In this document: one piece after another, positions 1 through 64,000 of the stretch
Layout of the letters: every line of letters begins with the position of its first letter
How positions within the stretch are numbered: the first letter of the stretch is position 1
Assembly (NCBI GenBank): GCA_964501565.1
Contig: CAZCUJ010000003.1
Span: 41,100 to 105,099 of the forward strand
Source of the DNA: an uncultured Methanospirillum sp.
GTDB taxonomy: Archaea; Halobacteriota; Methanomicrobia; Methanomicrobiales; Methanospirillaceae
Direction of reading: 5' to 3'
Length of the DNA: 64,000 bases
The notes under the pieces: generated by a model
Told to the model about the DNA's origin: nothing
Databases searched by the model: none
The model's input: the letters and a program-made list of their open reading frames with translations, nothing else
Program-made: the position numbers and the translations under genes

Positions 1-276
1 GGCGTTCCCAGGACCATGCTCGAGGCGATGGCCTGCGCCCGCCCGGTGGTGATCTCCGAGTTCGAGCACCTCCGCGAGCTGGTCGGCGGCGGCGGTCTGA
101 TGTTCCCGAAGGGGGACGTCTCCGCCCTGGCCGAGGCGATACGGGGTCTCCTCGAGCACCCCGATGCCGCCGACGAACTCGGGCGGCGCGCACGAGAGAC
201 GATCATCCGCCAGAACTCGTGGCGGAACACAGTCGATTCGACCCTTGAACTCTACCGCGACGTCGTGCCGGCCTGA
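1..276 (+). CDS. group-1 (GT-B, GT4-like) glycosyltransferase, C-terminal fragment; 5' end lies outside the window
   Basis: Frame 1 is open from base 1. 'LEAMACARPVVISEFEHLRELV' is the conserved C-terminal nucleotide-sugar-binding region of GT1/GT4 enzymes. The frame is GC3-rich. Confidence 0.75.
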   Translation, partial: GVPRTMLEAMACARPVVISEFEHLRELVGGGGLMFPKGDVSALAEAIRGLLEHPDAADELGRRARETIIRQNSWRNTVDSTLELYRDVVPA

Positions 277-335
277 CCCACGGGTCGGGCCTGGGTTCGT
301 CCTGGTCGGGGTCTTGCCCGGCGCGCCGCGCACCC

Positions 336-1463
336 TTGTCCGAGGGGCGTGATATCGTGGACCTCCTCGTCTGCGCCACAGAGTACTATCCCCACGGCTT
401 CGGGATCGCCAACGTCGCGCACAGCGTGGTCAGTGAGCTCGAGCAGCGGGGCGTCCGCTGCACGGTCTGCTCCCCGACGGGCCCCGACATCGTGAAGGGT
501 AGCCTGGGACTGGTCCGCCGCTTCGCAATCGGGGGGTTGATCGACTACTGGACCCGGGTGGCGAGGATGCCCGGCGTTGACCGGTACGACGCAATCTGGA
601 TGCACAACCCGCTCTTTCCTGGGCCATCGCCGTTCCCCCGCGCGGTGGCGACGGTCCACTCCACGTATCACAACAAGCTGTGCCAGGGCATGGCTCCACG
701 GTCCTACTTCCGCCTCGCCGCCGCCGTCGAGCGTCGCTCCCTCGTCGGGACGGCCCGATACGCGCGCTTCACCGCGGTCTCGGAGACCGTCGAGGCTGAC
801 CTGCGGTCCATCGGTATCGACGGGTCACAGATCGCGCAGATCCCCAACGGCGTCGATACTCGCCGCTTCTCGCCGGGCGAGGGTGGCGACGACCTCCGCC
901 ACGAGCTCGGCATCCCCGATGGGCACGTCGTCCTGCTCTACCTCGGGCGCATGTCCGGGGCGAAGCGGCCCGAGCGGCTGGTCGAGACCTTTGCCCAGCT
1001 CCACCGGCTCCGTCCCCTCACCACGCTCGTCATGGCCGGCGGCGGGGACCGGCTCGAGCCGGCCCACGCTCGCGCGCGCGACCTGGGTGTCGACGGGTCG
1101 GTCCGGTTCCTCGGCCCTGTCGCGCCAGACCGTGCCCCCGCGCTCTACCGTGTCGCCGACTGCTATGTGATGGCGAGCCGGAGCGAGGGAAGTCCCCTCG
1201 CGCTCCTCGAGGCGCTTTCATCCGGTTTGCCGGCAATCGTCTCGCCCATCCCCCCCCTCCGTTTCGTCGAGGACCAGGGCATGGGCCGCATCGCCGACTT
1301 CGAGCGCCCCGATTCAGCCGCGGCGACGATGGACGCGTTCCTCGAAACCGACCTGCGGAACGCTGGCGTACGCGCGCGCGCCTTCGTGACGGCGAACCAC
1401 GACTGGTCGGTGATCACGGACCGGTACGCCACCGAGTTCGAGCGGGCTGCGGGGTTCCCATGA
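336..1463 (+). CDS. group-1 (GT4-like) glycosyltransferase
   Basis: 375-aa ORF. 'LLYLGRMSGAKRPERLVE', 'ASRSEGSPLALLEALSSGLPAIVSPI' and 'YYPHGFGIANV' are typical of GT-B family 4. Start is TTG 336 or GTG 357. Its stop overlaps the next start (ATGA at 1460). Confidence 0.8.
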   Translation: MSEGRDIVDLLVCATEYYPHGFGIANVAHSVVSELEQRGVRCTVCSPTGPDIVKGSLGLVRRFAIGGLIDYWTRVARMPGVDRYDAIWMHNPLFPGPSPFPRAVATVHSTYHNKLCQGMAPRSYFRLAAAVERRSLVGTARYARFTAVSETVEADLRSIGIDGSQIAQIPNGVDTRRFSPGEGGDDLRHELGIPDGHVVLLYLGRMSGAKRPERLVETFAQLHRLRPLTTLVMAGGGDRLEPAHARARDLGVDGSVRFLGPVAPDRAPALYRVADCYVMASRSEGSPLALLEALSSGLPAIVSPIPPLRFVEDQGMGRIADFERPDSAAATMDAFLETDLRNAGVRARAFVTANHDWSVITDRYATEFERAAGFP

Positions 1464-2545
1464 AGGTCGCGCTCCTCACCCACAACGTCGACGGAGGCCT
1501 CGTCCAGTACGTCTCGCAGCTCGCGAACGCGCTCGCGCCGAAGGTCGACCTGGTCGTGATCGCTCCCGAGGGCCTGGACCCGTCCCGGTTTCCGTTCTCG
1601 CCTGACGTCAGGGTACGCCGCCTCCCGGTCGGGAACGTGGTCCGGACCTTCGTCGCCAACACCCTGCGCATCTGGCGACCGTTCCAGTTCATCGCCGCGA
1701 TCGGCGGGGAACGGCCTGACATTCTCCACTTCAACGGCGCCTCGCTCTGGTACGCCCTCCTCCTTCCCTTCCTCGCCCGCCGATACCCTGTCGTGGTCAC
1801 CATCCACGACGTGGCTCCCCATCCCGGGTCGAGAGAGTGGGACCAGGACCTCGCACGGCGCCTCTTTCTCAGGTATGCCGACGCGGTGATCGTCCATGGT
1901 GAGTGGGCCCGGGTCCGGCTCGGTGCTCCCCTGCCCACCTACGTGATACCGCACGGTGACTACTCGTTCTTCGTGTCCGGCGGCCCTGGTGACCCCGTCG
2001 AGGAGGAGGACGCCGTCCTCTTCTTCGGCCGCATCGAGCCGTATAAGGGACTGGAATACCTGCTCAGGGCCATGCCGACCGTCTGGGAAGAGTCGCCCTC
2101 GACCCGGCTTATCGTCGCGGGGAACGGCTCTCTCGAACCGTACGGGGATCTCCTCGGCGATGGCCGGATCGAGACCGTCAACCGGTTCATCGACGACGCC
2201 GAGGTCCCGGTGCTCTTCTCACGCGCGCGGCTCGTGGCCCTTCCCTACGTCGAGGGCACGCAGACGGGCGTCATCCCGATCGCGTACGCGTTCCGCAGAC
2301 CGGTCGTCGTCAGCGACGTCGGGTCCATCCCCGAGGTCGTCGAGGAGGGCCGGACAGGCTTCGTCGTCCCTCCGCGAGATCCTCCCGCCCTCGCGGGGGC
2401 AATCTTGAAGATACTGCAGAATGAACCATTGAGGATCACCATGGGTGCGGCCGCTTACGAGAAGATGACCCGCGAGCTCTCCTGGGGCCCGATCTCGGAC
2501 CGGACCATCGCCGCATACCGCGAGGTCATGGAGCTGGCCCGATGA
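1460..2545 (+). CDS. group-1 (GT4-like) glycosyltransferase
   Basis: 361 aa. 'FFGRIEPYKGLEYLL' and 'PYVEGTQTGVIPIAYAFRRPVVVSDVGSIPEVVEEGRTGFVV' are GT1 C-domain signatures. ATGA overlaps at both ends indicate an operon. Confidence 0.85.
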   Translation: MKVALLTHNVDGGLVQYVSQLANALAPKVDLVVIAPEGLDPSRFPFSPDVRVRRLPVGNVVRTFVANTLRIWRPFQFIAAIGGERPDILHFNGASLWYALLLPFLARRYPVVVTIHDVAPHPGSREWDQDLARRLFLRYADAVIVHGEWARVRLGAPLPTYVIPHGDYSFFVSGGPGDPVEEEDAVLFFGRIEPYKGLEYLLRAMPTVWEESPSTRLIVAGNGSLEPYGDLLGDGRIETVNRFIDDAEVPVLFSRARLVALPYVEGTQTGVIPIAYAFRRPVVVSDVGSIPEVVEEGRTGFVVPPRDPPALAGAILKILQNEPLRITMGAAAYEKMTRELSWGPISDRTIAAYREVMELAR

Positions 2546-4767
2546 GAATCCGCGACCCGTTCCGCCTCAACGACTGGGGCATTGTTCCGTTCCTCGCCGT
2601 TGTCCTCGGCATCCAGCTCCTCCTCTGGCTCACGCTCGTCCTCGAGGAGAACGGGGCTGGAGTGCCTCTCTTCCGGCAGGTCGTCGGTTTCGTATACCTG
2701 ACCTGGATACCCGGCATCATCCTGCTCCGCGTATTGCGCGTGCACAGGCTCGGGGGGATCGAGACGTTCCTCTTCTCGGTCGGTCTCTCGCTCTCGACCG
2801 TGATGTTCCTCGGGTTCGCGATCAACACGATCTACCCCATGCTGGACCTGTTGCGGCCGATCTCGGAGGGTCCCCTCATGATCACGCTCACGATCTTCGT
2901 CTTCGGAAGCGCCGTTGTCGCGTACCTCGTGGACCGCGACTTCAACGATCCCGAGTACCTCGAGGTGAGCGAGACCTTCGGCTGGCACGTCTTCCTCTTC
3001 GCCCTCCTCCCGCTCCTCGCCATCTTCGGATCCTGGCTGGTCAACAACTACCGGGTCAACACCATCCTCTTCGTGCTGCTCGCGGTGATCGCGATCGTGC
3101 CCGCCCTCGTCGCGTTCAGGCGGATCGTCCCCGAGCGATACTTCCCATTCGTCGTCTGGTCGGTCGCCCTCGCCCTGCTCCTCCACACCTCGTTGATCTC
3201 GAACCATATCTGGGGGTGGGACATCAACCAGGAGTTCTACATCGCGAACCTCGTAGTGCAGAACGGCGCCTGGGACTTCTCCATCTACTCGAACATCAAC
3301 GCGATGCTCTCGATCGTGATGCTCGCCCCGATCTACTCGCTGATCTGCAACGCCGATATCGTCTGGGTCTTCAAGATCGTATACCCGCTCCTCTTCTCCC
3401 TCGTGGCGCCGGGCCTGTACATGGTCGCTCGCCGGCAGTCGTATGACCGGATCGCGTTCTACAGCACGTTCTTCTTCATCACGTTCTACGTCTTCTTCAC
3501 CGAGATGCTCCAGGTCGCGAGGCAGGAGATCGCCGAGCTCTTTCTCGTGCTGATAGCGCTCCTGGTCATCAACAAGGACCTCAACAAAGTTAAAAAATAT
3601 CTCCTGCTGATCATCTTCTCCTTCTCTCTCGCGGTCTCGCACTACGGGCTGTCTTACCTGTTCATGATCACCCTCGTCCTAGCCTGGGTCATCCTCGTCG
3701 TCTCCGAGGTGGGGACGCTGAACCGGCTCCGCGATCGCGTCTCGTCCTTCTTCGCGTGGGACAAGCGCGGGTACGGCTCGAGCTTCCGGCCGCGCCACGC
3801 GGGAGAGCGGGCCATCACGCTCGACTATGTCCTGCTCTTCTTCATCTTCGCGCTCGGCTGGTACATGTTCATCTCCTCCTCGTCGGCACTGAACTCGTTC
3901 ACTGGTCTCGCCGTCCAGTTCTCGGACAGCCTCGTCTCGGGCTTCCTCGACCCCGAGACGAGCCAGGGGCTCTCAATCATCGTCACCAGGGCCGAGACCC
4001 TGCTCCACCAGGTCGGCAAGTACGTCCAGCTCGCAGCCCAGTTCTTCATATTCTTCGGCATCCTCTCGCTCCTCCTCAAGCCGCAGAAGATGGACCTGGG
4101 GGGCGAGTACTTCGCGATCGACCGCGAGTACTTCGCGATCTCGCTCGTCAACTTCGCCCTCGCGGCCGCGGGCGTTATCCTGCCGTTCTTCTCGAGCGCC
4201 CTCAACACGTCGCGGCTCTACCAGATGACCCTGATCTTCCTCGCACCGTTCTTCGTGATCGGGGTTCTCGAGGCGTTCCGGTTCCTGCGCCGGTTCCTGC
4301 GGAGCTCCGACCTCGACCTCTCGAGCGAGACGGCGACCCGCACCATCGCCGCGTTCCTCTGCGTATTCGTCCTCTTCAACACGGGATTCATCTACTCGGC
4401 ACTCGGCGACGACGCGACGTCGATCGCGCTCGACGACCGGATCGATTACCCGCGGTTCAACACACAGGAGATCGCGGGCGCCGAGTGGCTCCACGATGTC
4501 GGAAACCGGACGATCTATTCGGACACGCCCCGCGCGGTGGTGCTCGAAGGCTTTGTCGGGAAGATGGCGAGGAAGATCCCCGCGGACTCGCCACAGGTCC
4601 GCAGAAATGCCTACGTCTACCTGGGCACCTTCAACGTGCTGACGGAGAAGCTCTCGCTCACCCAGATCAACGAGGCCAGCAGCACCCGTGTCTATTCGGA
4701 TGTCGGGGCGTTCACGGTGAAACGAGGCACGATCTACGACAACGGCGGGTCCCGCGTCTACGCGTAA
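2542..4767 (+). CDS. large polytopic membrane protein (archaeal DUF2206-like); candidate GT-C / glycan polymerase-type enzyme
   Basis: 741 aa. The first ~600 residues contain many hydrophobic helices and the C-terminus is a soluble domain. It is translationally coupled to three glycosyltransferase genes. The family name is recalled from memory, not searched. Confidence 0.7.
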   Translation: MRIRDPFRLNDWGIVPFLAVVLGIQLLLWLTLVLEENGAGVPLFRQVVGFVYLTWIPGIILLRVLRVHRLGGIETFLFSVGLSLSTVMFLGFAINTIYPMLDLLRPISEGPLMITLTIFVFGSAVVAYLVDRDFNDPEYLEVSETFGWHVFLFALLPLLAIFGSWLVNNYRVNTILFVLLAVIAIVPALVAFRRIVPERYFPFVVWSVALALLLHTSLISNHIWGWDINQEFYIANLVVQNGAWDFSIYSNINAMLSIVMLAPIYSLICNADIVWVFKIVYPLLFSLVAPGLYMVARRQSYDRIAFYSTFFFITFYVFFTEMLQVARQEIAELFLVLIALLVINKDLNKVKKYLLLIIFSFSLAVSHYGLSYLFMITLVLAWVILVVSEVGTLNRLRDRVSSFFAWDKRGYGSSFRPRHAGERAITLDYVLLFFIFALGWYMFISSSSALNSFTGLAVQFSDSLVSGFLDPETSQGLSIIVTRAETLLHQVGKYVQLAAQFFIFFGILSLLLKPQKMDLGGEYFAIDREYFAISLVNFALAAAGVILPFFSSALNTSRLYQMTLIFLAPFFVIGVLEAFRFLRRFLRSSDLDLSSETATRTIAAFLCVFVLFNTGFIYSALGDDATSIALDDRIDYPRFNTQEIAGAEWLHDVGNRTIYSDTPRAVVLEGFVGKMARKIPADSPQVRRNAYVYLGTFNVLTEKLSLTQINEASSTRVYSDVGAFTVKRGTIYDNGGSRVYA

Positions 4768-4785
4768 GGAAGCAGCGCGCCGGGT

Positions 4786-5889
4786 TCAGATCCCGGCGGC
4801 CGGGTCGAGCTGGGCCTCGATCGACGCGCCGGCCGTCCCGATCGCCGCGAGCGCGCCAATGGTTCCGCGCCTCCCGTAGAGGGCTGCTCCGGTGGATGCA
4901 GCCACGCCCTGGGCCTCCTCTGGCGTGACAGTGCCTACCCGGGCACGGGCCGCGAACGCGCGCAGGGCGTCGGGGACCACGAAGCCCGTCCGTATCGCGA
5001 CACCCCACTCGGACGAGAAGGCCTCGTCCGAGACGAAGCGGACCGCGTGCTGCGCGACGGTCGACAGCGTGCCCCGCTCGACGGCGAGCTCGAGGTAACT
5101 GCAGGCGTTTCCAGCCGTTCGCGCGGCTATTCCGGGGTAAAGCATCACCACGCGGTGGCCGATGGGCTGTACCCCCTCGAGCTCCGCGAGGTGCTGGAGG
5201 AGGGCGAGCGCCAGGGCGAAGGTAGCGCCGCCTCCGGAAGTGTCCGTGTCGTCGATCCCCACGAGAAGATGGCTCAGGGCGCGGGTCACCACCTCCGCCC
5301 GCGTGAAGTCCCCCTCGTGCTCGAGCCGGACTTCGAGAACACCGTCCGCGTGGCCGATCATCTCCGAGAGCGAGTACGACGGGCCGCCGATCGACCGGAG
5401 CTCCTGGACCACGAGGTCGTCTTCGAGCCGGACCCCTTCGACGCCGACAGCAGGCAACGGGGGCAGCCCGACCTCGACCTGCTGACGGCCGACGCGAGCG
5501 GTCTCGCGGAGGAGATTGCCGTCCCGTTCGACCCGCTCGATCACGCCGCCGGCAGCCCGGTGATGGTGCATGCAGAAACCGGCGCAAGCCGACGAGAGGC
5601 ACTTGTGAAAGATCGCCACCTGGTCGCCATCAATGGTCGTGAAGACACGGCGGCAGGTCGAGCGAGGCATGGCGCTTATCGCGACGAACCGCGCGCCATG
5701 GCGTCCCCGGCTTCCAACCTGGCCGGCCACGCACCCTTCGGCCTCGAGGCGCTTGACCCAGTCCTGCACGGTCGAGCGCGGCAGCGCGAGCCCCGCCGCT
5801 ACCTCGGCGATGGTGAAGGAGCCGTGCTCGAGCGTGACCTGCCGCATCAGCGAGAGGAGTTGTCGGCGCCGCTCGAGCACGCGCGACAT
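4786..5889 (-). CDS. wHTH protein with Cys/His cluster and C-terminal TiaS-kinase-like (DUF1743-type) domain
   Basis: 367 aa. The N-terminus 'FTIAEVAAGLALPRSTVQDWVKRLEAEG' is a wHTH. 'HKCLSSACAGFCMHHH' is a Cys/His cluster. The C-half motifs 'VGIDDTDTSGG', 'VVMLYPGIAARTAGNA' and 'GRRGTIGALAAIG' resemble the N-terminal kinase domain of tRNA-agmatidine synthetase TiaS. Confidence 0.7.
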   Translation of the reverse strand: MSRVLERRRQLLSLMRQVTLEHGSFTIAEVAAGLALPRSTVQDWVKRLEAEGCVAGQVGSRGRHGARFVAISAMPRSTCRRVFTTIDGDQVAIFHKCLSSACAGFCMHHHRAAGGVIERVERDGNLLRETARVGRQQVEVGLPPLPAVGVEGVRLEDDLVVQELRSIGGPSYSLSEMIGHADGVLEVRLEHEGDFTRAEVVTRALSHLLVGIDDTDTSGGGATFALALALLQHLAELEGVQPIGHRVVMLYPGIAARTAGNACSYLELAVERGTLSTVAQHAVRFVSDEAFSSEWGVAIRTGFVVPDALRAFAARARVGTVTPEEAQGVAASTGAALYGRRGTIGALAAIGTAGASIEAQLDPAAGI

Positions 5890-5893
5890 CAGC

Positions 5894-6883
5894 TCACCAG
5901 CATCCGTCGTACTCGTTCCGGATCGCCAGCAGGTCGCCGATCACGGCTGACGCGGTCTCGACCGAACCGGCCCCCTTGCCCATCAGGGTGATCTCGCCGG
6001 CCATGTCCGTCGAGAGGGTGACCGCGTTAAGCGTCCCTTCGATCACGAGCGGGTGGGCCCGGGGCAGGACACGCGGCGCCACGCGGAGCAGGTTCCTGGC
6101 GGGCGCCACCTCACCGATCAGCCTGATGGTGCACCCCTGGTCGTCCGCGAGCCGGAGTGCATCGACGGTCAGGCCGTCGATCCCGGTGATCGCGACATCG
6201 TCGAGGGTCACTCCGAGCTGCCAGCATGTGTTCGCGAGGATCACGAGCTTGATGGCCGCGTCGATCCCGCGGACGTCGTAGGTCGGGTCGGCCTCGGCGT
6301 ACCCGAGCTCCCGTGCCTCGTCGAGGGCCTGCTCGTAGGTCAGGCCCTCGTCGTCCATCCTGGTGAGGATATAGTTGCAGGTGCCGTTCAGGATGCCTGT
6401 TATGGAGGAGAATGTGTTGCCCGCCAGGCCGCCGCGGAGCGCGTGGATCACGGGTATCGCACCGCCGACCGTCGCCTCGTACCGAAGCGCGGCGCCCGCG
6501 TCCCTGGCGAGCGCTTCGAGACCGGCGAGGTCGGCCGCTACCGGTCCCTTGTTCGAGGTGACCACGTGCTTGCCGAGTCCGAGGGCGCTCCGGATATGGG
6601 TCATTGCCGGCTCACCGTCCACCGCGTTGGTCGGCGTCAGCTCGACGAGCGCGTCGTATGCTCCCGAGTCGATCACGTCGGCCGCAGTGAGGCCGGATGT
6701 CCCGCACCGGCCAAGACCGCACTTCCGGTCCAGGACCACGGCGGGGTCAAGCCCGTCAGGGTCCACGAGGGCCGATGACGAATCGGCAACGGCCGTCAGC
6801 ACGAGGCCGAGCTCCGGTTTCGCGGCGAGCATCCGGAGGAGGCCGGTGCCGACGGCACCGAGTCCCAGGACAGCGATCCTCAT
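5894..6883 (-). CDS. hom: homoserine dehydrogenase
   Basis: 329 aa. It has an N-terminal Rossmann motif 'MRIAVLGLGAVGTG', plus 'VVTSNKGPVA', 'YEATVGGAIPVI' and 'GILNGTCNYILT', the canonical homoserine dehydrogenase motifs. Confidence 0.9.
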   Translation of the reverse strand: MRIAVLGLGAVGTGLLRMLAAKPELGLVLTAVADSSSALVDPDGLDPAVVLDRKCGLGRCGTSGLTAADVIDSGAYDALVELTPTNAVDGEPAMTHIRSALGLGKHVVTSNKGPVAADLAGLEALARDAGAALRYEATVGGAIPVIHALRGGLAGNTFSSITGILNGTCNYILTRMDDEGLTYEQALDEARELGYAEADPTYDVRGIDAAIKLVILANTCWQLGVTLDDVAITGIDGLTVDALRLADDQGCTIRLIGEVAPARNLLRVAPRVLPRAHPLVIEGTLNAVTLSTDMAGEITLMGKGAGSVETASAVIGDLLAIRNEYDGCW

Positions 6884-7395
6884 GCCTCTCCACCTCCCAG
6901 CGGCTCCACGATCAGCAATCCCTTCTCGGCCGCCACCTCCCTGAGGAGGGAGAGGGCATGCTCCATCTTGGAACGGGTCGTGGCCTTGATGGTGATCAGC
7001 GCGGTCGACGGCTCGACGATGGCGGGCATGTGGACGTTCAGCTCGGCCACCTCGGCGAAGCCGGTCGCGTCGATCCGGCCGATGGTGTCGCCGATGTCCG
7101 TGTGGATCAGGTGACCGATCATGATCACTGACTGGCGGTAGAGGAGACGCTCCTCGCCCAGCCGGAGGATATTGACCCCCTGCTCCTGGATCGCGGCGAC
7201 AAGCCCTTCGAGCCGTTCCTGCGGGATCTCGAGGACGATCTGGACCCCGAGCGTGTCGGACGAGGCCTCGGGGTCACGCTGGTGGATCACCGCGATGATG
7301 TTGCCGCCGTGCTCCGAGATCGGCGTCAGGGCCCCGACAAGCTGCCCGGGGCTGTCCTTTATCTCCAGTTTCATCGAGACCTGCAGACGGACCAC
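6880..7395 (-). CDS. ACT-domain (amino-acid-binding) protein, coupled to hom
   Basis: 171 aa. 'LEIKDSPGQLVGALTPISEHGGNIIAVIH' is an ACT-fold signature. Its stop overlaps the hom start (ATGA). Confidence 0.75.
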   Translation of the reverse strand: MVRLQVSMKLEIKDSPGQLVGALTPISEHGGNIIAVIHQRDPEASSDTLGVQIVLEIPQERLEGLVAAIQEQGVNILRLGEERLLYRQSVIMIGHLIHTDIGDTIGRIDATGFAEVAELNVHMPAIVEPSTALITIKATTRSKMEHALSLLREVAAEKGLLIVEPLGGGEA

Positions 7396-7468
7396 CTTCT
7401 CCTGGTACCTTTCACGAGGGTGAGGATAAGCCTTCTTTTTTAACGGCAGACCGGGGGAATTGCTGGTT

Positions 7469-7490
7469 CCGTTTCACACCGCAATCGGTC
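7469..7490. repeat. inverted partial copy of the DR core, lying inside an 8-bp inverted repeat
   Basis: The reverse complement GACCGATTGCGGTGTGAAACGG matches GATC(A/G)CGGTGTGAAAGTG of the direct repeats (15 of 18). It is flanked by GCAGACCG (7446-7453) and CGGTCTGC (7486-7493). Confidence 0.35.
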
Positions 7491-7537
7491 TGCTCTTAAA
7501 GGCAGAGCCATTATTCCGGTGCATGGAGAGCTTTTAA

Positions 7538-8422
7538 ATCGCCGATCTCCGCTCCATCTATCCCAGGTCCAGTGCCCGGAATGTTTACGCCTCCGCCATG
7601 CGCGCGTTCCTCGACTCGGTCTGCGGGTCGCATCGCCAGTACACCGAGCGCCTCTCCCCCACCCCGGAGAATCAGGCTCGAGACGAAGACCTCGCTACCG
7701 GATAGCTCCCCAGTAGCAGGGACCACGCGGCCGATGTGATCTGCGCAATCGGCGGTTGGACCGTGGCGCCCAAGACCGTGCACCTCCGGGTTGCCGCAGC
7801 GCTGGTGTCCCTGCCACACCACGGGATCGACCCCCTCTCTAACCAGGACCGCCGGCGCATCCGATCGAAGCTGCCTCGCGGCGGGGCCGTGACCCGGCGT
7901 GGCGAACCGACACCGGAGAAGCGGTGGACCGTCGCCGACCACCCCAACGAGCGAGCCAAGGTGCTCGTCCTGATCCTCGCTTCGCCGGGGATACGGATCG
8001 GGGAGGCCGTGAAGGTCCGGGTCAGCGACCTCGACCCCGGCGCGTCACCGGCAGTGAGCGAGATCCGGGCCGTGAATGAGAGTATCGACCTTCGCCGATC
8101 CCGGCCCCCCGATACGTTCCAGGCCATCCGGGAACCGCCCAACCACTGGCTCGCTGCGGCCCTCTGGCGCCTCGACAGGCACGGCGCCGGTTTATTTGCC
8201 CGGCACGCGGCGATCTGGATCACGGCCAGTGACACGCGCTGGGTGAGCTCTGGATCCCTCCTCTCCGGAGAGACACTAGAGCCGCACGCCAGCGAGGACG
8301 ATGCAGCCCGGGTCATGGTGGCGCTCGATCTGGACGGCGTGGACATCACGTCGAGGCCGATACGGGCAGATGCGCGCGGAATCCTGGCCGGGGGGGTATC
8401 CAGACCAGTAGGCCTGGCTTGA
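7538..8422 (+). pseudogene. tyrosine recombinase / phage-type integrase, decayed
   Basis: A single frame reads an N-terminal core-binding-like segment 'SARNVYASAMRAFLDSV'. It then hits an in-frame TAG (7703-7705). After that comes the catalytic-domain box I 'LILASPGIRIGEAVKVRVSDLD' and 'ARHAA'. No ATG/GTG opens the frame after the TAA at 7535-7537, and there is no Tyr nucleophile anywhere in the C-terminal region. Confidence 0.55.
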
Positions 8423-8615
8423 GGCCAGGCGGTGACCCGGCCCCGTCCTTCACGACTTCGATCGAACCCCATCCCCGGGTCCACCATCATTCGTAGCCCG
8501 TGACGATTGCCATCTGGGTGCCAGGGCAGTTTGGAACACTTCCGTCATTCTGACTTTCATGAACAATCACCGATGCGGTGCCGCCGTCGGGGCAGTGGCG
8601 GCGGCCCATCGGGTT

Positions 8616-8661
8616 CTCGACGTCAAGGCATATGAGGCGTGAAGATCACGGTGTGAAAGTG
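8616..8661. repeat. direct repeat DR1 (core 46 bp)
   Basis: CTCGACGTCAAGGCATATGAGGCGTGAAGATCACGGTGTGAAAGTG matches 13430-13475 at 41 of 46 positions. Similarity extends upstream (GGCGGCGG at 8597) and downstream (a second GATCACGG). Confidence 0.75.
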
Positions 8662-8728
8662 CTGGTTTCATGGATCACGGGCATACTATTCAGAGAGGCG
8701 ACTGGCGTTGATAGTGGAGCTGGAGGAG

Positions 8729-8863
8729 ATGAGGATGCAGGCAACAAAGATAAGTTCGGCGATGGTGCACGCGGCCAGGGATCTCGAGAGTGGGCCGGAG
8801 AAGGCCCGGGCCCTGGTCGCCCGGTCGATGAAGCAGCCCGGATGGGGGGACTGGCGCCCATGA
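8729..8863 (+). CDS. hypothetical mini-protein (44 aa)
   Basis: The ATG is preceded by GGAGCTGGAGGAG. The ORF 'MRMQATKISSAMVHAARDLESGPEKARALVARSMKQPGWGDWRP' ends in an ATGA overlap with the next ORF. It is too short for the supplied ORF track. Confidence 0.3.
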   Translation: MRMQATKISSAMVHAARDLESGPEKARALVARSMKQPGWGDWRP

Positions 8864-9066
8864 CGTACACCCTCGTATCCCCGGCGGCCCTGGAGAAGGC
8901 GATCGATCGCATGGCGGAGGAGCTCGGGGTCTCCCGCGGTGCGCTCCTCGAGGCGCTCACGCCGGTGGTAATCGGGTGGGCCATTGCCCGGATCTCAGAA
9001 GACCTCGGGGTCACGCCGCGAGAGGCCCGGACCAGGATCGCCCGAGCGATAGATCGGACGGCATGA
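8860..9066 (+). CDS. small ribbon-helix-helix (CopG/Arc-like) DNA-binding protein
   Basis: 68 aa. 'YTLVSPAALEKAIDRMAEELGVSRGALLEAL' fits the beta-strand/helix/helix RHH pattern. There are ATGA overlaps on both sides. Confidence 0.45.
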   Translation: MTYTLVSPAALEKAIDRMAEELGVSRGALLEALTPVVIGWAIARISEDLGVTPREARTRIARAIDRTA

Positions 9067-9248
9067 CCGTGCTCAGCCGACCGAATTACCTGCCATTTTC
9101 TTCCGTTCTCGAGGGTCCGCTCGACCAGATCGAAGGCCAAATCGATACTATTACTGGAAAATATCCGGGTTCCACTCCTGTTCTGGCACTCGCCCGCTGT
9201 AACGACCAACACGATTTTACTTCACCACCGACGATCAGGATCGTATGA
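9063..9248 (+). CDS. hypothetical protein (61 aa)
   Basis: The ATG overlaps the preceding stop (ATGA). Composition is markedly AT-richer than the surrounding genome. No recognisable motif. Confidence 0.35.
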   Translation: MTVLSRPNYLPFSSVLEGPLDQIEGQIDTITGKYPGSTPVLALARCNDQHDFTSPPTIRIV

Positions 9249-9285
9249 TCGCCGTTACGATCGCCCGGTCCCCGGAGAGGCGCTG

Positions 9286-9492
9286 ATGCCGCGGCAATGG
9301 GACGGGAAGAGTCCCCGGATCTGTCCCCTCTGTGGCCGAACATTCACGGACGGCGGGTTCGTAATCCCGACCGACCCGGAGTACGGCGATTCCTTCACCT
9401 ATTGCCGGACGTGCCACGATGCCGACGAGGCCGCATGCCGTGCCGATGCCGCCTGCCGGGGCGATACCAACCGGCGCAGGATGGGGGGATGA
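9286..9492 (+). CDS. zinc-ribbon protein (68 aa)
   Basis: 'CPLCGRTF...YCRTCH' is a C4 zinc-ribbon arrangement. The ATG is preceded by GGAGAGG. Confidence 0.5.
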   Translation: MPRQWDGKSPRICPLCGRTFTDGGFVIPTDPEYGDSFTYCRTCHDADEAACRADAACRGDTNRRRMGG

Positions 9493-9632
9493 CACCGCCC
9501 CGAACGCCCGACCGCCGTCCTGTCCGTGCGCCGCGCGGAGCAGGAGTTGAGGCCGTGCCGGGTCCGATGCGGGGGGCTTTGAGCGCCGATGACAGGGCAG
9601 GGCTGATCGACCTGCTCCGCCGGAGCGAGTGA
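9489..9632 (+). CDS. hypothetical mini-protein (47 aa)
   Basis: ATGA overlap with the zinc-ribbon ORF stop. The R/P-rich composition makes it doubtful. Confidence 0.2.
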   Translation: MTPPRTPDRRPVRAPRGAGVEAVPGPMRGALSADDRAGLIDLLRRSE

Positions 9633-9965
9633 TCGGGGCAGGTCTCGAGGATCGTCCCTCGAACCAGCATCATCACGGCGGGCGGTACGCGATGCCCGGG
9701 GAGGACGCGCGATGAACCCCGACCTGGGGCGGGGAGCTCCCGCCGATAAAAACAGAGATCGACAGCGCGGTATTCTGCCGGTTCCGGCTCGACATCGAGT
9801 GGCGCCGATGCACCGGGTCCTCAGTCCGGCGGCAGAGTGCACCATGCAGACGGAACGAACTCGATACCACTGTGCCGCCGCCAAACACTTGATGCATCTC
9901 GGCGACCGGGAGAACGCGAATCGAGTTTTGATTGAGGCCACTCCGCAGCGCAGTCGAGGAGCATA

Positions 9966-10331
9966 ATGGGCATCTGGATCGGCGACCTGCTCAGGTGTTA
10001 CGACGGAACCTCCTACGAGGTCGGCGCCTTTCTCGATTGCGGCGAGTCTCGCGAAGGGGGCGGAACCCTGTACACCGTCTGTCTTCTGCCGATGCTCGGC
10101 GACCCCACCAATCCCGAGGACTGGATCACCGTCCCGCTGATCGTGGCCGGCGATGTGGTCCTCTGTCCGTACCACTGGCGGAGCAATCCGAACGCGTACC
10201 GGCTCGACATTTCCGAATATCGATGGGTGGAGATGGCGACCCGGACGGCGTGCGTGATGATCGACGGATGGCCGTATCTGCCGCCCGGGCCAGGCGGTCC
10301 GGACGAGCGGCCGGGCTCTGTGAACGACTGA
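9966..10331 (+). CDS. hypothetical protein (121 aa)
   Basis: Unbiased, protein-like composition ('GIWIGDLLRCYDGTSYEVGAFLDCGE...'). The start overlaps an upstream short ORF stop (TAATG). No family recognised. Confidence 0.5.
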   Translation: MGIWIGDLLRCYDGTSYEVGAFLDCGESREGGGTLYTVCLLPMLGDPTNPEDWITVPLIVAGDVVLCPYHWRSNPNAYRLDISEYRWVEMATRTACVMIDGWPYLPPGPGGPDERPGSVND

Positions 10332-10341
10332 CGGAAGGACG

Positions 10342-10629
10342 GTGCTGTCCTGCCCACGAACACGAACGACGACGGGCTGGGTCGAGCGCAAGAGATGTTC
10401 ATTGCGGATCGACGGTGGACGAGGCGATACTCTCATCATCTCCAGCGGCACCTGTCGCCCCATACGTCCCTGTCATTGTAAGGATTGCAGGGGGGTCTCG
10501 ATCTCCTTGGCGCCACTCGCCGCCCTGGCGGGGACGGGTAGCTTCCCCACCGGGACAGACGATTCTACCATGCCGATCTGGCCCGGGTTCTTCGCGTGGT
10601 CGGATCGACCTGTGGGGCGGACCGCATGA
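10342..10629 (+). CDS. hypothetical protein (95 aa), doubtful
   Basis: GTG start preceded by GGAAGGA. The stop overlaps the next start (ATGA at 10626). The Cys/Arg/Thr-rich composition is ambiguous. Confidence 0.3.
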   Translation: MLSCPRTRTTTGWVERKRCSLRIDGGRGDTLIISSGTCRPIRPCHCKDCRGVSISLAPLAALAGTGSFPTGTDDSTMPIWPGFFAWSDRPVGRTA

Positions 10630-10952
10630 CCGCCGACCAGGGCGGCGAGGAGATCGACGAGCGGATCCGCGCGATCATGGTCGAGGGGGTCGCGGACCGG
10701 TTTTTCATGCTGTCTGGCCGCGCAGAGTGCATTCGCAACGGCTCCTCGCGAACCATCTCGTGCACCAGGGACCTCGAGATGTTCACCGCAGTGCTCGATG
10801 CACTCGCGGCTGATCTCGGTCAGCCCCACGCAGATCCCGTGCGCCGCATGACCGAGGATCTCGAGGCGCGGGCCGCCCTGGATCGATCGGCGCTCGTCCA
10901 CCTCTACCAGATGGAAGAGGCAGACCGGCCCGGCGGAAGACCAGAGCCATGA
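10626..10952 (+). CDS. hypothetical protein (108 aa)
   Basis: 'MTADQGGEEIDERIRAIMVEGVADRFFMLSGRAECIRNG...' has a helical, protein-like composition. It is the last member of the plus-strand mini-ORF chain and is convergent with the PolB gene. Confidence 0.45.
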   Translation: MTADQGGEEIDERIRAIMVEGVADRFFMLSGRAECIRNGSSRTISCTRDLEMFTAVLDALAADLGQPHADPVRRMTEDLEARAALDRSALVHLYQMEEADRPGGRPEP

Positions 10953-11007
10953 ATCGGCCGGCGCGACCAGAACCATCAGCCACCCGGGCCCGAGGTTCGC
11001 CCCAGGA

Positions 11008-12984
11008 CTACGCCAGCGGTGCATACTCCCTCCTCTCCGCCGGTACACCGAGCCCCACGGCAATCTCGGCCCACGCCTTCGCGAGCACGCGGCGGTAGTA
11101 CTGCCGATCGGCGTGGTCCGCGTTCCAGGCGCAGTCCGCGAGACCGGCCCGGGCATCCCGGACGACGTACCGGATCGTCATCCCCGGCGCCACGGGCACG
11201 CCGGCCCGCCGGTACGATGCCACCGCGCCCCGTTCCGGGCATTTCCTTGTATAGTCCACCGTCGAGATCCGCCGGCTGATCACCAGGTCCTCGACCGGTG
11301 CCGTCGCGAGGCTGTCGCAGTACCGCCGGTAGACACCTTCGACCTCGGGAGCGATCGCCCGCAGCTCCGCGGTCGACCGCGCCGTGCCCATCAGGGCGAG
11401 CGCCTCCTGCTGGAACTGCTGCACGTACGCCGGGCAGTCTCCGCGCCGGGCCATGATCCCCCGGACCTTCACCTCGCCGTCGTCGAGCCGGCCGTAGTAC
11501 CACGTGTACGCCCCCGTCCCGTCCTTCTGCGGCAGGAAGACCACCCAGTCGAAGGTCTCGACCTCCATCAGGTACCCGCTCTCCGCCTCGATCGCGGCCC
11601 TGAGCCGGTCCACGGGCTCACCCTGGACGAAGAGGCAGTCCGTGATACCGTGCAGCACCTCGAAGCCCATCGCCTCCGCCAGGTCCTTCGACGCGATCAA
11701 CACCTCGCGCGAGATCCGCGTGATCGTTTCGTGGACGTCCACGCGCCCGAACTTCGCGTTCTTGTACCCGGTATAGCCGAAGCAGGTCACGAGCATCCAC
11801 TTGAGCACCGAGTCCATGCCGGCTACCGCCGGGTCCGCCCTCTTCGCGGCCTTCGTCCTGATCCGCATCTCCAGCAGGGGCCGGAGGCATTCGGCGAGGA
11901 ACCCCGACCGTTCAGGGTGCTCGACCGTCTCGGGCGAGAGATTGTGCCTGACGATGATCGACGGGTAGAGCGAGGTGAAGTCGACCTGGTAGACCTGTTC
12001 GTAGACCCCCGGCGCCGGCTGGAACATCATCCCGCCGCGATCTGCTGCCCGGAGCGCCGTGATGGTCTTCGCCCGCTCGGCGTCGGCCTTCTGCCAGGGC
12101 ACGGCGATCCCCCGGGAGAGCGCCGCGTACACTTCGAAGGACGAGATCAACGTGCCCGGGGTGACCCGCGCCGCCCGGTTCGGCGAGAGCCCGGTGATCC
12201 GTGCCGCGACGAGCACGCCGGGGAGGCCTCCCTCGCGGTAGGTGAACGACTGTTCCGTGTCGATCAGCACGCGCCCGGCCGGGATCATCGCCTTGGGCTT
12301 GTGATACATCCGGCCGTACGAGAAGTACGACCGCGAACCGAGCGTGACGTACCGCCCGGTCCGCGAGAATGCCGTCTCGAGCCCGTAGCAGGTCGCCGCC
12401 TCGACGAGCCGCTCGGTCCACGTGTCCGCGTTCGGGAAGAGGACGACGTCGGGGTCGACCGTCTCGACGAGGCCGAGGAGGTCCCCGAGCACGGTCCGCT
12501 CGTCGCCCTCGAACCGGCGAGTCCGGTCGCCGTCGGTCATGGTGCCTCCCTCGATCCGGTCTGATCGGACGGGATCGCCGTCGAGCGCAAGCTCGGTCAC
12601 GACGAGGTCCTGCGCAAGGGTCATCGAGAACCGCTCTTCGCCCGGCCCCGTGCAGGGAAGGAGGCCGCGCTCGGCGAGGTAGCGCTGGTCGCGGCGGACG
12701 TCGACGTTGTAGCAGACCGCCCCGTAGTCGGTCTGCCGCAGGACCGCCGCGGCCACGTCCTTGCCGGCGTCGATACGCCAGCCCGGCCGTTCGTCGTGGA
12801 TGGTCCGGACCGTGACCGGCTCGAGGCCGACCTCGCTCTCGAGCGCGTCGAGGAGTGGCCAGTGGCGGACGGGGTCGTCGAGAGTAAGGAGGAACGACGG
12901 CGGGCAGGGGACGCGCTCGACCGCGCCGCCCGGGCCCCAGAGCGCGACCGTGCCCCGCTCGACCGTGGTGTCGAGGACCCACAC
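11008..12984 (-). CDS. family-B DNA polymerase, short PolB2-like form with degenerate exonuclease and motif-C residues
   Basis: 658 aa with a GTG start. Motif A 'VDFTSLYPSII' is intact. Motif B is 'KWMLVTCFGYTGY'. Motif C is 'HGITDC' where 'YGDTDS' is expected. 'VKVRGIMARRGD' is KxY-like. The ExoI and ExoII positions read 'LALDGD' and 'FPNADTWTERL'. Confidence 0.85.
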   Translation of the reverse strand: MWVLDTTVERGTVALWGPGGAVERVPCPPSFLLTLDDPVRHWPLLDALESEVGLEPVTVRTIHDERPGWRIDAGKDVAAAVLRQTDYGAVCYNVDVRRDQRYLAERGLLPCTGPGEERFSMTLAQDLVVTELALDGDPVRSDRIEGGTMTDGDRTRRFEGDERTVLGDLLGLVETVDPDVVLFPNADTWTERLVEAATCYGLETAFSRTGRYVTLGSRSYFSYGRMYHKPKAMIPAGRVLIDTEQSFTYREGGLPGVLVAARITGLSPNRAARVTPGTLISSFEVYAALSRGIAVPWQKADAERAKTITALRAADRGGMMFQPAPGVYEQVYQVDFTSLYPSIIVRHNLSPETVEHPERSGFLAECLRPLLEMRIRTKAAKRADPAVAGMDSVLKWMLVTCFGYTGYKNAKFGRVDVHETITRISREVLIASKDLAEAMGFEVLHGITDCLFVQGEPVDRLRAAIEAESGYLMEVETFDWVVFLPQKDGTGAYTWYYGRLDDGEVKVRGIMARRGDCPAYVQQFQQEALALMGTARSTAELRAIAPEVEGVYRRYCDSLATAPVEDLVISRRISTVDYTRKCPERGAVASYRRAGVPVAPGMTIRYVVRDARAGLADCAWNADHADRQYYRRVLAKAWAEIAVGLGVPAERREYAPLA

Positions 12985-13065
12985 GGTCAGCGCCCTCCGT
13001 CTGCTGCGCGCGGTTCCCGCCGGTCTCCCGGCGCCGTCCTCCCGGTTCCGCGCGTCGTCCCGGGG

Positions 13066-13287
13066 TCAGGCGGGAGCCGCATGGCTCGCGGTCACGCCCT
13101 CGAGCTCGATCAGCACCGCGAGGACCGCGGCCTCGAGCGGATCGTCGAGCCCGCCGAAGGTCGCCGGCCCGTGCTTCTCGAGCGCGGCGATGACCCCATC
13201 CATCGCCGGCTGGTCGCCGGCCTTCAGCGCCCGGCGGAACCGCCGCCAGCGCTCGAGGACGAGCGGGAGCTCGCTGCGGCAGCTCAT
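13066..13287 (-). CDS. hypothetical protein (73 aa) upstream of the PolB-like gene
   Basis: ATG at 13287. 'MSCRSELPLVLERWRRFRRALKAGDQPAMDGVIAALEKHG...' is helical and on the same strand as PolB, 81 bp upstream of it. Confidence 0.4.
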   Translation of the reverse strand: MSCRSELPLVLERWRRFRRALKAGDQPAMDGVIAALEKHGPATFGGLDDPLEAAVLAVLIELEGVTASHAAPA

Positions 13288-13429
13288 GCCGCGCCTCCCG
13301 CCGTCGCCATGGGTCCCGTCCGACCGCCACGCTGGTATCGGGGAGGGGTGGAGGGACCGCATCCGTTGCTGTCGTGCATGGTGAGAACCACTACGTCGCC
13401 GCCATTGTCAAGGCGGCGGACGTCAGATC

Positions 13430-13475
13430 CTCGACGTCAAGATATATGAGGAGTGACGATCGCGGTGTGAAAGTG
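13430..13475. repeat. direct repeat DR2 (core 46 bp)
   Basis: CTCGACGTCAAGATATATGAGGAGTGACGATCGCGGTGTGAAAGTG is the partner of 8616-8661. Confidence 0.75.
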
Positions 13476-13692
13476 AGCGAGCCCTGATCGCGGAGGACGG
13501 AATAGGACGAGAAGATTGTTGGAGAGCCAGGCACCGTCGGTGACGATGACTCTGCCGTTACCGTAAACGTCGTTGGATAATCCGTCGCTACCGGTATCCG
13601 TCGGAGTGCCGATACCGTGGGCCGGGCTCCGGCCCGGGCGAAGCCTGCGGGGGCAGGCCCCTATTGCAGGTCTCCGCCCGGGCGTATGCTCC
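13437..13692 (-). pseudogene. 3'-terminal gene fragment without a start codon, ending inside DR2
   Basis: The open minus-strand frame '...TDTGSDGLSNDVYGNGRVIVTDGAWLSNNLLVLFRPPRSGLAHFHTAIVTPHIS*' lies directly downstream of the peptidase stop. No ATG/GTG/TTG is available. It uses rare codons (tta, aga). Confidence 0.3.
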
Positions 13693-16071
13693 TTACGCGA
13701 TCCAGGGGACGTCGAAGGTGTAATCCGGAGGCGCCTCGCCCTGGAGGTGGAGGACGAAGTAGTCGAACTGCCGGCGGATGAAGTAGGGATCGTAGTTGAA
13801 GTGGTGGTTCCTGTTCGGCAGGACCAGCATGTCAAAGGTCCTGTTCGCTTCGACCAGGGCGTTCGCGAGCTGGAGGCTCATCGACGGATGGACGTTATCG
13901 TCGAGGTCGCCTGTCACCAGGAGCAGGTTGCCCGTCAGGTTGGCCGCCTTCAGGGCAGTTACCTGCTCCAGGTAGTTTTCGCCGTCGGGCATTCCCTCGT
14001 ACTTCTCGCCCCAGTACGAGCCGTAGAGGCGGTTGTCCTGGTTCCCGGCCGAGGCCACGCCGACGGAATAGAACGTCGGGTAGGTGAGCAGCGCCTGCGC
14101 TGACATAAAACCGCCGCCCGAGTGACCGTAGATCCCGACGCGGTCGAGGTCCATGTACGATCGGTTCCTGCCGAGGGCCTGAATCCCCGAGATATGGTCC
14201 GCGAGCCCGCCCGCGTCACCCATGGATCCGTACGCGGCGTCATGGAAGGCCTTGGAGCGATAGGGCGTGCCCGGACCGTCGAGATTCACCACGACGAAGC
14301 CGAGCTCGGCAAGGGCCTGGGCCTTCCAGAAGATCTTCGCGTTCCAGCTGTAGTCTCCGGGGAACGCCTTCTCCGTCACGATCGACTGCGGCCCGGGATA
14401 GACCGAGTCGACGACCGGGTACATCGCCTGCGGATCGAACGTCGTCGGGAGGAAGAGGAGGCCGTAGAGGTCGGTCACGCCGTCCGCGGCCTTTACCCTG
14501 ACCCGCTCCGGCTGTCGCCAGCCGAGCGAGGTCAGATACGAGGTGTCCGCCTCCTGGACCTCGAGGAGGAAGGCACCGTCGGTCGCGCGGACGATCGTCC
14601 GGGGCGGTTCGTCGACCCGTGAGTAGGTATCCACGAAGACGCTCCCGTCGGGAGAGAGAGAGATCGCGTGATCGGCGTCCTCTGGGGTGAGGAGCGTCAT
14701 ATTCGTGCCGTCCGGGTGAACGCGGTAGAGGTGGCGGTAGTACGGATCGCGGTCTGGTTCGCGGCCTCCCGCCGTGAAATAGACCCAGCCGTCGCTAACG
14801 TCGAGGAGGGTCCGGACGACCCAGTCCCCTGCAGTGACGGCGTTCATCAGCCGTCCGTCCGCGCCGTAGCGATAGAGATGTCCCCACCCGCTCCGCTCGG
14901 AGAACCAGAGGAACTCGCCGTTCGTCTCGTTCACCCAGACGTTCGGCGCGCCGCCGTAGTCCAGGTTCGACTCGAGGTACGTGCTCCCGGTCTCGTTCAG
15001 TGCCTCGCGCACGGCGCCCGTGACGGGGTCCTCCTCGAGGAAGCGGAGCGTCCGTTCCCCCCGCTCTACGAACAGGGAGTGGACCCGCGACCCGTCCGCG
15101 CTCCACCACGCGAGAACGAACGCGCCTCCGTCCATGGACGAGGTGTGGGGCCAGGGGGCGTGGTTGACCCGGACGACCGACCCGTTCGCGACGTCGACGA
15201 CCACGGGCTCGTACTGCGCCACCTCCTCGCCGGGGTACGAGTAGCGGTAGGAGTAGGGAATGGGCCTGAGCGTGCCGTTCTCGGGGGAGTACTGCAGGAG
15301 GCCGAGCGCTGTCACGTTCCGCTGGTCGACCTGGAACGTCCTAACCCTGCGGGAGTCGGGGGACCAGGCGGCGAACGGCGTCGCCGTCGTGTTCTCCCGC
15401 GCGGCCGTCACGGGCTCGCTCGATACGTCCGCGATCCTGGCGTACGGGTGGTCGACCGTTCCGTCACCGGTCAGGCGGCGCACAGTGCCGGTCTGCAGAT
15501 CTCGGAGGGCGATGTTCTCTCCGTCGAGGAAGAGGGCGAGGAGGCCGTCGGGCGAGACGAGATCGCCGTCGGCGGGCGCGACGCCCGGGCTCCGGTCGTG
15601 GAGCACGGCCCCGTCCCATTCCCAGCTCCGGTTGAACGCCGCGAACCGGGCAGCCCCGTTCCCACGCACGACGACGGCCGCGAGGGGGAGCCCGGAGACG
15701 TTGACCGCCTCGCCGTTCGCGTCGGAGAGCGCTGTCGCAAGCGCGGCGTGGTCGAAGGCCGGCCGCTGCGTCCGGTTCAGGGGATCGACCAGGATGTACG
15801 ACGTCCCGCCCCGGCCGGTCCGTTCGTACCAGAACGCGGGGCTGTCCCCGATCCAGTGCGGCTCGGCCGACAGGTTGTACAGCTCGTGGACCACGCTCTG
15901 CGGGAGGAACTGCTCGGCCCTCGCATAATCCCCAGCGTCGGCAGCCGTCCTGCTTGCGCTGCTGGAAGAGCTGGTGAGCGAGAGGAACGGGTTCAGGTTC
16001 GTCCCAGCGCCTGCCGTGGAGAAGGTGAAGAGCAGGACCAGGGCGACCGCGAGGAGGGTATAGATCCGCAT
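13693..16071 (-). CDS. secreted S9-family serine peptidase (dipeptidyl-peptidase IV / prolyl oligopeptidase type)
   Basis: 792 aa. It has an N-terminal signal peptide 'MRIYTLLAVALVLLFTFSTAGAG', a beta-propeller-like N-half, and a C-terminal alpha/beta hydrolase with the nucleophile motif 'IYGHSGGGFMS' and 'GDLDDNVH'. Confidence 0.85.
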   Translation of the reverse strand: MRIYTLLAVALVLLFTFSTAGAGTNLNPFLSLTSSSSSASRTAADAGDYARAEQFLPQSVVHELYNLSAEPHWIGDSPAFWYERTGRGGTSYILVDPLNRTQRPAFDHAALATALSDANGEAVNVSGLPLAAVVVRGNGAARFAAFNRSWEWDGAVLHDRSPGVAPADGDLVSPDGLLALFLDGENIALRDLQTGTVRRLTGDGTVDHPYARIADVSSEPVTAARENTTATPFAAWSPDSRRVRTFQVDQRNVTALGLLQYSPENGTLRPIPYSYRYSYPGEEVAQYEPVVVDVANGSVVRVNHAPWPHTSSMDGGAFVLAWWSADGSRVHSLFVERGERTLRFLEEDPVTGAVREALNETGSTYLESNLDYGGAPNVWVNETNGEFLWFSERSGWGHLYRYGADGRLMNAVTAGDWVVRTLLDVSDGWVYFTAGGREPDRDPYYRHLYRVHPDGTNMTLLTPEDADHAISLSPDGSVFVDTYSRVDEPPRTIVRATDGAFLLEVQEADTSYLTSLGWRQPERVRVKAADGVTDLYGLLFLPTTFDPQAMYPVVDSVYPGPQSIVTEKAFPGDYSWNAKIFWKAQALAELGFVVVNLDGPGTPYRSKAFHDAAYGSMGDAGGLADHISGIQALGRNRSYMDLDRVGIYGHSGGGFMSAQALLTYPTFYSVGVASAGNQDNRLYGSYWGEKYEGMPDGENYLEQVTALKAANLTGNLLLVTGDLDDNVHPSMSLQLANALVEANRTFDMLVLPNRNHHFNYDPYFIRRQFDYFVLHLQGEAPPDYTFDVPWIA

Positions 16072-16107
16072 ACGAGTTGGTCGCGGCCTCGGAAGATAAG
16101 CGATCGG

Positions 16108-16355
16108 TCATGGTCCCGGATCGGCCCCCCCATCTGCCGGGTGACACCGGGTTACCGAGGAACGGGAGTTCCCCTGCCGGCCGGCGTCGACGAGCACCGC
16201 GTGGCCGTCAGGGCATGGATGATCGCCGCATCGGCCTCGCCCACATCGAGGAACGAGACAGTCAGGGTGTCGGGGACGGAGGTCATCGATGGGCCGATGA
16301 CGAGAGGAAAACTGAGACAGAGAAGCGGAAGAAGACGGCGCGTGGGGATACTCAC
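16108..16355 (-). pseudogene. N-terminal remnant of a secreted metallo-beta-lactamase-fold protein (frameshifted, truncated)
   Basis: From GTG 16355 the frame reads a signal-like 'SIPTRRLLPLLCLSFPLVIG' and then 'LTVSFLDVGEADAAIIH'. The expected continuation 'PDGHAVLVDAGRQGNS' is in another frame (shift near 16205-16214). The frame stops at 16108, before any HxHxDH motif. Confidence 0.4.
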
Positions 16356-16871
16356 TGGATTGGTGATTGTCGGACCGGGGATCAGGGAAGGCACACCGGG
16401 AGCGAGTACCCCCTCGGCCAACAGGTGACGGAAGGAATCGAGCTCGCCTCCGGCGTCAGCCCAGAGGCAAGCAGGCCTGCCTTTTCCCTCCACCGGCATT
16501 GGATCGGGCGGGCTCCGCTCGCTCGTGAGCCCGCCCAAACCCACCGCCCCGCGCGAGGGCGGTGCACCCCGACCAGGTCCACCGGATGATCGGTCATAAC
16601 CGCGATCCGGTTGCCGGCCATCCGGTAGCCTTGAGCCCGGTACCGCTCCAGATCGGCGATATGCCCCGACGTGTCCACGGCGATCCGGCACGGCTCGTGA
16701 TCCGCGATCAGCCGGGTGAATGTCGGCCCGTCGCCGACCATGACCCCGGCGGCGGGGCAGAGGTAGTAATTCCCGGTAGCCGTGAAGCCGGCAGTCAGGT
16801 CGAATGTCCCCGGGGTCACCGTGCGCGTCACGAGGCGGGCGGGAGGCGGACACCGCGTCGCCCAACCCTCC

Positions 16872-18335
16872 CTACGACACCGGCGCCTCGCCGGGCCGCT
16901 CGAGCGCGAGGCCGAGGAGCCGGTCGAGGTCGACGTGCTCCGCGACGAGCGCCGCGAGCCGGGCGTAAGGGTCGTCCTCGTCCCTGGACTCGTACGAGAG
17001 CCCCCGCCGCTCGAAGAGGAACGCGAGGAGACCATCGACCGCGCACGGGTTCTGAAAGAGGCCGTGCAGGTACGTCCCGATCACCAGCCCGTCCTCGCTG
17101 ACCGCTCCTTCCTCGCCGAACGCGGGCGAGACTCCCGGGTCGCGCTCGGTCTCTCCCATGTGGATCTCGTACCCGGCCACGGTCTCCATCCGGGAGAGGA
17201 TCGGGCCGACTGGCCGGGCCGACCGGACGGCCTGGCGGGTGGTCTTCTCGTACGCCGCGAAGCGGGTTTCCACACCGAGCAGCCCGAGCCCGGGCAGGCT
17301 GCCGACGCGGTCCTCGACCCCGTCGTCCTCGACCTGCCGCCCGAGCATCTGGAACCCGCCGCAGATACCGATGATGGGAACCCCCGCCGATCGGGCGCGG
17401 GACACCTCGTCCGCACCGCCCGAGGCGAGAAGGTGAGCCAGGTCCTCCATCGTGTTCTTGGTCCCTGGCAATATCACGCAGTCGTACCCGTCGAGCGGTT
17501 CGCCCGGCCGGACGTAGTCGACCGCCACCCGCCGCTCGAGGGCCTCGAAGTCCGTGAAGTTCGAGATCCTCGGGAACCGCACGACCGCGATCCGGACCGG
17601 GTGATCCCCAGGGCTCTTGTCGCCGATCGAGAGCGAGTCCTCGCTCGGCAGCTCGAGGTCGGCGTAGGGCAGGACGCCGAGGACAGGAACGCCCGCGAGC
17701 TCCTCGATGATCCCAACCCCATCTTCGAAGAGCGCGGGATCGCCGCGGAACTTATTGACGATGACCCCGCGCACGAGCGGGCGCACGGGCGCGGGCAGGA
17801 GGGCGATGGTGCCGCAGATCTGCGCGAAGACCCCGCCCCGCTCGATGTCCGCAACCAGCACGATCGGCAGACCGAGCCGCCCGGCGAGGAGCATGTTCGC
17901 GATGTCGCGGCCGTAGAGGTTCACCTCCGCGGCCCCCCCGGCCCCCTCGACGACGATGCAGTCATGGTCGGCCGCCAGGCGGTCGAAGGCCTCCAGGGCG
18001 CGTTCGAGCAGCGCGTCCGTCTCTCGGTAGTAGTCGGCGATAGCCACGTCGCGGTACGGCCGGCCCATCAGCACGACCTGTGACGTCCGGTCCCCCTTCG
18101 GCTTGAGGAGGATCGGGTTCATCTCGGCGCGCGGCTCGACGCGCGCGGCGAACGCCTGCATGGCCTGGGCGATCCCGATCTCGGCCCCGTCGCGGGTCAC
18201 GTACGAGTTCAGGCTCATGTTCTGGGACTTGAACGGCGCGACCGAGACCCCGCGGTCGGAGAGGAGCCGGCAGATGGCGGCGACGACCGTGCTCTTGCCG
18301 ACGTGCGAGGCGGTGCCAAGGATCATCAGGGACAC
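16872..18335 (-). CDS. cobQ: cobyric acid synthase
   Basis: 487 aa. '[22 protein letters not shown]' is a P-loop-like CobQ N-domain. The C-terminal GATase domain has '[10 protein letters not shown]' and 'GYEIHMGET'. Confidence 0.9.
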
Positions 18336-18431
18336 GAGGAGACGCTCCGGGGGCGGCGACGGGGCCGGGGAGGGAACCCGTGGGCCGCGTTATGCCAACA
18401 AATATATAAGCAGAACTGGAATTTAGATGTA

Positions 18432-18737
18432 ATGAGTGGAGGGATCTGTTCCACCTGTGGATTACCCAGTGAGCTGTGCATCTGCGAAGAGGTCGCCAAG
18501 GAGCAGCAGAGGATCAACGTCATCGTCAACCGGCGCCGGTACGGCAAGGAGGTCACCGTGATCGAGGGGCTCGATCCCGCGGACATCGATCTCCAGGACC
18601 TGACCAAGTACCTCAAGGGCCGACTGGCCTGCGGCGGGACGGTGAAGGGCAGCTCGATCGAGCTCCAGGGCGAGCACCGCGACCGGGTCAAGGAACTTCT
18701 GTCCAAGAAAGGATACTCACTCGATAATATTACCTGA
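18432..18737 (+). CDS. sui1: translation initiation factor aSUI1 (eIF1 homologue)
   Basis: 101 aa. '[15 protein letters not shown]' is the archaeal N-terminal zinc knuckle. '[13 protein letters not shown]...[30 protein letters not shown]' is the SUI1 fold. Confidence 0.9.
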
Positions 18738-18751
18738 ACCGCCGCAGTACC

Positions 18752-18758
18752 TTTTTTT
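18752..18758 (+). terminator. oligo-T tract (archaeal-type terminator) after sui1
   Basis: A T7 run lies 15 nt after the sui1 stop codon. Confidence 0.5.
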
Positions 18759-18800
18759 CCCACCGTGCCGAGCTAACTACGCACGGCAGGAGCCGTTACC

Positions 18801-20249
18801 ATGTCCGCGAACGCCGCCGAAGAACCGGCCGGTCGCCTGAAGGCGCTCGGCACCGAACTCGGGACGCTGCAGCGCTCGCTCCACACCCGCGGCGTCCCGG
18901 TCATCATCGTGGTCGAGGGCTGGAACGCCTCGGGGATCTCAGACGCGGTCGCGGCCCTCCTCCATGGATTCGACCCCCGGGGCGTCGACTTCCACGCGAT
19001 CGGTCGGCCCGGCGAGGAGGAACGGGACCACCATTTCATCCGGCGGTTCTGGGTCAGGACGCCGGTCCGCGGCAGGGTCGCGGTCTTCGCGCGGTCGTGG
19101 TACTCCCGGGCACTGGCCGAGGAGGCGACCGGCATCGACTGGGAGCACCGGCTCGAACGGACCGTCGGCTCCATCGCCACCTTCGAGAGGCAGCTGGCCG
19201 ACGGCGGGGCCCTGATCCTGAAGTTCTTCCTGCAGATCAGCAGGGACGAGCAGCGGCGCCGGCTGCTCGCCCGGGAGCGGGACCCGCTGACCTCGTGGCT
19301 GATTACCCAGAACGACTGGGACTTCCACCGCCAGTACGACGAACTGACGCCCGTCATCGATCAGGTGCGCCGGGCGACGGACGTGCCGTGGGCCCCCTGG
19401 TGCGTGGTCGACGCCGAGCAGCCGGGCCCGGCCATCGAGCAGGTGCTCTCGACCGTGGCCAAGCGCTTCCGCGCCTGGCTCGACGAGCCCGGGGAGACGG
19501 AAGGGCACCGTGTTCCGCCGCTCCCCCCGATCGCCGGGGAGTCGCTCCTGGACCGCGTGGACCTCGCGCGCAGCATGGGCGACCGCGAATACGCCCGGCT
19601 CTCGCCGGTGTGCCAGGAACGACTCCGTGCGGCGCAATACTCACTCTCGCGCAGGGGCATCCCGCTCGTGATCGTGTACGAGGGCTGGGACGCCGCCGGC
19701 AAGGGGGGGTCGATCAAGCGGATGGTGACGCCCATGAACCCCCGCCTGTGCACGGTCGTGCCGGTCGGGCGGCCGACGTCCGAGGAACTCGCGCATCACT
19801 ACCTCTGGCGGTTCTACCGGCAGTTCCCACGGGCTGGCGAGATCCGGATCTTCGACCGGTCGTGGTACGGCCGCGTCCTGGTGGAGCGCGTGGAGGGACT
19901 GGCGACCGAGTCGCAGTGGCGGCGGGCCTACACCGAGATCAACGAGATGGAGCAGACCTACGTCGAGGACGGCGGCGGGCTCGTCAAGTTCTGGCTCGAG
20001 ATCGATCCGAAGACCCAGCTCAAGCGGTTCCGGGATCGCGAGGAGGACCCGGCGAAGCAGTGGAAGATCACGGAGGAGGACTGGCGCAACCGCGAGAGAT
20101 GGCCCCAATACGCCGAGGCCGTGCGCGAGATGCTCGCGAGGACGAGCACCCAGGCCGCTCCATGGACCGTGATCGAGTCAAACGACAAGCAGTATGCCCG
20201 GATCAAGGCCAAGCGGACCGTGATCGAGTACGTCGAGGGGCTGCTCTAG
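18801..20249 (+). CDS. ppk2: two-domain polyphosphate kinase 2 (polyphosphate:AMP/NMP phosphotransferase type)
   Basis: 482 aa with two tandem PPK2 modules. The C-module has Walker A 'YEGWDAAGKGGSIKR' and 'FDRSWYGRVLVERVEG'. The N-module reads 'VEGWNASGISDAV', so its Walker A is degenerate. Confidence 0.85.
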   Translation: MSANAAEEPAGRLKALGTELGTLQRSLHTRGVPVIIVVEGWNASGISDAVAALLHGFDPRGVDFHAIGRPGEEERDHHFIRRFWVRTPVRGRVAVFARSWYSRALAEEATGIDWEHRLERTVGSIATFERQLADGGALILKFFLQISRDEQRRRLLARERDPLTSWLITQNDWDFHRQYDELTPVIDQVRRATDVPWAPWCVVDAEQPGPAIEQVLSTVAKRFRAWLDEPGETEGHRVPPLPPIAGESLLDRVDLARSMGDREYARLSPVCQERLRAAQYSLSRRGIPLVIVYEGWDAAGKGGSIKRMVTPMNPRLCTVVPVGRPTSEELAHHYLWRFYRQFPRAGEIRIFDRSWYGRVLVERVEGLATESQWRRAYTEINEMEQTYVEDGGGLVKFWLEIDPKTQLKRFRDREEDPAKQWKITEEDWRNRERWPQYAEAVREMLARTSTQAAPWTVIESNDKQYARIKAKRTVIEYVEGLL

Positions 20250-20533
20250 GGGAGGTTGCCCTCACCCGTGCAGCCGCGCTGCCGCGCCTCGCTCATCTCG
20301 ACCAGGACCTCGAAGAGTCGCTGCACGGCCGTCGGGTCGACTCCGCGCTCGACCGCACGGTCGAAGGCCCGGTTCAGAACCTCGCGCCGCCGTTCCTCGT
20401 CCCGGATGGGCAGGTGCCCGGTGTACTTCAGCCGCGCGATCCGACCGGCGCTGTCCTGGCGCCGGCCGACGAGTTCGATGATCTCAGCGTCGATCCGGTC
20501 AATCTCATCGCGCAGTTCCTCCAGCGTCGCCAT
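20246..20533 (-). CDS. chorismate mutase (AroQ class)
   Basis: 95 aa. 'LEELRDEIDRIDAEIIELVGRRQDSAGRIARLK...RDEERRREVL' is the AroQ helical signature. It is convergent with ppk2, with a 4-bp overlap. Confidence 0.8.
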   Translation of the reverse strand: MATLEELRDEIDRIDAEIIELVGRRQDSAGRIARLKYTGHLPIRDEERRREVLNRAFDRAVERGVDPTAVQRLFEVLVEMSEARQRGCTGEGNLP

Positions 20534-20663
20534 CGCGGATCTGGGTCTGCGGGTGGAGTGATAAAGGAGTCGCTATCGCGACCCGTATTTCGTTCGAGCG
20601 GCGGGGTGCGGAGGTCGGCAAAACTGGAAATACCCGCGGCCCCGATCTCTATGGGATTGCCCG

Positions 20664-21269
20664 ATGCTCGAACGGATCCCCCGCCGCGAACGGATCGACC
20701 TCGCTATCGCCTGGCTCGCGATCGCGGTGGCGTTCACGATCGCGCGGTTCAACCTGCTCGGCGGCGGCCGGATCGACCCCGTCTCGGCGCTCGTCGTCTT
20801 CCTCATCTCCCTGTTCACGGTCGGCGTCGGGTTCGTCCTCCACGAGCTCGCCCACAAGTTCATGGCCATGCGCTTCGGCTACTGGGCGGAGTTTCGCAAG
20901 GACAACCAGATGCTGCTGATCGCGGTCGTGCTCGCGGCGCTGGCGGGCGTTGTCTTCGCGGCGCCAGGGGCCACGGTCGTCTACGGCGACCGGATCGACC
21001 GCCGGCAGAACGGCCTGATCTCGGCCGCGGGACCGGCGGCCAGCATCGCCCTCGCCCTCGCCTTCATGGTCCCTGCCTTCGCTGCCTCTGGCTCGATCAT
21101 CGGGGTGCTGGGGCTGGCCGGGCTCCAGATCAACGCGATGATAGCGGCCTTCAACATGCTCCCCGTCTCGGTCCTCGACGGTCGGAAGGTCCTCGAATGG
21201 AACATCGGGGCCTTCCTGGTCCTGATCGTGGCGGCCTTCGGGCTGGTCTACGTCGCCCTGACGGTCTAG
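20664..21269 (+). CDS. membrane metalloprotease, M50/site-2-protease-like
   Basis: 201 aa with several TM helices. The HExxH motif 'VLHELAHKF' lies within a TM segment and 'NMLPVSVLDGRKV' matches the NxxPxxxLDG motif. Confidence 0.7.
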   Translation: MLERIPRRERIDLAIAWLAIAVAFTIARFNLLGGGRIDPVSALVVFLISLFTVGVGFVLHELAHKFMAMRFGYWAEFRKDNQMLLIAVVLAALAGVVFAAPGATVVYGDRIDRRQNGLISAAGPAASIALALAFMVPAFAASGSIIGVLGLAGLQINAMIAAFNMLPVSVLDGRKVLEWNIGAFLVLIVAAFGLVYVALTV

Positions 21270-21323
21270 ACGGGGTGGTGCCCCCCCGGGGGGCAACCAT
21301 CATGTAGCCCACGCTCGTATGAA

Positions 21324-21932
21324 ATGGGGATGAGCACGAAGGGCCTCGCCGCGCTCGCGCTGATCGCGCTCTGCGCGGCCCTCCTCGCGGCCGGCTGTAT
21401 GTCCGGGACCGGCACGCCGACGCCGACGCCGACCCCCGCGGCAGCGACCACCGCGCCGGTCGACGTTCCCGCCTCGAAGCAGGCGGTGCTGCACACGACC
21501 ATGGGCGACATCACCGTCGCCCTCTACGACGACATGCCGGTCACGGCCGGCAACTTCGAGAAGCTCGTCCGTGAAGGCTTCTACACGAACGTTTCGTTCC
21601 ACCGCGTCATCGACGACTTCATGATCCAGGGCGGCGACCCCACCGGCACCGGGAGTGGCGACGCCGGGTACGAGATCGCGGACGAGTTCCCCGCGAACCG
21701 CGGGAACCGGAACGACCGCGGCACCATCTCGATGGCGAACAGTGGGCCGAATACCGGCAGTTCGCAGTTCTTCATCAACCTCGTCGACAACAACTACCTC
21801 GATACCAAGCACCCGGTCTTCGGGCGCGTCGTCGAGGGGATGGAGATCGTCGACGCGATCGGCAGGGTCCCTGTCGACGCCGCCGACCGGCCGCTCACGC
21901 CCGTCACCATCACCTCGGCGGAGATGCGCTGA
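21324..21932 (+). CDS. cyclophilin-type peptidyl-prolyl isomerase with signal peptide/lipobox and TP-rich linker
   Basis: 202 aa. 'ALLAAGC' is lipobox-like, followed by 'GTGTPTPTPTPAAATTAP'. The cyclophilin core has 'FHRVIDDFMIQGGDPTGTG' and 'GTISMANSGPNTGSSQFFI'. Confidence 0.9.
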   Translation: MGMSTKGLAALALIALCAALLAAGCMSGTGTPTPTPTPAAATTAPVDVPASKQAVLHTTMGDITVALYDDMPVTAGNFEKLVREGFYTNVSFHRVIDDFMIQGGDPTGTGSGDAGYEIADEFPANRGNRNDRGTISMANSGPNTGSSQFFINLVDNNYLDTKHPVFGRVVEGMEIVDAIGRVPVDAADRPLTPVTITSAEMR

Positions 21933-21983
21933 GGGGTTCCTCCCCCCTCCTCCAGCCACGCTGACCAGAGACAGAGGACGACC

Positions 21984-22463
21984 ATGACACTCACGATACC
22001 CGTATCCAACAAGGTCGTGCTGCACACGACCATGGGCGACATCACGATCGCCCTCTACGACGATATGCCCGTGACGGCCGGCAACTTCGAGAAACTCGTC
22101 CGCGACGGCTTCTACAGCAACGTCCCGTTCCACCGCGTCATCGACCGGTTCATGATCCAGGGCGGCGACCCCACCGGCACCGGTACGGGTGGCCCGGGAT
22201 ACCAGATCCGTGACGAGTTCCCGGCGGGCCGGTCGAACCGGAACGACCGCGGTACCATATCGATGGCGAACGCAGGGGCCAACACGGGTGGCTCGCAGTT
22301 CTTCATCAACCTCGTCGACAACAACTACCTCGACACCAAGCACCCGGTCTTCGGCCGGGTCGTCGAGGGGATGGAGATCGTTGACGCGATCGGGAAGGTG
22401 CCGGTCGATGCGGGCGACCGGCCAGTGACGCCGGTTGTCATCACTTCCGCCTCGATGGCCTGA
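21984..22463 (+). CDS. cyclophilin-type peptidyl-prolyl isomerase (cytoplasmic paralogue)
   Basis: 159 aa. 'FHRVIDRFMIQGGDPTGTG' and 'GTISMANAGANTGGSQFFI'. It is near-identical at the DNA level to the core of the upstream gene. Confidence 0.9.
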   Translation: MTLTIPVSNKVVLHTTMGDITIALYDDMPVTAGNFEKLVRDGFYSNVPFHRVIDRFMIQGGDPTGTGTGGPGYQIRDEFPAGRSNRNDRGTISMANAGANTGGSQFFINLVDNNYLDTKHPVFGRVVEGMEIVDAIGKVPVDAGDRPVTPVVITSASMA

Positions 22464-22550
22464 TCACCCCCTCCTTTTCGCGCGGGTCGCGGCCGACGGC
22501 AATCTTTATCAAGCACCTCATCCACAGTTGCTGAGAACGAGGCACATAAC

Positions 22551-22826
22551 ATGGGCAAACCGGTTCTTATCGACTTTTACGCCGACTGGTGCGGGCCCTG
22601 CAAGATGCAGACCCCGATCATCGAGAAGCTGAAGGAGCGCATGGGCGACAAGATCGAGGTCCGCAAGCTCGACGTCGATCAACACATGAAGGAGGCGACC
22701 GACTACAAGATCAGCGTTGTTCCCACCCTGGTCATCGAGAAGGACGGCAAGGTCGTGCGGCGGCTCGAGGGGGTGACGGGCGCGGCCGAACTCGAGCAGA
22801 TCCTCGCCCCCCTGGTGAACGAGTGA
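22551..22826 (+). CDS. trx: thioredoxin
   Basis: 91 aa. The active site is 'DFYADWCGPCKM'; 'VPTLVIEKDGKVV' is also present. Confidence 0.9.
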   Translation: MGKPVLIDFYADWCGPCKMQTPIIEKLKERMGDKIEVRKLDVDQHMKEATDYKISVVPTLVIEKDGKVVRRLEGVTGAAELEQILAPLVNE

Positions 22827-23470
22827 GGATCGGGATCATCGGCGGCACCGGCGGGATAGGCGAGGGCATGGCCATGCGCCTCTCCCAGTTCCACGAGGTC
22901 CTGCTCGGCTCCCGCGACGCGGCCAGGGCCGGCGCGACCAGCCGGGAGTGCCGCCTCGAGGTCGAACGGCGGGGCCGCCCCTGCTCGCTCGAGAGCGGCA
23001 CGAACCGTGACGCGGCCGAGTTCGGCGAGCTGGCCATCGTCGCGCTCCGGTTCGAGCACCTGATCAGCACGCTGGGATCGCTTCCCGGCCTCGAGGGCAG
23101 GGTCGTAATCTCGCCGGTGAACCCGATCACGCGGGGGGAGTTCTTCTCCAGCACCCGTCCGCCTGAGGGGTCCGCGGCATCCCTCGTACAGCGGCTCCTT
23201 CCCGGCTCGAGAGTGGTGGCGGCGTTCAACGCGATCGCGTCGAACCGCTGGAGGGCGCTCGACGAGCCGCTCGAAGACTCGGTCCCCGTCTGCGCCGACG
23301 ATCCAGCCGCCAAGGCGACGGTCATGGGCCTCATCGAGGACGTGCCGCGGCTGCGGGCCCACGACGCGGGGCCGCTCGCCGCCGCCAGCATGGTCGAGTG
23401 CCTCGCCCCCCTGCTTCTGAACGTCGGCAGGTACGACCGGATGCCGGATGCCGGGATCCAGTTCCGATAG
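22823..23470 (+). CDS. npdG: NADPH-dependent F420 reductase
   Basis: GTG start overlapping the trx stop (GTGA). 'RIGIIGGTGGIGEGMAMRL...VLLGSRD' is a Rossmann N-terminus typical of NpdG. The protein is ~215 aa. Confidence 0.75.
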   Translation: MRIGIIGGTGGIGEGMAMRLSQFHEVLLGSRDAARAGATSRECRLEVERRGRPCSLESGTNRDAAEFGELAIVALRFEHLISTLGSLPGLEGRVVISPVNPITRGEFFSSTRPPEGSAASLVQRLLPGSRVVAAFNAIASNRWRALDEPLEDSVPVCADDPAAKATVMGLIEDVPRLRAHDAGPLAAASMVECLAPLLLNVGRYDRMPDAGIQFR

Positions 23471-24089
23471 GGACCGTCTCCGGGGGCTGGTCGGGGCGCT
23501 CGCGGTCCGCTTCGGCCCGATACCCTGGTGGCAGGCGCCGCCCGAGGAGGTAATGATCGGCGCGATCCTGGTCCAGCAGACGCGCTGGGAGAACGTCCGT
23601 GTCGCCCTCGAACGCCTGCGTGCCGCCGGTCTGCTCTCGCTCACGGCGATCGACACGGCCCCTGACGGTACGGTCGAGGAGGCTGTCCGCTGCGCCGGGT
23701 TCTTCCGGGTCAAGACCCGCCGCCTCAAGGCGCTGGCCCGGTTCGTCCTCAAGTCGTACGGCTCGGTCGAGGCGATGGCGGCAGCTCCCTCGGACGAGCT
23801 CCGCCGGGGACTCCTCGAGGTCACGGGAGTCGGCGAGGAGACGGCGGACGCGATCCTCTGCTACGCGTTCGGGCGGTGCGCGTTCGTGATCGACGCCTAT
23901 ACACGTCGAATCTGCGCCTGCGCCGGGGTCGCGGAGCCGCCCGGCGGGTACCGGTCCCTCTTCGAGGACGTCCTGCCGCGCGAGAACGCGCCGTACCGCC
24001 AGACCCATGCGCATATGGTCGAGTACGGCAAACGCTACTGCAGCAGGAGACGGTGCGAGGAATGCTCGATTCGGAGTTCGAACGCATAG
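23448..24089 (+). CDS. endonuclease III-related HhH-GPD protein
   Basis: 213 aa. 'MIGAILVQQTRWENV', 'LLEVTGVGEETADAILCYAF' (HhH) and 'FVIDAYTRRI' are present, with a C-terminal Cys cluster 'CSRRRCEEC'. Confidence 0.75.
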   Translation: MPGSSSDRDRLRGLVGALAVRFGPIPWWQAPPEEVMIGAILVQQTRWENVRVALERLRAAGLLSLTAIDTAPDGTVEEAVRCAGFFRVKTRRLKALARFVLKSYGSVEAMAAAPSDELRRGLLEVTGVGEETADAILCYAFGRCAFVIDAYTRRICACAGVAEPPGGYRSLFEDVLPRENAPYRQTHAHMVEYGKRYCSRRRCEECSIRSSNA

Positions 24090-24601
24090 GCCGGCGCCTC
24101 GTGGCCGGCGGTCTCGTGGGTGCCAGCTTCGGGAACCTCTCCGTCCGCGGTGACGGCACGATCCGGATCAGCCGGACCGGATGCTGCCTCGACGAGCCCG
24201 GGGAACCCGTCGAGGTCCCGCTCGCGGGCACGGCACCGCCGGAGGCCTCGTCCGAGTACCGTGTCCACCGCGCCGCCTACCTCGGGACGGGTCACCGGGC
24301 GATCGTCCACGCCCACCCCGTTCACGCGGTCGCGGCCTCGCTCCTCTTCGACGAGATCCGGCCGCTCGACTCTGAGGGAGAGATGTTCTGCCCCCTGATC
24401 CCCGTCGTCACGGGAAAGCCCGGGACAGACGCGCTCGCGAAGGCCGTCGCCCGGGGGCTCGCCCGGTCGCCGGTGGTGATCGCCCGGGGACACGGGACCT
24501 TCGCGGGGGGCGCCACGCTCGACGAGGCATACCTCCTCACCTCGCTCGCCGAACACGCCTGCCACGTGCTCCTCCTCGTCGAGGCGCACCGGCGGGGGTG
24601 A
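24062..24601 (+). CDS. class II aldolase/adducin-family protein (MtnB/FucA-like)
   Basis: 179 aa. 'GASFGNLSVR', 'EASSEYRVHRAAY' and 'AIVHAHPVHAVA' (metal-binding His) are present. The stop overlaps the next gene. Confidence 0.8.
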   Translation: MLDSEFERIGRRLVAGGLVGASFGNLSVRGDGTIRISRTGCCLDEPGEPVEVPLAGTAPPEASSEYRVHRAAYLGTGHRAIVHAHPVHAVAASLLFDEIRPLDSEGEMFCPLIPVVTGKPGTDALAKAVARGLARSPVVIARGHGTFAGGATLDEAYLLTSLAEHACHVLLLVEAHRRG

Positions 24602-25275
24602 GCGTGCTCGCGATCGTCGGCGGCACGAGCCTTCTCGGCTGCCCGCTACCCCCCCTCGAGCCGCGCAGGGTCCCGACCCCGTTCGGGCCGGCGTCCGTGC
24701 TCGCGGGCGAGGACTGCATCGTCCTGCTCCGGCACGACGGCGGCCGGCCCCCGCACCGGCTCAACCACCGCGCGAACATGGCCGCGCTCGCCCTCGCGGG
24801 CGCGGACCGGGTCGTGCTGATCGGCTCGACCGGCTCGCTCCGGCCGGAGCTCGCCCCGGGCTCCCTGGTGGTGCCCGACGACTACGCGACGGCGGCGCCC
24901 GTGCCGACGGTCCACGACCGGGCCCTCGTCCACGTCTCGCCCGGGTTCTCTCCCGGGCTCACCGGGCGGATGGCATCGCTGGTGCCCGGCGCTGTCCGCG
25001 GCGGGGTCTACGTCCAGACGCAGGGGCCGCGGCTCGAGACCCGCGCCGAGGTGCGGGCGCTCGCCTCCTTCGCCGACGTGGTCGGGATGACCTGCGCCTC
25101 GGAGGCCGCGCTCGCGAACGAGCTGGAGATCGAGGTGGCCGCGCTCTGCACGGTCGAGAACTACGCCCACGGCGTCGCGGACTGCGCGGTCTCGTTCGAG
25201 GAGATCGTCGAGGCGGCCCGGGCGAACGCCGACCGCATGGCCGGGATCGTGCGGCGGCTGATCAATGAGTTGTGA
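24598..25275 (+). CDS. MTAP-family nucleoside phosphorylase (methylthioadenosine/methylthioinosine phosphorylase-like)
   Basis: 225 aa. 'LAIVGGTSLLG', 'HRLNHRANMAAL', 'VQTQGPRLETRAEV' and 'VGMTCASEAALANE' fit the MTAP/PNP family-2 pattern. Confidence 0.75.
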   Translation: MSVLAIVGGTSLLGCPLPPLEPRRVPTPFGPASVLAGEDCIVLLRHDGGRPPHRLNHRANMAALALAGADRVVLIGSTGSLRPELAPGSLVVPDDYATAAPVPTVHDRALVHVSPGFSPGLTGRMASLVPGAVRGGVYVQTQGPRLETRAEVRALASFADVVGMTCASEAALANELEIEVAALCTVENYAHGVADCAVSFEEIVEAARANADRMAGIVRRLINEL

Positions 25276-26593
25276 GATGACGATGGACACGGAGATCTTC
25301 GAGAGACGCACGCCCCTCCTCCTCCGGGACGTGCAATGCGACGACCGCATCGTCGACGTGGTCGTCGGCGACGACGGCCTGGTCGCCGCGATCGGCGAGG
25401 GAGCCGCGCGCGGGCACGAGTTCGACCACGCGATCGAGGGGCAGGGACGCGTCCTCCTGCCGGGGCTTGCGAACACACACACCCACGCCGCCATGACCCT
25501 GCTGCGGGGGTACGCGGACGACATGCTGCTGCAGCCCTGGCTCGCCGAGCGGATCTGGCCGCTCGAGGCGCACCTCGCCGCGGACGACATCTACTGGGGC
25601 ACGCGCCTCGCCTGCCTCGAGATGGTCGCGACGGGGACGGTCGGGTTCAACGACATGTACTTCTTCATGGAGTCCGCCGCCCGCGCCGTGGACGAGGCAG
25701 GCCTGCGCGCCCAGCTCGCCTACGGTTTCATCGACCTCTCGGATCCCGAGAAGCGCGAGCGCGAGTGCCGCGCCACCGAGGCGTTCGCAGACGCGGTCGC
25801 CCGGATGGCGAACCCGCGGATCTCCGCGGCCGTCGGACCGCACGCGGTGTACACGGTCTCGCCCGAGGGGCTCGCCTGGAACGCGGACTTCGCCCGGGAG
25901 CGGGGCCTGGGGGTCCACGTCCACCTCGCCGAGACCGGGACCGAGGTGACGGACGCGGTGCGGTCGACGGGACGGCGCCCGGCCGCGCTCCTGGACGAGG
26001 CGGGCCTCCTCGGCCCGCGCACGGTCGCGGCCCACGGCTGCTGGCTCGACGATCCCGAGTGCCGGCTGCTCGCCGAGCGGAAGGTGACGGTCTCGCACAA
26101 CCCGGCCTCGAACATGAAGCTCGCGACCGGCCGCGCGATGCCCTATCCTGCGCTGCGGGCGGCCGGCGCCCGCGTCGCGCTCGGCACGGACGGCGCGGCC
26201 TCGAACAACGGCCTCGACCTCTTCGGAGAGATGAAGACGGCCGCGCTCCTCCAGAAGTTCGCGTGGAACGACCCGACCGTCCTCCCGTCGCACGAGGCCC
26301 TCGCCCTCGCCACGGAGCACGCCCACGCGGCCCTCGGGTTCCCGGGGGGCCGGATCGAGGTCGGGGCGCCGGCCGACCTGGTCCTTCTCGAGACACGCAT
26401 CCCCTGCAACACGCCGCTCCACCACGCCGTCTCGAACGCCGTCTACGCCTGTCCCGGCTCGGCGGTCACGACCACGCTCTGCGCAGGAAGGGTGCTGATG
26501 CACGAGCGCGTGATCCCCGGCTCCGACGAGGTACTGGACGGGGCCGCCCGCGCCGCTGCCTCGCTCGTCGCCCGGGCCCTCGCCGGGGCCTGA
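25265..26593 (+). CDS. mtaD: 5'-methylthioadenosine / S-adenosylhomocysteine / 5'-deoxyadenosine deaminase (amidohydrolase)
   Basis: 442 aa. 'LPGLANTHTHAAMTLLRGYADD', 'HVHLAETGTEV', 'VAAHGCWL', 'VSHNPASNMKLATG' and 'LGTDGAASNN' are MtaD/DadD signatures. An alternative ATG lies a few codons in. Confidence 0.85.
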   Translation: MSCEMTMDTEIFERRTPLLLRDVQCDDRIVDVVVGDDGLVAAIGEGAARGHEFDHAIEGQGRVLLPGLANTHTHAAMTLLRGYADDMLLQPWLAERIWPLEAHLAADDIYWGTRLACLEMVATGTVGFNDMYFFMESAARAVDEAGLRAQLAYGFIDLSDPEKRERECRATEAFADAVARMANPRISAAVGPHAVYTVSPEGLAWNADFARERGLGVHVHLAETGTEVTDAVRSTGRRPAALLDEAGLLGPRTVAAHGCWLDDPECRLLAERKVTVSHNPASNMKLATGRAMPYPALRAAGARVALGTDGAASNNGLDLFGEMKTAALLQKFAWNDPTVLPSHEALALATEHAHAALGFPGGRIEVGAPADLVLLETRIPCNTPLHHAVSNAVYACPGSAVTTTLCAGRVLMHERVIPGSDEVLDGAARAAASLVARALAGA

Positions 26594-26655
26594 CGGCCCG
26601 TACCGTACGGGACGTCATTCTGGAAGAACGAAGGGGGGACGGGGGGTCCCCCGGA

Positions 26656-28356
26656 CTAGGCCGTCTGTATCTGCGAGGCGCCCTCGAGGCCGAGATCCGC
26701 GATCGACTGCTCGCGCATCTTGAACTTCTGGATCTTGCCCGAGACCGACATGGGGAAGTCGTCGACGAACTTGATGTACCGCGGGATCTTGAAGCGGGCG
26801 ATCTTGCCGTGGCAGAAGTCCCGGATCTCCTCGGGGGTGGCCGTCTGGCCCTCGCGCAGGGCGACCCAGGCCATCAGCTCCTCGCCGTACTTCTCGTCTG
26901 GCACGCCGATGACGTAGACGTCGCGGACCTTGGGGTGGTGGTGGAGGAACTCCTCGATCTCGCGGGGGTAGATGTTCTCCCCGCCGCGGATCAGCATATC
27001 CTTGAGCCGTCCCTCGATCTTGAAGTACCCCTCCTCGTCCATCGTGCCCAGGTCGCCCGTGTGGACCCAGCCGTTCCGGTCGAGGGTCAGGTGCGTGGCC
27101 GACGGGTTGTTGTAGTAGCACTTCATGACCATGTAGCCCCGGGCGCAGATCTCGCCGACCTCGCCGCGAGGCAGGATCTTGCCGGTTGCCGGGTCGATGA
27201 TCTTGAGCTCGGTGTGGGGGAAGGCCCTGCCGACGGTGGAGACGCGGCGGTCAAGCGGGTCGGTGGTCGTGGTCATGGTCACGCCCGGCGAGGTCTCGGT
27301 CTGGCCGTAGACTATCACGATCTCGGACATGTTCATGTGCGTGTTGACCTGCTTCATCACCTCGATCGGGCAGGGCGAGCCGGCCATGATCCCCGTTCGG
27401 AGCGTGCCGAGGTAATAGTTCGGGAAGGTCGGGTGGCCGAGCTCGGCGATGAACATGGTCGGGACGCCGTGGAGGGCGGTGCACCGCTCGTCCTGGACCG
27501 TCCTGAGCACGGCCTCGGCGTTGAAGTCCGGCGCGGGAAGAACCATGGTCGAGCCGTGGGTCATGCAGGCCATGTTCGAGAGAACCATGCCGAAACAGTG
27601 GTAGAACGGCACGGGGATGCAGAGCCGGTCGGCCTCGGTGAAGCGCATCCCCTCGCCGATGATGAACCCGTTGTTGAGGACGCTGTGGTGGCTCAGCACG
27701 ACCCCCTTCGGGAAGCCCGTGGTCCCGCTCGTGTACTGGATGTTGAGCGGGTCGTCGAAGTCGACGGCCTCGGCCCGCTCGGCGAACTCGTCGTCGTTGA
27801 CACCCCGCCCCTTCCTGACCACCTCGCTCCAGCGGAACATCCCGTTGTACGGGATCTCGCCGGCGAAGATCACGTTCCTGAGGAACGGGAACTTCTCGGA
27901 CTGGACCCGGCCGGCCTTGCAGTCGAAGGCCTCGGGGCAGGCCTCGTAGAACATGCCGACGTAGTCCGAGGTCTTGAAGCGCCCCTGGACGATCAGGGTC
28001 TGGACCTCGGACTGCCGGAGCGCGTACTCGAGCTCGTACGTCCGGTAGGCGGGGTTGAGGTTGACCAGCACGGCGCCGATCTTGGCCGTGGCGACCTGGG
28101 TGACGATCCACTCGGCGTAGTTCATCATCCAGAGCCCGACCCGGTCGCCCTTCTCGACGCCCAGGGCCATCAGGCCCCGTCCGAGGGCCTCGGCCTGCTC
28201 CTTGAGTTCGCGGTACGTCCAGCGGATCCCCTGGTGGGCCGAGACCAGCGCCTCGGTGTCGGGGTAACGGCCGGCGATCTCGTCGAACATCTCGCCCATC
28301 GTCTTCCCAATGAGGGGGACGGCGGACATGCCCGTCGAGTAGCTGATCAGCGCCAT
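26656..28356 (-). CDS. AMP-forming acyl-CoA synthetase (fatty-acid-CoA ligase family)
   Basis: ~566 aa counted from ATG 28356. '[18 protein letters not shown]' (AMP-binding motif), 'YGQTETSP', '[32 protein letters not shown]' and 'GKIQKFK' are present. Confidence 0.85.
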
Positions 28357-28459
28357 CTGTACAGGTTTTGGACGGCGTGGATATAGCAGTGCTGATGAGC
28401 CCATGACGCGGCCGGAAGAAGAATTAATTTAAGGGCGGACCGACCACGTATATAGCATC

Positions 28460-28609
28460 GGGGTCGTGGCCTAGTCCGGAATGGCGACGGGCTCCAGCGG
28501 TCTCGTGCGGGTGATGAACAATGGGTCTCCTGATTGGTGATGACCCGTTGGAGCACTGACGCACATCGGAGAGACCCGTCGATCGTGAGTTCAAATCTCA
28601 CCGACCCCA
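28460..28609 (+). tRNA. trnW: tRNA-Trp (anticodon CCA) with a ~76-nt intron
   Basis: The acceptor GGGGTCG pairs with CGACCCC. The T-arm is GTGAG-TTCAAAT-CTCAC. The anticodon stem ACGGG (28487-91) pairs with CCCGT (28575-79). The anticodon CCA is at 28494-96 and the discriminator is A. No CCA 3' end is encoded. Confidence 0.85.
28498..28573 (+). ncRNA. box C/D guide RNA embedded in the tRNA-Trp intron
   Basis: Box C is GTGATGA (28511-17), D' is CTGA (28530-33), C' is GTGATGA (28537-43) and D is CTGA (28556-59). Both guides are 12 nt. The terminal stem is GTGCG (28505-09) paired with CGCAC (28560-64). The guides pair with the tRNA so that the N+5 positions fall on C34 and C39. Confidence 0.75.
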
Positions 28610-28615
28610 CGTTTC

Positions 28616-29171
28616 TCAGAGGGGCATCCTGTCCTCCGCCTGCATCGCGACCACCAGCTGTTCGAGCTTGGGCTCCGTGTCGAGCAGGGCCGAGATCGAG
28701 CCGTTCTCCTCGAGGTACCCGACCCGGATCCTGTCGAGCCCGTCGATCCCCCTGAGTCTGAGCTCCGCGACGATCTCGTCCCGGGACAGCCGCTCTCGCT
28801 TCATGATCTGCTGGTCGGTCCTCCCGTCGCGGATCAGCACCTTGGCCTCGCCCGAGAGGATCTTCCTGAGCGTGGGGCTCCTGAACTGGGCTCAGCCCAT
28901 CAGGGAGTTGACCGCGAACAGAGTTGCGGCGACGATCAACCCTGCCGTGACGGACGGGTCCTCCGTGTTGATGGCCGGCGATACGGCCTCGACGATGATC
29001 AGCAGAAGGAGATCAGGTCGAACGGGCCGAGCTGGTCGAACTCGCGCTTGCCGACGACGCGAAACGCGACCATCAGCGCGAAGTAGATGACGACGCCTCG
29101 CGCCACGAGCTCCCAGGCGGGGGTCGCGGGGATCAGCAGGTTCTCAAAAGGAATGGCAGGAGATCCGGCAT
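28616..29171 (-). pseudogene. DUF421 (YetF-like) membrane protein, disrupted
   Basis: The C-terminal part 'KVLIRDGRTDQQIMKRERLSRDEIVAELRLRGIDGLDRIRVGYLEENGSISALL' is intact. Upstream there is an in-frame TGA (28892-28894) within '...NSLMG*AQFRSPTLRKILSGE'. There is also a 1-nt frameshift near 29005-29015 between '...GKREFDQLGPFDL' and 'LLLLIIVEAVSPAINT'. A further shift near the N-terminus is possible. Confidence 0.6.
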
Positions 29172-29304
29172 TGAATATTTATTGCTCTCTCCCCTTTTGG
29201 TTCCGTGTATCCGTTGAGCGGCGGCCTGCGCTCGTACCGGCCCCCGTGCCTTCGCGGCGATCTTTATACTGCGTCACCCCAACTATTGATGAAGGGGTTC
29301 CACG

Positions 29305-30492
29305 ATGTACCTGATTGGAGAAGCACTTGTCGGGGACGGCCCCGAGCTCGCGCACGTCGACCTGATCCTGGGGGACAAGACCGGCCCGGTCGGCCAGGCG
29401 TTTGCGAACGGGTTCTCGCAGCTCTCGGCGGGGCACACGCCGCTGCTCGCGGTGATCCGCCCGAACCTGATGACCAAGCCTGCGACCCTGGTGATCCCGA
29501 AGGTGACCCTGAAGAAGGGCGGGCAGGTCCGCGAGATGTTCGGCCCGGTCCAGGCGGCGGTCGCGAAGGCCGTTGCGGACGCACTCGAGGAGGGCCTCTT
29601 CGGCGACCTCGACGTGGACGAGCTGGTGATCCTCGCGTCGGTCTACCTGGACCCGGACGCGGCGGACTACAACCGGATCTACCGGTACAATTACGGCGCG
29701 ACCAAGCTCGCGCTCACGCGGGCGCTCGATCGCTTCCCGCCGACGAAGACCCTGCTCGACGAGAAGGACCGCGCGGCGCATGCGGTCATGGGGTTCAAGG
29801 TGCAGCGGCTCTGGGACCCGCCGTACCTGCAGGTGGCGCTCGACCTGGTCGACATGGGCCGCGTCCGGCATGTCCTGGCCGAGCTGCCCGAGTCTGACCA
29901 CCTGGTCATCGAGGCGGGGACGCCGACGATCAAGCAGTTCGGGCTCTCGGTCATCTCGGAGATCCGGAAGGTCCGGCCGAGCGCGTTCATCATCGCGGAC
30001 CTCAAGACCCTCGACACGGGCAACCTCGAGGCCCGGATGGCCGCCGATGCCACCGCGGACGCGGTCGTGATCTCGGGCCTCGCGCCCCTGCCCACGATCG
30101 AGAACGCGCTGTCCGAGGCGAAGAAGACCGGGATCTACTCGATCATCGACATGCTGAACGTCGCCGACCCGGTGGCGCTGATCCGCGACCTGAAGGTCAA
30201 GCCCGATATCGTCGAGCTCCACCGCGGGATCGACTGCGAGAAGGACGGGACCTGCCATGTCTGGGGCGATATCCCGGCCATGCGCGAGGCCGCCGGTGGC
30301 CGTCTCCTGGTCGCGACGGCCGGCGGCATCCGGGTCGAGAACGTCCACGACGCGCTCGCGGCGGGCTCGCAGATCATCGTCGTGGGACGGGCGATCACGG
30401 CCTCGAAGGACGTCCGCCACGCCGCCGAGGAGTTCCTCGAGCAGCTGGGACAGGCCGAGATCGACCAGTTCCGGATCATGACGGACTTCTGA
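29305..30492 (+). CDS. fae-hps: bifunctional formaldehyde-activating enzyme / 3-hexulose-6-phosphate synthase
   Basis: 395 aa. The N-terminus 'MYLIGEALVGDGPELAHVDLILGDKTGPVGQAF' is Fae. The C-half 'PYLQVALDLVD...EAGTPTIKQFG...IIADLKTLDTG' is an HPS/OMPDC-type barrel. Confidence 0.9.
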   Translation: MYLIGEALVGDGPELAHVDLILGDKTGPVGQAFANGFSQLSAGHTPLLAVIRPNLMTKPATLVIPKVTLKKGGQVREMFGPVQAAVAKAVADALEEGLFGDLDVDELVILASVYLDPDAADYNRIYRYNYGATKLALTRALDRFPPTKTLLDEKDRAAHAVMGFKVQRLWDPPYLQVALDLVDMGRVRHVLAELPESDHLVIEAGTPTIKQFGLSVISEIRKVRPSAFIIADLKTLDTGNLEARMAADATADAVVISGLAPLPTIENALSEAKKTGIYSIIDMLNVADPVALIRDLKVKPDIVELHRGIDCEKDGTCHVWGDIPAMREAAGGRLLVATAGGIRVENVHDALAAGSQIIVVGRAITASKDVRHAAEEFLEQLGQAEIDQFRIMTDF

Positions 30493-30720
30493 TCCGCCAA
30501 ACGAAAAGGCTCGAGAAGACGGTACCGGTCGGACCGGTCACCCCCATTTCATCGCTTTCTGTCTTTTCGAGGTGATCCGGTGACGATCCCGGTCGATAAC
30601 CACCCTCGCGTGGGAATGCCGGGGCCAGGAGGGATATATGGACGGCGGCAGCCGGAGAGCGCCGCGGCCCCCGTCGTTGACCGGTTCCAGGTCGAAAACC
30701 CGCTCCCACGGCGATCGTCC

Positions 30721-30978
30721 TGGATCACATGGATCAGATGGACCATGGTTTTTCTAAAACCCCTGCACGGAGACGGTTTTCAGGAGACTTTCTGGAATAT
30801 TGTGATCAATGTGATCCACGTGATCCAGGAATCCAGTGCCTCTTCTCCAATACCGGAACCGGGTCCGTATCGTGGTATTCTGGATCACATGGATCACGTT
30901 ATTCCGGAAAATCGGTTCAGATCCTGCTCCCTGAAAAAAGTTTGGAGAAACGGTGATCCATGTGATCCACGTGTTCCA
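30721..30978. repeat. four oriented arrays of a 9-bp iteron (GTGATCCA-N) in a convergent intergenic region
   Basis: Arrays lie at 30721-30747 (reverse orientation, 3 units), 30801-30836 (forward, 3-4 units), 30873-30898 (reverse, 2-3 units) and 30952-30978 (forward, 3 units). The 16-mer TGGATCACATGGATCA occurs at 30721 and 30881. Its reverse complement occurs at 30954, and at 30803 with 1 mismatch. Confidence 0.8.
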
Positions 30979-31000
30979 CCCCTCCGGATGAGAGCCCCTC

Positions 31001-31669
31001 TCACCGGGGGGTGACCTCGACCGACTCCCCGGGCCGCAGCACCGCGACGCGAATGTCGGTCGTCCGCTCGAGTGCCTCCTTGAACGGCGCGGGGTCCTGG
31101 ATAATCAGCGGCCACGTGTTGTAGTGAATCGGGACCACGAGCGGGGCGCCGACCCACCGGGCCGCGCACATCGCCGCCGCCGGGTCCATCGTGAACCGCC
31201 CGCCGATGGGGAGGAGCGCAACGTCGGGAGAGTAGAGCGCGCCGATCGTCTTCATGTCCGAGAAGAGCGCCGTGTCGCCCGCGTGGTAGACGGTCACGCC
31301 ATCCATCTCGACGACCATGCCGGCCGCGTCGCCCCCCGGGAGGCGTTCCCCCTCGATCTCGAGGAGGTGCGAGTGAACCGCGTCGGTCATCGTCACCCGG
31401 ACGCCGTCCATCTCGACGGCGCCTCCCGCGTTGATACCCTCCGCCGGGACGCCGCGGCGCGCCAGCTCCTTCGCGATCTCGTTCGTCGAGACCGTCGGGC
31501 ACGCGAGGGCAAGGGCCTCTCCCAGGTGGTCGAAGTGGCCGTGCGTCACCACCACCAGGTCCGGTTCCCGTGGAAGGGTCCCGTTCAGCACGTACGGATC
31601 CATCAGCACCCGGCGCGACCCCTCGAGGAGGACGCAGGCGTGCTCGACAAAGGTCAGCCGCATGGACAA
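31001..31669 (-). CDS. metal-dependent hydrolase, beta-lactamase fold (UPF0173-like)
   Basis: 222 aa. 'LTFVEHACVLLEG', 'VVVTHGHFDHLGEA', 'VYHAGDTALFSDM' and 'VVPIHYNTW' are present. Confidence 0.8.
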   Translation of the reverse strand: MSMRLTFVEHACVLLEGSRRVLMDPYVLNGTLPREPDLVVVTHGHFDHLGEALALACPTVSTNEIAKELARRGVPAEGINAGGAVEMDGVRVTMTDAVHSHLLEIEGERLPGGDAAGMVVEMDGVTVYHAGDTALFSDMKTIGALYSPDVALLPIGGRFTMDPAAAMCAARWVGAPLVVPIHYNTWPLIIQDPAPFKEALERTTDIRVAVLRPGESVEVTPR

Positions 31670-31717
31670 CCGGTCGGTCCCGGTGCGATAAGTCGGTTGC
31701 GATCGAAAAAGAGGGGA

Positions 31718-32329
31718 TCAGGAGAGTTCGGCCAGCTCGGCCTCGGTGATATCGATCGCCTCGCCGAGGCTGTCCGCGGTGGCCGAGTGGGTCATCTGCT
31801 CCGAGAGGTCCCGGTCCTCCATGATGTCCCGGATCCGCTCGAGGTAGACGTCGAGGGTATGGTCCTCCTCCTCCTCGAGCACGTGTCGGTACTCGCGGAG
31901 CGTCGAGGGCGAGACATCGAGGCGCTCCGCGATCTCCTTCATATTGATGTCGGCCGCGATCATCTCCCTGAGCACCTCTTTCTCGAACGGCATCTTGAAG
32001 TCGAGCTCCCGGAAGAGCTTGAGCCGGATCCTCGCCCGCGCCACCGTCTTCGAGAGCTTCTCGTCCCCGAGGTCGCGCGCGATCTCGGTGTCGTTCTTCC
32101 CCGCGTAGAAGTCGGAGACGAGCTTGGCGAGCTGAAGGGGCTTGAGTTTCGTCTTGAAGAAGCCCTGGTCCAGGACCTCCCGCATCACCAGGGCGATCTC
32201 CCGCTCGACAGCATCGCGGTCACGCAGCGACCCGTGGATCTTCTTCATGGGCTCCACTATCTTGGTCTTGCTGGTGATGTTCGAGAACAGCTGGAGGAGC
32301 TGTGCCTTGCGTTGTTCTTCAGCTACCAT
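31718..32329 (-). CDS. putative transcription regulator with two HTH-like segments
   Basis: 203 aa and acidic. 'GKNDTEIARDLGDEKLSKTVARARIRL' and 'DINMKEIAERLDVSPSTLREYRHVL' look like sigma-r4/LuxR-type HTH units. No family assigned. Confidence 0.55.
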   Translation of the reverse strand: MVAEEQRKAQLLQLFSNITSKTKIVEPMKKIHGSLRDRDAVEREIALVMREVLDQGFFKTKLKPLQLAKLVSDFYAGKNDTEIARDLGDEKLSKTVARARIRLKLFRELDFKMPFEKEVLREMIAADINMKEIAERLDVSPSTLREYRHVLEEEEDHTLDVYLERIRDIMEDRDLSEQMTHSATADSLGEAIDITEAELAELS

Positions 32330-32640
32330 GATACACCACAGTCGGATACGGAATTATAACGCCGCGTATAGTATTTAAGAATGCCGTTTTTGCTATTCGC
32401 GGAAACCCCACGATCACCTGTAATATCCGGTAATCTCAGCAGATTGGCGCGAAACCGCGGTCGACCTACCCACATGGTGGACAGCCTCAACCGACTTCCC
32501 GGCTATCCCCGCTCCTACTACGGGATACCATATAGCCTTTTTGGTCGCTGTGCACGCCCGCACCGTTCCTCGTGCCCTGCATGGCCGCAACCCGGGATGC
32601 CTTAATAGCGAGCGGCCCCAAACAAGAGGGAGACGCGATC

Positions 32641-34377
32641 ATGGTAGCGGACACATACGAGCGGGTGATGGATCTCGCCCGACGCCGGGGCTTCGTCTGG
32701 CCCACCTCGGAGCCCTATGGCGCGGTCGCCGGGTTCGTCGACTACGGCCCCCTCGGTGCGATGATGAAGCGGCGGATCGAGGAGACGTGGCGCTCGTTCT
32801 ACGTGGTCCGCGAGGGGTTCTACGAGATCGAGTGTCCGACCGTCGGCCAGGAGGCGATCTATATCGCGTCGGGCCATGTCAAGGGCTTCTCGGACAAGAT
32901 GGTCCAGTGCCCCCACTGTACCGAATACCTTCGGGCCGATCACGTCGTCGAGGGCGGCGGACGGTGCGCGAACGCAGCCACGCTCGACGAGGCGGCCCTC
33001 TGCCGCGAGCTCGAGGACCTCGCCTGCCCGGCATGTGGCGAGCCGTTCGGCCCCGTCGAGGTCTTCGGGTTCTCCCTGATGTTCCAGACCTCGATCGGGC
33101 CGGGCTCGCAGCGGACGGGCTACCTCCGGCCCGAGACGGCGCAGGGGATCTTCACCGACTTCGCCCGGCTGCTCAGGTTCTACCGCGACAAGCTCCCGTT
33201 CGGCGCGACCCAGATCGGCAAGTCCTACCGCAACGAGATCTCGCCTCGCCAGGGGATGATCCGCCTGCGTGAGTTCACCCAGGCCGAGGCCGAGATCTTC
33301 GTCCACCCCGAGAAGAAGGCGCACCCGAACTTCGCCCGGTACGCCGGCTACCGGATGCCGCTGCTCGGGTACGCCCAGCAGGAGGCCGGCGAGCCGGCCG
33401 TCGAGATGAGCATGGCCGAGGCTGTCGCGTCGGGCACGGTCGCGAACGAGTACGTGGCCTACTACCTCGCCCTGACCCACGAGTTCCTCTGCCGCGTCGG
33501 CGTCGCGCCCGACCGCCTCCGCTTCCGCCAGCACCTCCCGGACGAGCGCGCCCACTACGCCTGCGACTGCTGGGACGCCGAGTGCCATTCGGCCCGGTTC
33601 GGGTGGGTCGAGACCGTCGGGATCGCCGACCGGACCGACTACGACCTCCGGGCCCACGCCTCCCACTCGGGCGAGCCGTTCACGGTCTTCATCCAGTACC
33701 CCGAGCCGATCCGACGACGCGAGACCCGGGTCGTGCCCCGCATGGGCGCGCTCGGCCCCCGGTTCCGGGGGAAGGCGAAGGCGGTCGCGGACGCGATTGC
33801 CGCGACCGACCCGGCGGTGGCCGCGGCCCCGGCCGGCTTCTCGGTCGAGCTCGACGGCGCCCCCCTCGAGGTCACCCCCGAACTGTTCGACGTCCGCGAG
33901 GTCGAGATCGAGGTCCAGGGCGAGGAGGTCATGCCGCACGTGATCGAGCCGAGCTACGGGATCGACCGCATCCTCTACTCGGTCCTCGAGCACCGCTTCG
34001 ACGAGGAGCCGGTCGAGGACGGGACCCGCACCGTGCTCCGGCTGCCGCCGTCCATCGCCCCCATCCAGGTCGCGGTCTTTCCGCTCATGGGCCGCGACGG
34101 CCTCGACACTCTGGCGGCCTCGCTCGCGGACGAGCTCAAGGCCGCGGGGCTCATGGCCGAGTACGACGACTCGGGCGCGATCGGCCGCCGGTACCGGCGC
34201 CAGGACGAGATCGGAACGCCGTTCGCGGTCACGGTCGACTACGACACTCTCGGGGACGGCACCGTGACCCTGCGCGACCGCGACACGATGCGCCAGGTCC
34301 GGCTGGCCCGCGCCGACCTCGCCGGCACCTGCCGCGCGCTCTGCGCGGGCCGCGCCTCGTTCTCTGACCTCGAATGA
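32641..34377 (+). CDS. glyS: glycyl-tRNA synthetase (archaeal/eukaryotic alpha2 type)
   Basis: Called from ATG 32641. 'RRGFVWPSSEPYGAVAGFVDYGPLG'-like N-terminus, 'YLRPETAQGIF', 'IGKSYRNEISPRQGMIRLREFTQAEAE', 'VIEPSYGIDRILY' and 'RRYRRQDEIGTPFAVTVD' are present. The longer track ORF (32572) adds an unlikely leader. Confidence 0.9.
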   Translation: MVADTYERVMDLARRRGFVWPTSEPYGAVAGFVDYGPLGAMMKRRIEETWRSFYVVREGFYEIECPTVGQEAIYIASGHVKGFSDKMVQCPHCTEYLRADHVVEGGGRCANAATLDEAALCRELEDLACPACGEPFGPVEVFGFSLMFQTSIGPGSQRTGYLRPETAQGIFTDFARLLRFYRDKLPFGATQIGKSYRNEISPRQGMIRLREFTQAEAEIFVHPEKKAHPNFARYAGYRMPLLGYAQQEAGEPAVEMSMAEAVASGTVANEYVAYYLALTHEFLCRVGVAPDRLRFRQHLPDERAHYACDCWDAECHSARFGWVETVGIADRTDYDLRAHASHSGEPFTVFIQYPEPIRRRETRVVPRMGALGPRFRGKAKAVADAIAATDPAVAAAPAGFSVELDGAPLEVTPELFDVREVEIEVQGEEVMPHVIEPSYGIDRILYSVLEHRFDEEPVEDGTRTVLRLPPSIAPIQVAVFPLMGRDGLDTLAASLADELKAAGLMAEYDDSGAIGRRYRRQDEIGTPFAVTVDYDTLGDGTVTLRDRDTMRQVRLARADLAGTCRALCAGRASFSDLE

Positions 34378-36617
34378 GCCAGATCCAGCACCCGCTGATC
34401 CGCCCCGGCGCGCTCGAGGCGCGCCAGTACCAGCTCGCGATCGCGATGCGGGCGCTCGACCAGAACACCATGGTCGTGCTCCCCACGGGCCTCGGCAAGA
34501 CCGCCGTCGCTCTCCTCGTCGCGGCCGCCCGGCTGAAGGAGGATCCGGGCGCCCGGGTGCTGATGCTGGCCCCGACCAAGCCGCTCGCCGAGCAGCACTA
34601 CCGGTTCTTCCGCGACCTCCTCGTGCTCGACGAAGACGCGTTCGCGCTCTTCACGGGCGAGACGGCGCCCGCCGAGCGCGTCCGGACCTGGGCGAAAGCC
34701 CGGATCTGCTTCGCCACGCCCCAGGTCATCAAGAACGACTGCCTCGCGGGCCGGTACTCGCTCGAGGATGTCTCCCTCCTCGTGGTCGACGAGTGCCACC
34801 GCGCCGTCGGGAACTACGCCTACACCTTCCTCGCCGAGTGGTACGCGAGGACCGCGGCGCACCCCCTCCTCCTCGCCATGACCGCCTCCCCCGGGGGCGA
34901 CGCGGGGAAGGTCCGCGAGGTCTGCGACGTGCTCGGCATCGAGCGGCTCGAGACCCGGGTCGAGACCGACCCCGACGTCGCGCCCTACGTCCACGAGCGG
35001 ACCCTCGAGTTCGTGAAGGTCGACCTCCCCCCCGAGCTCGCGGACGCCCGGGACCGGATGCACCACCTCGTCGACTCCCGGCTCGCGGCCCTCCGGTGGC
35101 TCGGCTTTCCCGCCCCCGAGCGCGAGCGGCTGACCATGCGTGCCCTGAACGGGCTGAACGCGCAGGTCCAGGACCGGATCGCCGAGCGGGATCCGGGCGC
35201 CTTCAAGGCCGCCTCGGTCCTCGCCGAGCTGATGAAGCTCCGCCACGGGCTGACCCTCTGTGAGTCGCAGGGGTCGATGGCACTCGCCCGGTTTCTCGAG
35301 CGGCTCGCCCTTGACGGCACCTCGGAGAACGGGACGAAGGCCAGCCAGCGCCTCGCGGCCGACCCCGTCTTCGGCGAGCTCGTGGCCATGGCGCGCTCGT
35401 GGGAGGGGGAGCTCCACCCGAAGTTCCCCATGGTCCGCGCGGTGATCGAGGAGCAGCTCCGGGCCGACCCCCAGAGCCGGATCATCCTCTTCGCCTCGTA
35501 CCGGGACACGGTCCACGCCCTCGCGGCCCACCTCTCCGCCTGCGGCATCTCCTCCGAGCGGTTCGTCGGCCAGGCCTCCCGTGACACGGAGAAGGGGCTC
35601 TCCCAGAAGCAGCAGATCGACGCGCTCCGGCGGTTCCGCGCGGGCGAGTTCCGCGTCCTCGTCTCGACCTCGGTCGGCGAGGAGGGGCTCGACATCCCGT
35701 CGACGGACCTCGTCGTCTTCTACGAGGCCGTACCGTCCGAGATCCGGTCCATCCAGCGTAAGGGGCGGACCGGCCGATCCGGCACGGGGCGGATCGTGGT
35801 GCTGGTGACGCGGAACACCTCCGACGAGACCTTCCGGTACATCTCGCAGTCGCGCGAACGGTCCATGCAGAAGGGCCTCGTCCGGATGCGCACGCCGGAC
35901 GGCCCGCGGCAGGCCGAGCTCGAGACGGGCGACCCTCCCGCCGACGATCCGCTCCAGCAGCGGCTCGTGGGATTTCTGCCCACGGGCCCCGCCGTCGTGG
36001 CGGACGACCGCGAGACGCCGTCACGCGTGGTCGAGGCCCTCCGGCTCGCCGGCGCCGCCCTGGAGATCGAGCACCTCGAGATCGGCGACTACGCCATCGG
36101 CGACCGGATCGTCGTCGAGCGTAAGACGGCCCGCGACTTCGTGGACACGCTCGTCGAGCGGGACCTGCTCGGGCAGCTCCGCTCGCTCGCGGACGCCGCC
36201 CCGAGGCCGGTCCTGATCGTCGAGGGCGGCGACCTCTTCTCACACCGGCAGATCCACCCGAACGCCATCCGCGGGGCGCTCGCCGCGATCGCGGTGGACA
36301 TGGGCGTGACCCTCCTCTATTCCGCCGACGAGAAGGAGACGGCCGACCTCCTGCTCGTGCTCGCCCGGCGCGAGGAGGGCGGGCGGGGCGAGCGCAAAGC
36401 CCACCCGAAGAAGACGCGCCGCTCCGTCCGGGAGCAGCAGGAGTATGTCCTCTCCTCGTTCCCGGAGGTGGGGCCGCGGACCGCCCGGGCCCTTCTCGAG
36501 ACCTTTGGGTCGCTCCTCGGCGTGGTCACGGCGGACCGCGCCGCGCTCGAGGCCGTCCCGGGCGTCGGGGGGAAGACCGCGGCGCGGCTCCACGAGTTCG
36601 TGCGGCAGCGCTACTGA
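34374..36617 (+). CDS. hef: Hef: SF2 helicase fused to an ERCC4/XPF-type nuclease and HhH2
   Basis: 747 aa. 'VLPTGLGKT', 'VVDECHRAVGNYAY', 'ILFASYRDT' and 'TSVGEEGLDIPSTDLVVFYEAVPSEIRSIQRKGRTGR' are helicase motifs. The C-terminal 'GDYAIGDRIVVERKTARDF' is the ERCC4 motif. The start overlaps the glyS stop (ATGA). Confidence 0.85.
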   Translation: MSQIQHPLIRPGALEARQYQLAIAMRALDQNTMVVLPTGLGKTAVALLVAAARLKEDPGARVLMLAPTKPLAEQHYRFFRDLLVLDEDAFALFTGETAPAERVRTWAKARICFATPQVIKNDCLAGRYSLEDVSLLVVDECHRAVGNYAYTFLAEWYARTAAHPLLLAMTASPGGDAGKVREVCDVLGIERLETRVETDPDVAPYVHERTLEFVKVDLPPELADARDRMHHLVDSRLAALRWLGFPAPERERLTMRALNGLNAQVQDRIAERDPGAFKAASVLAELMKLRHGLTLCESQGSMALARFLERLALDGTSENGTKASQRLAADPVFGELVAMARSWEGELHPKFPMVRAVIEEQLRADPQSRIILFASYRDTVHALAAHLSACGISSERFVGQASRDTEKGLSQKQQIDALRRFRAGEFRVLVSTSVGEEGLDIPSTDLVVFYEAVPSEIRSIQRKGRTGRSGTGRIVVLVTRNTSDETFRYISQSRERSMQKGLVRMRTPDGPRQAELETGDPPADDPLQQRLVGFLPTGPAVVADDRETPSRVVEALRLAGAALEIEHLEIGDYAIGDRIVVERKTARDFVDTLVERDLLGQLRSLADAAPRPVLIVEGGDLFSHRQIHPNAIRGALAAIAVDMGVTLLYSADEKETADLLLVLARREEGGRGERKAHPKKTRRSVREQQEYVLSSFPEVGPRTARALLETFGSLLGVVTADRAALEAVPGVGGKTAARLHEFVRQRY

Positions 36618-36973
36618 TCCCCCAGGAGCGACCACCCGAGCCGGACACACTTCATGAGCGTCAAGCACCGCCCGGGATCGGGCTCGCAGCGGGTGCGCGC
36701 GAGGAGACAGGCGAGCGTGGCCTCAAGCTCGGCGCCGAGCGCGCCGGGCGGATGCGGGGCGGGGGCTGCCGGGGTAGGCACGGGCTCCGCCTGCCGGGGG
36801 GCTCCGGCCTCTCCCGGGGACTCACCGGCGGACGCCCGGTGGGCGTCGCAGACCACGCACCGGGTCTCGCCCTTCAGCTCGAAGAGGGGGCAGCCACAGT
36901 CCGGGCAGGCCCGGGCGAGCATGCGCGCGCCGTGCAGGAGGTGTTCGGCCATGATCTCGTCGTCGCTAGCCAT
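36611..36973 (-). CDS. UPF0148 / autoantigen-p27-like zinc-ribbon protein
   Basis: 120 aa. 'MAEHLLHGARMLARACPDCGCPLFELKGETRCVVCD' matches the p27-family N-terminal pattern. Confidence 0.65.
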   Translation of the reverse strand: MASDDEIMAEHLLHGARMLARACPDCGCPLFELKGETRCVVCDAHRASAGESPGEAGAPRQAEPVPTPAAPAPHPPGALGAELEATLACLLARTRCEPDPGRCLTLMKCVRLGWSLLGDQ

Positions 36974-37051
36974 CGAGAGAGAGGTAGGCTTATCAACTTA
37001 TTTATGGATGTATGGGCCACCTGTCTGAACGTATCAGGGGGAACGAGAAAA

Positions 37052-37315
37052 ATGACCGCTCAGGACGTACAGATCGGCGCGTGTATCCAGATGCTCCAGC
37101 ACATCACCGAGGACTCCTCCATTCCGCGGAACATCCGCCGCGTGGCGGATGAGACGCGGGGGATCCTGCTCGACACCTCGAAGCCCGCGGGGCTCCGCGC
37201 CGCCACGGCGATCTCGAAGATCGACGAGATCAGCAACGACCCGAACATGCCCGTGCACGCAAGGACAAGGATCTGGGAGCTGGTCTCGCAGCTCGAGTCG
37301 ATACCGCTCGGCTGA
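37052..37315 (+). CDS. UPF0147-family small protein
   Basis: 87 aa counted from ATG 37052. 'IQMLQHITEDSSIPRNIRRVADE...LRAATAISKIDEISNDPNMPVHARTRIWELVSQLE' is the conserved archaeal UPF0147 pattern. The longer track ORF upstream is R/G-rich noise. Confidence 0.7.
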   Translation: MTAQDVQIGACIQMLQHITEDSSIPRNIRRVADETRGILLDTSKPAGLRAATAISKIDEISNDPNMPVHARTRIWELVSQLESIPLG

Positions 37316-37545
37316 TCGTCCCAGGGCTGGCGACGGAACCGTCCCAACGGTCCCGATGCGCGTCCCCGTCCCTTCCAGCGTACCGGGTTCCACGCAGCGG
37401 ACGGATGAGACGCTCCCCCACCCTTCTTCTCGAACCGGCATCCGGCGCCCGGTCGGTCTGCCTTTGTCCGTACCGCGAGGTGCAGGGAGTATCGCGCTCC
37501 TTCTCCGTCAAATGTCCCCCGGCCCGGCGGGCCGGTCCCCCCGAA

Positions 37546-38289
37546 TCACTCCTGGACGATGACCGAGGCCTCGGGGTCGAAGGGGCTTGTCCGCACCGCG
37601 AGCGAGAAGAGGTACGGGTAGTACCTGCCGACGTATCCCAGGTATTCGAGCCACTCTGTGACGAGCAGAGGGTAAACCCGCTCCAGGTCCACCGCGAGGT
37701 GCTCCCGGTCCGCCGGGGGGAGGGCGGCGAGGTCCGGACGCCGTCCGAGCTCCTCGGTCACGTGGAAGATCGCCCTGAGGAGCTCGGCGAACTCCTCGTG
37801 CTCGAGGAGCGCGGGGTTCTCGAGGAGCCGGAGCAGGAAGTCCTCGTGCTTCCGAAGGAACGCCCTGACCCCGGGAAGGTCGATGGCCGCGGGGTCGATG
37901 CGATAGGCGCGGCCCTCCAGCAGCCGGCGCAGCGTGGGAAGGTCGTCGGGGGTCCAGGCGCGATCCCGCCGTATAGAATCGCGTATCCCCTCAATGCCGG
38001 GATCGCCGCGCACCAGGTGTTCGAGCAGGTCGATCCCGACCGTGCTGAAGAACGCGCCGATCAGCATGCCGAGCTTGTCGCGCCGCTGCTTGCGGGCGCG
38101 GGACTCGAGCAGCCCGTGGATCACCAGGGTCACGAGGAGGACCTCGAATGGGATGAACGCGACGTCCTCGACGAAGAAGATCAGGATGTGGTGGAGATCC
38201 TGGAAGATGACGTAGTGGAGCACGTAGATCGCGGCAGAGACGGCGACGAGCACCGCGCCGAAGAGGACTAGGAAACGCCGGTCGACCAT
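37546..38289 (-). CDS. hypothetical membrane-anchored protein
   Basis: 247 aa. It has two or three N-terminal TM helices followed by a helical soluble domain. Coding composition is good. No motif recognised. Confidence 0.6.
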   Translation of the reverse strand: MVDRRFLVLFGAVLVAVSAAIYVLHYVIFQDLHHILIFFVEDVAFIPFEVLLVTLVIHGLLESRARKQRRDKLGMLIGAFFSTVGIDLLEHLVRGDPGIEGIRDSIRRDRAWTPDDLPTLRRLLEGRAYRIDPAAIDLPGVRAFLRKHEDFLLRLLENPALLEHEEFAELLRAIFHVTEELGRRPDLAALPPADREHLAVDLERVYPLLVTEWLEYLGYVGRYYPYLFSLAVRTSPFDPEASVIVQE

Positions 38290-38365
38290 TGGTGATCGTA
38301 CTGGGACAGCCGGGGGTTAAAAGATCGGGCCCGCGGAGGGGCGGGCCCGGGCGCCGCCGGCGCGG

Positions 38366-38779
38366 TCAGCCGGTCAGGGTCACGGTCACGACCCGCGAGC
38401 GGGAGGACCGGACGTCGAGCTCGAGCAGGACGACCTGTTGCCAGGTGCCGAGGAGGAGCCGCCCGTCCCGGAACGGGACCGGGAGGGACGGACCGACCAG
38501 CGCGGCCCGGACGTGCGAGCGCCCGTTGCCGTCGCCCCAGGCCCGGTCGTGGGCGTAGGCGGCGTCTCTCGGGGCGAGGACGTCGAGGGCGCGCGCCAGG
38601 TCCTCGAGGACCCCGGGTTCGTACTCGATGGTGGTCACGGCGGCCGTCGAACCGCCGATGAAGACGGTCGCGACCCCGGACGACATCCCGCTCTCGCGGA
38701 TGGCAGCGGCGACGTGTGCCGTCAGGTCGACGACCTCTCCCTCGCCGTGCGTCTGGATGGTGATCTCCGTCTGGAACAT
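38366..38779 (-). CDS. YjbQ/UPF0047 family protein (secondary thiamine-phosphate synthase-like)
   Basis: Called from ATG 38779. 'MFQTEITIQTHGEGEVVDLT', 'VFIGGSTAAVTTIEYEPGV' and 'GNGRSHVRAALVGPSLPVPF..G.L.LGTWQQVVLLELD' are YjbQ signatures. Confidence 0.8.
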   Translation of the reverse strand: MFQTEITIQTHGEGEVVDLTAHVAAAIRESGMSSGVATVFIGGSTAAVTTIEYEPGVLEDLARALDVLAPRDAAYAHDRAWGDGNGRSHVRAALVGPSLPVPFRDGRLLLGTWQQVVLLELDVRSSRSRVVTVTLTG

Positions 38780-38896
38780 GGATTCACCCTCTCTCGCATA
38801 GTATGTCTCCCGCAATGCCCCTGTCGGTCAGGCCCCGTTCACTCCGAACAATTATTGCGCTCGGGCCCAAATCCCCTCTCAATCAGGTCAAGACGC

Positions 38897-40843
38897 ATGA
38901 CCCAGAAAGCCAGCATCGTCACGGAACTCGGTGAGCAGGCCGTCCTCCTTCCCGCGCTCGTCCACCAGGCGCTCGCCGCCAACGACAGGATCAAGTACTA
39001 CTTCTCCCTCCTGCAGACGGCCCGGCAGCGCGCCGAGCACCCTGGCCAGACCCCCTCGACCCTCCGCGACGAGCGCGAGGCGGCCGGGATCGAGGACCCG
39101 GCACTCGACAGCGTCGTGGCCGGTGCTCTCCGCCTGAGCGACGGCCGCTACCGGCTACCGGTGCTCGACGAGATCCTGCTCGAGATCCGCCGTGCGGCCG
39201 AGGAGATGCTGCGGCCCCTGGTCGTCTCGGGCACCCCCGGGGCCGATGCATTCGGCACCCGGCTCGCCACCCTCCTCGGGACGGTCCGCGGGGACGGGCC
39301 GGACGAGATCGACGGCAGCAGGATCCACGCGATCACCTCGGGCGACCGGGCCGCCGGCGACAGCCTCCACCTGCTCGTGATGGACCTCCACAGGGCGCTC
39401 AACGGTCTCCTGGACGACCTTGCCAACGAGACGGTGGACGGGGCCAGGACCTACCTGCTCGGCGACGGGGACCGGGTCCTCGTCAGCGCGTTCATGGGCG
39501 GTCTCAACAGGACGGCTCCCCTGAAGTTCGAGCATCCCGGCCTCGGGACCACCGTGACGCGCGCCGGCGAGAAGCTCGTGATCCAGAACGACATCGGGGT
39601 GACCGAGGCTCATGTCCTGGTGGTCACGGTCACGGGTCTCACGGTCACGGTCACCTACACCGACGTGCACATGGCCCGCCTTGCCTTCTTCCAGTCCCTC
39701 TTCGACGACCGCGGGGTGGAGTGGTCCGACACGCTCTCGCGACGGGACACGGTCTCGCGGGAGAGCGGCGGGATCTACCACCTCACCATCGGGACCCATG
39801 TCGCCGCGGACGAGGACGACTGCCTTGCCTTCCTCGGGCACCTGGGCTCGCGCCTCGTCTTCCTGATCGACTGGAACAAGGCGAGAAAGCAGCTGCGAAA
39901 CTTCCTGCTCAACCGGGACGCGGTGGCCGTGATACGGAAGGCGGCGCGGGAGGAGGTCGGCCATCGCGGCTTCCTCGAGCTCGGCGGGGACCGGCTGATC
40001 TACTCGGCACTCGAGCTCGCCGCCCGTGTCCCGCTCCGCTACGGCGAGCCCCTCCACAAGGTCCTCGGGCGGGAGAAGACCATGGAGTACCTATCCTGGG
40101 TCCTGAAGGCCGCGTCGGAGGGGCTGATGCGCGGCATGCCCCGTCTCCTCATCCGGGACCAGTGCCGCGCCGAGCTCCTCCGGTACTTCCGCACGGCCCA
40201 GGTGGAGCTCCTCGAGCGGTGCACGGACCACGCCACCCTGCTGATCGACGTCGCGCTCGCCCTCCAGACGTCGGTCATCGCTCTCCGGGCCGGCTCGGGG
40301 CTGGACCGGCTTCCGCGCAACGCGACACGTGCCAAGCGATGGGAGCGTGAGGCGGACCTGGTCGTCTCCGAGGTCCGGGCGCTCTCGGGACGGATCGAGG
40401 AGGTGGGGTTCTTCGAGAACCTGATCACGGTCCAGGACGACGCGCTCGATTACCTGGAGGAGGGCTGCTTCCATTCCACGCTCCTCGACGAAGCCGGCCA
40501 GTACCCGCTGAGCCTCCAGGGGCTCGAGGAGATGGCCGGCCTCGCCGTCCAGGCCGTGCGGGAGTTCATCCGAGCACTCTCCGCGGCCCAGTACACGCGC
40601 GCCGGCGCGAGCCGCGACGAGCTGCAGGAGTTCTTCATCGCGGCCAACCGCGTGATCGCGGTCGAGGAGGAGGCGGACGACGCGCGGCGCCGGACCGAGC
40701 GGTCCATCGTCAGGGAGGTCCGGCATCCCGGCGCGATGCACGCCTGCACCGAGCTCTCGCGCACGCTCGAGGAGTCCACGAACGCCCTGATGAAGGCCGT
40801 CTACATCCTCCGTGACAACACCCTCGAGGAGGTCCGTCGGTGA
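38897..40843 (+). CDS. large uncharacterised protein with C-terminal DUF47/PhoU-like helical domain
   Basis: 648 aa counted from ATG 38897; the track ORF's upstream part is shadow. The C-terminal ~200 aa carry 'KRWEREADLVVSEVRAL...LITVQDDALDYLEE' and a second 'EEEADDARRRTERSI...' half, as in DUF47 Pit-accessory/PhoU-like proteins. The N-terminal ~430 aa are unrecognised. Confidence 0.65.
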   Translation: MTQKASIVTELGEQAVLLPALVHQALAANDRIKYYFSLLQTARQRAEHPGQTPSTLRDEREAAGIEDPALDSVVAGALRLSDGRYRLPVLDEILLEIRRAAEEMLRPLVVSGTPGADAFGTRLATLLGTVRGDGPDEIDGSRIHAITSGDRAAGDSLHLLVMDLHRALNGLLDDLANETVDGARTYLLGDGDRVLVSAFMGGLNRTAPLKFEHPGLGTTVTRAGEKLVIQNDIGVTEAHVLVVTVTGLTVTVTYTDVHMARLAFFQSLFDDRGVEWSDTLSRRDTVSRESGGIYHLTIGTHVAADEDDCLAFLGHLGSRLVFLIDWNKARKQLRNFLLNRDAVAVIRKAAREEVGHRGFLELGGDRLIYSALELAARVPLRYGEPLHKVLGREKTMEYLSWVLKAASEGLMRGMPRLLIRDQCRAELLRYFRTAQVELLERCTDHATLLIDVALALQTSVIALRAGSGLDRLPRNATRAKRWEREADLVVSEVRALSGRIEEVGFFENLITVQDDALDYLEEGCFHSTLLDEAGQYPLSLQGLEEMAGLAVQAVREFIRALSAAQYTRAGASRDELQEFFIAANRVIAVEEEADDARRRTERSIVREVRHPGAMHACTELSRTLEESTNALMKAVYILRDNTLEEVRR

Positions 40844-42429
40844 CCCCGGCGATCGCGCTCTTCGGCACGAACCGGGACACGGGCAGGGCACCGGCGGCGC
40901 AGTACGGCAACAAGGCGGCAGTCCTGGCCGAGATGGCCGAGATCGGCGTACCCGTCCCTCCGGGGTTCGCGCTGCCGATCGACGCATGCGAGGAGTACTT
41001 CGCCGGTGACGGTTCCCTCCCGCCATGGGTCCCGGCCCTGCTCGCGCAGGGGATCGCGGAGCTTGAGTCCGCCACCGGGCTGGGGTTCGGGAACGACCGC
41101 CGGCCGCTCATGGTCTCGGTCAGATCGGGCGCGGCGGTCTCGATGCCGGGGATCATGGAGACGATCCTCAACGTCGGCCTCTCGCGCGCGACCGTCGGGG
41201 GCCTGGTCTACCGGACGGGGAACCCCCGTTTTGCCTGGGACTGCTACCGGCGTCTCCTCGCTCAGTTCGGCGAGGTCGTCCGGGGCCACGACCCCGCCCG
41301 GTACCGTGCCCTCGTCCGCGAGGCGATGGAGGCGGAGGGGGTGCCGGACCAGGCCGAGCTCGACACGGCGAGCCTGAGGACCCTCGCGGGCCAGTTCGAG
41401 CGGGTGCACGTTGAAGCAGGCCATCCCTTCCCATCGGACGCCGAGGAGCAGCTCGCGGCCTGCACCGAGGCCGTGCTCGCCTCGTGGGGGGGTCCCCGGG
41501 CCCAGGCCTTCCGCAGGCTGGGCCTCGCGGGCGATGCCCGCGGGACGGCGGTCGCCATCCAGTCGATGGTCTTCGGAAACCTGGGCTCCGCATCAGGCGC
41601 CGGCGTCGCGTTTACGCGGAACCCCTGGTCAGGGCACCCGGGCCTCCTCCTCGACTTCCGGTTCGGGGCCCAGGGCGAGGAGGTGGTCTCGGGCGAGCAG
41701 GCCGGCATGGACCAGGAGGCCTTCGCGCGCGTGATGCCCGAGCAGTTCGAGGCGCTGGCACGGATCGGCGCGCAGCTCGAGCGGCGGTTCGGGGACATGC
41801 AGGACATGGAGTTCACGATCGAGGAGGGGCGGTTCTTCATCCTCCAGAGCCGTGCGGGCAAACGGTCCCCGCTCGCGGCACTGCGGATCGCGATCGACCT
41901 CGTCGACGAGGGGTTGATCGACCCGGCCAGGGCGCTCGCTCAGCTCGACGGGATCGACCTCGACGGGATACGGGTACGGCGTGTCGTCGGCGGGGGCGAT
42001 CTCCTGGTGACCGGCACGCCGGCCTCGGGCGGCGTCGCGTCGGGCTCGATCGCGTTCACGGGGGAACGGGCCGAGGCGGAGGCACTCTCCGGGGGTGTCA
42101 TCCTGGTCCGACCAACCGCGTCGCCCGACGATATCGGGGGGATCCAGGCGGCCGCCGGGCTGCTCGTCGCGCGGGGTGGCCGCACCTCGCACGCGGCCGT
42201 TGTTGCACGGCAGCTCAACAAGGTCTGTGTGGTCAACTGTCCCGGGCTCTCCATCAACCGGCACCGCAGGATGTGCCGGCTCGGGGAGGCGGTGCTCCGC
42301 GAGGGGGACGTGATCTCGATCGACGGCGACACGGGTCGCGTCTACCGTGGCGTGGTCGCCGTCTCCGAAGAGCGGCCGGTCGCCCTTATCGAACGGGTCC
42401 GGGGCTGGTCGGGCCGCGGGCGCGGCTGA
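40840..42429 (+). CDS. pyruvate-phosphate-dikinase-like protein lacking the PEP/pyruvate-binding domain (ATP-grasp plus phosphohistidine swivel only)
   Basis: 529 aa. The GTG start overlaps the upstream stop (GTGA). 'YGNKAAVLAEMAEIGVPVPPGFAL' and 'MVSVRSGAAVSMPGIMETILNVGL' are the PPDK N-domain. 'ARGGRTSHAAVVARQLNKVCVV' and 'GDVISIDGDTGRVYRG' are the His domain. The ORF ends right after it. Confidence 0.8.
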   Translation: MTPAIALFGTNRDTGRAPAAQYGNKAAVLAEMAEIGVPVPPGFALPIDACEEYFAGDGSLPPWVPALLAQGIAELESATGLGFGNDRRPLMVSVRSGAAVSMPGIMETILNVGLSRATVGGLVYRTGNPRFAWDCYRRLLAQFGEVVRGHDPARYRALVREAMEAEGVPDQAELDTASLRTLAGQFERVHVEAGHPFPSDAEEQLAACTEAVLASWGGPRAQAFRRLGLAGDARGTAVAIQSMVFGNLGSASGAGVAFTRNPWSGHPGLLLDFRFGAQGEEVVSGEQAGMDQEAFARVMPEQFEALARIGAQLERRFGDMQDMEFTIEEGRFFILQSRAGKRSPLAALRIAIDLVDEGLIDPARALAQLDGIDLDGIRVRRVVGGGDLLVTGTPASGGVASGSIAFTGERAEAEALSGGVILVRPTASPDDIGGIQAAAGLLVARGGRTSHAAVVARQLNKVCVVNCPGLSINRHRRMCRLGEAVLREGDVISIDGDTGRVYRGVVAVSEERPVALIERVRGWSGRGRG

Positions 42430-42435
42430 CCCGCG

Positions 42436-43527
42436 TCAGGCCTGGATCTTCGCCCTGCGCAGCGCGGAGAATCCCATGACCACGATCAGGTAGAACGCGA
42501 GGGCGATCATGAGGACCTCTCCGTAGAGCACCGCCCACTGCACGAGGGCCGGCTCGAAGGCGAGCGGGGCGGCGAACGTCGGGCGGAAGGCGTTCAGCCC
42601 GGCGATCGTCGGATTGCGGGTGGCGATCAGCGAGACCAGGGGAAGGGCGACGAGGGCCGCGATGACCACGGAGATGCCCTCGCGCCAGGTCAACACCTGG
42701 GGCTCGAGCATGACGAACGGCGTGATCACGGCCACGGCCGGGACGAGCAGGGGGAGGACGAATATCTCGGAGCCGACCACCCCCGGGTTGGCCTGCGCGA
42801 AGGCCGTGACGCCGAGCGCGCAGGCGACGACCGGGAAGAGGAGGAGCATGTGAAGCCCCTTCTCGCGTGGAAAGCGGATGTACTGCACTACCGAGAACGC
42901 CAGGAGCCCCGCCGCGACCGCCTCGGCGACGCCGAGCGCCGCCAGGAGGAGGAGCCCGCCGAAGAGGAAGCCCGAGAACGACGAGGACATCCGGTCCGAG
43001 ACCTCGTCGATGAAGAGGGCGAGGGCGTAGCCCATCCCGGCCGTCAGCAGGCCGAAGAGCAGGAGGCCCAGGCCGACGACGGGGTACGCTGCCGCTTCCT
43101 GCAGCCCGAGCGCGTCCCCGGCGAGACGGCCCAGGCCGGTCAGCGGGCTCGGGACGAGGACGAAGAGGATGACCAGCGAGACGGCGGACGCGATGAGCGC
43201 CGCCGTGGCACGCGCCATATGGTCGAGGGCATAGGAGAAGACCGGCATGGGCACGAGGGCCGCGAGCCCCGCGATCAGGGCCAGGAGGAGCAGGCCCGGC
43301 CCCCCCGACACGTCGGGCGGGACGATGAACAGCACGAGCGAGACGCCGATCGCGAGGAGAATCGGCACCACCCGGTGCCAGCGGCCGATGGCGCTCCGTT
43401 CGAGGATGATCTCGAGGGCCGGGGCGACGAGCAGGGCCGGGGCTATCCAGGTCCAGGACGGAATGGATGCCAGGAGGCCGGGTTCGATCGCCACAGGTAC
43501 TGGATCGCCGCGGAGGTATAAAGGCAA
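42436..43527 (-). CDS. hypothetical polytopic membrane protein
   Basis: 363 aa, almost entirely hydrophobic helices (about 10 TM). No motif recognised. Confidence 0.65.
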   Translation of the reverse strand: MPLYLRGDPVPVAIEPGLLASIPSWTWIAPALLVAPALEIILERSAIGRWHRVVPILLAIGVSLVLFIVPPDVSGGPGLLLLALIAGLAALVPMPVFSYALDHMARATAALIASAVSLVILFVLVPSPLTGLGRLAGDALGLQEAAAYPVVGLGLLLFGLLTAGMGYALALFIDEVSDRMSSSFSGFLFGGLLLLAALGVAEAVAAGLLAFSVVQYIRFPREKGLHMLLLFPVVACALGVTAFAQANPGVVGSEIFVLPLLVPAVAVITPFVMLEPQVLTWREGISVVIAALVALPLVSLIATRNPTIAGLNAFRPTFAAPLAFEPALVQWAVLYGEVLMIALAFYLIVVMGFSALRRAKIQA

Positions 43528-43569
43528 TCGCTTTTGGTTGCCGGTTCGCCGGCAGGAAAACGGGTGGGG

Positions 43570-48133
<4,564 letters not shown>

Positions 48134-48224
48134 CTACTTATAGGTCGCTGTGGTCGCATAAAATGGAGAGAACGCGGCGACCGATGTTGAAAAGAGATGA
48201 AGAAAAGGCGTGTTTCAAAGTACG

Positions 48225-49495
48225 TCAATCAAAGGAACCGATCGAGGCGTCCTCGATGCCGAGCTGCCGGTCGATGGCGACGCAGAGCCGGCCGACGAGG
48301 CGCTTGATCTCGGGGAGCTCTTCGCGGTCGACCGTGCCGGCCTGGTGCCACATGATCCTCTTTCGGAGCATGGTCGTGAGCTCCTCGACCTCGGTTCCGC
48401 GGAACTGCGCGGGCAGCATCCACTCGTCCAGGTGGTCGGCGAGACCGTAGAAGGCTTGGTCGGAGGGCAGGCAGAGGTGATTGCCGATCAGCATCAGGTT
48501 GGTGACGTATCCGCGTCCGAACTTCGACGACGCCATGACCGTACGGTGGACGCCTCGATGGATAAGCGCTTGCCCGGTTTCGGACCGCTCCTCACCTTGG
48601 CAGTCCCTCCGAATTCGATGGGCGGTGTCGAGCAGAACGACGATGGAGATCCGGGGACGTGCCGCCGCTGCCTGCGCGAGAATCTCCAGGGTCGGCGAGA
48701 GGCCGGTTCCCGGGAGAAGGGCCTTGAGCGATTTGAGCTCCTGCGGATCGGGCGCTCACCGTGCAGGACGTCGGCCACCAGCACGGTGATGTTGTCCGGC
48801 CCGCCGTGGTCGTTCGCGCTCGTGACGAGCTCGCGGCAGCAGGCGGCAGGTCCTCCGAACCGTCCGAGCACCCGGGCGATCTCACCGTCGTCCAGCACCG
48901 CCGTGAGGCCGTCCGTGCAGAGGAGGAGACGGTCGCCGGGCCGCCGCTCAACCCGTCGGAGGTCGGGGCGCGAGGGTGTCGACGCGCCGAGCGTGCGCGT
49001 AACGACGTTCTGGCCGCGGTGGACGCGCGCCTCCTCCTCGGTGATCCGGCCGGCGGCTACGAGCTCGGCGGCGACGTTGTGGTCCGTGGTCATCCGGTGG
49101 AGAGCGCCGTCGCGGAGGAGGTAGGCCCGGCTGTCGCCAACGTGAGCAATTACCCACTCCGCCCCGGCCCCGACGGCGAGCACCACGGTCGTCCCCATCC
49201 CCGCGAGCCGGGGGTCGTCCATCCCCGCGGCGCGGACGGCCCCGTCCGCTGCGTCGATCGCGGCCCTGATGCCGGCCTCGAGCCCCCCGCCCCTCGGCAG
49301 CGGGGCGATCGTCGCGACGAGCGTCTCGGCGGCGACCCGGCTCGCGACCTCCCCGCCGGGGAGGCCGCCGAGGCCGTCCCCGACCACGTAGACCTCGCGC
49401 GCGGGATCGGCACGGACCGCGTCCTCGTTCGTCCGCCGCCAGCGCCCGCGGTCCGTCATCCACGCCGCCCTCACCGCCGGGGTCCCCGGGTCCAT
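48225..49495 (-). CDS. PP2C-family Ser/Thr phosphatase whose coding frame switches near 48755 into a ~175-aa C-terminal region (frameshifted fusion, or a separate downstream gene)
   Basis: The PP2C core has 'RRTNEDAV', 'YVVGDGLGGLPGGEVAS', 'GTTVVLAV', 'HVGDSRAYLL', 'LLLCTDGLT' and 'GGPDNITVLVADV'. After ~48755 this frame becomes R/S/P-rich with rare codons. The frame that is in phase with ORF 48225-48536 is GC3-rich from the TGA at 48756-58 onward. Confidence 0.6.
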
Positions 49496-49539
49496 GAAGA
49501 GAGAGTGGTGGGCGGAGTATTCAAGGTTTCAGCCCGCTC

Positions 49540-50358
49540 TCAGGCCGCAACGAGAAAGACCGCCAGTGGCGCGCCGACCACGACGGCCATGCAGGCAGCG
49601 AGGGCCGCCCACTCCCGGGCAAGCAGCGGTTTCTTCGGCACGAGGAGGAACGCGTCCCGCCCGTACCCCCGGCAGAGCATGGCGGTGTACGTCCGCTCGC
49701 CCTGCTCGTACGACCGGATGAACATGGTCCCGAGGGTGTAGCCGGCCTGCCGGAGGCGGTAGCGGTACGGAAGAGACCGGTCCAGGGGATCGAAGCACCG
49801 GGTCGCGAGCGCATTCCGGATGCGGACGAACATCTGGCCGAAGACGAAGAGGTACCGCGTCATCATTCCGAGGATCAGCGTGAACTCCGAGGGAAGACCG
49901 AGGCGTCGTGCTCCCATCAGCAGGTCCTGGATGGTCGTGGTCGACGAGAGGAAGATGACGAAGCCGATACACAGCACGAACCGGGCGCCCACCTGCGCGG
50001 CGAGATCGAGCGCCTCGGCCGTCACGACGATCCCGAACGGCAGGGTCGCTACAACCGTCGGCGACGCGACGGGGACTGCCGGGAAGAAGACCTGGAAGAG
50101 GAGGATCGAGAGGCCGAACGGCAGGATCGCCGCCATCCGCAGCAGGAACGACCGGACCCGGACTCGCGAAACAGCGAGGAGAATGACCAGCAGCAGCGCG
50201 AATACAAGAGCCAGGGGAAACGTCCCTGGCCCGCGCGGAAACGCGACGAGCGCGATGATGGCGCCGAAGCAGACCACGATCTTGACCCGGGCGTCGACCC
50301 GGTGGAGCGGGCTGTCGCCGTAGGCGAGCCGCTCCATCTCGAAGAGGTCCTCGATCAT
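49540..50358 (-). CDS. cbiQ: ECF/cobalt transporter transmembrane (T) component
   Basis: 272 aa. 'SPLHRVDARVKIV' is a typical CbiQ N-terminus, with several TM helices. It lies downstream of cbiO with an ATGA overlap. Confidence 0.85.
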   Translation of the reverse strand: MIEDLFEMERLAYGDSPLHRVDARVKIVVCFGAIIALVAFPRGPGTFPLALVFALLLVILLAVSRVRVRSFLLRMAAILPFGLSILLFQVFFPAVPVASPTVVATLPFGIVVTAEALDLAAQVGARFVLCIGFVIFLSSTTTIQDLLMGARRLGLPSEFTLILGMMTRYLFVFGQMFVRIRNALATRCFDPLDRSLPYRYRLRQAGYTLGTMFIRSYEQGERTYTAMLCRGYGRDAFLLVPKKPLLAREWAALAACMAVVVGAPLAVFLVAA

Positions 50359-51194
50359 GGTGCCTGGCGCACCTTCAGGGCGATGGCGAGGTTCTGCTCG
50401 ACCTCGTCGAAGGTGTAGGCCACGGGCAGGTCGGCGCCCCGCCGCCGGAGCGAGCGGCAGAGCTTGGGGAGGACGGGGACGTCGAGCCGGACGTGGCGGA
50501 GCATCTCCTCCTGCTCGAAGATCTCCTCGACGGTCCCCTGGGCCTGGATCGACCCGCGGTCCATCACATAGACGTAGTCGGCGAACTCGGTGACCAGGTC
50601 GAGCTCGTGTGTCGAGATGATCACGGTCATGCCGTAGTCCTCCGAGAGGCCGTTCACAAACCGGATCAGGTCGTCGCGGCCGCGAGGGTCGAGCCCGGCC
50701 GTCGGCTCGTCCATGACCAGCACCCCGGGCTCCATGGCGAGCACGCCGGCGATCGCGACCCGCTTCTTCTCCCCGCCCGAGAGGTGGTGGGGAGCCCGAT
50801 GCCGCAGGTACTCGATCCCGAGCAGGCCGAGCGCCTCGTCGACGCGGTGCATCACCGTCGTCTCGTCGAGCCCGAGGTTGGTCGGGCCGAATGCGATGTC
50901 CTGCTCGACCGTCGGTGCGAAGATCTGGTCGTCGGGGTTCTGAAAGACGACGCCGACGAACTTGCGGACTTCCTTGAGGTTCTTCTTCGTCACCGGCTCG
51001 CCGCGGACCAGGACCTGCCCTTCCCGGGCGAGGAGGACACCGTTGAGGTGGCGGAAAAGCGTCGACTTTCCGGCGCCGTTCGGGCCGATGACGGCGATGC
51101 GGACGTTCCTGGGGGCCACGAAATTGACGTCGTCGAGGGCGCGGACGGTATCGCGGTACGCGAATGAGAGGTGCTGCGTCTCGATCAGGTGCAT
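50355..51194 (-). CDS. cbiO: ECF/cobalt transporter ATPase
   Basis: 279 aa. Walker A is 'GPNGAGKST', the signature is 'LSGGEKKRVAIA' and Walker B is 'LVMDEPTAGLD'. Confidence 0.9.
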   Translation of the reverse strand: MHLIETQHLSFAYRDTVRALDDVNFVAPRNVRIAVIGPNGAGKSTLFRHLNGVLLAREGQVLVRGEPVTKKNLKEVRKFVGVVFQNPDDQIFAPTVEQDIAFGPTNLGLDETTVMHRVDEALGLLGIEYLRHRAPHHLSGGEKKRVAIAGVLAMEPGVLVMDEPTAGLDPRGRDDLIRFVNGLSEDYGMTVIISTHELDLVTEFADYVYVMDRGSIQAQGTVEEIFEQEEMLRHVRLDVPVLPKLCRSLRRRGADLPVAYTFDEVEQNLAIALKVRQAP

Positions 51195-51236
51195 GGTGTG
51201 TGGGCCTCTACTGGATCTGAGACAAAAAATGATACA

Positions 51237-51584
51237 TTATGGGGTGCCCGGCTGGCCCGCCCGCTTGATTCCGTAGGCGAGACCGCCGACGACAAGCAGG
51301 GCGAGGAGGATGCCGCCGACGATCAGGGCGACGTTCGTGAGGTCGGAGGCCCCCTCGACCGTGTAATCGGGAAAGGGTGCCTCGTACTCGAACGAGCCGG
51401 GCAGGGACGCCTCGTCAAGCTCGGCTCCCGGGGCGGCCGGCTGGGTCAGCTCCTTGAGGCCCTGTGTGATCAGGGCCGTGCTGTCGAGCCCGTCGGGGTC
51501 GCCCGAGGCGAAGAAGACGGCGGCCGTCCCGATCAGCAGGGCGAGGACGACCCCGCCGACGAGAAACGCCGTCCTGGAGATCAT
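51237..51584 (-). CDS. PDGLE-domain membrane protein (occupies the CbiN/NikN position)
   Basis: 115 aa counted from ATG 51584, which overlaps the cbiM stop. It has an N-terminal TM, 'SGDPDGLDS' (PDGLE motif) and a C-terminal TM 'VALIVGGILLALLVVGGLAY'. Confidence 0.65.
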   Translation of the reverse strand: MISRTAFLVGGVVLALLIGTAAVFFASGDPDGLDSTALITQGLKELTQPAAPGAELDEASLPGSFEYEAPFPDYTVEGASDLTNVALIVGGILLALLVVGGLAYGIKRAGQPGTP

Positions 51585-52234
51585 GCGGGCACCCCCGCGG
51601 ACGGTATTCCCACCGATTCGTCGAGGATGTCGGGGCGGGCGGCAGCGATGAGGCCGAGCACCACGGCCGTTATAGCGCCCTCGATGATACCGATCAGGGC
51701 GTGGTAAACGCCCATGCTCACGATGCCAGGCACGAGAGGGAAGGTGCCGGCGACGTAGAGCTCCACGGCCGCGACGAGAGCGGGCACCAGGCAGGCGAGC
51801 CACGCTGCGCCGGCGGCGGATGCATACAGGTTCCGGGTCAGCCCGTGGAGCCCCTGGTACGCGTAGTACCCTACGAACCCCCCGATGACACCCATGTTCA
51901 CGATGTTCGCGCCCATGGTCGTGATGCCGCCGTCGGCGAAGAGGACGCCCTGGACGATCAGGACCAGGGTCAGCACGATGATCGCCGCGTACGGCGATCC
52001 CAGGGCGATGGCGACGAGCGCCCCGCCGACGAGGTGACCGCTCGTCCCCATGGTCACGGGGATGTTGAAGGCCTGCAGCGCGAAGACGCCGGCGGCGAGT
52101 ACCGCGAGGAGCGGGAGCTTCTCCTCGTCCATCTCGTTCCTGACCCAGCGGAGGGCCAGCGCGATGAAGAAAAGCGCGATCAGCCAGTAGACCGCTGCCT
52201 GCGTGATCGGGATGAAGGCGTCGGGAATGTGCAT
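51581..52234 (-). CDS. cbiM: cobalt/nickel ECF transporter substrate-capture component
   Basis: 217 aa. 'MHIPDAFI' is the characteristic N-terminus, followed by multiple TM helices. Confidence 0.9.
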   Translation of the reverse strand: MHIPDAFIPITQAAVYWLIALFFIALALRWVRNEMDEEKLPLLAVLAAGVFALQAFNIPVTMGTSGHLVGGALVAIALGSPYAAIIVLTLVLIVQGVLFADGGITTMGANIVNMGVIGGFVGYYAYQGLHGLTRNLYASAAGAAWLACLVPALVAAVELYVAGTFPLVPGIVSMGVYHALIGIIEGAITAVVLGLIAAARPDILDESVGIPSAGVPA

Positions 52235-52606
52235 GGTTTCACCTGTGTGTTACTTCCGTGCTGATTCGTATTATCCTCTCAGTGAAAAAGGTTCCTCTTT
52301 GTGATTTAATCAACCTGATGTTTCGAGGGCGGTGAACGAAACGAACGCAACGGGACCGGGCGAGGAGCCCTGAATGCTCGCCCATGAAACCCGCTCCCTG
52401 CGCGGTCTGTCGACGATGATCCGGCCACCCGCCGCCCCGCACCAGCGGACGCTACCTCTGCACTCTCGTTCCGGAACCCTCGGGGCGACCACGGGTCACT
52501 TGGGGTACCTCGGGCACAGGATCGGGGAAACACGATCTTTCATCGTCAAGATGCCGGGAGATGCCGAAGGAACTTCCCCATGTCTCCATGTCCCCCCCCA
52601 TATCCT

Positions 52607-53776
52607 TCATCGCCGCTCGTCCTGCCTGAGGAGTTCGGCGATCCCCAGGCGCATGATTATCGGGAGCACCGGCCAGAGCGACGGCATCCGGCAGAGCCGG
52701 GCGAGGAGGCCGCTCGGCCGGTCCATATCGCCGTACTCGACGATTGTCCGGATCACCTTCGGGTCACCGAAGGCCCGGACGAGGCGGTCGACCTCCCCGG
52801 GCGTCACCTTCCTGCGCGCGGTCATGAGGCGGTACCCGAGGGCGAGCTCGCGGCCGAAGTCGGCCTGCCACCGGGCCTCGTACGTCGCCAGCGCCGCGTC
52901 GGAGCAGTCGCCGGCCTCGAGGCAGGACGCCGCTGTCTCGGCCGCGTACCGGCCCGACCGGACGCCCGTAAAGACGCCACCACCCGAGGTGGGCTTGGCC
53001 AGTCCCGCCGCGTCGCCGGCGAAGAGCACCCGGCGCCCGAACGTCCGGGGCATGGTCCCGATCGGGATCGTCCCCGCCGCCCGGTGGACAACCTTCCCGG
53101 GCCAGCGGGCGAGGTAGCGGGCGAAGAGGGCCGGGACGCCCGTCTCCCCGCAGAGGCCGACACGGACCACATGGTCCGAGACCGGGATGCGCCAGGCGAA
53201 GAACTCGGGCGCGGCGTTCGGGTGGATCTCGACCACGGCCGTCTCCACCGGCTCGTCCACGACCACGTCGGCCTGGACTCCGGCAAGGTGCGTCGGGGCC
53301 CGGGGCATGCCGAGCGAGCGGGCGACCGTCCCCTTCGGGCCGTCGGCCGCCACCAGGACTCCGAAGCCGACCTCTCCCGGGCACGCCCCGCCCATGACCA
53401 CGCGGTCGCCCTCAACCCGGAGGACCGGCGCCTTGAGGCGGAACTCCGCTCCCGCGTCGGCCGCCGCGGCCGCCATCTCCCGGTCGAGTTCGCCGCGGTC
53501 CACCACCAACGCTTTCGTCTCGCCGGCGTCGAACCGGAGCGAGCCCCCGAGGTCCGAGACCAGCCGGGCCCCCCGAACGCGGTTCCGGACCGGGCGGTCC
53601 GAGACCCGGCACTCGGCGAAGGCGCCCGACGAAAGGAGGCCTGCGCACTGGACGGGGTGGCCGATAGTCGCGTGCTCCTCGAGGACGAGCGTGGACAGGC
53701 CAAGCGATGCGGCCCGTTCGGCCGCGGCCGTTCCCGCAGGTCCGGCGCCGACCACGACGACGTCGTATCGCTCCAT
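52607..53776 (-). CDS. geranylgeranyl reductase-family flavoprotein (digeranylgeranylglycerophospholipid reductase-like)
   Basis: Called from ATG 53776. 'YDVVVVGAGPAGTAAAERAA' is the FAD-binding motif, and 'VLFAGDAAGLAKPTSGGGV' is typical of the GGR family. Confidence 0.85.
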   Translation of the reverse strand: MERYDVVVVGAGPAGTAAAERAASLGLSTLVLEEHATIGHPVQCAGLLSSGAFAECRVSDRPVRNRVRGARLVSDLGGSLRFDAGETKALVVDRGELDREMAAAAADAGAEFRLKAPVLRVEGDRVVMGGACPGEVGFGVLVAADGPKGTVARSLGMPRAPTHLAGVQADVVVDEPVETAVVEIHPNAAPEFFAWRIPVSDHVVRVGLCGETGVPALFARYLARWPGKVVHRAAGTIPIGTMPRTFGRRVLFAGDAAGLAKPTSGGGVFTGVRSGRYAAETAASCLEAGDCSDAALATYEARWQADFGRELALGYRLMTARRKVTPGEVDRLVRAFGDPKVIRTIVEYGDMDRPSGLLARLCRMPSLWPVLPIIMRLGIAELLRQDERR

Positions 53777-53783
53777 CCTCCTG

Positions 53784-54512
53784 TTATTGGCCGTCCTCCT
53801 CCATAACGGTGCGGGGCGTAATCTCACCGTCCTCGCCGGCCTCCTTCGGGTGCTCGAGCAGGATCGACGCGAGGGCCGCGGTGATGTACCCGAAGACCGT
53901 GAACGAGTAGAGCCCGATCATGAACCCGAGGATCCGGCCGGCGCCCGTCTCGGGCCACCCGCCCGAACCGAGCGTGATGAGCATCATCCCCGACCACCAG
54001 AGCGCGTCGCCGAAGGTCGCGAACTCCGGGTTCGTCTCGCTCTCGAAGGTGAAGATCCCCGCGGCGCCGACGAGGCCGACCATGGCCGAGAAGAGGATCA
54101 CGAACGGGACGTGGCGCGCGCCGAGCGCCCCGCGCCACGACCGCATCCCGCGATTGAGCCCCGTCACAATCCGGATGAGCCTGAGTCCCCGGAGCGCGGC
54201 GGCCCCGCGGAGCACGGCCGCGAAGCGGAAGAGGCGGAACGCCGGGACGATGAGCGCGATCACGGTCAGCCAGTTCTCCCGGACGAACCGGACCCGCTCG
54301 GTCGCGACGGCGAGCCGGACGAGAAACTCGATGATGAAGATCGCCCAGATGAGGTTGGTCGCTGGTTCGATGTACGGCGACTGTGACCCTGTCAGCTCGA
54401 GGACGAGCAGGGCGATCCAGATGAAGGCCAGGATCGCCAGAGGCCACTCGGTCCAGGCCTCCAGCTCCTCCAGGAACTCTCGCCGCTCGGGGTCGGAGTC
54501 GCCCGGGTCCAT
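53784..54512 (-). CDS. ion-transport (voltage-gated-channel superfamily) protein
   Basis: 242 aa. It has an S4-like segment 'FRLFRFAAVLRGAAALRGLRLIRIV' and a pore-like 'WWSGMMLITLGSGGWPET', with 5-6 TM helices. Confidence 0.75.
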   Translation of the reverse strand: MDPGDSDPERREFLEELEAWTEWPLAILAFIWIALLVLELTGSQSPYIEPATNLIWAIFIIEFLVRLAVATERVRFVRENWLTVIALIVPAFRLFRFAAVLRGAAALRGLRLIRIVTGLNRGMRSWRGALGARHVPFVILFSAMVGLVGAAGIFTFESETNPEFATFGDALWWSGMMLITLGSGGWPETGAGRILGFMIGLYSFTVFGYITAALASILLEHPKEAGEDGEITPRTVMEEDGQ

Positions 54513-54555
54513 CGAAGGCGATGTGGCGCCGGGCGGAGAAAATGCTTATGGCCGG

Positions 54556-56160
54556 TCAGCGGGAGATCGTGATCGGCCGACCCTTGATCCTGCGGCGCGA
54601 CATGATCGAGATCACCCGGTCGGCGTCCTCCTCGGGGACCTCGATCCACGACCGGTCGTCCCCGACCTCGATGAGCCCGAACCGTTCCCCCGGGATGCCC
54701 GTCTCCCCCGCGAACGCCCCGAGGATATCGCGATGGCGCACGGTCTGGTTCCGGCCCGCGCCGATCTCGAGCCGGACCGTCCCGGGGGTCGCCTGCCGGC
54801 CGTCGATCGACGACGGCACGCTCCCCCCCTCGTGGATCCGGAGCAGGGCCGCGGCGATATCGAGCGAGGAGAATCCCTCGAGCATCAGGCGTTCGACGCG
54901 CGCCGCCTGCTTCTCGAGCCCGCCTTCGGCAATGGTCTGCCGGAGCCGGTCCTCGAAGAGGTGCGTGCGGACCTCCTCGACGTCGGCCAGGCTCGGCAGC
55001 TGCCGCTGAACGATCTTGGTCTTTGTGTATTTCTGGATGTCGCGGAGCTTCCAGTGCTCGCGGCCGGTCACGAAGGTGTAGGCCTTCCCGGCCTTGCCGG
55101 CACGGCCCGTCCGGCCGATCCGGTGAACGTAGTACTCCTCGTCCTGGGGCATGTCGTAGTTGTACACGGTCGTGATGTCCGTGATGTCGATGCCCCGGGC
55201 CGCGACGTCGGTCGCGACGAGGATATCGATGGCGCCCTGGCGGAACCGGGCCATCACGCGGTCGCGCTGGCTCTGCTTCATGTCGCCGTGCAGTCCTTCG
55301 GCGGCGTACCCGCGCGACCGGAGCTGGGCCACGACCTCGTCCACCCCGCGCTTGGTGTTGCAGAAGACGAGCCCCTTCTCGCCGCCCGAGAGGTCGAGCA
55401 GGCGGGAGAGGGCCTCGAGCTTGTCGCCCTCGCGGACCTCGAAATAGACCTGCTCGACGAGGGGGACAGTCAGTTCGCGGTGGACCGTCCTGACCTCGAC
55501 GGGGTCGTGGAGGTACTGCTGCGAGAGGGCGAGGATCTCCGGCGGCAGGGTGGCCGAGAAGAGCAGGGTCTGCCGCTCGGACGGCGTCTCGTCGAGGATG
55601 GCGGTGATGTCGTCGCGAAAGCCCATGTCGAGCATCTCGTCGGCCTCGTCGAGGACTGCGAACCGGACGTTGTCGAGCGAGAGGGTCCCCCGATGAATGT
55701 GGTCGAGGACGCGGCCCGGCGTGCCGATCACGATCTGCACGCCCTTGCGAAGGGCGGCGAGCTGCCGCTCGATCGGCTGGCCCCCGTACACGGGGAGGAC
55801 CGTGATGCCGCGGCGGAACCGGGCGAGCTTGAAGAGCTCCTGGGCCACCTGGACCGCGAGCTCGCGGGTCGGGCAGAGGATCAGCGCCTGGACCGATCGG
55901 TCCGCCGGGTTGATCCGCTCCACGATGGGCAGCCCGAAGGCGGCGGTCTTGCCGGTACCGGTCTGTGCCTGGCCGATGAGGTCACGCCCGGAGAGGGCGG
56001 CCGGGACGGCCTGGTTCTGGATAGGGGTGGGCTCTTCGAACCCGAGCTCCCTGACGGCCCGGACCAGGGGTTCGGAGATGCCGAGCGCGCCGAAGAGGTC
56101 GGCCTGGGCCGGGGCGGGGGTAGCCCCGTCGTCGCGCCGATCGGGCGCCGGTTCAGTCAT
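54556..56160 (-). CDS. DEAD-box RNA helicase with C-terminal DbpA-like RNA-binding domain
   Basis: 534 aa. The Q-motif is 'FEEPTPIQ', followed by 'AQTGTGKT', 'VLDEADEML', 'SAT', 'VATDVAARGIDI' and 'YVHRIGRTGRAG'. Confidence 0.9.
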   Translation of the reverse strand: MTEPAPDRRDDGATPAPAQADLFGALGISEPLVRAVRELGFEEPTPIQNQAVPAALSGRDLIGQAQTGTGKTAAFGLPIVERINPADRSVQALILCPTRELAVQVAQELFKLARFRRGITVLPVYGGQPIERQLAALRKGVQIVIGTPGRVLDHIHRGTLSLDNVRFAVLDEADEMLDMGFRDDITAILDETPSERQTLLFSATLPPEILALSQQYLHDPVEVRTVHRELTVPLVEQVYFEVREGDKLEALSRLLDLSGGEKGLVFCNTKRGVDEVVAQLRSRGYAAEGLHGDMKQSQRDRVMARFRQGAIDILVATDVAARGIDITDITTVYNYDMPQDEEYYVHRIGRTGRAGKAGKAYTFVTGREHWKLRDIQKYTKTKIVQRQLPSLADVEEVRTHLFEDRLRQTIAEGGLEKQAARVERLMLEGFSSLDIAAALLRIHEGGSVPSSIDGRQATPGTVRLEIGAGRNQTVRHRDILGAFAGETGIPGERFGLIEVGDDRSWIEVPEEDADRVISIMSRRRIKGRPITISR

Positions 56161-56316
56161 GCTTCACGTACTCGCGCCCAGGCTACTTCTTGGTTGTGAA
56201 GGGCCGGAAGGGCGCGGCAGGTCCCCGAGCGGAACCTTCATCCGTTCATAGAAAAACCTTGTGATCGCGATCATGCACGCGGCCGGAGTACCCACGATTC
56301 CGGCCAGGAGCCGGTC

Positions 56317-57636
56317 ATGAACACCCGCTGTTTACTCTTCATACTCCTGCTGCTCTGCTGCGCCGTCCCCCTCGCGTCGGCGGGCGGCATGGCCAAGATT
56401 TACATGTCTCCGGACGATGCCAGCTGGAAGACGGGCCAGACGGTCCAGGTCAAGGTGATGTACGACAACAACCTCAAGCCGCTGGCCAGGGATATCTCGA
56501 TCTACTTCGACTGGAACGCGGAGATGCTGAGGTACGAAAAGTGCGACTTCAAGGTCGGCAACAGCACCATCGCGGGGCTTCATTCGTCCCACGAGCTGAA
56601 CCTGATGGTCGGTGACTTCACCAGCGGGTACAAGAACGGCGATTACCCGCTCGCTGTCCTGACGTTCAGGGTAATCGGGCCGGGCGAGACGCCGATCCAG
56701 ATCCGGGTCGCGCGACTGAACGACATGGACGGCAAGCCGGTCAAGTTCGTGGCAGGCACGAACCTGTACTCGATCGCGGGCGATAAGGTCGCGAACCCGG
56801 GCTCGGCCGCGACCGTCGCCCAGCCGACCGTTCCCGCCGCCGGCCAGCCGACCGTGGTCGTCGTGACGCCGCCAGCGACGTATACCCTGATCCCGACCCT
56901 GCCGCAGGCGGTCAACCCGCAGGTTCCCGCCCAGCTGCCCCCGGTGCTGCCGACCACCTATCCGACGGTGCAGCAGGCGCAGACATACCCGACGGTGAAC
57001 ATACCCGGAGGCGGTGTCGCGCCGGCCTGGCCGGCGCTGACGCCCGGCGCTGCGCCGCCGACGCAACCGCCGACGACGCTGGCGACCATGCAGGTCGTGA
57101 CGCCCATCCCGACCACGGAGATCGCGACGGCCCTGCCGACGACCATCGCGACGACGGTGCCGACGACGCTGCCGACCCCGATCTTCACGACGGAGCAGAC
57201 CACGGTGACGACTGTGCCGACCACCGAGGAGACGACCGTGACCACGACGGCCCCGCTGGGCCGCCAGATAACGGTGAGCGCGCCGATCGCCCCGGTCGGC
57301 ATCCCGATCACGGACACGCCGGAGGAGAACCAGACACCGAACGCGACGCCGACGGTCGAGCGCACCCTCCCCTCGCCGCTCGCGAACGAGACGACCCTGA
57401 CGGAGGAGCCGACGGAAGAGTGGCCGCTCGAGGTCACGTCGACGCAGACGCCGACGCTCTTTCCCCGGAGGACCCTGACGGCGGCGCCCGTCAACAACTC
57501 GTCGGCGGCGCTGGCGCCGGCGGGTTCGTCGCTCCTCGGCGACGCCGGGATCTTCCTGGTCGCGGCGATCGTCGGTGTCGCCCTCGTCGCACTCGGCGTG
57601 GTCTTCCTGCGACGGAACCGGGACGATTGGCTCTGA
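56317..57636 (+). CDS. cell-surface protein: signal peptide, cohesin-like domain, long Thr/Pro-rich linker, C-terminal TM anchor
   Basis: 439 aa. The signal is 'LLFILLLLCCAVPLASA'. The segment 'GQTVQVKVMYDNN...ISIYFDWNAEMLRYEKCDF...LAVLTFRVIGPGETPIQI' fits the cohesin beta-sandwich pattern. There are PT/TT repeats with N-x-T sites. The C-terminus is 'IFLVAAIVGVALVALGVVFLRRNR'. Confidence 0.6.
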   Translation: MNTRCLLFILLLLCCAVPLASAGGMAKIYMSPDDASWKTGQTVQVKVMYDNNLKPLARDISIYFDWNAEMLRYEKCDFKVGNSTIAGLHSSHELNLMVGDFTSGYKNGDYPLAVLTFRVIGPGETPIQIRVARLNDMDGKPVKFVAGTNLYSIAGDKVANPGSAATVAQPTVPAAGQPTVVVVTPPATYTLIPTLPQAVNPQVPAQLPPVLPTTYPTVQQAQTYPTVNIPGGGVAPAWPALTPGAAPPTQPPTTLATMQVVTPIPTTEIATALPTTIATTVPTTLPTPIFTTEQTTVTTVPTTEETTVTTTAPLGRQITVSAPIAPVGIPITDTPEENQTPNATPTVERTLPSPLANETTLTEEPTEEWPLEVTSTQTPTLFPRRTLTAAPVNNSSAALAPAGSSLLGDAGIFLVAAIVGVALVALGVVFLRRNRDDWL

Positions 57637-57642
57637 GCCCCC

Positions 57643-57649
57643 TTTTTTT
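57643..57649 (+). terminator. oligo-T tract after the surface-protein gene
   Basis: A T7 run lies 7 nt after the stop codon. Confidence 0.5.
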
Positions 57650-58036
57650 CGAGGCCCCGATACTGTCTGGTTCGTAGGAGCGTGAACACCCGAGCTAGAC
57701 CTGATCGGTCCTTCATCGCGATTCCTCCGAGATGCGGATCGGGTCGTCCTCGAAGGTTCTGAGGGCGTCTCCACCAAGCCCGTTTCTGTGTTCTCGGGAT
57801 AAACGGCGAAGGCCTACCTCAGGTGCCTTACCTTTTCCCGGAAGAATATCATTCCATTTCTGGATCAGGCGTAAATCCTTCCGTCGTTACTGATGCCGTG
57901 CGATGTTGCACGGCATATTCTCATATACGGATGTCAAAGAAATTCGATCCGTCCAGGGTCGTCGGAATGAGATCTCTATGACCGTGTCATCGGCATACAG
58001 TGCGGCGATGCTGGCAACAGAACAGGAGTGTCAATC

Positions 58037-58516
58037 ATGAGAAAAGCCATTCTGGCATTAGCCGTACTCACGGTCCTTGCTCTGTTCACTGTCCCGGCCC
58101 TAGCCGCGCATCCCATCCACACGGTGACCTATGGTGGATGGGGTGTCACCGGAGACGATCCGTCCGACCATTATGATATTATCGGCAGCACCGTGCACTT
58201 CTCCGGCAAAGCCCAGCAGGCCGCCGACGGGACCTGGACCGGTAAGGGCATCTTCATGGACCCGGACTCTCCGGACGGTCCGGTGAGGTGCCGCCTGGTC
58301 GTCGACGATGGCACATTGATAAGTCCGACACAGGTCGAGCTCCGTGGCACCGGGGAGTTCACCATCGATAACCAGTACGGCGGCTTCTGGCCCTTCGTGC
58401 TCTCGCTCGAGCAGGACGGGGAGTTCCAGACCTATACACTCGCTGTCACGATGGGTCCCACCTGGTGGGTCTCCGGGATCAACGCGATCAACGGCGGTCC
58501 TGTCAGGATCGCCTGA
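58037..58516 (+). CDS. small secreted hypothetical protein
   Basis: 159 aa counted from ATG 58037, with GGAG upstream. The signal peptide is 'MRKAILALAVLTVLALFTVPALA'. The mature part has a beta-rich composition. No family recognised. Confidence 0.6.
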   Translation: MRKAILALAVLTVLALFTVPALAAHPIHTVTYGGWGVTGDDPSDHYDIIGSTVHFSGKAQQAADGTWTGKGIFMDPDSPDGPVRCRLVVDDGTLISPTQVELRGTGEFTIDNQYGGFWPFVLSLEQDGEFQTYTLAVTMGPTWWVSGINAINGGPVRIA

Positions 58517-58525
58517 ACAACCCCC

Positions 58526-58531
58526 TTTTTT
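58526..58531 (+). terminator. oligo-T tract after the secreted-protein gene
   Basis: CCCCCTTTTTT begins 5 nt after the stop codon (T6 run at 58526-58531). Confidence 0.45.
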
Positions 58532-58684
58532 CCATCTCGGCCTCCATCACATCCCTTTCCCCGTTCAGAACCTGGGGAGTTCTCGACGTCTTTCCGGTCA
58601 ACGCCTCACCGGTAACCGGCCGGGATCCACCGTTGCGGTCTCGGCGAATCGCGTGAAAACGAGAAGAGAAGAAGTATGGAAGGG

Positions 58685-60532
58685 CTACTCGAGCCTTGGC
58701 GCCGCGAGCTCTGCCTGGGCGATCTTCTCAATCAGCCCCTCAAGGACCGCGTCGCGCATCCCCTCGACGAACTTGATCGAGCCGACCACCAGGTGCCCGC
58801 CGCCGGAGACGCCGCCGCCGGCGATCTCGCTCCGGAGCTCCCGGACCATGCGGGGAATGTTCATCAGCACGCCGCGCGAGCGGAGCACCGCGAAGTCGGG
58901 CCCGAAACCGATCGTGACCACCGGGCCGGGGTTGGCCCTGCAGAGCCGGTCGTGGACCTCGCCCGAGGTCTTGCCCGGCGGCGGGAACGTGAACTTGTGG
59001 GCGTGGATCTCCACGTCGAGCAGGAAGAGCCGAGCGCCGTTCTCGAGGGTCCGATCCTGCACGTGGGGCATGGTCGCCTCGAGCTGGTCCGCGATCATCT
59101 GGTTCGCGCCCTCGACGAGAAGCGAGACGTACCGCTCGTGCCGCTCGTGATCGGGTCCGAGGTCGAGGATCTCCTTGACGAGCTCGCGGCCGTCGTTGAA
59201 CCGGAGCCAGAACTGCTCGTAGTCGAGCGCGAGGGCCATGGCCTTGCACTCGTCCTCGGTGTAGCGGTCGGCCACGAGGTCGAGGTACCGCTGCCGCTCG
59301 GGCGCCTCGGACCGGTCTCCGACGGCCGCGACGGCCGGCAGGTGTCGGATCGCATCCTCCACGGCCGGGTTGATCAGCCGCGCGATCTCCGTGCCGAGCA
59401 TGCCGGCCGTGATCCCGTAGTCGCCGCCGACGTGGTACGGGTTGACGTGGGCCTCGAGGTACTGGTCGATCACCGCGTCGGGGTGGTGATGGTCGACCAC
59501 GACGAGCGAGAGGCCGAAGACCTTCGCCTGCTTCATGGCCGGCTCGTCCTCCTCGGTTGAGCCGTTGTCGGTCAGGAGGATGAGCGGCATCTTCTGGCCG
59601 TACCGGTCCAGGTCCTTGGTCGCGAAGTCCAGGTCGCGGGTGATGTCCTCGATCTCGTAGAACGGTGCCTTCGATGGCGCGCGCTTGAAGAGGAAGTAGT
59701 CGGCGTCGAAGTCACCGCCCGACTCGCGGATCAGGGCGACCACGGCCTGCTCGATCGCGACGGCGGAACAGATGCCGTCCGCGTCCGCGTGGTGGCGGAG
59801 CAGGATTGGCTGCGAGACGAAGACCGCCTTCCGGATCGCCTTGGCCACGGCGCGCATCTGCGGCCGGAGCAGGGACATGACCTCGCTCTCGACCAGGAGC
59901 GGGAGCTCCGTGGGTTCGGCCCGCCGGTCGAGGGCCTCCTCGATCCGGCGCCGGACCTCGTCGGCCTCCTCGCCCTCGAGGACGACGAGCGACGCGACCT
60001 CGACCTGGACCTGCGAGTTCCGCTGCATCGCCTGGCCGTAGATCTGGACGATGTCCCCGGGGTTCGCCTCGGGGTACGCCCGGACGCCGGCCTCGACGAA
60101 GGCCGCCGCGTTCTCGGTCCCCGTCTCGTCGACGAGCGTGAAGATGGTGGGGCCGCTGGTCTGCTTGACCTGGGCGACCTCCCCGACGACGGTGACCGTC
60201 CGGCCGATGCGGCTTCCGAGGTCGGCGAGCCGGGTCGTGCTGACCTTCTTCTGCACGGCCTGCTCCTCGTACGACGGCAGGATCACCTCCTCGAGGTCGA
60301 TATTCCCGTTCGGGCGAATCTGCTTGACGCGGACCAGGATCTCGTCGCCCTCTTCGTGGCGGGTGCGGACGTTGGTCTTGTGGACGAGCCCCTTGAGACG
60401 GTCGGTGAGCTGGACGAAGGTGCCGAAGGTGGCGAACCCCTGGACGCGCCCCACGTAGATGGTCCCGACCTCGACATCCGAGGAGTCGCAGGCCGGGCTG
60501 AGGCGGTAGACGGTGACGTTTGTTGGACTCAT
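58685..60532 (-). CDS. RecJ/Cdc45-like DHH-family nuclease with N-terminal S1 and OB-fold domains
   Basis: 615 aa. 'GTIYVGRVQGFATFGTFVQL...GLVHKTNV' is an S1 domain. The DHH motifs are 'LRHHADADGICSAVAI', 'ILLTDNGS' and 'VVVDHHHPD', and the DHHA1-like motif is 'GGGHLVVGS'. Confidence 0.8.
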   Translation of the reverse strand: MSPTNVTVYRLSPACDSSDVEVGTIYVGRVQGFATFGTFVQLTDRLKGLVHKTNVRTRHEEGDEILVRVKQIRPNGNIDLEEVILPSYEEQAVQKKVSTTRLADLGSRIGRTVTVVGEVAQVKQTSGPTIFTLVDETGTENAAAFVEAGVRAYPEANPGDIVQIYGQAMQRNSQVQVEVASLVVLEGEEADEVRRRIEEALDRRAEPTELPLLVESEVMSLLRPQMRAVAKAIRKAVFVSQPILLRHHADADGICSAVAIEQAVVALIRESGGDFDADYFLFKRAPSKAPFYEIEDITRDLDFATKDLDRYGQKMPLILLTDNGSTEEDEPAMKQAKVFGLSLVVVDHHHPDAVIDQYLEAHVNPYHVGGDYGITAGMLGTEIARLINPAVEDAIRHLPAVAAVGDRSEAPERQRYLDLVADRYTEDECKAMALALDYEQFWLRFNDGRELVKEILDLGPDHERHERYVSLLVEGANQMIADQLEATMPHVQDRTLENGARLFLLDVEIHAHKFTFPPPGKTSGEVHDRLCRANPGPVVTIGFGPDFAVLRSRGVLMNIPRMVRELRSEIAGGGVSGGGHLVVGSIKFVEGMRDAVLEGLIEKIAQAELAAPRLE

Positions 60533-60671
60533 ATCGATCGTTTCCGTGACTATTGTCGTGTATGCGTTATGCGCGGTTGATCACGATTGGACGGCCCGCT
60601 ATTTAGATGCCGCAGAATCGGTGAAAGCAGGCATGGACGCGCCGGACGACGCCGGGTCGAGAAAAAAGTAT

Positions 60672-61184
60672 TCAGGCCGTGGGCCGCTGCTCGATGACGA
60701 TCCGCGAGGGCGACGGGAGCTTGTACCCGCCGCGGCGGACAGCGTCCTTCGCACGGTCGATGTTCTGCGGTGTGGTGTACACCGTGAAGATCTTCTGGTT
60801 CGGCGCGACACGGGCGGCCGTGCCCACTGCCTTGCCGAAGGCGAGGCGCATCCCCTCCGAGACACGGTCCGCGCCGGCGCCGGTGGCCTGCTTGTTCTCG
60901 CGGAGGACGTGGTGGGGGAAGGTCCTGATCTTCAGGTGGAAGTTCTGCCGGCCGAGGTCGGCCATTAGCTTCCGGTTGATCGAGATGCGGGCGGACTCGA
61001 GCGCCGTGTGGCGGATCTGGCACGCCTCCTCGACAACGAGCGAGATCTCGACAGGGAAGTCTGCCGAGAGGTTGCCCATCTCGAACTGGACGATCTTCGA
61101 GCCCGGAACCCCTCCCATGTATTCGCGTCGCGTGTATGCCTTCTTGTTGATGTTCCTGTACATCTTGCCGGGTTTTCTGACCAT
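60672..61184 (-). CDS. rpl10e: 50S ribosomal protein L10e (uL16)
   Basis: 170 aa counted from ATG 61184. '[31 protein letters not shown]' and '[27 protein letters not shown]' are present. The rest of the 402-aa track ORF is shadow. Confidence 0.9.
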
Positions 61185-61249
61185 GACGTAAACTCCTCGT
61201 AAACTACCGTGCTTTATAAAATCGTGACCGGGAGTATTAAACCCTCGCC

Positions 61250-62008
61250 TCAGTCGGCGGGCCGATCCTCGTTGATCAGGCCGAGGACGTGCCGCCGGAT
61301 CGCCGCGCACGCCTCGCAGGTCCGGTCCCGGGGGCGGGGGTCGCAGACCTCGACGACCTCCCGGACCGTGCCCGGACGGGCCGAGAGCACCACGATCCGA
61401 TCGGCGAGGAAGACCGCCTCGTCGACCGAGTGGGTGACGAAGAGAACGGTCTTCCTGGTCCTGGCCCAGATCTCCAGGAGCTCGAGCTGCATCGCGTTTC
61501 TCGTCTGGGCGTCGAGCGCGCCGAAGGGCTCGTCCATCAGCACCACGGCCGGGTCCGTCGCCAGGGCCCGGGCGACGGCTACGCGCTGCCGCATGCCGCC
61601 CGAGAGCTCGTACGGGAAGGCGTCCGCGAAGGCGGAGAGGCCGACGAGGTCCAGGTACTCCCGGGCGCGCTCGAGCCGCTCCGCCTTCCCGGTGCCGGCG
61701 AGCTCCAGCCCGAACGCGACGTTCTCGATGACGCGGCGCCAGGGATAGAGCGAGTAGTCCTGGAAGATCATGCCGAGGCGCGGCGTCGGGCCCGTGACGG
61801 GCACGTCGTCGACCCGCACCTCTCCCGCGGTTGGGGCCTCGAGCCCGGCGATGATCCGGAGCAGCGTGGTCTTGCCGCACCCCGACGGCCCGAGGATGCA
61901 GACGAACTCCCCCTCGGGGACCTCGAGGGAGATCTCGCGGAGGGCCTCGATCCCCTCCCCCTGGTCCGCCGGGTACCGCTTCGAGACCCGGTCGACCTCG
62001 AGTTTCAT
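61250..62008 (-). CDS. ABC transporter ATPase, NitT/TauT (sulfonate/nitrate/taurine) family
   Basis: 252 aa counted from ATG 62008. '[12 protein letters not shown]', '[11 protein letters not shown]', '[15 protein letters not shown]', '[11 protein letters not shown]' and 'VTHSVDEA' are present. Confidence 0.9.
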
Positions 62009-62805
62009 CGTTCGAGCTCCCGCCAGCGGAACCGGCGCTCCTCGACCTGCCGGAGGGCGACGTCGATCCCGAGGCCGATGATCCCGATCACGATCATCCC
62101 CGCGATGATCACCTGGACCTGGCTGAAGTTGTACGCGTAGAGGATGAGGTAGCCAAGGCCGGCGTTCGTGCCCGGCATCATCTCTGCCGCAACCAGGCAC
62201 ATCCAGGCGATACCGAAGCCGACCCGCAGGCCGGTCCAGATCGTCGGGAGCGCGCCAGGGAGGATGACCCGTGCGAGGAGCTGGCGCTCGGTCGCGCCCA
62301 GGGTCATGGCCGCCTCGACCCAGGTCCGCTTCACGGACCGGACGCCGTCGAGGGTGTTGAGCAGCACCGGGAAGAAGGCCCCGAGCGCGATGATGAAGAC
62401 CATCGAGGCGAGGCCGATCCGGAACCAGGCGAGCGCGAGCGGTACCCAGGCCAGCGGGGGGATGGGCCTGAAGATCTGGATAAGCGGGTCCACGAGCTCG
62501 GCGAACCGCTGCCACCGCCCCATAGCGATCCCGAGCGGGATCGCGAACAGCGCGCCCGTGATGAAGCCGAGCATAACCCGCTGAAGCGAGACGGCCGCGT
62601 TCTCGACGAGGGATCCGGTGCCGAGGATCGAGGTGAACGGCGATGCGAGCACGCCCGCGACGGACTCGAGCGTGGGCAGGATGAACGGGTTGTCGATCGC
62701 GATCGCCGCGATCTCCCAGGCGATCAGAAAGAGGACGGGGAGGACCGCCCAGCGAAGGCTCCCGATACCGATGCGGTTGCGTAGCCCCTGGCCGGTCCTC
62801 TCCAT
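62005..62805 (-). CDS. ABC transporter permease, NitT/TauT family
   Basis: 266 aa with six TM helices. The EAA-like loop is '[24 protein letters not shown]'. The stop overlaps the ATPase start. Confidence 0.85.
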
Positions 62806-62814
62806 TCTCCTCCC

Positions 62815-64000
62815 TTATCGCTCGGTGATCGCGAAGCCCGAGTCCTTGAGCGCGTAGCGAAGCATCACGTCCTGGATGGAGCCTTTCTGCGGCGCGGCGA
62901 TCGTCAGCGGCCTGCCCGCGGACGACCGCTCCTCGGCCCAGTCGGCAAAGGACGCCCAGTTCGTGGCGGGCGAGCCGGCGGTCGCGACCAGCCCCGATCC
63001 CTCGTTATTGAGTGGGTGGAGAATCTTAATAGGAGTTCCCCTGTCGATCGCGGCGATCGCGGGCGGCACTCCGGCAAACGTCATCTGGACGCTGTTGGTG
63101 GCGGCCAGCTGCATCAGCTCGGGGCCCGCGTTCGCGGCGATCAGGCGCACCTCCGCGACTGTCTCGCCGTTGACGACCAGGTCGCAGACGTCGGGCGACG
63201 ACGCCGACGCGTCGCGGGGCACGAGGGCGATGCCGTGGGTGTCGGCCATGTACTGGGCTCGCTTGATCCCCACGAGGAGCGCTGCCGAGTGCATGTCGGC
63301 CTTGAGGTACCCGAGCGTCAGGGGGTTCGCTCGTCGTGCAGGCGTGACGAACTGGCCGGAGGCGACCTGCTGCGACGCGGCCCGGTACGGCCCGAGGTCG
63401 AAGAGGATGGCGTCCATCTCCTCGCTGCTCGCGTTGGCGAGCCGCCCGGAGATGAGCCCGAGTTCCTTCTGGGCGGCCACGAACTCCTTGGTGTCGTTGG
63501 TCCAATCGGCCGCGGGCTCGTTCGTGTAGACGACCGTCGGGATCGCGTCCTGCATCACGCCCACGGATCCGACCGAGACGTTGCCGTATGTGAAGTTGGA
63601 CCGGCCGACGAACCAGTCCGCGAGGATGTCGGCGGCCTCGTCGGGATTGTCCGCGATGTAGTCGCTGCCGAGCTGGACCAGGGCCGAGATCGCGTGCACG
63701 ATTCCGGGGTCCGAGGCCAGGAGGTCCTCGCGCGCCGAGAGGGCGCAGCACGGGTGGTTCTCCCACATGCCCGCGGGCGGCAGGTCCCCGGACTGCTCGA
63801 CGAGCTGGGCAATCTCCGACTCGGTTGCGATCGAGACGAAGGGCTGCCAGGCGATGTACCCGTCGATCTGCCCGGTCGCGAGCAGGTTCGGCATCGGTCC
63901 GACCCCCTGGCTGTACAGGACGTTGACCGTGGTGTTGCGGGTCTGTCCTCCGTCCGGCGTCGTGCAGCCAGCCGCGAGGAGGGCTACGACGACGAACGCC
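62815..64000 (-). CDS. ABC transporter substrate-binding lipoprotein (NMT1/SsuA-like); 5' end lies outside the window
   Basis: The frame stays open upstream of the track's ATG (63894) to the window edge. It reads 'AFVVVALLAAGCTTPDGG...', a signal peptide plus lipobox. 'GQIDGYIAWQPF' and 'LTLGYLKADMHSAAL' are typical of NMT1/SsuA-type binding proteins. Confidence 0.75.
   Translation of the reverse strand, partial: AFVVVALLAAGCTTPDGGQTRNTTVNVLYSQGVGPMPNLLATGQIDGYIAWQPFVSIATESEIAQLVEQSGDLPPAGMWENHPCCALSAREDLLASDPGIVHAISALVQLGSDYIADNPDEAADILADWFVGRSNFTYGNVSVGSVGVMQDAIPTVVYTNEPAADWTNDTKEFVAAQKELGLISGRLANASSEEMDAILFDLGPYRAASQQVASGQFVTPARRANPLTLGYLKADMHSAALLVGIKRAQYMADTHGIALVPRDASASSPDVCDLVVNGETVAEVRLIAANAGPELMQLAATNSVQMTFAGVPPAIAAIDRGTPIKILHPLNNEGSGLVATAGSPATNWASFADWAEERSSAGRPLTIAAPQKGSIQDVMLRYALKDSGFAITER

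What the first reader, a model, noticed from the sequence alone, without database searches (positions are those of the whole stretch)
4786..5889. Winged-HTH protein fused to a TiaS-kinase-like domain
The C-terminal ~180 residues carry 'VGIDDTDTSGG', 'VVMLYPGIAARTAGNA', 'WGVAIRTGFVVPD' and 'GRRGTIGALAAIG'. In order and spacing these resemble the N-terminal ATP-utilising kinase domain of archaeal tRNA(Ile2) agmatidine synthetase TiaS (GIDDTDS..., ...RLNPNIP.KTRGN..., ...KGRG.IGALAA.G); I recall that sequence from memory.

Here the domain is not followed by the ferredoxin-like, OB and zinc-ribbon tRNA-binding modules of TiaS. Instead it is preceded by a wHTH ('FTIAEVAAGLALPRSTVQDWVKRLEAEG') and a Cys/His cluster ('HKCLSSACAGFCMHHH').

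An unusual nucleotide-phosphorylating domain attached to a DNA-binding module suggests a ligand- or ATP-dependent regulator, or a nucleic-acid-modifying enzyme of unknown specificity. It lies immediately downstream of the hom/ACT pair on the same strand.
Basis: partly seen in the sequence, partly recalled or inferred. Interest (0 to 1): 0.6.

Follow-up and report, generated by a model that had tools for sequence, protein, structure and literature searches.

The report
HTH-fused paralogue of methanogenesis marker 11
This gene encodes a DNA-binding-type domain fused to a relative of the uncharacterised "methanogenesis marker protein 11", which is built on the unusual kinase domain of the tRNA enzyme TiaS; it is an ordinary member of a catalogued but functionally untested family that always follows the homoserine dehydrogenase gene in one order of methanogens.

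Summary
ORF 4786-5889 (minus strand, 367 aa) has an N-terminal winged HTH, a Cys/His cluster and a C-terminal TiaS-type kinase domain (TCKD). The TCKD passes Pfam's threshold and superposes on TiaS structures. TiaS's Mg/ATP aspartates and its autophosphorylated threonine are conserved.

The protein is therefore wHTH plus a divergent full Mmp11 body. It is neither TiaS nor canonical Mmp11.

It belongs to a separate paralogous clade:
- 455 database homologues, and relatives in 325 species genomes.
- Listed in 2009 as a signature cluster exclusive to Methanomicrobiales.
- Coexists with canonical Mmp11 and TiaS in related genomes.

In 80 of 80 informative loci it directly follows ACT-hom, usually overlapping hom by 17 nt.

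My best reading, which is inferred, is an enzyme-derived, ATP-using, possibly autophosphorylating and metal- or thiol-sensing one-component regulator. Canonical Mmp11 genes recur beside coenzyme B-type genes. This suggests, speculatively, that the ligand is related to coenzyme B or threonine.

It is a new member of a known but uncharacterised kind, of moderate interest.

The parts
4786..5889 (-). Whole gene: HTH-fused Mmp11 paralogue, 367 aa plus stop
   Evidence: ORF list. 455 full-length homologues at 50-99% identity. AlphaFold pLDDT 91, pTM 0.79. Covered by metatranscriptome contigs of a roughly 97% identical relative.
5674..5889 (-). Winged helix-turn-helix, residues 1-72 (long N-terminal helix, HTH 27-50, beta wing 54-70)
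   Evidence: Sub-threshold Pfam hits to HTH_28, TrmB, HTH_29, IclR and MarR_2. Model secondary structure. Foldseek hits to wHTH domains of ROK and MarR repressors, E 6e-4 to 1e-2. The recognition-helix motif P37-R-S-T-x-x-D43-W44-x-x-R47 is invariant even in the deepest family branches.
5272..5664 (-). Mmp11-type N-domain, residues 76-206: two tandem beta-beta-alpha-beta-beta repeats
   Evidence: Aligned to TIGR03280 profile positions 4 to about 140. Separate model has pLDDT 94.6. No significant PDB fold match, best E 0.04.
5560..5655 (-). Cys/His cluster: C79, H95, C97, C102, C106, H109, H110 (probable metal or redox site)
   Evidence: In 128 HTH-type sequences: C79 100%, H95 99%, C97 100%, S99 100%, C106 100%, C102 83%, H109 94%, H110 95%. 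Canonical Mmp11 has Y/F, E (93%), no Cys and W at the same columns. C79/H95/C97/C106 are invariant in all deep branches. They lie on a beta hairpin and the following helix.
4834..5271 (-). TiaS-type kinase domain (TCKD), residues 207-352
   Evidence: PF22641 above gathering score. PDB sequence hits. Foldseek 3u02/3amt/4rvz/5xob E 1e-8 to 4e-7.
5218..5259 (-). Catalytic motif G211-I-D213-D214-T215-D216 ... G221-A-T223-F
   Evidence: The ungapped HMMER alignment to 3amt puts D213/D214/D216 on TiaS Asp8/Asp9/Asp11 and T223 on TiaS Thr18 (chain numbering is native +20). These residues are 99-100% conserved in HTH-type, canonical Mmp11 and TiaS groups.
5894..6883 (-). Homoserine dehydrogenase (hom), 329 aa; its stop lies 4 nt before the target's ATG
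   Evidence: Pfam Homoserine_dh and NAD_binding_3. Sequence. hom lies directly upstream in 80 of 80 informative Methanomicrobiales loci, overlapping by 17 nt in 60.
6880..7395 (-). ACT-domain protein, first gene of the operon (alternative start ATG 7374)
   Evidence: Pfam ACT. ACT_10 in relatives. The ACT stop and hom start overlap by 4 or 1 nt in 70 of 76 loci.
7425..7446 (-). Conserved promoter-region element TTAAAAAAGAAGGCTTATC (core AAGGCTTATC at 7425-7434): core promoter and/or candidate operator
   Evidence: Core 10-mer (up to 1 mismatch) found upstream of ACT in 61 of 72 loci, at near 2 bits per position. Only chance-level matches elsewhere in 750 kb of loci and in the window. RNA contigs do not extend upstream of it.

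Best explanation
SHOWN. The gene encodes a three-part protein.
- Part 1 is a MarR/TrmB-like winged HTH.
- Part 2 is the N-terminal domain of the methanogenesis-marker-11 (Mmp11) family. Here it has acquired an invariant Cys3His site: C79, H95, C97 and C106, plus C102, H109 and H110 in Methanomicrobiales.
- Part 3 is a TiaS-type kinase domain that keeps every residue shared by TiaS and Mmp11: the DDTD Mg/ATP motif, Thr223 (equivalent to TiaS Thr18), [K/R]-T-x-G-N and G-x-x-G-A-L-A-A.

It is a member of a distinct, old paralogous clade of the Mmp11 family. That clade is found throughout Methanomicrobiales and in a few other mcr-bearing archaea. In related genomes it coexists with canonical Mmp11 and with TiaS. 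In Methanomicrobiales it is always the last, translationally coupled gene of an ACT-hom-X operon.

INFERRED. It works as an enzyme-derived one-component regulator, analogous to archaeal RbkR or the ROK repressors.
- The wHTH binds DNA. A candidate target is the strongly conserved AAGGCTTATC box in its own operon's promoter.
- The Mmp11-like body binds ATP and a small ligand, and probably hydrolyses ATP and autophosphorylates Thr223.
- The Cys3His site holds a metal (Zn or Fe-S), or reports thiol/redox state.
- Together these would set DNA affinity and so tune homoserine/threonine supply.
For: Architecture and homology.

Catalytic residues and the Cys3His site are conserved across 128 family members. 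The deepest branches agree.

Separate clade from canonical Mmp11 and TiaS: tree.

Coexistence of paralogues:
- Anderson 2009 Table S1 lists three separate COG1571 clusters per Methanomicrobiales genome.
- MAG JAYEIC01 carries the HTH type (L043) and also two HTH-less Mmp11 genes (L090). One of those scores 325 bits against TIGR03280, above its cutoff.

Operon:
- hom is adjacent in 80 of 80 informative loci, with a 17-nt overlap in 60.
- RNA-seq contigs of a 97% identical relative run continuously over ACT-hom-X and stop at the promoter.

A conserved promoter box specific to this operon.

The wHTH recognition helix is nearly invariant across phyla, which fits a conserved nucleic-acid target.

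A precedent for kinase-wHTH regulators appears in the Foldseek list: RbkR 5trd and the ROK repressors 5f7q/4ija.
Against: - No DNA-binding, ATPase or phosphorylation data exist for any family member. Literature searches found none.
- All Pfam HTH hits are below gathering thresholds.
- The conserved box is not palindromic and may simply be a well-conserved BRE/TATA core promoter.
- Outside Methanomicrobiales the gene is not next to hom. In Nezhaarchaeales it sits after marker 14, beside mtr, so the hom link could be lineage-specific synteny.
- Full retention of catalytic residues fits a working enzyme as well as a sensor.
- wHTH-kinase fusions such as Rio2 use the wHTH for RNA, not DNA.
- Metal binding is inferred from conservation and topology only; I had no model coordinates.
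Confidence: 0.5

Rival explanations
1. It is primarily an enzyme, not a transcription factor. In this reading it is an ATP-dependent kinase or ligase of the Mmp11 type acting on a small molecule, RNA or DNA. The wHTH would serve for substrate (nucleic acid) binding or dimerisation, much as Rio2 kinase uses its wHTH on rRNA and TiaS uses extra domains on tRNA.
For: All TCKD catalytic residues are 99-100% conserved, which is unusual for a pure sensor. Its relatives (canonical Mmp11) sit in biosynthetic operons and look like enzymes. Rio2 (wHTH + kinase) appears among the structural neighbours.
Against: No tRNA-binding OB or Zn-ribbon is present. The wHTH is of the MarR/TrmB/ROK repressor type. 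Canonical Mmp11 enzymes are already present in the same genomes, so a second enzyme would need a separate substrate. Its position as last gene of an amino-acid biosynthetic operon with an ACT regulator is typical of regulators.
Confidence: 0.25
2. It is a catalytically silent, nucleotide- or metabolite-binding pseudo-enzyme regulator. It would bind ATP or a ligand without hydrolysis or autophosphorylation, and the Cys3His site would be purely structural zinc.
For: Several TiaS residues differ. TiaS Arg (100%) at column 249 is Met in 93% of the family. The Lys of K-T-R-G-N is Arg here and Cys or Pro in some members. Many enzyme-derived repressors are inactive.
Against: DDTD, Thr223, T258, G260, N261 and the G-x-x-G motif are invariant over a clade that spans phyla. 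That argues for selection on chemistry, not only binding.
Confidence: 0.15
3. It is a non-orthologous kinase of the threonine branch (a homoserine or threonine kinase) recruited to the hom operon, and the HTH is incidental.
For: A kinase-fold gene is translationally coupled to hom in every Methanomicrobiales locus. 'Homoserine kinase' does not appear among the universal methanogen clusters of Anderson 2009 Table S1.
Against: The family is not hom-linked in other lineages. The conserved wHTH and Cys3His site have no role in such an enzyme. TCKD chemistry is known only for carbonyl-O and protein-Thr phosphorylation.
Confidence: 0.07

Closest known systems
Methanogenesis marker protein 11 (NCBIfam TIGR03280; MJ0921, MMP1593, MTH1391; IMG name 'methanogenesis imperfect marker protein 11'; function unknown)
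   Same: Residues 81-355 align with profile positions 4-285 of 292. Both have the two-repeat N-domain followed by a TCKD, the shared motif G-[IV]-D-D-T-D-x4-G-A-T-[WF], and the same C-terminal G-x-x-G-A-[LV]-A-A.
   Different: - Score of 128 bits against a cutoff of 255.8.
- About 25-34% identity.
- An extra 75-residue wHTH.
- A Cys3His site where canonical proteins have E, W and no Cys.
- K-T-x-G-N (like TiaS) instead of K-T-x-N-C.
- A separate clade in the tree.
- A different gene context: ACT-hom rather than aconitase/HCS/TPP/radical-SAM/Mmp4 neighbours.
TiaS, tRNA(Ile2) 2-agmatinylcytidine synthetase (NF040849; PDB 3amt, 3amu, 4rvz, 5xob) and the P. furiosus TiaS-like protein 3u02
   Same: The TCKD fold (Foldseek E 1e-8 to 4e-7, 22-30% identity). 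The Asp8/Asp9/Asp11 and Thr18 equivalents are conserved.
   Different: The TCKD is C-terminal rather than N-terminal. There is no FLD, OB or Zn-ribbon. NF040849 scores 44 bits against a cutoff of 600. Related genomes carry a separate genuine TiaS.
Enzyme-derived archaeal/bacterial one-component regulators: RbkR (riboflavin kinase + wHTH, PDB 5trd) and ROK-family repressors (5f7q, 4ija)
   Same: An N-terminal wHTH is fused to a kinase-type ligand/ATP-binding body. They appear among the structural neighbours through the wHTH. In these systems regulation is by the enzyme's own ligand.
   Different: The kinase folds are unrelated. No DNA binding or ligand has been shown for the present family.
Rio2 atypical protein kinase (wHTH + kinase; PDB 1zao, 1tqi)
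   Same: An archaeal wHTH-kinase fusion that autophosphorylates. It is a weak structural neighbour.
   Different: Rio2 has a eukaryotic-like protein kinase fold. Its wHTH contacts rRNA in ribosome biogenesis (my own knowledge). It has no Mmp11 N-domain.

Membership tests
TiaS (tRNA(Ile2) agmatidine synthetase, NF040849) | TCKD kinase domain with the DDTD Mg/ATP motif and the Thr18 autophosphorylation site | tested here: met
   PF22641 scores 32.5 bits, above the gathering score of 27. The alignment to 3amt places D213/D214/D216/T223 on Asp8/9/11/Thr18. Foldseek E is 1e-7.
TiaS (tRNA(Ile2) agmatidine synthetase, NF040849) | C-terminal ferredoxin-like, OB and zinc-ribbon tRNA-binding domains; full-length model score at or above the cutoff | tested here: not met
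   The protein ends 15 residues after the TCKD. NF040849 scores 44 bits against a cutoff of 600, and only profile positions 3-152 of 422 are matched.
Methanogenesis marker protein 11 (TIGR03280) | End-to-end match to the family profile (N-domain + TCKD) | tested here: met
   Residues 81-355 match profile positions 4-285 of 292, E 3.3e-37.
Methanogenesis marker protein 11 (TIGR03280) | Score at or above the curated cutoff (equivalog membership) | tested here: not met
   128.2 bits against 255.8. Other HTH-type members score 118-156 bits, while canonical members score 289-444. The HTH type forms a separate clade.
HTH-fused Mmp11 paralogue (Methanomicrobiales-exclusive COG1571 signature cluster of Anderson et al. 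2009: Mhun_2291, Mlab_0480, Memar_0972, Mboo_1355) | wHTH + Mmp11 body, about 367-390 aa, collinear full-length similarity | tested here: met
   50-99% identity over 95-100% of its length to 120 listed homologues. It lies within the starred Methanomicrobiales subclade.
HTH-fused Mmp11 paralogue (Methanomicrobiales-exclusive COG1571 signature cluster of Anderson et al. 2009: Mhun_2291, Mlab_0480, Memar_0972, Mboo_1355) | Invariant C79 / H95-x-C97-x-S99 / C106 site | tested here: met
   All are present in the window protein and 99-100% conserved in 128 sequences.
HTH-fused Mmp11 paralogue (Methanomicrobiales-exclusive COG1571 signature cluster of Anderson et al. 2009: Mhun_2291, Mlab_0480, Memar_0972, Mboo_1355) | Last gene of the ACT-hom-X operon | tested here: met
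   In the window there is a 4-nt gap after hom. The arrangement holds in 80 of 80 informative loci. The 2009 locus tags are consecutive with hom.
MarR/TrmB-type winged-HTH transcription factors | wHTH fold | tested here: inconclusive
   Pfam HTH_28 scores 23.8 (gathering score 25), TrmB 22.4 (25.6) and MarR_2 19.1 (27); all are just below threshold. The model shows a helix-turn-helix plus a beta wing, and Foldseek hits MarR/ROK wHTH domains at E 6e-4 to 1e-2.
MarR/TrmB-type winged-HTH transcription factors | Sequence-specific DNA binding and ligand-dependent regulation | not testable with these tools
   There is only a candidate site: the conserved AAGGCTTATC box upstream of ACT.

The most novel reading that the evidence does not exclude
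The Mmp11 family supplies the long-missing ATP-dependent late steps of coenzyme B synthesis: joining 7-mercaptoheptanoate to threonine through a phosphorylated carboxylate, and/or phosphorylating the threonine hydroxyl. This would be the same two chemistries that the TiaS kinase domain performs on C34 and on its own Thr18.

The HTH-fused paralogue described here would be the matching sensor-regulator. It would bind the same thiol cofactor or its precursors through its Mmp11-like body and Cys3His site, use ATP (autophosphorylation of Thr223), and couple threonine supply from the ACT-hom operon to coenzyme B demand. That would make it a first identified regulator of methanogenic thiol-cofactor homeostasis.
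Probability: 0.12. Interest if true: 0.8.

Novelty: new member of a known kind. Interest (0 to 1): 0.4.

Why it matters
The TCKD is a rare kinase fold with only one characterised function, agmatidine formation on tRNA. Mmp11 is one of the few methanogen-signature proteins that still has no function.

The HTH-fused clade shows that this fold has been recruited into what looks like a regulator in a whole order of environmentally dominant methanogens (digesters, peat, sediments).

If the regulator reading holds, it offers a handle on how these organisms control aspartate-family and possibly cofactor metabolism. A 2024 study states that the sensor and transcription factor controlling coenzyme B synthesis are unknown (PMC11619418).

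For this particular window, however, the gene is a typical family member with nothing unusual beyond the family itself.

Tried and rejected
Only the 64-kb window could be scanned, and it holds no second TCKD gene.

2. Literature searches for 'methanogenesis marker protein 11', TIGR03280, 'imperfect marker', MJ0921, MMP1593, MA1981 and similar terms found no functional study.

3. The PF08489 'TiaS_FLD' hits in canonical Mmp11 overlap the TCKD region. They come from the legacy DUF1743 model and are not an extra domain.

4. The hypothesis that the HTH type is the only Mmp11 of Methanomicrobiales (orthologous replacement) is rejected. Canonical copies coexist with it.

5. The fold search with the middle domain alone gave no significant PDB match.

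6. The diverse alignment A3 was too variable for the search for related loci, so I used the Methanomicrobiales-only alignment A4.

7. The second box-like match in the window (36985, 1 mismatch) is at chance level. A one-mismatch box in L090, about 400 nt upstream of ftr, lies in AT-rich DNA. I did not count it as support for a shared regulon.

8. The check for a missing homoserine kinase using the 2009 table was inconclusive.

9. The RNA contig ends at 7338 and 7380 differ between runs, so they do not define a transcription start.
Full report
**1. The observation**

It starts 4 nt after the stop codon of a homoserine dehydrogenase gene (5894-6883). That gene in turn overlaps an ACT-domain gene (6880-7395) on the same strand.

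Profile searches confirm the recalled TiaS similarity:
- Pfam TiaS_TCKD (PF22641) scores 32.5 bits, above its gathering score of 27.
- NCBIfam's TiaS model matches only its first 152 positions, at 44 bits against a cutoff of 600.
- phmmer against PDB sequences finds the P. furiosus TiaS-like protein 3u02 (E 2.3e-9) and A. fulgidus TiaS 3amt/4rvz (E about 1e-4) over residues 207-352.

An AlphaFold2 model built on 78 homologues has mean pLDDT 91. Foldseek places its C-terminal domain on 3u02, 3amt, 4rvz and 5xob at E 1e-8 to 4e-7, with rmsd about 2.9 A over about 150 columns.

The ungapped alignment to 3amt (chain numbering is native +20) puts D213, D214 and D216 on TiaS Asp8, Asp9 and Asp11. 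It puts T223 on Thr18. From my own knowledge of Terasaka et al. and Osawa et al. 2011, Thr18 is the residue that TiaS autophosphorylates. [quoted passage not shown]

**2.

The best NCBIfam hit is not TiaS. It is TIGR03280, methanogenesis marker protein 11 (Mmp11), aligned end to end: residues 81-355 against profile positions 4-285 of 292, E 3e-37. The score of 128 bits is below the curated cutoff of 255.8.

So the segment between the HTH and the TCKD is the N-terminal domain of Mmp11. Modelled alone it has pLDDT 94.6 and consists of two tandem beta-beta-alpha-beta-beta repeats. It has no significant match in the PDB, best E 0.04.

The protein is therefore wHTH (1-72) + Mmp11 N-domain (76-206) + TCKD (207-352).

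**3. The family**

A search of 5.8 billion proteins gives 455 homologues. The 120 listed are 353-393 aa long (one is a 278-aa fragment), 51-99% identical and collinear. Almost all come from Methanomicrobiales: Methanoculleus, Methanofollis, Methanosphaerula, Methanoregula, Methanolinea and Methanospirillum. Sources name them 'helix-turn-helix domain-containing protein', 'sugar-specific transcriptional regulator TrmB', 'MarR family', 'TiaS-like TCKD domain-containing protein' or 'methanogenesis imperfect marker protein 11'.

An exhaustive HMMER search of 1.84 billion cluster representatives, using residues 81-367, finds three tiers:
- nine full-length HTH-type clusters;
- about fifty HTH-less Mmp11 clusters of 300-335 aa;
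- TiaS or TiaS-like proteins that match only the TCKD.

HTH-type representatives score 118-156 bits on TIGR03280. Four of the seven HTH-less representatives tested score 289-444 bits. The other three (P0144, P0152, P0168; group B) score 200-210 bits, also below the cutoff.

One deep HTH-type branch comes from Candidatus Nezhaarchaeales.

A maximum-likelihood tree separates TiaS (support 100) from all Mmp11-like proteins. Within those it resolves canonical group A, a second HTH-less group B, and the HTH type. The HTH type is compatible with a single origin. The window protein lies in a fully supported Methanomicrobiales subclade.

**4. It is a third paralogue, not the order's only Mmp11**

Table S1 of Anderson et al. 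2009 (PMC2686161) lists three separate COG1571 clusters:
- A Methanomicrobiales-exclusive signature cluster: Mhun_2291, Mlab_0480, Memar_0972 and Mboo_1355. These locus tags are consecutive with hom (Mhun_2292, Mlab_0481, Memar_0971, Mboo_1354).
- A cluster common to all methanogens that contains MJ0921 and MMP1593, which is canonical Mmp11. It has one or two copies in Methanomicrobiales (Memar_0629/0630, Mboo_0594/0595).
- TiaS proper (MJ1095, Memar_2348 and others).

I confirmed coexistence directly. MAG assembly GCA_034659935.1 (JAYEIC01) carries the HTH type on contig 17 (L043). It carries two adjacent HTH-less genes on contig 20 (L090). One of these passes the TIGR03280 cutoff at 325 bits.

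The window itself holds only this one TCKD gene.

**5. Conserved residues**

I aligned 128 HTH-type, 30 canonical, 5 TiaS and 14 short TiaS-like sequences.

The TCKD core is conserved in every group:
- D213, D214, T215, D216, T223, T258, G342 and G345 are 99-100% conserved in the HTH-type, canonical Mmp11 and TiaS groups. In the 14 short TiaS-like sequences T258 is Thr or Ser and the two glycines are 92%.
- Position 257 is basic: R 59% and K 32% in the HTH type, K 100% in TiaS.
- G260-N261 are invariant in the HTH type, as in TiaS. Canonical Mmp11 has N-C there.

The HTH type alone has the following, where canonical Mmp11 has Y/F, Glu (93%), no Cys and Trp:

| Residue | Conservation in HTH type |
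|---|---|
| C79 | 100% |
| H95 | 99% |
| C97 | 100% |
| S99 | 100% |
| C102 | 83% |
| C106 | 100% |
| H109 | 94% |
| H110 | 95% |

C79, H95, C97 and C106 remain invariant in the deepest branches.

In the models, C79 and C97 lie at the two ends of one beta hairpin. C102, C106, H109 and H110 lie on one face of the following helix. A Cys3His metal or redox site is therefore likely. This is inference from topology, because I had no coordinates to measure.

The recognition helix of the wHTH (P37-R-S-T-x-x-D43-W44-x-x-R47) is also nearly invariant across the whole clade.

**6. Genomic context**

A scan of one genome per GTDB species found 325 genomes that encode a relative. The best 80 loci are all Methanomicrobiales, apart from obviously mis-binned contigs.
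- hom lies immediately upstream on the same strand in 80 of the 82 loci examined. The other two lack upstream sequence.
- The hom stop and the X start overlap by 17 nt in 60 loci and by 29 nt in 3. They are within 10 nt of each other in the remaining 17.
- The ACT stop and the hom start overlap by 4 or 1 nt in 70 of 76 loci.

Outside the order the neighbours differ. In Nezhaarchaeales the gene overlaps the end of methanogenesis marker 14 (600 bits) and lies next to the mtr operon. In two other lineages there is no consistent partner.

Metatranscriptome assemblies (runs X26 and X27) contain single contigs of a roughly 97% identical relative. They cover ACT-hom-X continuously and end at 7338 and 7380, with no coverage upstream of about 7428. 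This fits expression as one transcript from a promoter just upstream of ACT. Contigs are a weak measure, though, and the ends differ between runs.

**7. A conserved promoter element**

The 150 nt upstream of ACT are otherwise unalignable among the loci. They share one near-invariant element, consensus gTAaAAGGCTTATCtT, 37-41 nt before the estimated start.

The 10-mer AAGGCTTATC, allowing up to one mismatch, occurs there in 61 of 72 loci. Elsewhere in about 750 kb of loci, and in the 64-kb window, it occurs only at chance level.

It may be a very well conserved BRE/TATA core promoter, an operator, or both. It is not palindromic. I treat it as a candidate target of the wHTH, not as evidence.

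**8. How it most likely works**

Shown: the architecture, the conserved catalytic and Cys/His residues, paralogy with Mmp11 and TiaS, operon membership, and probable expression.

Inferred: the function. A repressor-type wHTH is fused to a kinase-type body, and the gene is the last in an amino-acid biosynthetic operon headed by an ACT protein. The combination resembles enzyme-derived one-component regulators such as RbkR (PDB 5trd) and the ROK repressors, which appear among the structural neighbours of the wHTH.

I therefore favour an ATP-using regulator, at about 0.5. Its DNA affinity would be set by ligand binding and/or Thr223 autophosphorylation in the TCKD, and by the state of the Cys3His site.

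Rivals:
- A genuine enzyme whose wHTH binds a nucleic-acid substrate, as in Rio2 (0.25).
- A catalytically silent ligand sensor (0.15).
- A recruited homoserine or threonine kinase (0.07).

**9. Clues from canonical Mmp11**

An unbiased neighbour analysis used 84 HTH-less Mmp11 genes, falling into 18 clades at 65% identity, from 80 metagenome loci plus six others. The most recurrent same-strand neighbours are:
- aconitase large subunit (5 clades) and small subunit (4 clades);
- a three-domain TPP enzyme (4 clades);
- a homocitrate/isopropylmalate-synthase-like protein (4 clades);
- a protein directly downstream of Mmp11 that clusters with a variant radical-SAM protein (4 clades);
- a GMC oxidoreductase (3 clades).

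Seven of the 18 clades have at least one aconitase, HCS-like or TPP neighbour.

In the Methanomicrobiales MAG the operon is Mmp11B - Mmp11A - radical SAM - short TPP enzyme - HCS-like - aconitase L - aconitase S, all with overlapping or abutting ends. Group B genes sit next to marker 4 (MtxX) in two lineages.

These neighbours belong to the 2-oxoacid elongation type used for coenzyme B, though leucine-pathway paralogues cannot be excluded. From my own knowledge, the enzymes for the last steps of coenzyme B synthesis have not been identified. Those steps are an ATP-dependent coupling of 7-mercaptoheptanoate to threonine, followed by phosphorylation. TiaS chemistry would suit both: phosphorylation of a carbonyl oxygen followed by amine attack, and phosphorylation of a Thr hydroxyl.

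Threonine comes from homoserine. A speculative link therefore follows: the HTH-type paralogue could sense a coenzyme B-related ligand and tune hom. A 2024 study states that the sensor and transcription factor for coenzyme B synthesis are unknown (PMC11619418). I give this reading about 0.12.

**10. Earlier notes of this scan**

After I had reached these readings, a look-up showed that other agents had described the same HTH-fused family in other genomes (e1-2639173, e1-4136896). Others had proposed the Mmp11/TPP/radical-SAM/Mmp4 link to coenzyme B (e1-2459815, e1-2611049, e1-2771953). These are unchecked AI notes and not independent evidence. My own tests are the hom synteny and the neighbour statistics, and they agree with those notes.

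**11. Verdict**

- Observation: confirmed.
- Interpretation: partly supported.
- The gene is a typical member of a catalogued family that was recognised as a Methanomicrobiales signature in 2009 and still has no assigned function. It is a new member of a known kind.
- Interest is moderate (0.4). The family is a good experimental target, but this instance adds nothing unusual to it.

Noticed in passing
window 7425-7446 (minus strand): A near-invariant element, TAAAAGGCTTATC (core AAGGCTTATC), lies about 30-40 nt upstream of the ACT gene start. It is conserved in 61 of 72 Methanomicrobiales loci, while the surrounding sequence is unalignable. It is absent elsewhere beyond chance. It could be a core promoter, an operator, or both.
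   Followed up: partly
window 7372-7395 (minus strand): The start of the ACT gene is ambiguous. GTG at 7395 gives 171 aa and ATG at 7374 gives 164 aa. Relatives are 162-167 aa. RNA-seq contigs of a close relative end at 7380 and 7338.
   Followed up: partly
L090:6001-12789 (MAG JAYEIC01, Methanomicrobiales): A tight operon with overlapping or abutting gene ends: Mmp11 group B - canonical Mmp11 - radical SAM (LipS2/BioB-like, sub-threshold) - short IorA-like TPP enzyme - homocitrate/isopropylmalate-synthase-like - aconitase large - aconitase small. It lies next to ftr and a divergent hdrACB cluster. These are candidate late coenzyme B genes.
   Followed up: partly
L091:2624-8146; L092:3036-4869; L093:5126-6948: In Ca. 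Methanosuratincola, Mmp11 sits in the order aconitase L - aconitase S - ALS-like TPP enzyme - Mmp11 - GMC oxidoreductase. In two other lineages, group B Mmp11 abuts methanogenesis marker 4 (MtxX, phosphotransacetylase fold).
   Followed up: partly
L007:4563-9459 (Ca. Nezhaarchaeales): A deep-branching HTH-type homologue overlaps the end of methanogenesis marker 14 (TIGR03285, 600 bits). It follows mtrH, precedes a class-III aminotransferase and faces the mtrEDCBAFG operon. It has no hom linkage.
   Followed up: no
window 76-206 of the protein (5272-5664): The Mmp11 N-domain is confidently modelled (pLDDT 94.6) as two beta-beta-alpha-beta-beta repeats. It has no significant structural match in the PDB (best Foldseek E 0.04). 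The second repeat carries a conserved Gly-rich loop (I-G-G-P-x-Y-S) at the position where the first repeat carries the Cys/His site.
   Followed up: partly
window 1-4767: A cluster of three GT4 glycosyltransferase genes (1-276 cut by the window end, 336-1463, 1460-2545) and a 741-aa DUF2206 membrane protein lies convergent to the target gene. The same cluster follows the gene in Methanosphaerula palustris (L001) but not in Methanoculleus (L003).
   Followed up: no
window 7500-13000: Upstream of the ACT promoter the window differs from its relatives, which have a CbiA/CobQ-like gene there in Methanosphaerula. It carries several ORFs without Pfam hits and a 658-aa family B DNA polymerase with only a partial Pfam match. 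This may be an inserted element.
   Followed up: no
L085; proteins P0112, P0128, P0145: Contigs or proteins of this archaeal family are labelled as Bacteroidota, Deferrimicrobium or Syntrophus in public MAGs. These are probably binning errors from methanogenic consortia.
   Followed up: no

Follow-up and report, generated by a model that had tools for sequence, protein, structure and literature searches.

A PolB2-PPB2 polymerase module of a putative DNA-damage regulon amid mobile-element debris in an uncultured Methanospirillum sp.

A short family-B DNA polymerase gene with degenerate catalytic motifs lies among element remnants in the genome of an uncultured Methanospirillum sp., raising the question of whether its product is an active enzyme and whether it is borne by a mobile element or belongs to a damage-response module of the cell, the two possibilities put forward in the initial annotation. 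We analyzed the gene in the window, the whole stretch of 64,000 nucleotides of contig CAZCUJ010000003.1 to which all coordinates below refer unless a contig is named, as well as in the rest of the genome and in related genomes. The operon consists of the following features:

11008-12984, minus strand: PolB2, an exonuclease-dead family-B polymerase of 658 aa with a GTG start, D335 and D449 kept
13066-13287, minus strand: PPB2, an arCOG07300-type partner of 73 aa, with GGGAGG 8 nt before the ATG
13288-13475, minus strand: promoter and ~150-nt leader of the PPB2-PolB2 operon

The family-B assignment was confirmed by profile and structure comparisons alike: PF00136 (Pfam) matches the protein at 1e-17, NCBIfam NF004416 ("type B DNA-directed DNA polymerase") covers it end to end with 883 bits, the top phmmer match in the PDB is 5mdn (1.5e-26), and the AF2 model (pLDDT 86) matches the Thermococcus 9N/KOD PolB structures in Foldseek with TM 0.72-0.76. 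The family numbers more than 1500 homologs, every named one of which comes from Methanomicrobiales, and is found in 32 of 41 relatives. In an alignment of 29 PolB2 sequences, with identity down to 52%, D335, K395, D449, and Y496 are invariant. Motif A, DFTSLYPSII, which contains D335, is intact as originally read, and motif B, KWMLVTCFGYTGY, was also placed correctly, departing from K-x3-NS-x-YG by the changes N to T, S to C, and Y to F, with its Lys invariant across the family. In motif C, VLHGITDC aligns to VLYGDTDS, with Ile in place of the first Asp and His in place of Tyr; the motif had been correctly located and the first Asp is indeed lost, but the distal Asp449 is present and invariant in the 29 homologs (family pattern HGI[TV]DC). 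The segment VKVRGIMARRGD, initially taken for a KxY-like motif, is a misplacement: at the true KxY position, the aligned segment GAYTWYYGRL has lost the Lys residues and retains Tyr496. The exonuclease motifs are likewise degenerate, with no invariant acidic residue among the 29 homologs in the Exo I region, which lacks D-x-E although it cannot be placed exactly, and with the catalytic Asp of Exo II (NADTW) aligning to Thr190. The acids of Exo I and Exo II are absent, as the initial annotation had it from a by-eye alignment, but D449 of motif C is present and Asp of Exo III (D242) appears to be retained, the Tyr of that motif being replaced by Arg.

Judged by these features, namely the NF004416 match, the dead exonuclease, and a motif C with the first Asp lost and the distal one kept, the product belongs, as an ordinary representative, to the known archaeal PolB2 group, to which it had been assigned from the start. 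A replicative, viral, casposon, or protein-primed PolB is ruled out, the protein lacking intact Exo I-III and YxDTDS. The proposed check for separate replicative polymerases found both: the same genome encodes PolD DP2 and a canonical PolB3 with all motifs, including DIE, FD, and YxxxD, to which PolB2 is ~27% identical, the similarity being confined to the palm, fingers, and thumb. A search of this genome for a Y-family polymerase found none, and the island gene is its only intact PolB2 copy. The small upstream ORF, suspected early on to be a partner, is real and corresponds to the known PPB2. It ends 81 nt before PolB2 in the same orientation, at least 10 loci of other genera have a homolog of it immediately before PolB2, and its AF2 model (pLDDT 92) comprises helices 3-20, 23-46, and 50-69, matching the description of PPB2 as a three-helix protein (PMC11791011).

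The surroundings of the operon are unusual. Comparison with nine relatives bore out the suspicion that the operon sits in an island, defining a true insertion of 9.43 kb flanked by the ACT-gene promoter and the CobQ stop codon, with the following contents besides the operon:

7441-16871, no strand: whole insertion, 9.43 kb
7469-7503, plus strand: variant box CCGTTTCACACCGCAATC with TATA-like CTCTTAAAGG, facing the dead integrase gene
7523-8422, plus strand: tyrosine-recombinase pseudogene with a weak XerA match, in-frame TAA at 7535 and TAG at 7703
8500-8661, minus strand: second promoter-leader copy, in the same orientation as the first, followed by no intact gene
8729-10952, plus strand: run of eight small orphan ORFs, including an RHH/HTH-like one and one with a zinc ribbon
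13693-16071, minus strand: S9/DPP-IV-type peptidase, restricted within the genus to 3 of 13 genomes
16174-16340, minus strand: N-terminal, frameshifted remnant of a secreted metallo-beta-lactamase-fold gene
16506-16822, minus strand: N- and C-terminal remnants of a 438-aa element gene

In seven relatives, among them Methanosphaerula palustris of another genus, only 10-250 bp separate the adjacent ACT-domain and CobQ genes, and two further genus members carry different inserts of 1.3-1.7 kb at this position. No target-site duplication or att repeat was found at the insertion ends (7441/16871), and no tRNA gene that could serve as an integration target occurs in positions 1-30000. The integrase is dead, as originally called; positions 7523-8068 share 48% identity with an intact 326-aa integrase encoded by the same genome, the similarity stopping at 8068, and the dead gene is of a different type from the integrase of the element represented on contig C37 and at locus L085. 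The eight mini-ORFs are unique in this genome and absent at every relatives' locus examined; PHROGs and Pfam searches with the mini-ORFs and element genes returned only a DNA methyltransferase, a weak beta-helix match, and the RHH/HTH-like match. Intact versions of the 438-aa gene are found on C37 and at loci L084/L085. Comparison of the island with these two loci rests on tblastn with defined proteins, tblastx having yielded only composition noise in this 68% GC DNA. The direct repeats noted initially are also real (8609-8661 and 13423-13475, 53 nt, 85% identical), but they are copies of the promoter-leader rather than att sites, and such copies occur at no fewer than nine loci.

These contents lend some weight to the idea that an integrative virus- or plasmid-like element carries PolB2 and PPB2 as cargo, a mobile mutagenesis or damage-tolerance module that would benefit the element or its host. 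The model for such cargo is rumAB/mucAB, Y-family Pol V homologs under LexA control that are carried by bacterial ICEs and plasmids. The likeness lies in a damage-inducible (here, by prediction) error-prone polymerase with a small accessory protein in a mobile-element context. The insertion that holds the operon is lineage-specific and also contains an integrase pseudogene, orphan mini-ORFs, and element remnants, and integrases of the same genome carry the same promoter box. In the closest relatives, PolB2 lies just past an integrase, a small-ORF chain, and the 438-aa gene, adjoining a type I R-M/Abi island; the order there (438-aa gene, metallo-beta-lactamase-fold gene, PPB2, PolB2) is the same as here, with an intact 471-aa metallo-beta-lactamase-fold gene preceding PPB2-PolB2. 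Promoter-leader repeats flank the PPB2-PolB2 cassette both here and at L085. Within the genus, PolB2 is not syntenic, occupying at least five different loci, and additional degraded copies were found in five genomes (G004, G005, G006, G010, and G012).

We nevertheless consider it unlikely that the operon is element cargo. PolB2 is 73-86% identical to its counterparts in relatives, the level of housekeeping genes (85.5% vs about 85%), whereas the C37 and L085 versions of the element genes share 91-97% identity; its GC3 (0.92) is host-like; PolB2 is missing from the intact element copy on C37; neither att sites nor a target duplication is present, and the dead integrase is not that of the C37/L085 element; and in another genus (g17) the PolB2 locus is stably syntenic. 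Moreover, the trees resolve two old PolB2 lineages in the genus, A and B, each matching the species tree, which favors old vertical paralogs over cargo. The enzyme also differs from rumAB/mucAB in belonging to the B family. Recent horizontal transfer of PolB2 is rejected on the trees and on this housekeeping-like divergence. Lineage A, which includes the island copy, is positionally unstable, and lineage B occupies a stable genus locus. The PolB2 locus of three genus members (G006, G007, and G011) is syntenic with contig C2 of the studied genome, where a deletion has spared only the promoter/leader and the final ~100 nt of PolB2, leaving a scar. Because the two old lineages each follow the species tree, the pattern points to relocation within mobile-element-rich DNA rather than recent transfer. 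The suggestion that the gene is element-borne thus holds as far as its lineage-specific, non-syntenic position among integrase and element remnants is concerned, but not for the gene itself, with its host-like divergence, species-tree phylogeny, and lack of att sites.

To gain insight into the regulation of the operon, we analyzed its upstream region. A box, CACTTTCACACCGCGATC, lies at 13475 to 13458, followed by a TATA box at ~13449-13442 and by a leader containing a CCGCCGCC/GGCGGCGG hairpin and a near-invariant 42-nt block. A search of Rfam with the leader gave zero matches; considered as an upstream ORF, the leader is open in both frames, and synonymous substitutions fall in different frames at different sites. 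Within the genus the box is an 18-mer, which together with a TATA box occurs at about 16-20 loci of this genome, ahead of radA, rpa, an RNase_H_2 and DEAD/MZB (MrfB/MrfA-like) gene pair, PPB2-PolB2, and integrases. Across the order the conserved core is ACTTTC[A/G]C, which precedes TATA by 7-13 nt, or by 7-10 nt in the present genome. This core precedes radA in 30 of 30 genomes of the order, rpa in 16 of 27, and the PolB2 operon in all 12 loci of other genera, compared with a background of 0.014 per 350 nt, and spans six families of Methanomicrobiales. The specificity resides only in the combination of box and TATA, the 8-mer by itself not being enriched genome-wide (51 observed vs 62 expected). 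We found no earlier report of this box in the literature consulted.

As radA, rpa, and the MrfB/MrfA-like pair have this box too, the PPB2-PolB2 operon most likely belongs to a DNA-damage/repair regulon, and we infer from the promoter that it is damage-inducible. Of the two readings offered initially, the damage-response module is accordingly the better supported one. The candidate regulator of the box could, however, be unconnected with DNA damage. In Sulfolobus, induction of dpo2 depends on an ANTTTC element bound by Orc1-2 (PMC6061795). The core ACTTTC of the present box is likewise found ahead of TATA in promoters of recombination/repair genes and of the PolB2 operon; yet the box is longer (ACTTTC[A/G]C order-wide, an 18-mer in the genus) and precedes radA and rpa, and its likeness to the Sulfolobus element is limited to the 6-nt core. 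A divergent Orc1/Cdc6 paralog is encoded at C3:14915-16141, with no box seen upstream of it. An Orc1/Cdc6 neighborhood has been described for many euryarchaeal PolB2 loci; among the loci examined here, none has the divergent paralog adjoining PolB2.

Taken together, these observations make it probable that the island gene encodes the catalytic subunit of a damage-regulon PolB2-PPB2 module that was relocated into the ACT-CobQ spacer. By analogy with Sulfolobus Dpo2, the protein would be a proofreading-free translesion/extender polymerase, the catalytic subunit of an archaeal PolB2 "mutasome", working with both retained metal-binding aspartates (D335 of motif A and D449 of motif C). It would be co-transcribed with the three-helix PPB2 from an operon switched on when replication meets lesions, in a module pared down here to PolB2 and PPB2. 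As to the route, we infer that the lineage A copy moved together with neighboring element-derived genes into the ACT-CobQ spacer and that the lineage B copy at the stable genus locus was deleted.

The analogy bears directly on the possibility that PolB2 is an inactive, purely structural paralog, for instance, a scaffold in replication or origin regulation, which was the original prediction for the family (Rogozin et al. 2008, PMC2527604; Makarova et al. 2014, PMC4104785) and was repeated as an option in the initial annotation. The loss of Tyr and the first Asp from motif C, of N, S, and Y from motif B, and of the KxY lysines, together with the dead exonuclease, would fit this prediction. It is now outdated, however, given that S. 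islandicus Dpo2, with the same substitutions and the same Ile-x-Asp motif C, polymerizes and is a damage-induced, active translesion extender (PMC8764526, PMC7390963, PMC11791011). Specifically, the S. islandicus enzyme, whose motif C reads IID, is required for targeted (damage-induced) mutagenesis (PMC11791011) and extends mismatches and lesions (PMC8764526). With the metal-ligand aspartates and the motif B lysine invariant family-wide, and with a box common to radA and rpa that points to repair, an inactive PolB2 is very improbable, although the motif B changes, the lost KxY lysines, and the Tyr-to-His change in motif C could lower its activity. That the island copy is a decaying leftover nearing loss, comparable to the other operon fragments of this genome, and of no more use to the cell is scarcely credible, for although its neighbors are pseudogenes and remnants, iRadA is gone, sister genomes carry pseudogenized PolB2 copies, and the family is missing from 9 of 41 relatives, the gene has a full-length, intact 658-codon frame with all family-invariant residues, a GC3 of 0.92, and an intact promoter box, TATA, Shine-Dalgarno, and PPB2, and is the sole PolB2 of a genome without a Y-family polymerase.

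The preferred PolB2-PPB2 module closely resembles the S. islandicus mutasome of PolB2, PPB2, and iRadA, the last an ATPase-dead RadA paralog, in its family-B fold with a dead, shrunken exonuclease domain, the replacement of the first Asp of DxD by Ile with the distal Asp retained, the small three-helix PPB2 gene immediately upstream, and the ANTTTC-containing promoter element. It differs in that it is found in a mesophilic methanogen that uses PolD and lacks a Y-family polymerase, that PolB2 lies in a mobile-element-rich insertion, with activity and damage induction suggested by analogy, and that iRadA is neither in the operon nor intact in the genome. The assembly (96.6% complete) contains no intact iRadA gene, only a 52-aa N-terminal remnant at C1:128438-128593, whereas iRadA is present in 11 of 12 other-genus PolB2 loci and in G006. 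Because of this level of completeness and because two PPB2 paralogs sit at contig ends (C56 and C60), the genome could still hold an unseen iRadA. Without this defining partner of the modeled heteropentamer, the complex may work differently or poorly. Another counterpart is found in M. palustris, whose PolB2 is 62% identical, belongs to the same NCBIfam equivalog, NF004416, and is preceded by the same ACTTTCAC box. There, the operon is PPB2a-iRadA-PPB2b-PolB2, with a 177-aa iRadA; here, it comprises only PolB2 and a PPB2a-type protein, which is 59-63% identical to PPB2a, the first PPB2 of that operon.

A more ambitious reading, which we offer tentatively, would unite a box-defined damage regulon of Methanomicrobiales, a repeat-moved PolB2-PPB2 cassette, and an iRadA-independent enzyme. 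The regulon would include radA, rpa, the MrfB/MrfA-like pair, and the PolB2 operon, with a box 7-13 nt before TATA that would be sequence-related to the Sulfolobales Orc1-2 element and bound perhaps by an Orc1/Cdc6 paralog. Integrated elements would have copied the box, timing their integrases and regulators to host DNA damage; recombination between the ~190-bp promoter-leader repeats on either side of the cassette would move it to new places; and the minimal two-protein translesion enzyme would be the only specialized polymerase of the cell.

PolB2-PPB2 is already known (2008-2025) and methanogen copies are common, so there is little new in the polymerase itself. The unusual part is its setting: the only intact PolB2 of the genome lies inside mobile-element debris, under a promoter box common to radA and rpa. 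The genus shows a translesion-polymerase module acting like a semi-mobile cassette. Its history combines reciprocal loss between two old paralogous lineages, a deletion that left a clean scar, relocation into an integration hot spot, and repeated iRadA loss, and the natural "knock-outs" offer a handle on which partners PolB2 needs. The box shared across six Methanomicrobiales families provides a testable handle on a possible transcriptional DNA-damage response in methanogens or other Euryarchaeota and bears on any kinship of such a response with the Orc1-2 system of Sulfolobales.

The 658-aa protein encoded at 11008-12984 on the minus strand from a GTG start (N terminus MWVLD, resembling MWILD in homologues) was identified as a family-B DNA polymerase through its matches to the Pfam DNA_pol_B profile (1e-17) and, over the full length, to the NCBIfam equivalog NF004416 'type B DNA-directed DNA polymerase' (883 bits; cut-off, 516 bits). 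Over 1500 homologues (640-720 aa) were found, those with names coming from Methanosphaerula, Methanoregula and Methanomicrobiaceae. An AlphaFold2 model built from 29 homologues (pLDDT 86, pTM 0.82) superposed across all domains onto the Thermococcus 9N and KOD PolB structures (TM 0.72-0.76), in agreement with the initial annotation.

The motifs were placed using the family alignment, PDB alignments, and a profile alignment to the PolB3 of the same genome (contig C16), which keeps DIE, FD, YxxxD, DxxSLYP, KxxxNSxYG, YGDTDS and KKRY. Motif A (DFTSLYPSII) has an invariant D335; motif B, LKWMLVTCFGYTGY, retains the invariant Lys and has N->T, S->C and Y->F replacements; motif C, VLHGITDC, has His for Tyr and Ile for the first Asp, with the distal Asp449 invariant. 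No invariant acidic residue is present around Exo I in the family alignment, Thr occupies the aligned Asp position of Exo II, and the sole survivor of the exonuclease part is an Exo III-like Asp (D242). The initial observation of an intact motif A alongside altered exonuclease, motif B and motif C residues was thus confirmed with small corrections: the distal Asp of motif C is kept, and VKVRG, previously taken for KxY, is an adjacent strand, with KxY aligning to GAYTWYYGRL, where the lysines are gone and Tyr496 is invariant. Because these 'degenerate' motifs are almost invariant among homologues as far as 52% identity, the protein must be under strong purifying selection rather than in decay.

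As judged by alignment, this pattern is the published archaeal PolB2 signature, namely, a YGDTD that is disrupted but retains the distal Asp, together with the absence of Exo I (Rogozin et al. 2008; PMC2527604). Membership in the PolB2 group, correctly assigned at the outset, is already known. The accompanying label 'predicted inactive' is outdated, given that targeted mutagenesis depends on the Sulfolobus islandicus PolB2 despite its Ile-Ile-Asp at the DxD position (Timinskas et al. 2025; PMC11791011); Dpo2 is a damage-inducible mismatch and lesion extender (PMC7390963, PMC8764526). A search for separate replicative polymerases found both an intact PolB3 (C16) and PolD DP2 (C7:71971), and no Y-family polymerase (IMS, PF00817) was detected in the 96.6%-complete assembly, while control genomes did match. 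This leaves PolB2 as the sole candidate for a specialised lesion polymerase.

Makarova et al. (2014; PMC4104785) tied PolB2 to arCOG07300 and to an inactivated RadA, and its partners were later named PPB2 and iRadA (PMC11791011). The 73-aa ORF upstream (13066-13287, minus strand; GGGAGG precedes the ATG), suspected from the start to be a partner, is PPB2: many genera carry a homologue immediately upstream of PolB2, the protein is 59-63% identical to the PPB2 that opens the M. palustris operon, and the predicted fold consists of three helices (pLDDT 92). Three further promoter-leader-PPB2 copies occur in this genome (C24:7973-8380, C56:6838-7203 and C60:5649-6005), one with an in-frame stop and a cysteine synthase gene behind it and two truncated by contig ends. 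Outside the genus, the operon order is (PPB2a)-iRadA-PPB2-PolB2, with an iRadA-sized ORF in 11 of 12 loci. Across the genus, the composition is fluid: PPB2-PolB2 in this genome, G005 and GCA_0329...; iRadA-PolB2 in G006; and an iRadA remnant in G007. In G001 and G008, PPB2 was unmatched and the leader-to-PolB2 gap is too small for one. All that the present genome keeps of iRadA is an N-terminal piece of 52 aa on contig C1. The iRadA proteins of M. palustris (L030:11261-11794) and G006 (L027:3082-3615) both terminate in AQRTLA(x2)GW, a PIP-box-like tail; no PIP-like motif is evident at the C terminus of the PolB2 studied here.

The operon resides in a 9.43-kb island (7441-16871) inserted exactly between the promoter of an ACT-domain gene and the cobQ stop codon; the two genes are separated by 10-250 bp in seven relatives, including M. 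palustris from another genus. No target duplication was found at the ends (7441/16871). The island contains, in order:

Left end, first: pseudogene of a tyrosine recombinase, with 48% identity to an intact paralogue of 326 aa
After the pseudogene: promoter-leader remnant
After the remnant: eight orphan mini-ORFs
Minus strand, rightmost: remnants of a 438-aa element gene
16174-16340, minus strand, next reading right to left: N terminus of an MBL-fold gene
13693-16071, minus strand, next reading right to left: S9/DPP-IV peptidase
Minus strand, last reading right to left: promoter-leader, PPB2 and PolB2

The integrase described as dead indeed carries in-frame TAA and TAG stops, and the mini-ORFs have no homologues elsewhere in this genome or in the relatives' loci. 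The peptidase, located directly behind the MBL-fold stump, is variable (found in 3 of the 13 genus members, with frameshifts in G005 and G012), and a search did not confirm a C-terminal MBL-fold stump. The short ACT-cobQ spacer (7396-7441/16871) is a recurrent insertion spot within the genus, with inserts of 1.3 kb in G005 (L044) and 1.7 kb in G013 (L052) and unrelated fillers of ~250 bp in G001, G008 and G011.

The closest relatives (GCA_032941855.1, GCA_032942435.1) have a collinear locus, with the 438-aa gene, MBL gene, PPB2 and PolB2 in this order; there, an integrase and a small-ORF chain lie ahead of the 438-aa gene, and a type I R-M/Abi island comes after. Contig C37 holds a near-intact copy of the relatives' element, without PolB2. 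This integrated virus- or plasmid-like element (C37, 20.6 kb; L084/L085) carries genes for an integrase of 411 aa, a DNA methyltransferase and a 438-aa protein with a weak beta-helix hit, along with a row of small ORFs (44-170 aa); its HTH_58 regulator gene sits behind the same promoter-leader as the PPB2-PolB2 operon. Decayed relatives lie on C19, C4, C29, C46, C57 and C61. Because its genes are 91-97% identical between species, compared with ~85% for housekeeping genes there, the element has spread recently. PolB2, by comparison, is 73-86% identical to its relatives, the same as the housekeeping neighbours, and cargo status in an active element is accordingly unsupported.

The PolB2 tree separates the genus copies into two lineages (split support 0.96): A (this genome, G001, G008, G004, G002, GCA_0329..., two G005 copies and a G012 pseudogene) and B (G006, G011, G013, G003, G007 and G012). 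The eight-marker species tree places G001/G008 with G006/G011 and G004 with G013/G007, and branching within each PolB2 lineage follows the species tree order, which, together with the housekeeping-like divergence, leaves recent horizontal transfer unsupported. The proposal that PolB2 is element-borne is only partly supported: its location inside an insertion among element remnants is in favour, and its divergence and branching and the C37 copy lacking PolB2 are against. Lineage B occupies one locus, whereas lineage A is found in mobile-element-rich DNA at no fewer than five loci; in a different genus, represented by G029, G034 and G039, synteny of the locus is stable. The region that carries PolB2 in G006, G007 and G011 is syntenic with contig C2 of this genome, where C2:44956-45307 comprises a promoter/leader (44956-45168), a 36-nt gap, and the last ~100 nt of PolB2 (45204-45307), a clean deletion scar of the ancestral lineage B operon. 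The best reading is an old duplication followed by differential loss, with lineage A having moved several times; recombination between promoter-leader repeats is one possible route. Extra PolB2 copies that are fragmentary or carry stop codons beside an intact copy (G005:C38, G012:C12, G006:C11, G004:C4 and G010) are consistent with two paralogous lineages in reciprocal loss, although MAG strain mixing may also account for them.

The direct repeats reported initially are real, the 53-nt repeat being part of a ~190-nt promoter-plus-leader unit present at 9 or more loci of this genome; both copies in the window face leftward. The unit begins with CACTTTCACACCGCGATC, 7-10 nt upstream of the TATA box, an 18-mer with 13 occurrences in 2.3 Mb when up to one mismatch is allowed (~0.004 expected). 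Positions of the box include:

13458-13475, 8644-8661 and 7469-7486: box sites in the window
C22:19346, C11:6952, C7:76218, C40:1329, C19:5591 and others: box sites elsewhere in the genome

Genes behind the box include radA, a 409-aa RPA, PPB2-PolB2, an RNase_H_2 exonuclease with a DEAD helicase bearing the MrfA zinc-binding domain (an MrfB/MrfA-like pair), and integrases and regulators of integrated elements. Across the order, a core, ACTTTC(A/G)C, sits 7-13 nt upstream of TATA; core plus TATA precede radA in 30/30 genomes from six families, rpa in 16/27, and the PolB2 operon exactly once in 12/12 other-genus loci (background, 0.014 per 350 nt). Compared as sequence, the core fits 5'-ANTTTC-3', the Sulfolobus element that Orc1-2 uses to activate dpo2 and further damage genes (PMC6061795); no description of the box for methanogens was found in the literature searched. 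We consider it a candidate DNA-damage regulon box. The promoter evidence thus supports the suggested damage-response role, from which we infer an inducing signal and a binding factor.

The ~150-nt leader (13290-13440, minus strand) has a hairpin, CCGCCGCC/GGCGGCGG, as well as a block of 42 nt, CCCCTCCACCCCTCCCCGGTACCAGCGTGGCGGTCGGACGGG, that is nearly invariant. Copies on C60, C24, C56, C19, C37 (two), C1 (two) and C2 and in the relatives' loci precede different genes, encoding PPB2, the iRadA remnant, an RHH protein, or an HTH_58 protein. The leader has no Rfam match, and both reading frames are open, so that it may be coding or may act as RNA or DNA. The 42-nt block might act as an anti-Shine-Dalgarno, its CCUCC stretches possibly base-pairing with GGAGG of the Shine-Dalgarno.

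Under the proposed mechanism, replication-blocking damage would cause radA, rpa, the MrfAB-like pair and PPB2-PolB2 to be transcribed more strongly through a factor bound at the box. Held by a trimer of PPB2 and presumably using D335 and D449 for catalysis, PolB2 would then extend primers across or past lesions without proofreading. In the lineage studied here, lesion extension would proceed without iRadA, and if the iRadA tail serves the complex as its clamp-binding motif, that motif is absent from genomes that lack iRadA, including the present one.

What the first reader, a model, noticed from the sequence alone, without database searches (positions are those of the whole stretch)
30721..30978. 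Four alternating-orientation arrays of a 9-bp iteron fill a convergent (3'-3') intergenic region
The ~500-bp gap between the stop of fae-hps (30492) and the stop of the MBL-fold gene (31001) needs no promoter, yet it is highly structured.

Tandem 9-mers of GTGATCCA-N occur in four arrays:
- three reverse units at 30721-30747;
- three to four forward units at 30801-30836;
- two to three reverse units at 30873-30898;
- three forward units at 30952-30978.

The 16-mer TGGATCACATGGATCA is exact at 30721 and 30881 (160 bp apart). Its reverse complement is at 30954, and at 30803 with one mismatch (151 bp apart). A 19-mer ATGTGATCCACGTG(A/T)TCCA recurs at 30809 and 30960. Weaker GATCC-type copies lie at 30570-30600.

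The region is AT-richer than its surroundings and each unit contains GATC. Inward-facing and outward-facing iteron arrays of this kind are what protein-loading sites look like, such as replication-origin or partition/centromere-like sites and nucleoid-protein nucleation sites. A pair of small RNAs is another possibility.

No initiator (orc1/cdc6) or partition gene is adjacent, so if the site is functional it is an orphan site.
Basis: seen in the sequence. Interest (0 to 1): 0.6.

Follow-up and report, generated by a model that had tools for sequence, protein, structure and literature searches.

The report
Orphan copy of mobile-element replication origin
The four repeat arrays are a stray 260-bp copy of the protein-binding block that, in viruses and integrated elements of these methanogens, sits right behind their replication helicase gene; here it lies alone between two host genes, while a matching element appears to sit elsewhere in the same genome.

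Summary
Four arrays of 9-bp GTGATCCAN units at 30721-30979 form two hairpin-capable units (17-28-nt arms, 54-nt spacers of GC 0.43, in a window of GC 0.68).

It is neither a conserved host site nor a chromosomal origin. Eight relatives with 82-91% identical MBL protein lack it.

A motif-only metagenome scan found the same architecture directly 3' of P4-family (D5_N plus SF3 helicase) primase-helicase genes of mobile elements of related high-GC methanogens. Homologues with other iterons (GTGCCAC, GGGCAC, and GGGCAGGAA in Methanoculleus virus Blf4) keep the architecture.

The window's block aligns colinearly, at 75.5% identity, with the whole two-unit block behind one such gene (L269). A contig 94% identical to the L252 block and helicase gene, as L269 is, occurs at about the depth of the window's genome in eight metagenomes. 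The window itself has no such gene.

The helicase ends in a predicted winged-helix domain whose wing differs between the two iteron types seen.

Best reading: an orphan paralogue of a SaPI/pRN1-type origin for a self-loading helicase, bindable in trans by a resident element's initiator. Activity is untested, and it may be a relic.

The parts
30721..30747 (-). Array 1: three 9-bp units (TGGATCACA, TGGATCAGA, TGGACCATG), the outer array of unit A. It matches the outermost array of the element's block (L269 2163-2188).
30748..30801 (.). Spacer 1: 54 bp, GC 0.43. It has a degenerate inner motif TTCTGGAA at 30790-30797 and a T5 run at 30750-30754. Putative melting region and loop of hairpin A.
30802..30837 (+). 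Array 2: GTGATCAAT, GTGATCCAC, GTGATCCAG and a degenerate GAATCCAGT. It pairs with array 1 (28 nt, 86% complementary).
   Evidence: (I2)
30838..30872 (.). 35-bp linker between the two units (GC 0.60), the centre of the overall 260-bp imperfect palindrome. It aligns with the linker of the element's block.
   Evidence: (I1)
30873..30898 (-). Array 3: a degenerate TGGTATTC followed by TGGATCACA and TGGATCACG.
30899..30952 (.). Spacer 3: 54 bp, GC 0.43. It has an intact inner motif TTCCGGAA at 30902-30909 and a T6 run on the minus strand at 30936-30941. Loop of hairpin B.
30953..30979 (+). Array 4: GTGATCCAT, GTGATCCAC, GTGTTCCAC. It pairs with array 3 (17 nt, 100%). It corresponds to the array that directly follows the helicase stop codon in L269 and L252. 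Strain variant L121 has three perfect cores here.
   Evidence: (I4)
29305..30492 (+). Host gene fae-hps (Fae plus OMPdecase/HUMPS domains). It converges on the block and is not part of it.
31001..31669 (-). Host MBL-fold hydrolase gene. Its stop codon lies 22 nt from array 4, the position the primase-helicase gene holds in the mobile elements. The MBL/HTH/class II aaRS/Hef gene order is kept in seven of the eight relatives' loci, none of which has the block.

Best explanation
The 260-bp block is an orphan paralogue of the non-coding block that follows the replication gene in a family of mobile elements (integrated elements and head-tailed viruses) of Methanomicrobiales. That gene encodes a P4-family primase-helicase: D5_N, an SF3 helicase and a C-terminal winged helix.

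By position and anatomy these blocks are origins of the SaPI/pRN1 kind, for a helicase that acts as its own initiator and loader.

Shown:
- The window block is homologous to, and colinear with, the whole two-unit block behind such a gene.
- Seven of nine close homologues keep the architecture, with different iterons.
- A contig 94% identical to the L252 block and helicase gene, as L269 is, has about the depth of the window's genome in eight metagenomes.
- The window has no initiator gene.
- Relatives lack the block.

Inferred:
- The winged-helix domains of the resident element's helicase bind the 9-bp units on both sides of each 54-bp AT-rich spacer.
- Hexamers assemble on the opposed arrays and melt the spacer.
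- The orphan site is therefore occupied in trans whenever the element's initiator is made.

Whether this fires replication, titrates the initiator or does nothing is open.
For: 1. A metagenome scan for the architecture alone (GGATCANNTGGATCA, 50-80 nt, TGATCCANNTGATCC) returned 10 loci. The four high-GC loci L250, L252, L256 and L257 carry it at the 3' end of a D5_N/DUF5906 gene.
2. L269 has the gene (TIGR01613, 251 bits against a cut-off of 108.7) followed 2 nt after the stop by TGGATCACG TGGATCACA, a spacer, then GTGATCCAT GTGATCCAC, and a second unit. The reverse complement of window 30710-30995 aligns with L269 1915-2200 at 75.5% over 257 columns, and similarity ends at the block's edges.
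3. Homologues keep the architecture with other iterons: L264 has TGTGCCACT x3 and TGGCACA x2; L258 has GTGCCA; L266 has GGGCAC/GTGCCC. Seven of nine close homologues have an iteron hairpin with a 56-73-nt loop starting 1-141 nt after the stop, scoring above every shuffle in six of them and level with the best shuffle in L258. In Methanoculleus virus L4768, whose record matches that of virus Blf4 identically (47% identical helicase), GGGCAGGAA x2 and TTCGTGCCC x2 lie directly after the gene.
4. Contig depths, window locus against the L269-like contig: 9.4/8.8, 12.4/10.3, 23.1/18-27, 5.4/4.2, 10.6/9.2, 6.7/3.2-4.2, 4.1/5.2-5.8, 13.2/14.0 in eight runs.
5. A model of the C-terminal 140 residues (pLDDT 78) best matches winged-helix DNA-binding domains: RFX 1dp7 (target-normalised TM-score 0.72), then weak matches to TFIIE, PadR and ORC/Cdc6 winged-helix domains. 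The wing sequence differs between the GTGATCCA and GTGCCA groups.
6. The definitions of the SaPI origin and of the pRN1 stem-loop (21-nt stem, 58-nt loop, 3' of orf904) fit the anatomy.
Against: - There is no direct evidence that any block of this family is an origin. The assignment rests on analogy.
- In the window the inner TTCCGGAA motifs and the central CCATGG of intact blocks are largely degenerate.
- Between the window and strain variant L121, arrays and spacers differ at about the same rate, so purifying selection on the orphan copy is not shown.
- Equal depth is co-abundance, not physical linkage.
- Two close homologues (L266 first gene, L268) lack a clear hairpin.
- The same motif architecture also occurs in a bacterial-type phage contig away from any D5-like gene.
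Confidence: 0.65

Rival explanations
1. Same descent, but dead. The block is a decaying relic of a past integration or illegitimate recombination of such an element next to the MBL gene. It is no longer bound and has no effect.
For: - It is absent from eight related loci, and the gap is a hypervariable spot with unrelated inserts in relatives.
- The inner TTCCGGAA and CCATGG motifs are degenerate.
- Arrays and spacers diverge at similar rates between strains.
Against: - Seven of about 12 cores are still exact.
- Both arrays of both units are present, whereas the element's own second unit has lost its inner array.
- Strain L121 carries a perfect third core where the window has GTGTTCCA.
- A contig 94% identical to the L252 block and helicase gene, as L269 is, co-occurs at about the same depth.
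Confidence: 0.25
2. The block type is not an origin. It is another cis site at the end of the element, such as a binding platform for integration/excision or an autoregulatory operator/terminator of the helicase gene. The window copy would then be a leftover junction.
For: - In L252, L264, L266 and L269 the block is the last part of the element before host DNA.
- Two different elements abut the same host GSDH gene, whose products are 83% identical, which indicates site-specific integration there.
Against: - In L250 and in virus L4768 (the Blf4 record matches identically) the block is internal and followed by further genes.
- No integrase was found next to it.
- The geometry matches experimentally defined SaPI and pRN1 origins.
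Confidence: 0.12
3. A MITE-like non-autonomous mobile element whose inverted outer arrays serve as terminal repeats.
For: The outer arrays are inverted repeats. The block is a discrete 260-bp insertion absent from relatives.
Against: - No other copy at 80% likeness or more turned up in four metagenomes that hold the genome at depth 5-23.
- No target-site duplication is visible.
- The iterons differ with the divergence of the adjacent helicase, as expected of a replicon part.
Confidence: 0.05
4. A host feature: a chromosomal Orc1/Cdc6 origin, a partition or nucleoid-protein site, a pair of small RNA genes, or a bidirectional terminator for the convergent genes.
For: - It lies in an AT-richer convergent gap.
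- Each unit has a T5 or T6 run just inside its outer array.
- Hairpins are predicted.
Against: - It is not conserved in relatives that keep both flanking genes.
- None of the seven flanking ORFs scanned within about 5 kb has an Orc1/Cdc6 or partition-protein domain; two of them had no Pfam match.
- No Rfam family reached its threshold.
- The T runs are absent from the homologous block in L269.
Confidence: 0.04

Closest known systems
SaPI/PICI origin of replication with its self-loading Rep or PriRep helicase (PMC9371898)
   Same: - Short iterons in two sets pointing in opposite directions around a central AT-rich region.
- In the homologous elements the block lies immediately downstream of the gene for an SF3 helicase that ends in a winged-helix domain.
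- The iterons differ between related elements.
   Different: - The window copy is detached from any rep gene.
- Units are 9 bp, not 5-6 bp.
- Two units lie head to head, and the hosts are archaea.
- Binding and melting have not been tested.
Stem-loop origin of Sulfolobus plasmid pRN1, 3' of orf904 (PMC4234260)
   Same: - An archaeal element whose replicase combines a primase, an SF3 helicase and a winged helix.
- An inverted repeat of about 100 nt (21-nt stem, 58-nt loop) just after the gene. Structure is conserved while sequence is not.
- Here the arms are 17-28 nt and the loops 54-57 nt.
   Different: - The authors state that the pRN1 stem lacks the iteron structure typical of plasmid origins. 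Here the arms are tandem 9-bp units.
- The window copy has no adjacent replicase.
- No Pfam or NCBIfam model matched the N-terminal 150-165 residues of these helicases, so a primase domain is not shown.
Satellite phage P4 ori and crr, bound by the winged-helix domain of the alpha protein (as summarised in PMC4234260; the details of crr are from my own knowledge)
   Same: - The initiators belong to the same protein family (TIGR01613, P4 family).
- Octamer-type iterons occur in direct and inverted orientation.
- A second iteron-bearing site (crr), itself a duplicated unit, lies away from ori.
   Different: - P4's second site lies on the same replicon a few kb away and is required in cis. Here the second copy lies at an unlinked chromosomal locus, outside this 64-kb window.
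- P4 alpha carries a Toprim primase.
Block after the primase/helicase gene of Methanoculleus virus Blf4/L4768 (NC_074642 35.8-36.1 kb); not described in PMC8540584
   Same: - Closest named relative of the helicase (47% identity).
- A block of about 270 bp with 9-bp iterons in opposed arrays and CCGGAAAG-type inner motifs lies directly after the gene.
   Different: - The iteron sequence differs (GGGCAGGAA).
- The block lies inside a 37-kb virus genome and is annotated there as a hypothetical ORF (gp60).

Membership tests
Iteron origin of self-loading SF3 initiator-helicases (SaPI/PICI type) | At least two iterons on each side of a central region, pointing in opposite directions | tested here: met
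   Arrays 1/2 and 3/4 have 2-4 units each in opposite orientation.
Iteron origin of self-loading SF3 initiator-helicases (SaPI/PICI type) | Central AT-rich region between the iteron sets | tested here: met
   The spacers are 54 bp with GC 0.43; the window as a whole has GC 0.677.
Iteron origin of self-loading SF3 initiator-helicases (SaPI/PICI type) | [quoted passage not shown] | tested here: not met
   The window has no D5-like gene or remnant; an MBL hydrolase gene sits in that position. The feature is met by the homologous blocks of L250, L252, L256, L258, L264, L266 and L269.
Iteron origin of self-loading SF3 initiator-helicases (SaPI/PICI type) | Cognate initiator is an SF3 helicase with a C-terminal winged-helix domain | tested here: met
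   The L269 protein has D5_N, DUF5906, Pox_D5 and TIGR01613. A model of its C-terminus best matches winged-helix domains. This holds for the element's protein, which is encoded outside the window.
Iteron origin of self-loading SF3 initiator-helicases (SaPI/PICI type) | The initiator binds the iterons, melts the AT-rich region and supports replication | not testable with these tools
   This needs EMSA or ChIP and a replication assay.
pRN1-type stem-loop origin | Inverted repeat of about 100 nt with a stem of about 20 nt and a loop of 55-60 nt | tested here: met
   Unit A has 28-nt arms (86% complementary) and a 57-nt loop. Unit B has 17-nt perfect arms and a 55-nt loop. Fold z-scores are -2.9 and -5.1.
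Archaeal chromosomal origin (ORB elements with orc1/cdc6) | Adjacent orc1/cdc6 gene, and conservation at the orthologous position in relatives | tested here: not met
   The five scanned neighbours with Pfam matches are fae-hps, MBL, an HTH protein, a class II aaRS and Hef; two more of the seven scanned ORFs had no match. The block is absent from L122-L127, L274 and L275.
MITE | Many dispersed copies in the genome, with target-site duplications | tested here: inconclusive
   No other copy at 80% likeness or more in four metagenomes that hold the genome, and no duplication visible at the edges.

The most novel reading that the evidence does not exclude
The orphan block is a working trans-acting partner of the resident element. 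One possibility is a mobile-element origin captured by the chromosome, which fires when the element's helicase is expressed; that would be origin capture caught at an early stage. The other is an iteron decoy that titrates or 'handcuffs' the initiator, setting the element's copy number or excluding incoming relatives that use the same iterons.
Probability: 0.15. Interest if true: 0.75.

Novelty: new variant of a known kind. Interest (0 to 1): 0.45.

Why it matters
Replication origins of mobile elements and viruses of methanogens are essentially undescribed. The paper on the one cultured Methanomicrobiales virus mentions no origin.

This locus led to a recognisable origin-type block (opposed 9-bp iterons, a TTCCGGAA inner motif, a spacer of about 55 nt) behind P4-family helicase genes. 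The block differs in iteron sequence from element to element. That gives a handle for annotating such elements and for building replicating vectors for Methanomicrobiales.

The orphan copy, together with an apparently resident cognate initiator, is a natural test case. Archaeal chromosomes are thought to gain extra origins by capture from extrachromosomal elements. Cloned iterons are known to exert incompatibility in plasmids. Either outcome could be tested directly at this site.

Tried and rejected
- A three-unit pattern in viral contigs returned over 120 hits. I attribute them, without inspecting the loci, to coding repeats such as Gly-Ser-X (GGATCANNT).
- Rfam gave only sub-threshold miRNA-like hairpin hits.
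- The bacterial-type promoter and terminator scans found nothing.
- ARAGORN found no tRNA.
- RNA runs were examined. X8 looks like DNA, with flat depth. The other runs had been selected because they hold words of this very stretch, so their few reads in the gap are not unbiased evidence of transcription. I drew no conclusion.
- I looked for a remnant of the helicase gene in 30480-31010 by sensitive tblastn and local alignment and found none.
- Single GTGATCCA copies at 6444-10122 lie inside coding regions and are unrelated.
Co-occurrence was therefore tested by laying L252 on runs already known to hold the window.
- The 75-aa ORF at 30729-30956 spans the arrays and was not pursued as a gene.

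Full report
**The observation.** The sequence at 30721-30979 holds four arrays of 9-bp units with the core GTGATCCA, in alternating orientation.
- The two-unit pattern GTGATCCANGTGATCCA with up to two mismatches occurs six times here and once elsewhere in the 64-kb window. Shuffles give 0.02.
- The block has GC 0.47 and its two 54-bp spacers GC 0.43, against 0.677 for the window.
- Unit A (arrays 1 and 2) and unit B (arrays 3 and 4) are inverted copies of each other (I1).
- Each unit can form a long hairpin: 17-28-nt arms, 55-57-nt loops, z-scores -2.9 and -5.1.

**Setting.** The block lies between the convergent 3' ends of fae-hps and an MBL-fold hydrolase gene. Beyond the MBL gene lie an HTH protein, a class II aminoacyl-tRNA synthetase and a Hef-type helicase-nuclease. 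The closest proteins carry names from Methanoregulaceae and Methanospirillum metagenome-assembled genomes. The sequence occurs in many anaerobic-digester and sludge runs.

**Not a conserved host site.** I fetched the orthologous region from eight relatives whose MBL protein is 82-91% identical: L122-L127, L274 and L275. Seven of the eight loci show the MBL/HTH/synthetase/Hef gene order, as far as their contigs reach; the 1.1-kb L274 is too short to tell.
- None has the arrays or any other repeat structure downstream of MBL.
- The gap cannot be aligned, and in some relatives it holds unrelated genes.
- Only L121, with an identical MBL protein, has the block. It is 95% identical to the window over 201 bp and carries three perfect cores where the window has two plus GTGTTCCA.

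This rules out a conserved chromosomal origin or partition site. It points to a recent insertion.

**Where the architecture occurs.** I therefore scanned metagenome contigs for the architecture alone: two units, 50-80 nt, then two inverted units. Ten loci came back.
- The four high-GC loci L250, L252, L256 and L257 carry the block at the 3' end of a gene with D5_N and DUF5906 (SF3 helicase) domains.
- These proteins form one family, 68-78% identical among the first three. They score 245-251 bits on TIGR01613, 'phage/plasmid primase, P4 family', against a cut-off of 108.7.
- The remaining hits are a tailed-phage contig of GC 0.50 with two copies of a similar motif block, an AT-rich palindrome, and a short contig with an HTH gene. 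I did not resolve these.

**The same design with other iterons.** Close homologues of the helicase keep the design but change the repeat.
- L264, from a 2.6-Mb assembly, has TGTGCCACT three times, a spacer, then TGGCACA twice.
- L258, a viral contig, has GTGCCA-type units.
- The second element of L266 has GGGCAC/GTGCCC.

In a uniform scan, seven of nine close homologues have an iteron hairpin with a 56-73-nt loop starting 1-141 nt after the stop codon, scoring above every shuffle in six of them and level with the best shuffle in L258. Intact blocks share an inner TTCCGGAA-type motif next to each array and often a central CCATGG.

The nearest named relatives are the records of Methanoculleus virus Blf4 and L4768, which give identical matches (47% identity). 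In the L4768 record, GGGCAGGAA twice and TTCGTGCCC twice, with CCGGAAAG-type inner motifs, begin right after the primase/helicase gene. The Blf4 paper contains neither 'origin of replication' nor 'primase'.

**The window block is a full-length paralogue.** L269 carries a helicase 94% identical to that of L252 over the part of that protein held in the locus (its last 229 residues), followed by a two-unit block of 262 bp. The reverse complement of window 30710-30995 aligns with L269 1915-2200 colinearly at 75.5% identity over 257 columns.
- The alignment runs from the array next to the stop codon through the linker to the outermost array. There GGTCCATCTGATCC(A)TGTGATCCA is almost identical in the two sequences.
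- Similarity stops at both edges.
- In the window the MBL gene occupies the place of the helicase gene.
- The window holds no D5-like gene or remnant.

**A cognate element probably in the same genome.** I laid L252 on eight runs that hold the window. Each run contains a contig about 94% identical to L252, as L269 is, that covers the block and the helicase gene. Depths of the window locus against that contig are:

| Run | Window locus | L269-like contig |
|---|---|---|
| X1 | 9.4 | 8.8 |
| X8 | 12.4 | 10.3 |
| X6 | 23.1 | 18-27 |
| X10 | 5.4 | 4.2 |
| X2 | 10.6 | 9.2 |
| X4 | 6.7 | 3.2-4.2 |
| X11 | 4.1 | 5.2-5.8 |
| X12 | 13.2 | 14.0 |

 This is co-abundance at about one copy per genome, not proof of linkage.

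The element abuts a host GSDH-family gene. That gene is not in the window. In L266 a different element (38% identical C-terminus, different iterons) abuts the orthologous gene, whose product is 83% identical. These therefore look like site-specific integrating elements, with the block as their last part before host DNA.

**The likely binding domain.** The last 140 residues of the helicase were modelled from ten homologues (pLDDT 78). The fold is helix-rich with a beta-hairpin wing. The best PDB matches are winged-helix DNA-binding domains: RFX 1dp7 with target-normalised TM-score 0.72, then RFX5, and, at weak E-values of 0.08 and above, TFIIE, the African swine fever virus PrimPol (C962R), PadR, and the winged-helix domains of ORC/Cdc6. 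The wing sequence is shared within the GTGATCCA group and within the GTGCCA group, and differs between the two. That is a small sample, but the difference goes in the expected direction.

**Comparison with known systems.**
- SaPI origins are defined as 6-12 short iterons immediately downstream of rep, half on each side of an AT-rich centre, with at least two on each side in opposite directions. They are bound by the C-terminal winged helix of a self-loading SF3 helicase (PMC9371898).
- The pRN1 origin is a 100-nt stem-loop (21-nt stem, 58-nt loop) just 3' of the replicase gene. Its structure is conserved and its sequence is not (PMC4234260).

The blocks found here meet these anatomical criteria. 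The window copy meets all of them except adjacency to rep.

Phage P4, whose alpha protein founded this protein family, also uses a second iteron site (crr) away from ori. That site lies on the same replicon; this detail is from my own knowledge.

**Verdict.** The arrays are real and are an orphan copy of a mobile-element origin-type block.
- Descent from the element's block is well supported.
- That the block type is an origin rests on analogy.
- That the orphan copy is bound or active is inference.

The main rival is that it is a decaying relic. Its inner motifs are degenerate, and divergence between strains is no lower in the arrays than in the spacers.

Earlier notes of this scan on other genomes describe the same kind of block behind D5-like genes, and second copies in phages. 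They agree with this reading but are not independent evidence.

Noticed in passing
L273 2764-3033 (NC_074642.1 about 35818-36087): In the Methanoculleus virus L4768 record (the Blf4 record matches identically), a block of opposed 9-bp iterons about 270 bp long (GGGCAGGAA / TTCGTGCCC, then CCTATATGCCCCAAA palindromes) follows the primase/helicase gene. It is annotated as hypothetical protein gp60. It is probably non-coding, and the virus paper does not mention it.
   Followed up: partly
L252 12817-13170; L266 21310-21423; L269 1927-4517: Two different P4-family elements (38% identical C-termini, different iterons) abut the 3' end of the same host GSDH-family gene, whose products are 83% identical, in related methanogens. 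This looks like a shared integration hot spot. L269 has an extra 2-kb insert between the gene and the block.
   Followed up: partly
L248 1343-1449 and 9676-9778 (same contig as L270; L251 and L254 are related): A tailed-phage contig of GC 0.50 carries two copies of a GGATCAGC/TGGATCAC iteron hairpin, 8.3 kb apart, bracketing the terminase-portal-head genes. No D5-like gene is detectable on the DNA held.
   Followed up: partly
window 30980-31669 versus L122-L127, L274, L275: The DNA downstream of the MBL gene is hypervariable among relatives. Examples are an unrelated 800-bp GC-rich gap (L124), an inserted 349-aa gene (L126), and small ORFs plus a TetR gene with fae-hps elsewhere (L123).
   Followed up: partly
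window 30638-30696 and about 33997-34055: A 59-bp stretch of the gap is 81% identical, in inverted orientation, to a stretch inside the class II aaRS gene about 3.3 kb away. It was seen on one contig in run X6 and is probably chance.
   Followed up: no
The intron presumably defeats the tool.
   Followed up: no
L266 10001-11890 and 21423-21890: One Methanospirillum-labelled contig carries two P4-family helicase genes 10 kb apart. Only the second has a clear iteron hairpin.
   Followed up: no

Follow-up and report, generated by a model that had tools for sequence, protein, structure and literature searches.

What can a pyruvate phosphate dikinase (PPDK) do when it ends before its PEP/pyruvate-binding TIM barrel, and what does a large protein with a PhoU/DUF47-like C-terminus, encoded by the gene immediately before it, contribute? 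The question is raised by two genes, here called A and B, in a 64,000-nucleotide stretch of DNA (the window) from an uncultured Methanospirillum sp. The genes and their products, their distribution and genomic company, and the activities that would account for them are considered here.

The coupled genes and the truncated dikinase

Gene A (38897..40843, plus strand) starts with ATG and encodes a protein of 648 aa (71.7 kDa), in which a novel N-terminal domain is followed by a PhoU/DUF47-like C-terminal domain. Gene B (40840..42429, plus strand) starts with GTG and encodes a truncated PPDK of 529 aa, made up of an ATP-grasp domain and a swivel phosphohistidine domain. At the coupling junction (40828..40843, plus strand) a GGAGG at 40828-40832 lies 7 nt upstream of the GTG of gene B (40840-40842), and this GTG shares 4 nt (GTGA, 40840-40843) with the end of gene A, whose TGA occupies 40841-40843 (sequence reading ...GAGGAGGTCCGTCGGTGACC...); the overlap is as the preliminary description of this DNA had it. 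Upstream of gene A, 81 bp (38816..38896) separate it from a divergent YjbQ-family gene (38366-38815, minus strand); this intergenic region is presumed to serve as promoter, and an A/T-rich AATTATT lies about 40 nt before the ATG. A longer gene A from a TTG at 38438 would run into the YjbQ gene, and the homologues of protein A (646-648 aa) align from residue 1; the ATG at 38897 is therefore taken as the start. The stop of gene B is followed by a minus-strand gene for a membrane protein (42436-43527) and then by gyrA and gyrB, which together with YjbQ make up the neighbours of gene B in the window.

Protein B matches the Pfam families PF01326 (PPDK_N; E 2.7e-36) and PF00391 (PEP-utilizers; E 2.7e-21). 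It aligns to C. symbiosum PPDK (1kbl, 873 residues) over 18-529 with about 40% identity and to maize PPDK (1vbg) over residues 9-514, and it covers positions 16-517 of 865 in the canonical PPDK model TIGR01828, scoring 494.3 bits, below the equivalog cut-off of 843.45. Its predicted fold superposes on 1kbl at 2.2 Å over 518 columns. The ATP-grasp domain, of the nucleotide/Pi-binding PPDK type, spans residues ~16-345 (40885..41874, plus strand) by the maize PPDK alignment and contains RSGAAVSMPG, DMEFT, and LQSRAGKR. The phosphohistidine swivel domain (residues 385-507; 41992..42360, plus strand) is the part matched by PF00391 and also matches the isolated PPDK carrier domain 2fm4; its motif GGRTSHAAVVAR, at residues 446-457, holds His451 (nt 42190-42192) and Thr449. 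Canonical PPDK (EC 2.7.9.1; TIGR01828; 1kbl, 1vbg) has the same ATP-grasp residues and the same GG(R/M)TSHAAVVAR motif, and 64 of the 68 residues that are invariant in the B family are identical in maize PPDK.

What distinguishes B from canonical PPDK is the PF02896 TIM barrel, which B lacks, being instead paired or fused with A. The alignments to 1kbl and maize PPDK place the end of protein B where the barrel starts, at about residue 529 of 873 in 1kbl. The last residues, 508-529 (42361..42429, plus strand), form a helix, ERPxxLIxxVxxW, found at the conserved ends of B orthologues; it corresponds to the PPDK linker that precedes the barrel, and the B family stops there. Judged by its sequence, protein B is a PPDK cut exactly ahead of the PEP/pyruvate TIM barrel with its catalytic residues kept. 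Both points made at the outset, that ORF 40840-42429 has complete ATP-grasp and swivel domains and that it terminates before the barrel, are borne out by the Pfam matches and PDB alignments.

No barrel is encoded in frame downstream of gene B, where the next gene is on the opposite strand. The PEP/pyruvate-binding domain (PEP-utilizers_C, PF02896) is absent from all large ORFs of the window, and the TIM barrel of E. coli PpsA, used as a tblastn probe against the window and 86 related loci, found no barrel (best E 1.3). A frameshifted ppdK or ppsA, the explanation against which the preliminary description had cautioned, is ruled out by these results.

Protein A, a new domain joined to a PhoU/DUF47 bundle

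Protein A has more than 4000 homologues of equal length, and its relatives come from at least 565 species; they are annotated merely as 'DUF47 family protein' or hypothetical, and the protein falls outside any characterised family. Residues 1-430 (38897..40186, plus strand) form an uncharacterised alpha/beta domain, in which most of the invariant residues of the protein fall in alignments of 83 and 84 sequences. These are H158, D163, H165, H213, N231, D232, H239, D256, H258, R261, D325, W326, N327, R330, K331, and H356; six His plus Asp, Arg, and Lys are thus held invariant across archaea, bacteria, and fusion proteins, a pattern that fits an active or binding site. The domain was initially called unrecognisable, and profile and structure searches agree: residues 1-430 have no match in Pfam, NCBIfam, PDB sequences, or PDB folds, and it does not resemble the PhoU part of A in an internal comparison.

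These searches also bear on a relation known from plants. PDRP acts on the Thr of GGRTSH in plant PPDK, and PDRP genes often adjoin ppsA or ppdK. B keeps this Thr, so A might be imagined as a regulator of the PDRP (DUF299) type, adding a phosphoryl group to Thr449 beside the catalytic His and removing it again. This is highly improbable: neither the sequence nor the fold of A matches PDRP/DUF299 or any P-loop kinase in Pfam, NCBIfam, or the PDB, and B would be left without an acceptor domain.

Residues 431-648 (40187..40840, plus strand) are assigned to a PhoU/DUF47-type six-helix bundle from Foldseek matches, PF01865 matches in relatives, and acidic motifs. In the AF2 model of protein A (pLDDT 87.2) the predicted bundle matches 3l39 (Foldseek E 8e-4, TM 0.80, rmsd 3.1 Å, probability 1.00), with further matches to 2iiu, 2olt, 1t8b, and the PhoU structure 4q25. 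The same six-helix, two-repeat bundle characterises PhoU and the DUF47/PhoU_div proteins (PF01865; YkaA-type; 3l39, 2iiu, 2olt), and acidic E/DxxxD motifs are common to them and A; in A these are EREAD (483-487), DDALDYLEE (514-522), and EEEADDARR (590-598), with E483, D487, D514, D518, E521, E590, and D594 invariant. Protein A itself scores 13 bits against PF01865, below the gathering threshold of 24.4, and 13 of 22 relatives match the family at E up to 1 (best 5.6e-10). Three relatives scored singly reach 26.4, 27.0, and 34.7 bits, above that cut-off, and a precomputed PF01865 match exists for most bacterial homologues. The DUF47/PhoU-type C-terminus proposed from the motifs is thereby upheld. 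Typical DUF47/PhoU proteins are stand-alone proteins of about 205-235 aa encoded beside Pit or Pst transporters; unlike them, A has an extra conserved domain of 430 residues and half a dikinase as its coupled partner.

Conservation and genomic company of the pair

Of the 80 loci examined, 76 have gene B directly downstream of gene A and on its strand. Three of the four loci without an adjacent B are contig ends, and one MAG (L008) has A without B. The pair is found again in so many related loci that chance falls far short of accounting for it. Over the 76 loci, 15 of which have overlaps, the distance between the stop of A and the start of B, as estimated, has a median of 10 nt, and across 71 loci the identity of A to its counterpart in the window is correlated with that of B (r = 0.92); no third gene is conserved beside A-B in the related loci. 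The loci come from four methanogen orders, including Methanomicrobiales, from Nitrososphaerales and Planctomycetota, and from further bacteria (Betaproteobacteria, Accumulibacter, Thiobacillus, Microthrixaceae, and others). A survey across archaea had been suggested; the pairing is found there, but it is not confined to them, being present in many bacteria.

Single-chain A-B fusions of 1175-1243 aa make up about 85 protein clusters. To judge from this conservation, A and B act as an obligate pair. The fusions also speak against B being one half of a split canonical PPDK or PEP synthase, joined by a TIM-barrel half encoded elsewhere in the genome, with A accessory or unrelated. Split dikinases do exist, as in phenylphosphate synthase with its three subunits, and 64 kb of the genome is in view; a split enzyme is nevertheless very unlikely here, as B is fused always to A and never to a TIM barrel, always ends at the same conserved helix, and has no PEP-utilizers_C partner in the window or the 86 loci. 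A decayed remnant, in which a frameshifted or truncated ppdK pseudogene happens to lie beside an unrelated gene, has nothing beyond the truncation itself in its favour and is already refuted by conservation: dozens of B orthologues, 529-575 aa long, end alike in a conserved sequence and have invariant catalytic residues, fusions occur, and GC3 (0.90) and GC2 (0.52) resemble those of the surrounding genes.

The company kept by the pair points to phosphate. Eight clusters are CHAD-A fusions, and in the one CHAD-A fusion gene with readable DNA, B comes next; CHAD is a specific polyphosphate (polyP)-binding module (PMC6537752). Loci with PPK1, Ppx-GppA, CHAD, PstS, or PPK2 no more than 6 kb away number 14-15 of 80 (~18%) and come from independent phyla, and similar phosphate/polyP genes are near A-B in loci L001, L002, and L086; among 137 immediate neighbours of A-B there are five Ppx-GppA, three PstS-type, and two CHAD genes. 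Within 6 kb, about 80% of the loci show no phosphate gene, and PstS adjoins A-B in only 5 of 80. In the window no phosphate transporter is adjacent to the pair, and 19 kb separate it from the closest phosphate gene, a PPK2. PPK1, PPK2, and PPX have been reported from the very archaeal orders in which A-B occurs (PMC6864096), and the polyP accumulators Accumulibacter and Ca. Methylophosphatis are among the bacterial carriers.

PPK1, PPK2, and the archaeal PPK3, itself identified by the same neighbourhood logic (PMC12995831), share with A-B the genomic company of PPX, CHAD, and PstS, but none has a sequence or fold relation to A-B. A-B would work through a phosphohistidine swivel and yield AMP, in contrast to the PLD-type PPK1 and the P-loop kinases PPK2 and PPK3. 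A link to Pi or PPi, first offered as a suggestion, is reinforced by the CHAD-A fusions and the PPK1, PPX, CHAD, and PstS neighbours. Since the pair is kept, and in places fused, in hundreds of archaea and bacteria and is found among polyP genes, A-B probably represents a phosphotransfer enzyme, as yet undescribed, that serves inorganic phosphate or polyP metabolism.

Phosphotransferase or regulatory kinase

No paper describes the A-B pairing, and to that extent the initial statement that no characterised system has it still stands; VadK, a truncated-PPDK histidine kinase, has since been characterised, however. VadK (Rv1127c), a stand-alone truncated PPDK of Mycobacterium tuberculosis, is the nearest characterised protein; given ATP and Mg, it phosphorylates itself on the equivalent His (PMC13400623). 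VadK (NF004531; PMC13400623) and B have in common the two-domain truncation, ATP-grasp plus swivel His, with AASH in VadK (from primer sequence) in place of the RTSH of B. By alignment, the residues required for ATP/Mg-dependent autophosphorylation of the swivel His are conserved in B. The partners and gene contexts differ: VadK adjoins the methylcitrate-cycle genes prpD, prpC, and prpR, with which it interacts, and has the small Rv1126c as its operonic partner, and no A-like partner, CHAD, or phosphate link is reported for it; no prp genes are among the recurrent neighbours of A-B in related loci or beside A-B in the window.

B may accordingly be compared with a regulatory histidine kinase that only autophosphorylates, its output being regulation of other proteins (transporters, PPK/PPX) rather than a new metabolite. 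A would then be a PhoU-type Pi/polyP sensor that controls B, or would itself be phosphorylated on an invariant His. PhoU and DUF47 proteins are mainly regulators, not enzymes, and the C-terminus of A has the fold of these regulators of phosphate transport; the six invariant His of A could take a phosphoryl group, and VadK, itself a regulatory kinase built on a truncated PPDK, co-purifies with its small operonic partner (PMC13400623). This alternative deserves serious attention but is rather unlikely. Neither a transporter nor a transcription factor nor any other target gene accompanies A-B consistently; B scores lower on the VadK-type model NF004531 (384.2 bits, below its cut-off of 456) than on canonical PPDK; in both size and conservation the 430-residue N-domain of A exceeds the PhoU bundle; and a stoichiometric fusion, as seen in about 85 clusters, is rather a mark of enzyme subunits.

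Comparable in logic are the swivel phosphotransferases with non-pyruvate acceptors, such as rifampin phosphotransferase (5hv1; PMC4844700), phenylphosphate synthase, and glucan water dikinase, in which, as proposed for A-B, an ATP-grasp domain and a swivelling His~P carrier serve a separate substrate-binding module. The ATP-grasp domain and His~P carrier of such a dikinase are present in B, and A, linked or fused to it, is the candidate acceptor module. A is unrelated to the rifampin-binding domain (Foldseek against RPH gave poor long alignments, TM 0.15-0.24), and B, compared with the other swivel phosphotransferases, is PPDK-like, not PEP-synthase-like. The natural A-B fusions strengthen the case for phosphotransfer by a two-part enzyme. 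With moderate confidence, A-B is taken here to be a two-subunit swivel-histidine phosphotransferase ('dikinase') of Pi/PPi/polyP metabolism, in which A replaces the TIM barrel.

In such an enzyme A and B would form a complex, as one chain in some lineages, and B would retain the first half-reaction of PPDK, binding ATP and probably Pi (ATP + Pi + His -> AMP + PPi + His~P) and loading the phosphoryl group on His451. In place of the PEP/pyruvate barrel, the N-domain of A would supply a second active site or acceptor site to which B passes the phosphoryl group; 'second active site' is a guess from conservation, as the N-domain has no recognisable catalytic fold. The PhoU/DUF47 bundle may bind or sense phosphate species or metal ions. 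Given the genomic links to Pi/polyP metabolism, the likeliest acceptor or donor would be Pi, PPi, or polyP, and the reaction may be reversible (polyP(n+1) + AMP + PPi <-> polyP(n) + ATP + Pi). A co-fold of A and B with the fusion alignment (AF2; 1177 residues, pLDDT 88.6, pTM 0.72) predicts disorder at the junction only and puts the C-terminal helix of B at 1162-1176. The His domain sits on the ATP-grasp domain of B itself in this model, which is close to PPDK conformer 1kbl (2.2 Å) and far from the swivelled conformer 2r82 (13.6 Å); with the His domain in this 1kbl-like position, the model is no demonstration of His451 docking on A.

Activity on polyP is put forward as a hypothesis. In its boldest form, which is doubtful, A-B would be a phosphohistidine-swivel 'polyphosphate dikinase', an unrecognised class of polyP enzyme that catalyses ATP + Pi + polyP(n) <-> AMP + PPi + polyP(n+1). 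Both AMP and PPi are released by AMP-forming acetyl-CoA synthetase. Such an enzyme would regenerate ATP in one step from AMP and PPi by spending polyP, or would provide an AMP-forming route for building polyP, and the 430-residue N-domain of A would be a new catalytic fold handling polyP or PPi. Those to benefit would be methanogens, ammonia-oxidising archaea, and polyphosphate-accumulating bacteria such as Accumulibacter.

Layout of genes A and B

Genes A (38897-40843, plus strand; ATG start, 648 aa) and B (40840-42429, plus strand; GTG start, 529 aa) are present with the GTGA overlap reported in the preliminary description. At the junction, GAGGAGGTCCGTCGGTGA, the TGA of A (40841-43) lies on the GTG of B (40840-42), and GGAGG is found 7 nt 5' of this GTG. 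The G+C content of the window is 65-73%, and the GC3 of both ORFs (0.88-0.90, from codon-position G+C) is like that of the real genes of the window, whose proteins have their nearest relatives in Methanoregulaceae, Methanospirillum, and Methanoculleus; the DNA is therefore assigned to a Methanomicrobiales-type archaeon. The ATG at 38897 is taken as the start of A because a longer, TTG-initiated version would run into the divergent YjbQ-family gene (PF01894; 38366-38815, minus strand), and because A homologues are 646-648 aa long and align from residue 1.

The YjbQ/UPF0047 gene belongs to the secondary thiamine-phosphate synthase family (TIGR00149) and lies 81 bp from A; on the same flank is a gene for a 247-aa protein (37546-38289, minus strand) that has no Pfam or NCBIfam match. 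On the 3' side of B, a minus-strand gene (42436-43527) encodes a 363-aa protein with the look of a multi-pass membrane protein, also with no Pfam or NCBIfam match, and is followed by gyrA and gyrB. Elsewhere in the window (29305-30492, plus strand) Fae is fused to a hexulose-phosphate-synthase-type (OMPdecase family) protein, an arrangement typical of pentose synthesis in methanogens.

Domains of proteins B and A

Protein B had been described as carrying the ATP-grasp and swivel domains of PPDK and ending where the TIM barrel should begin, and the domain searches agree: its only Pfam matches are PPDK_N (2.7e-36) and PEP-utilizers (2.7e-21), it covers positions 16-517 of the 865-position TIGR01828 PPDK model, and it aligns at ~40% identity with the PPDKs of C. 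symbiosum (residues 18-529) and maize (residues 9-514). Lacking the TIM barrel, and scoring 494 bits against a TIGR01828 cut-off of 843, B falls outside canonical PPDK. The catalytic histidine is His451, within GGRTSHAAVVAR (residues 446-457). When 58 orthologues are aligned, 68 residues prove invariant in the B family, and maize PPDK has the identical residue at 64 of them. Complete orthologues range from 529 to 575 aa and share a conserved terminal helix, ERPxxLLxxVxxW, and the model of B fits onto the PPDK structure 1kbl with a deviation of 2.2 A across 518 columns. These domain matches, retained residues, conserved end, and superposition identify B as the "front half" of PPDK, intact and under selection. 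By analogy with VadK (Rv1127c), a similarly truncated stand-alone PPDK of M. tuberculosis that experimentally forms His~P from ATP (PMC13400623), B should still make His~P from ATP.

A frameshifted or split ppdK, for which a PEP/pyruvate-binding barrel would be encoded nearby, was looked for and rejected. The gene downstream of B is on the minus strand, a tblastn search with the TIM-barrel domain of E. coli PpsA gave no barrel in either the window or 86 related loci (best E 1.3), and Pfam detects no PF02896 in another 20 large window ORFs.

Protein A combines two regions. In an AF2 model built with 83 homologues (pLDDT 87.2, pTM 0.67), residues ~431-648 form a six-helix bundle, which Foldseek matches to the PhoU-like/DUF47 structures 3l39 (E 8e-4, TM 0.80), 2iiu, 2olt, and 1t8b and to PhoU; the DUF47/PhoU-type C-terminus proposed from the sequence is thereby borne out. 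The motifs EREAD, DDALDYLEE, and EEEADDARR are located on helices of this bundle, and their E/D residues are invariant. The window protein scores 13 bits against Pfam DUF47, below the 24.4 threshold. With E up to 1 allowed, 13 of 22 A relatives match PF01865 (best 5.6e-10); three relatives checked individually are above its cut-off, and a precomputed match is on record for most bacterial homologues. Judged from the model, the C-terminal domain belongs structurally to the PhoU/DUF47 fold, but the complete protein A departs from the typical DUF47 protein.

The first ~430 residues, called unrecognisable in the preliminary description, stay so under profile and structure searches. They match no family in Pfam or NCBIfam, and Pfam at E up to 1 is also blank for this region in 22 diverse relatives; phmmer and profile searches find no PDB sequence, and two AF2 models compared with the PDB by Foldseek give only junk hits (E > 0.3). 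The model predicts an alpha/beta region in which a beta-rich core (217-302) is preceded and followed by helices. A cryptic PhoU repeat was rejected by hhalign of sub-alignments (probabilities <1%), and TTM/CYTH, PHP, PDRP, PPK1, and PPK2 folds were considered and are unsupported by the Foldseek hits. Residues 1-430 nevertheless hold most of the invariant positions of A, scored in archaeal, bacterial, and fusion proteins alike: H158, D163, H165, H213 (in FxHPGLG), N231, D232, H239, D256, H258, and R261, with D325, W326, N327, R330, K331, and H356 also invariant.

Conservation and fusion of A and B

Homologues of A form >4000 clusters in a 5.8-billion-protein set and 1168 clusters at the 50% identity level (E up to 0.001), and a scan of one genome per species finds relatives in at least 565 species. 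Neighborhoods were surveyed for the best 80 loci among the matches from these species. The archaea represented are Methanomicrobiales, Methanosarcinales, Ca. Methanoperedens, Methanomassiliicoccales, and Nitrososphaerales; the bacteria are Accumulibacter, Ca. Methylophosphatis, Thiobacillus, Rhodocyclaceae, Burkholderiales, Microthrixaceae, Planctomycetota, Geobacteraceae, and Acidiferrales. The linkage is obligate, with a single clear exception: B lies directly downstream of A on the same strand in 76 of these best 80 loci, so the pairing is conserved in archaea and bacteria alike. Three of the other four are contig ends, and the fourth, a Methanospirillum MAG locus (L008, 5914-11636), has A, a membrane-protein gene, and gyrA in the order of the window with B absent. 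The ORF that follows A in this MAG is similar in size and position to the 363-aa membrane protein of the window.

The estimated gap from the stop of A to the start of B has a median of 10 nt, is <=30 nt in 65 of 76 loci, and is an overlap in 15 of 76. The identity of A to its window counterpart and that of B to its own rise and fall together (r = 0.92, n = 71). Clustering of all flanking ORFs found no third conserved gene. Pyr_redox_2, seen in 10 loci, was rejected for this role as what looks like lineage-specific synteny, being absent from the window and from bacteria; it is convergent just 3' of B in Methanoregula/Methanolinea-type loci (L013, L016-L020, L023, L062, and L081; for example, L023 9530-10891, minus strand). 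In one Methanoregula MAG (L011, 4322-7276) the frame of B runs on into a flavin amine-oxidase/NAD_binding_8 domain (984 aa), which is either a rare fusion or an assembly/frameshift artefact.

A and B also occur as single chains. Fusions containing A, PPDK_N, and PEP-utilizers (1175-1243 aa) make up ~85 clusters at 90% identity, many of them from Solirubrobacteraceae. A co-fold of the concatenated window proteins with the fusion alignment reaches pLDDT 88.6 and pTM 0.72 over 1177 residues, with disorder limited to the A+B junction (residues 650-663); this pTM suggests that A and B hold a defined mutual arrangement. Because B is modelled in its ATP-facing conformer, the co-fold is no evidence of His~P delivery or of His451 docking on A. 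The pLDDT of the N-terminal domain of A is higher than in the A-only model, a rise that may be due to the different alignment and was left uncounted.

Phosphate context and proposed function

Phosphate genes recur in the genomic company of A-B. Eight clusters of proteins (~980-1005 aa) fuse CHAD, an experimentally established polyP-binding module (PMC6537752), to A, with CHAD at residues ~27-254; in the one such locus with readable DNA (L084) B directly follows the fusion gene. In a Methanoculleus locus the genes after A-B are Ppx-GppA, a CHAD-metallophosphoesterase, and PPK1, and in a Methanoregula locus PPK1 and a CHAD/PPX gene lie ~6-8 kb upstream. An actinobacterial locus (L086, 9165-15476) contains HD_4 and Metallophos genes, an A-B fusion, a 98-aa ORF, and then, two genes downstream of the fusion, a 497-aa CHAD protein; the 98-aa ORF and CHAD gene run with overlapping stops and starts, and the whole may be a larger polyP-related operon. 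PPK1, Ppx-GppA, CHAD, PstS, or PPK2 is found within 6 kb in 14-15 of the best 80 loci, in independent lineages.

Ppx-GppA, PstS-type, and CHAD genes are present in one or two copies per genome. Among 137 immediate neighbors they recur five, three, and two times, respectively, where this copy number gives a rough expectation well below one in 137 random neighbors, an estimate based on copy number. The window itself has a PPK2 19 kb upstream of A-B (18801-20249, plus strand; 482 aa), with two PPK2 domains (PF03976, 1.2e-132 over two stretches) in the architecture of the polyP:AMP phosphotransferase type. PPK1, PPK2, and PPX are reported for the same archaeal orders that carry A-B (PMC6864096), and PPK3 was itself recently discovered by the same neighborhood logic (PMC12995831). 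A tie of A-B to polyphosphate metabolism is credible but unproven. A P-type cation ATPase (Cation_ATPase_N/C, E1-E2) also repeatedly adjoins A-B (L084 11632-14142, the contig of P0490, and three flanking ORFs of the 137-neighbor census) and lies beside both CHAD-A fusion genes examined; it may relate to polyphosphate counter-ions.

A-B is a real, conserved, and uncharacterized system in which the partner domain is novel. The best-supported reading is a swivel-histidine dikinase of two subunits. B would convert ATP (+Pi) to AMP (+PPi) and His451~P, and A, in a putative complex with B, would take the place of the TIM barrel as acceptor or specificity module; the gene context suggests Pi, PPi, or polyP as acceptor or donor, possibly reversibly. 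The main rival, in which B would be a regulatory kinase like VadK and A its PhoU-type sensor, draws on the shared truncation of VadK and B and on the co-purification of VadK with its small operonic partner Rv1126c, which takes a 2 M NaCl wash to separate (PMC13400623). B lies outside the VadK-type family (NF004531; 384 bits vs. 456), the gene context of VadK is unlike that of B, and the rival is considered a less likely but serious alternative. As the preliminary description had supposed, the literature searches found no description of the A-B pairing, and database names are generic: "DUF47 family protein" or hypothetical for A, and "pyruvate, phosphate dikinase" or "PEP/pyruvate-binding domain-containing protein" for B.

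PPDK/PEP-synthase-type dikinases are defined by the target of their swivelling phosphohistidine. In A-B the place of the pyruvate-binding barrel is taken by a large domain of unknown fold, which is strongly conserved and linked to a PhoU-like domain, a combination that is spread over at least 565 archaeal and bacterial species and has never been named; repeated CHAD fusion and the company of PPK1, PPX, and PstS point to inorganic phosphate or polyphosphate chemistry. This field still yields new enzymes, such as PPK3 in 2026 (PMC12995831), and missing ones have long been suspected since ppk mutants keep accumulating polyP (PMC6864096). If A-B were regulatory, it would extend the VadK discovery beyond mycobacteria to an older and much larger family. 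A-B is found in Accumulibacter, which drives enhanced biological phosphorus removal, and in the main methanogen orders, hydrogenotrophic as well as acetoclastic, so a role in polyP/PPi/AMP energy metabolism, if true, would have consequences for wastewater engineering and for our view of methanogenesis energetics.
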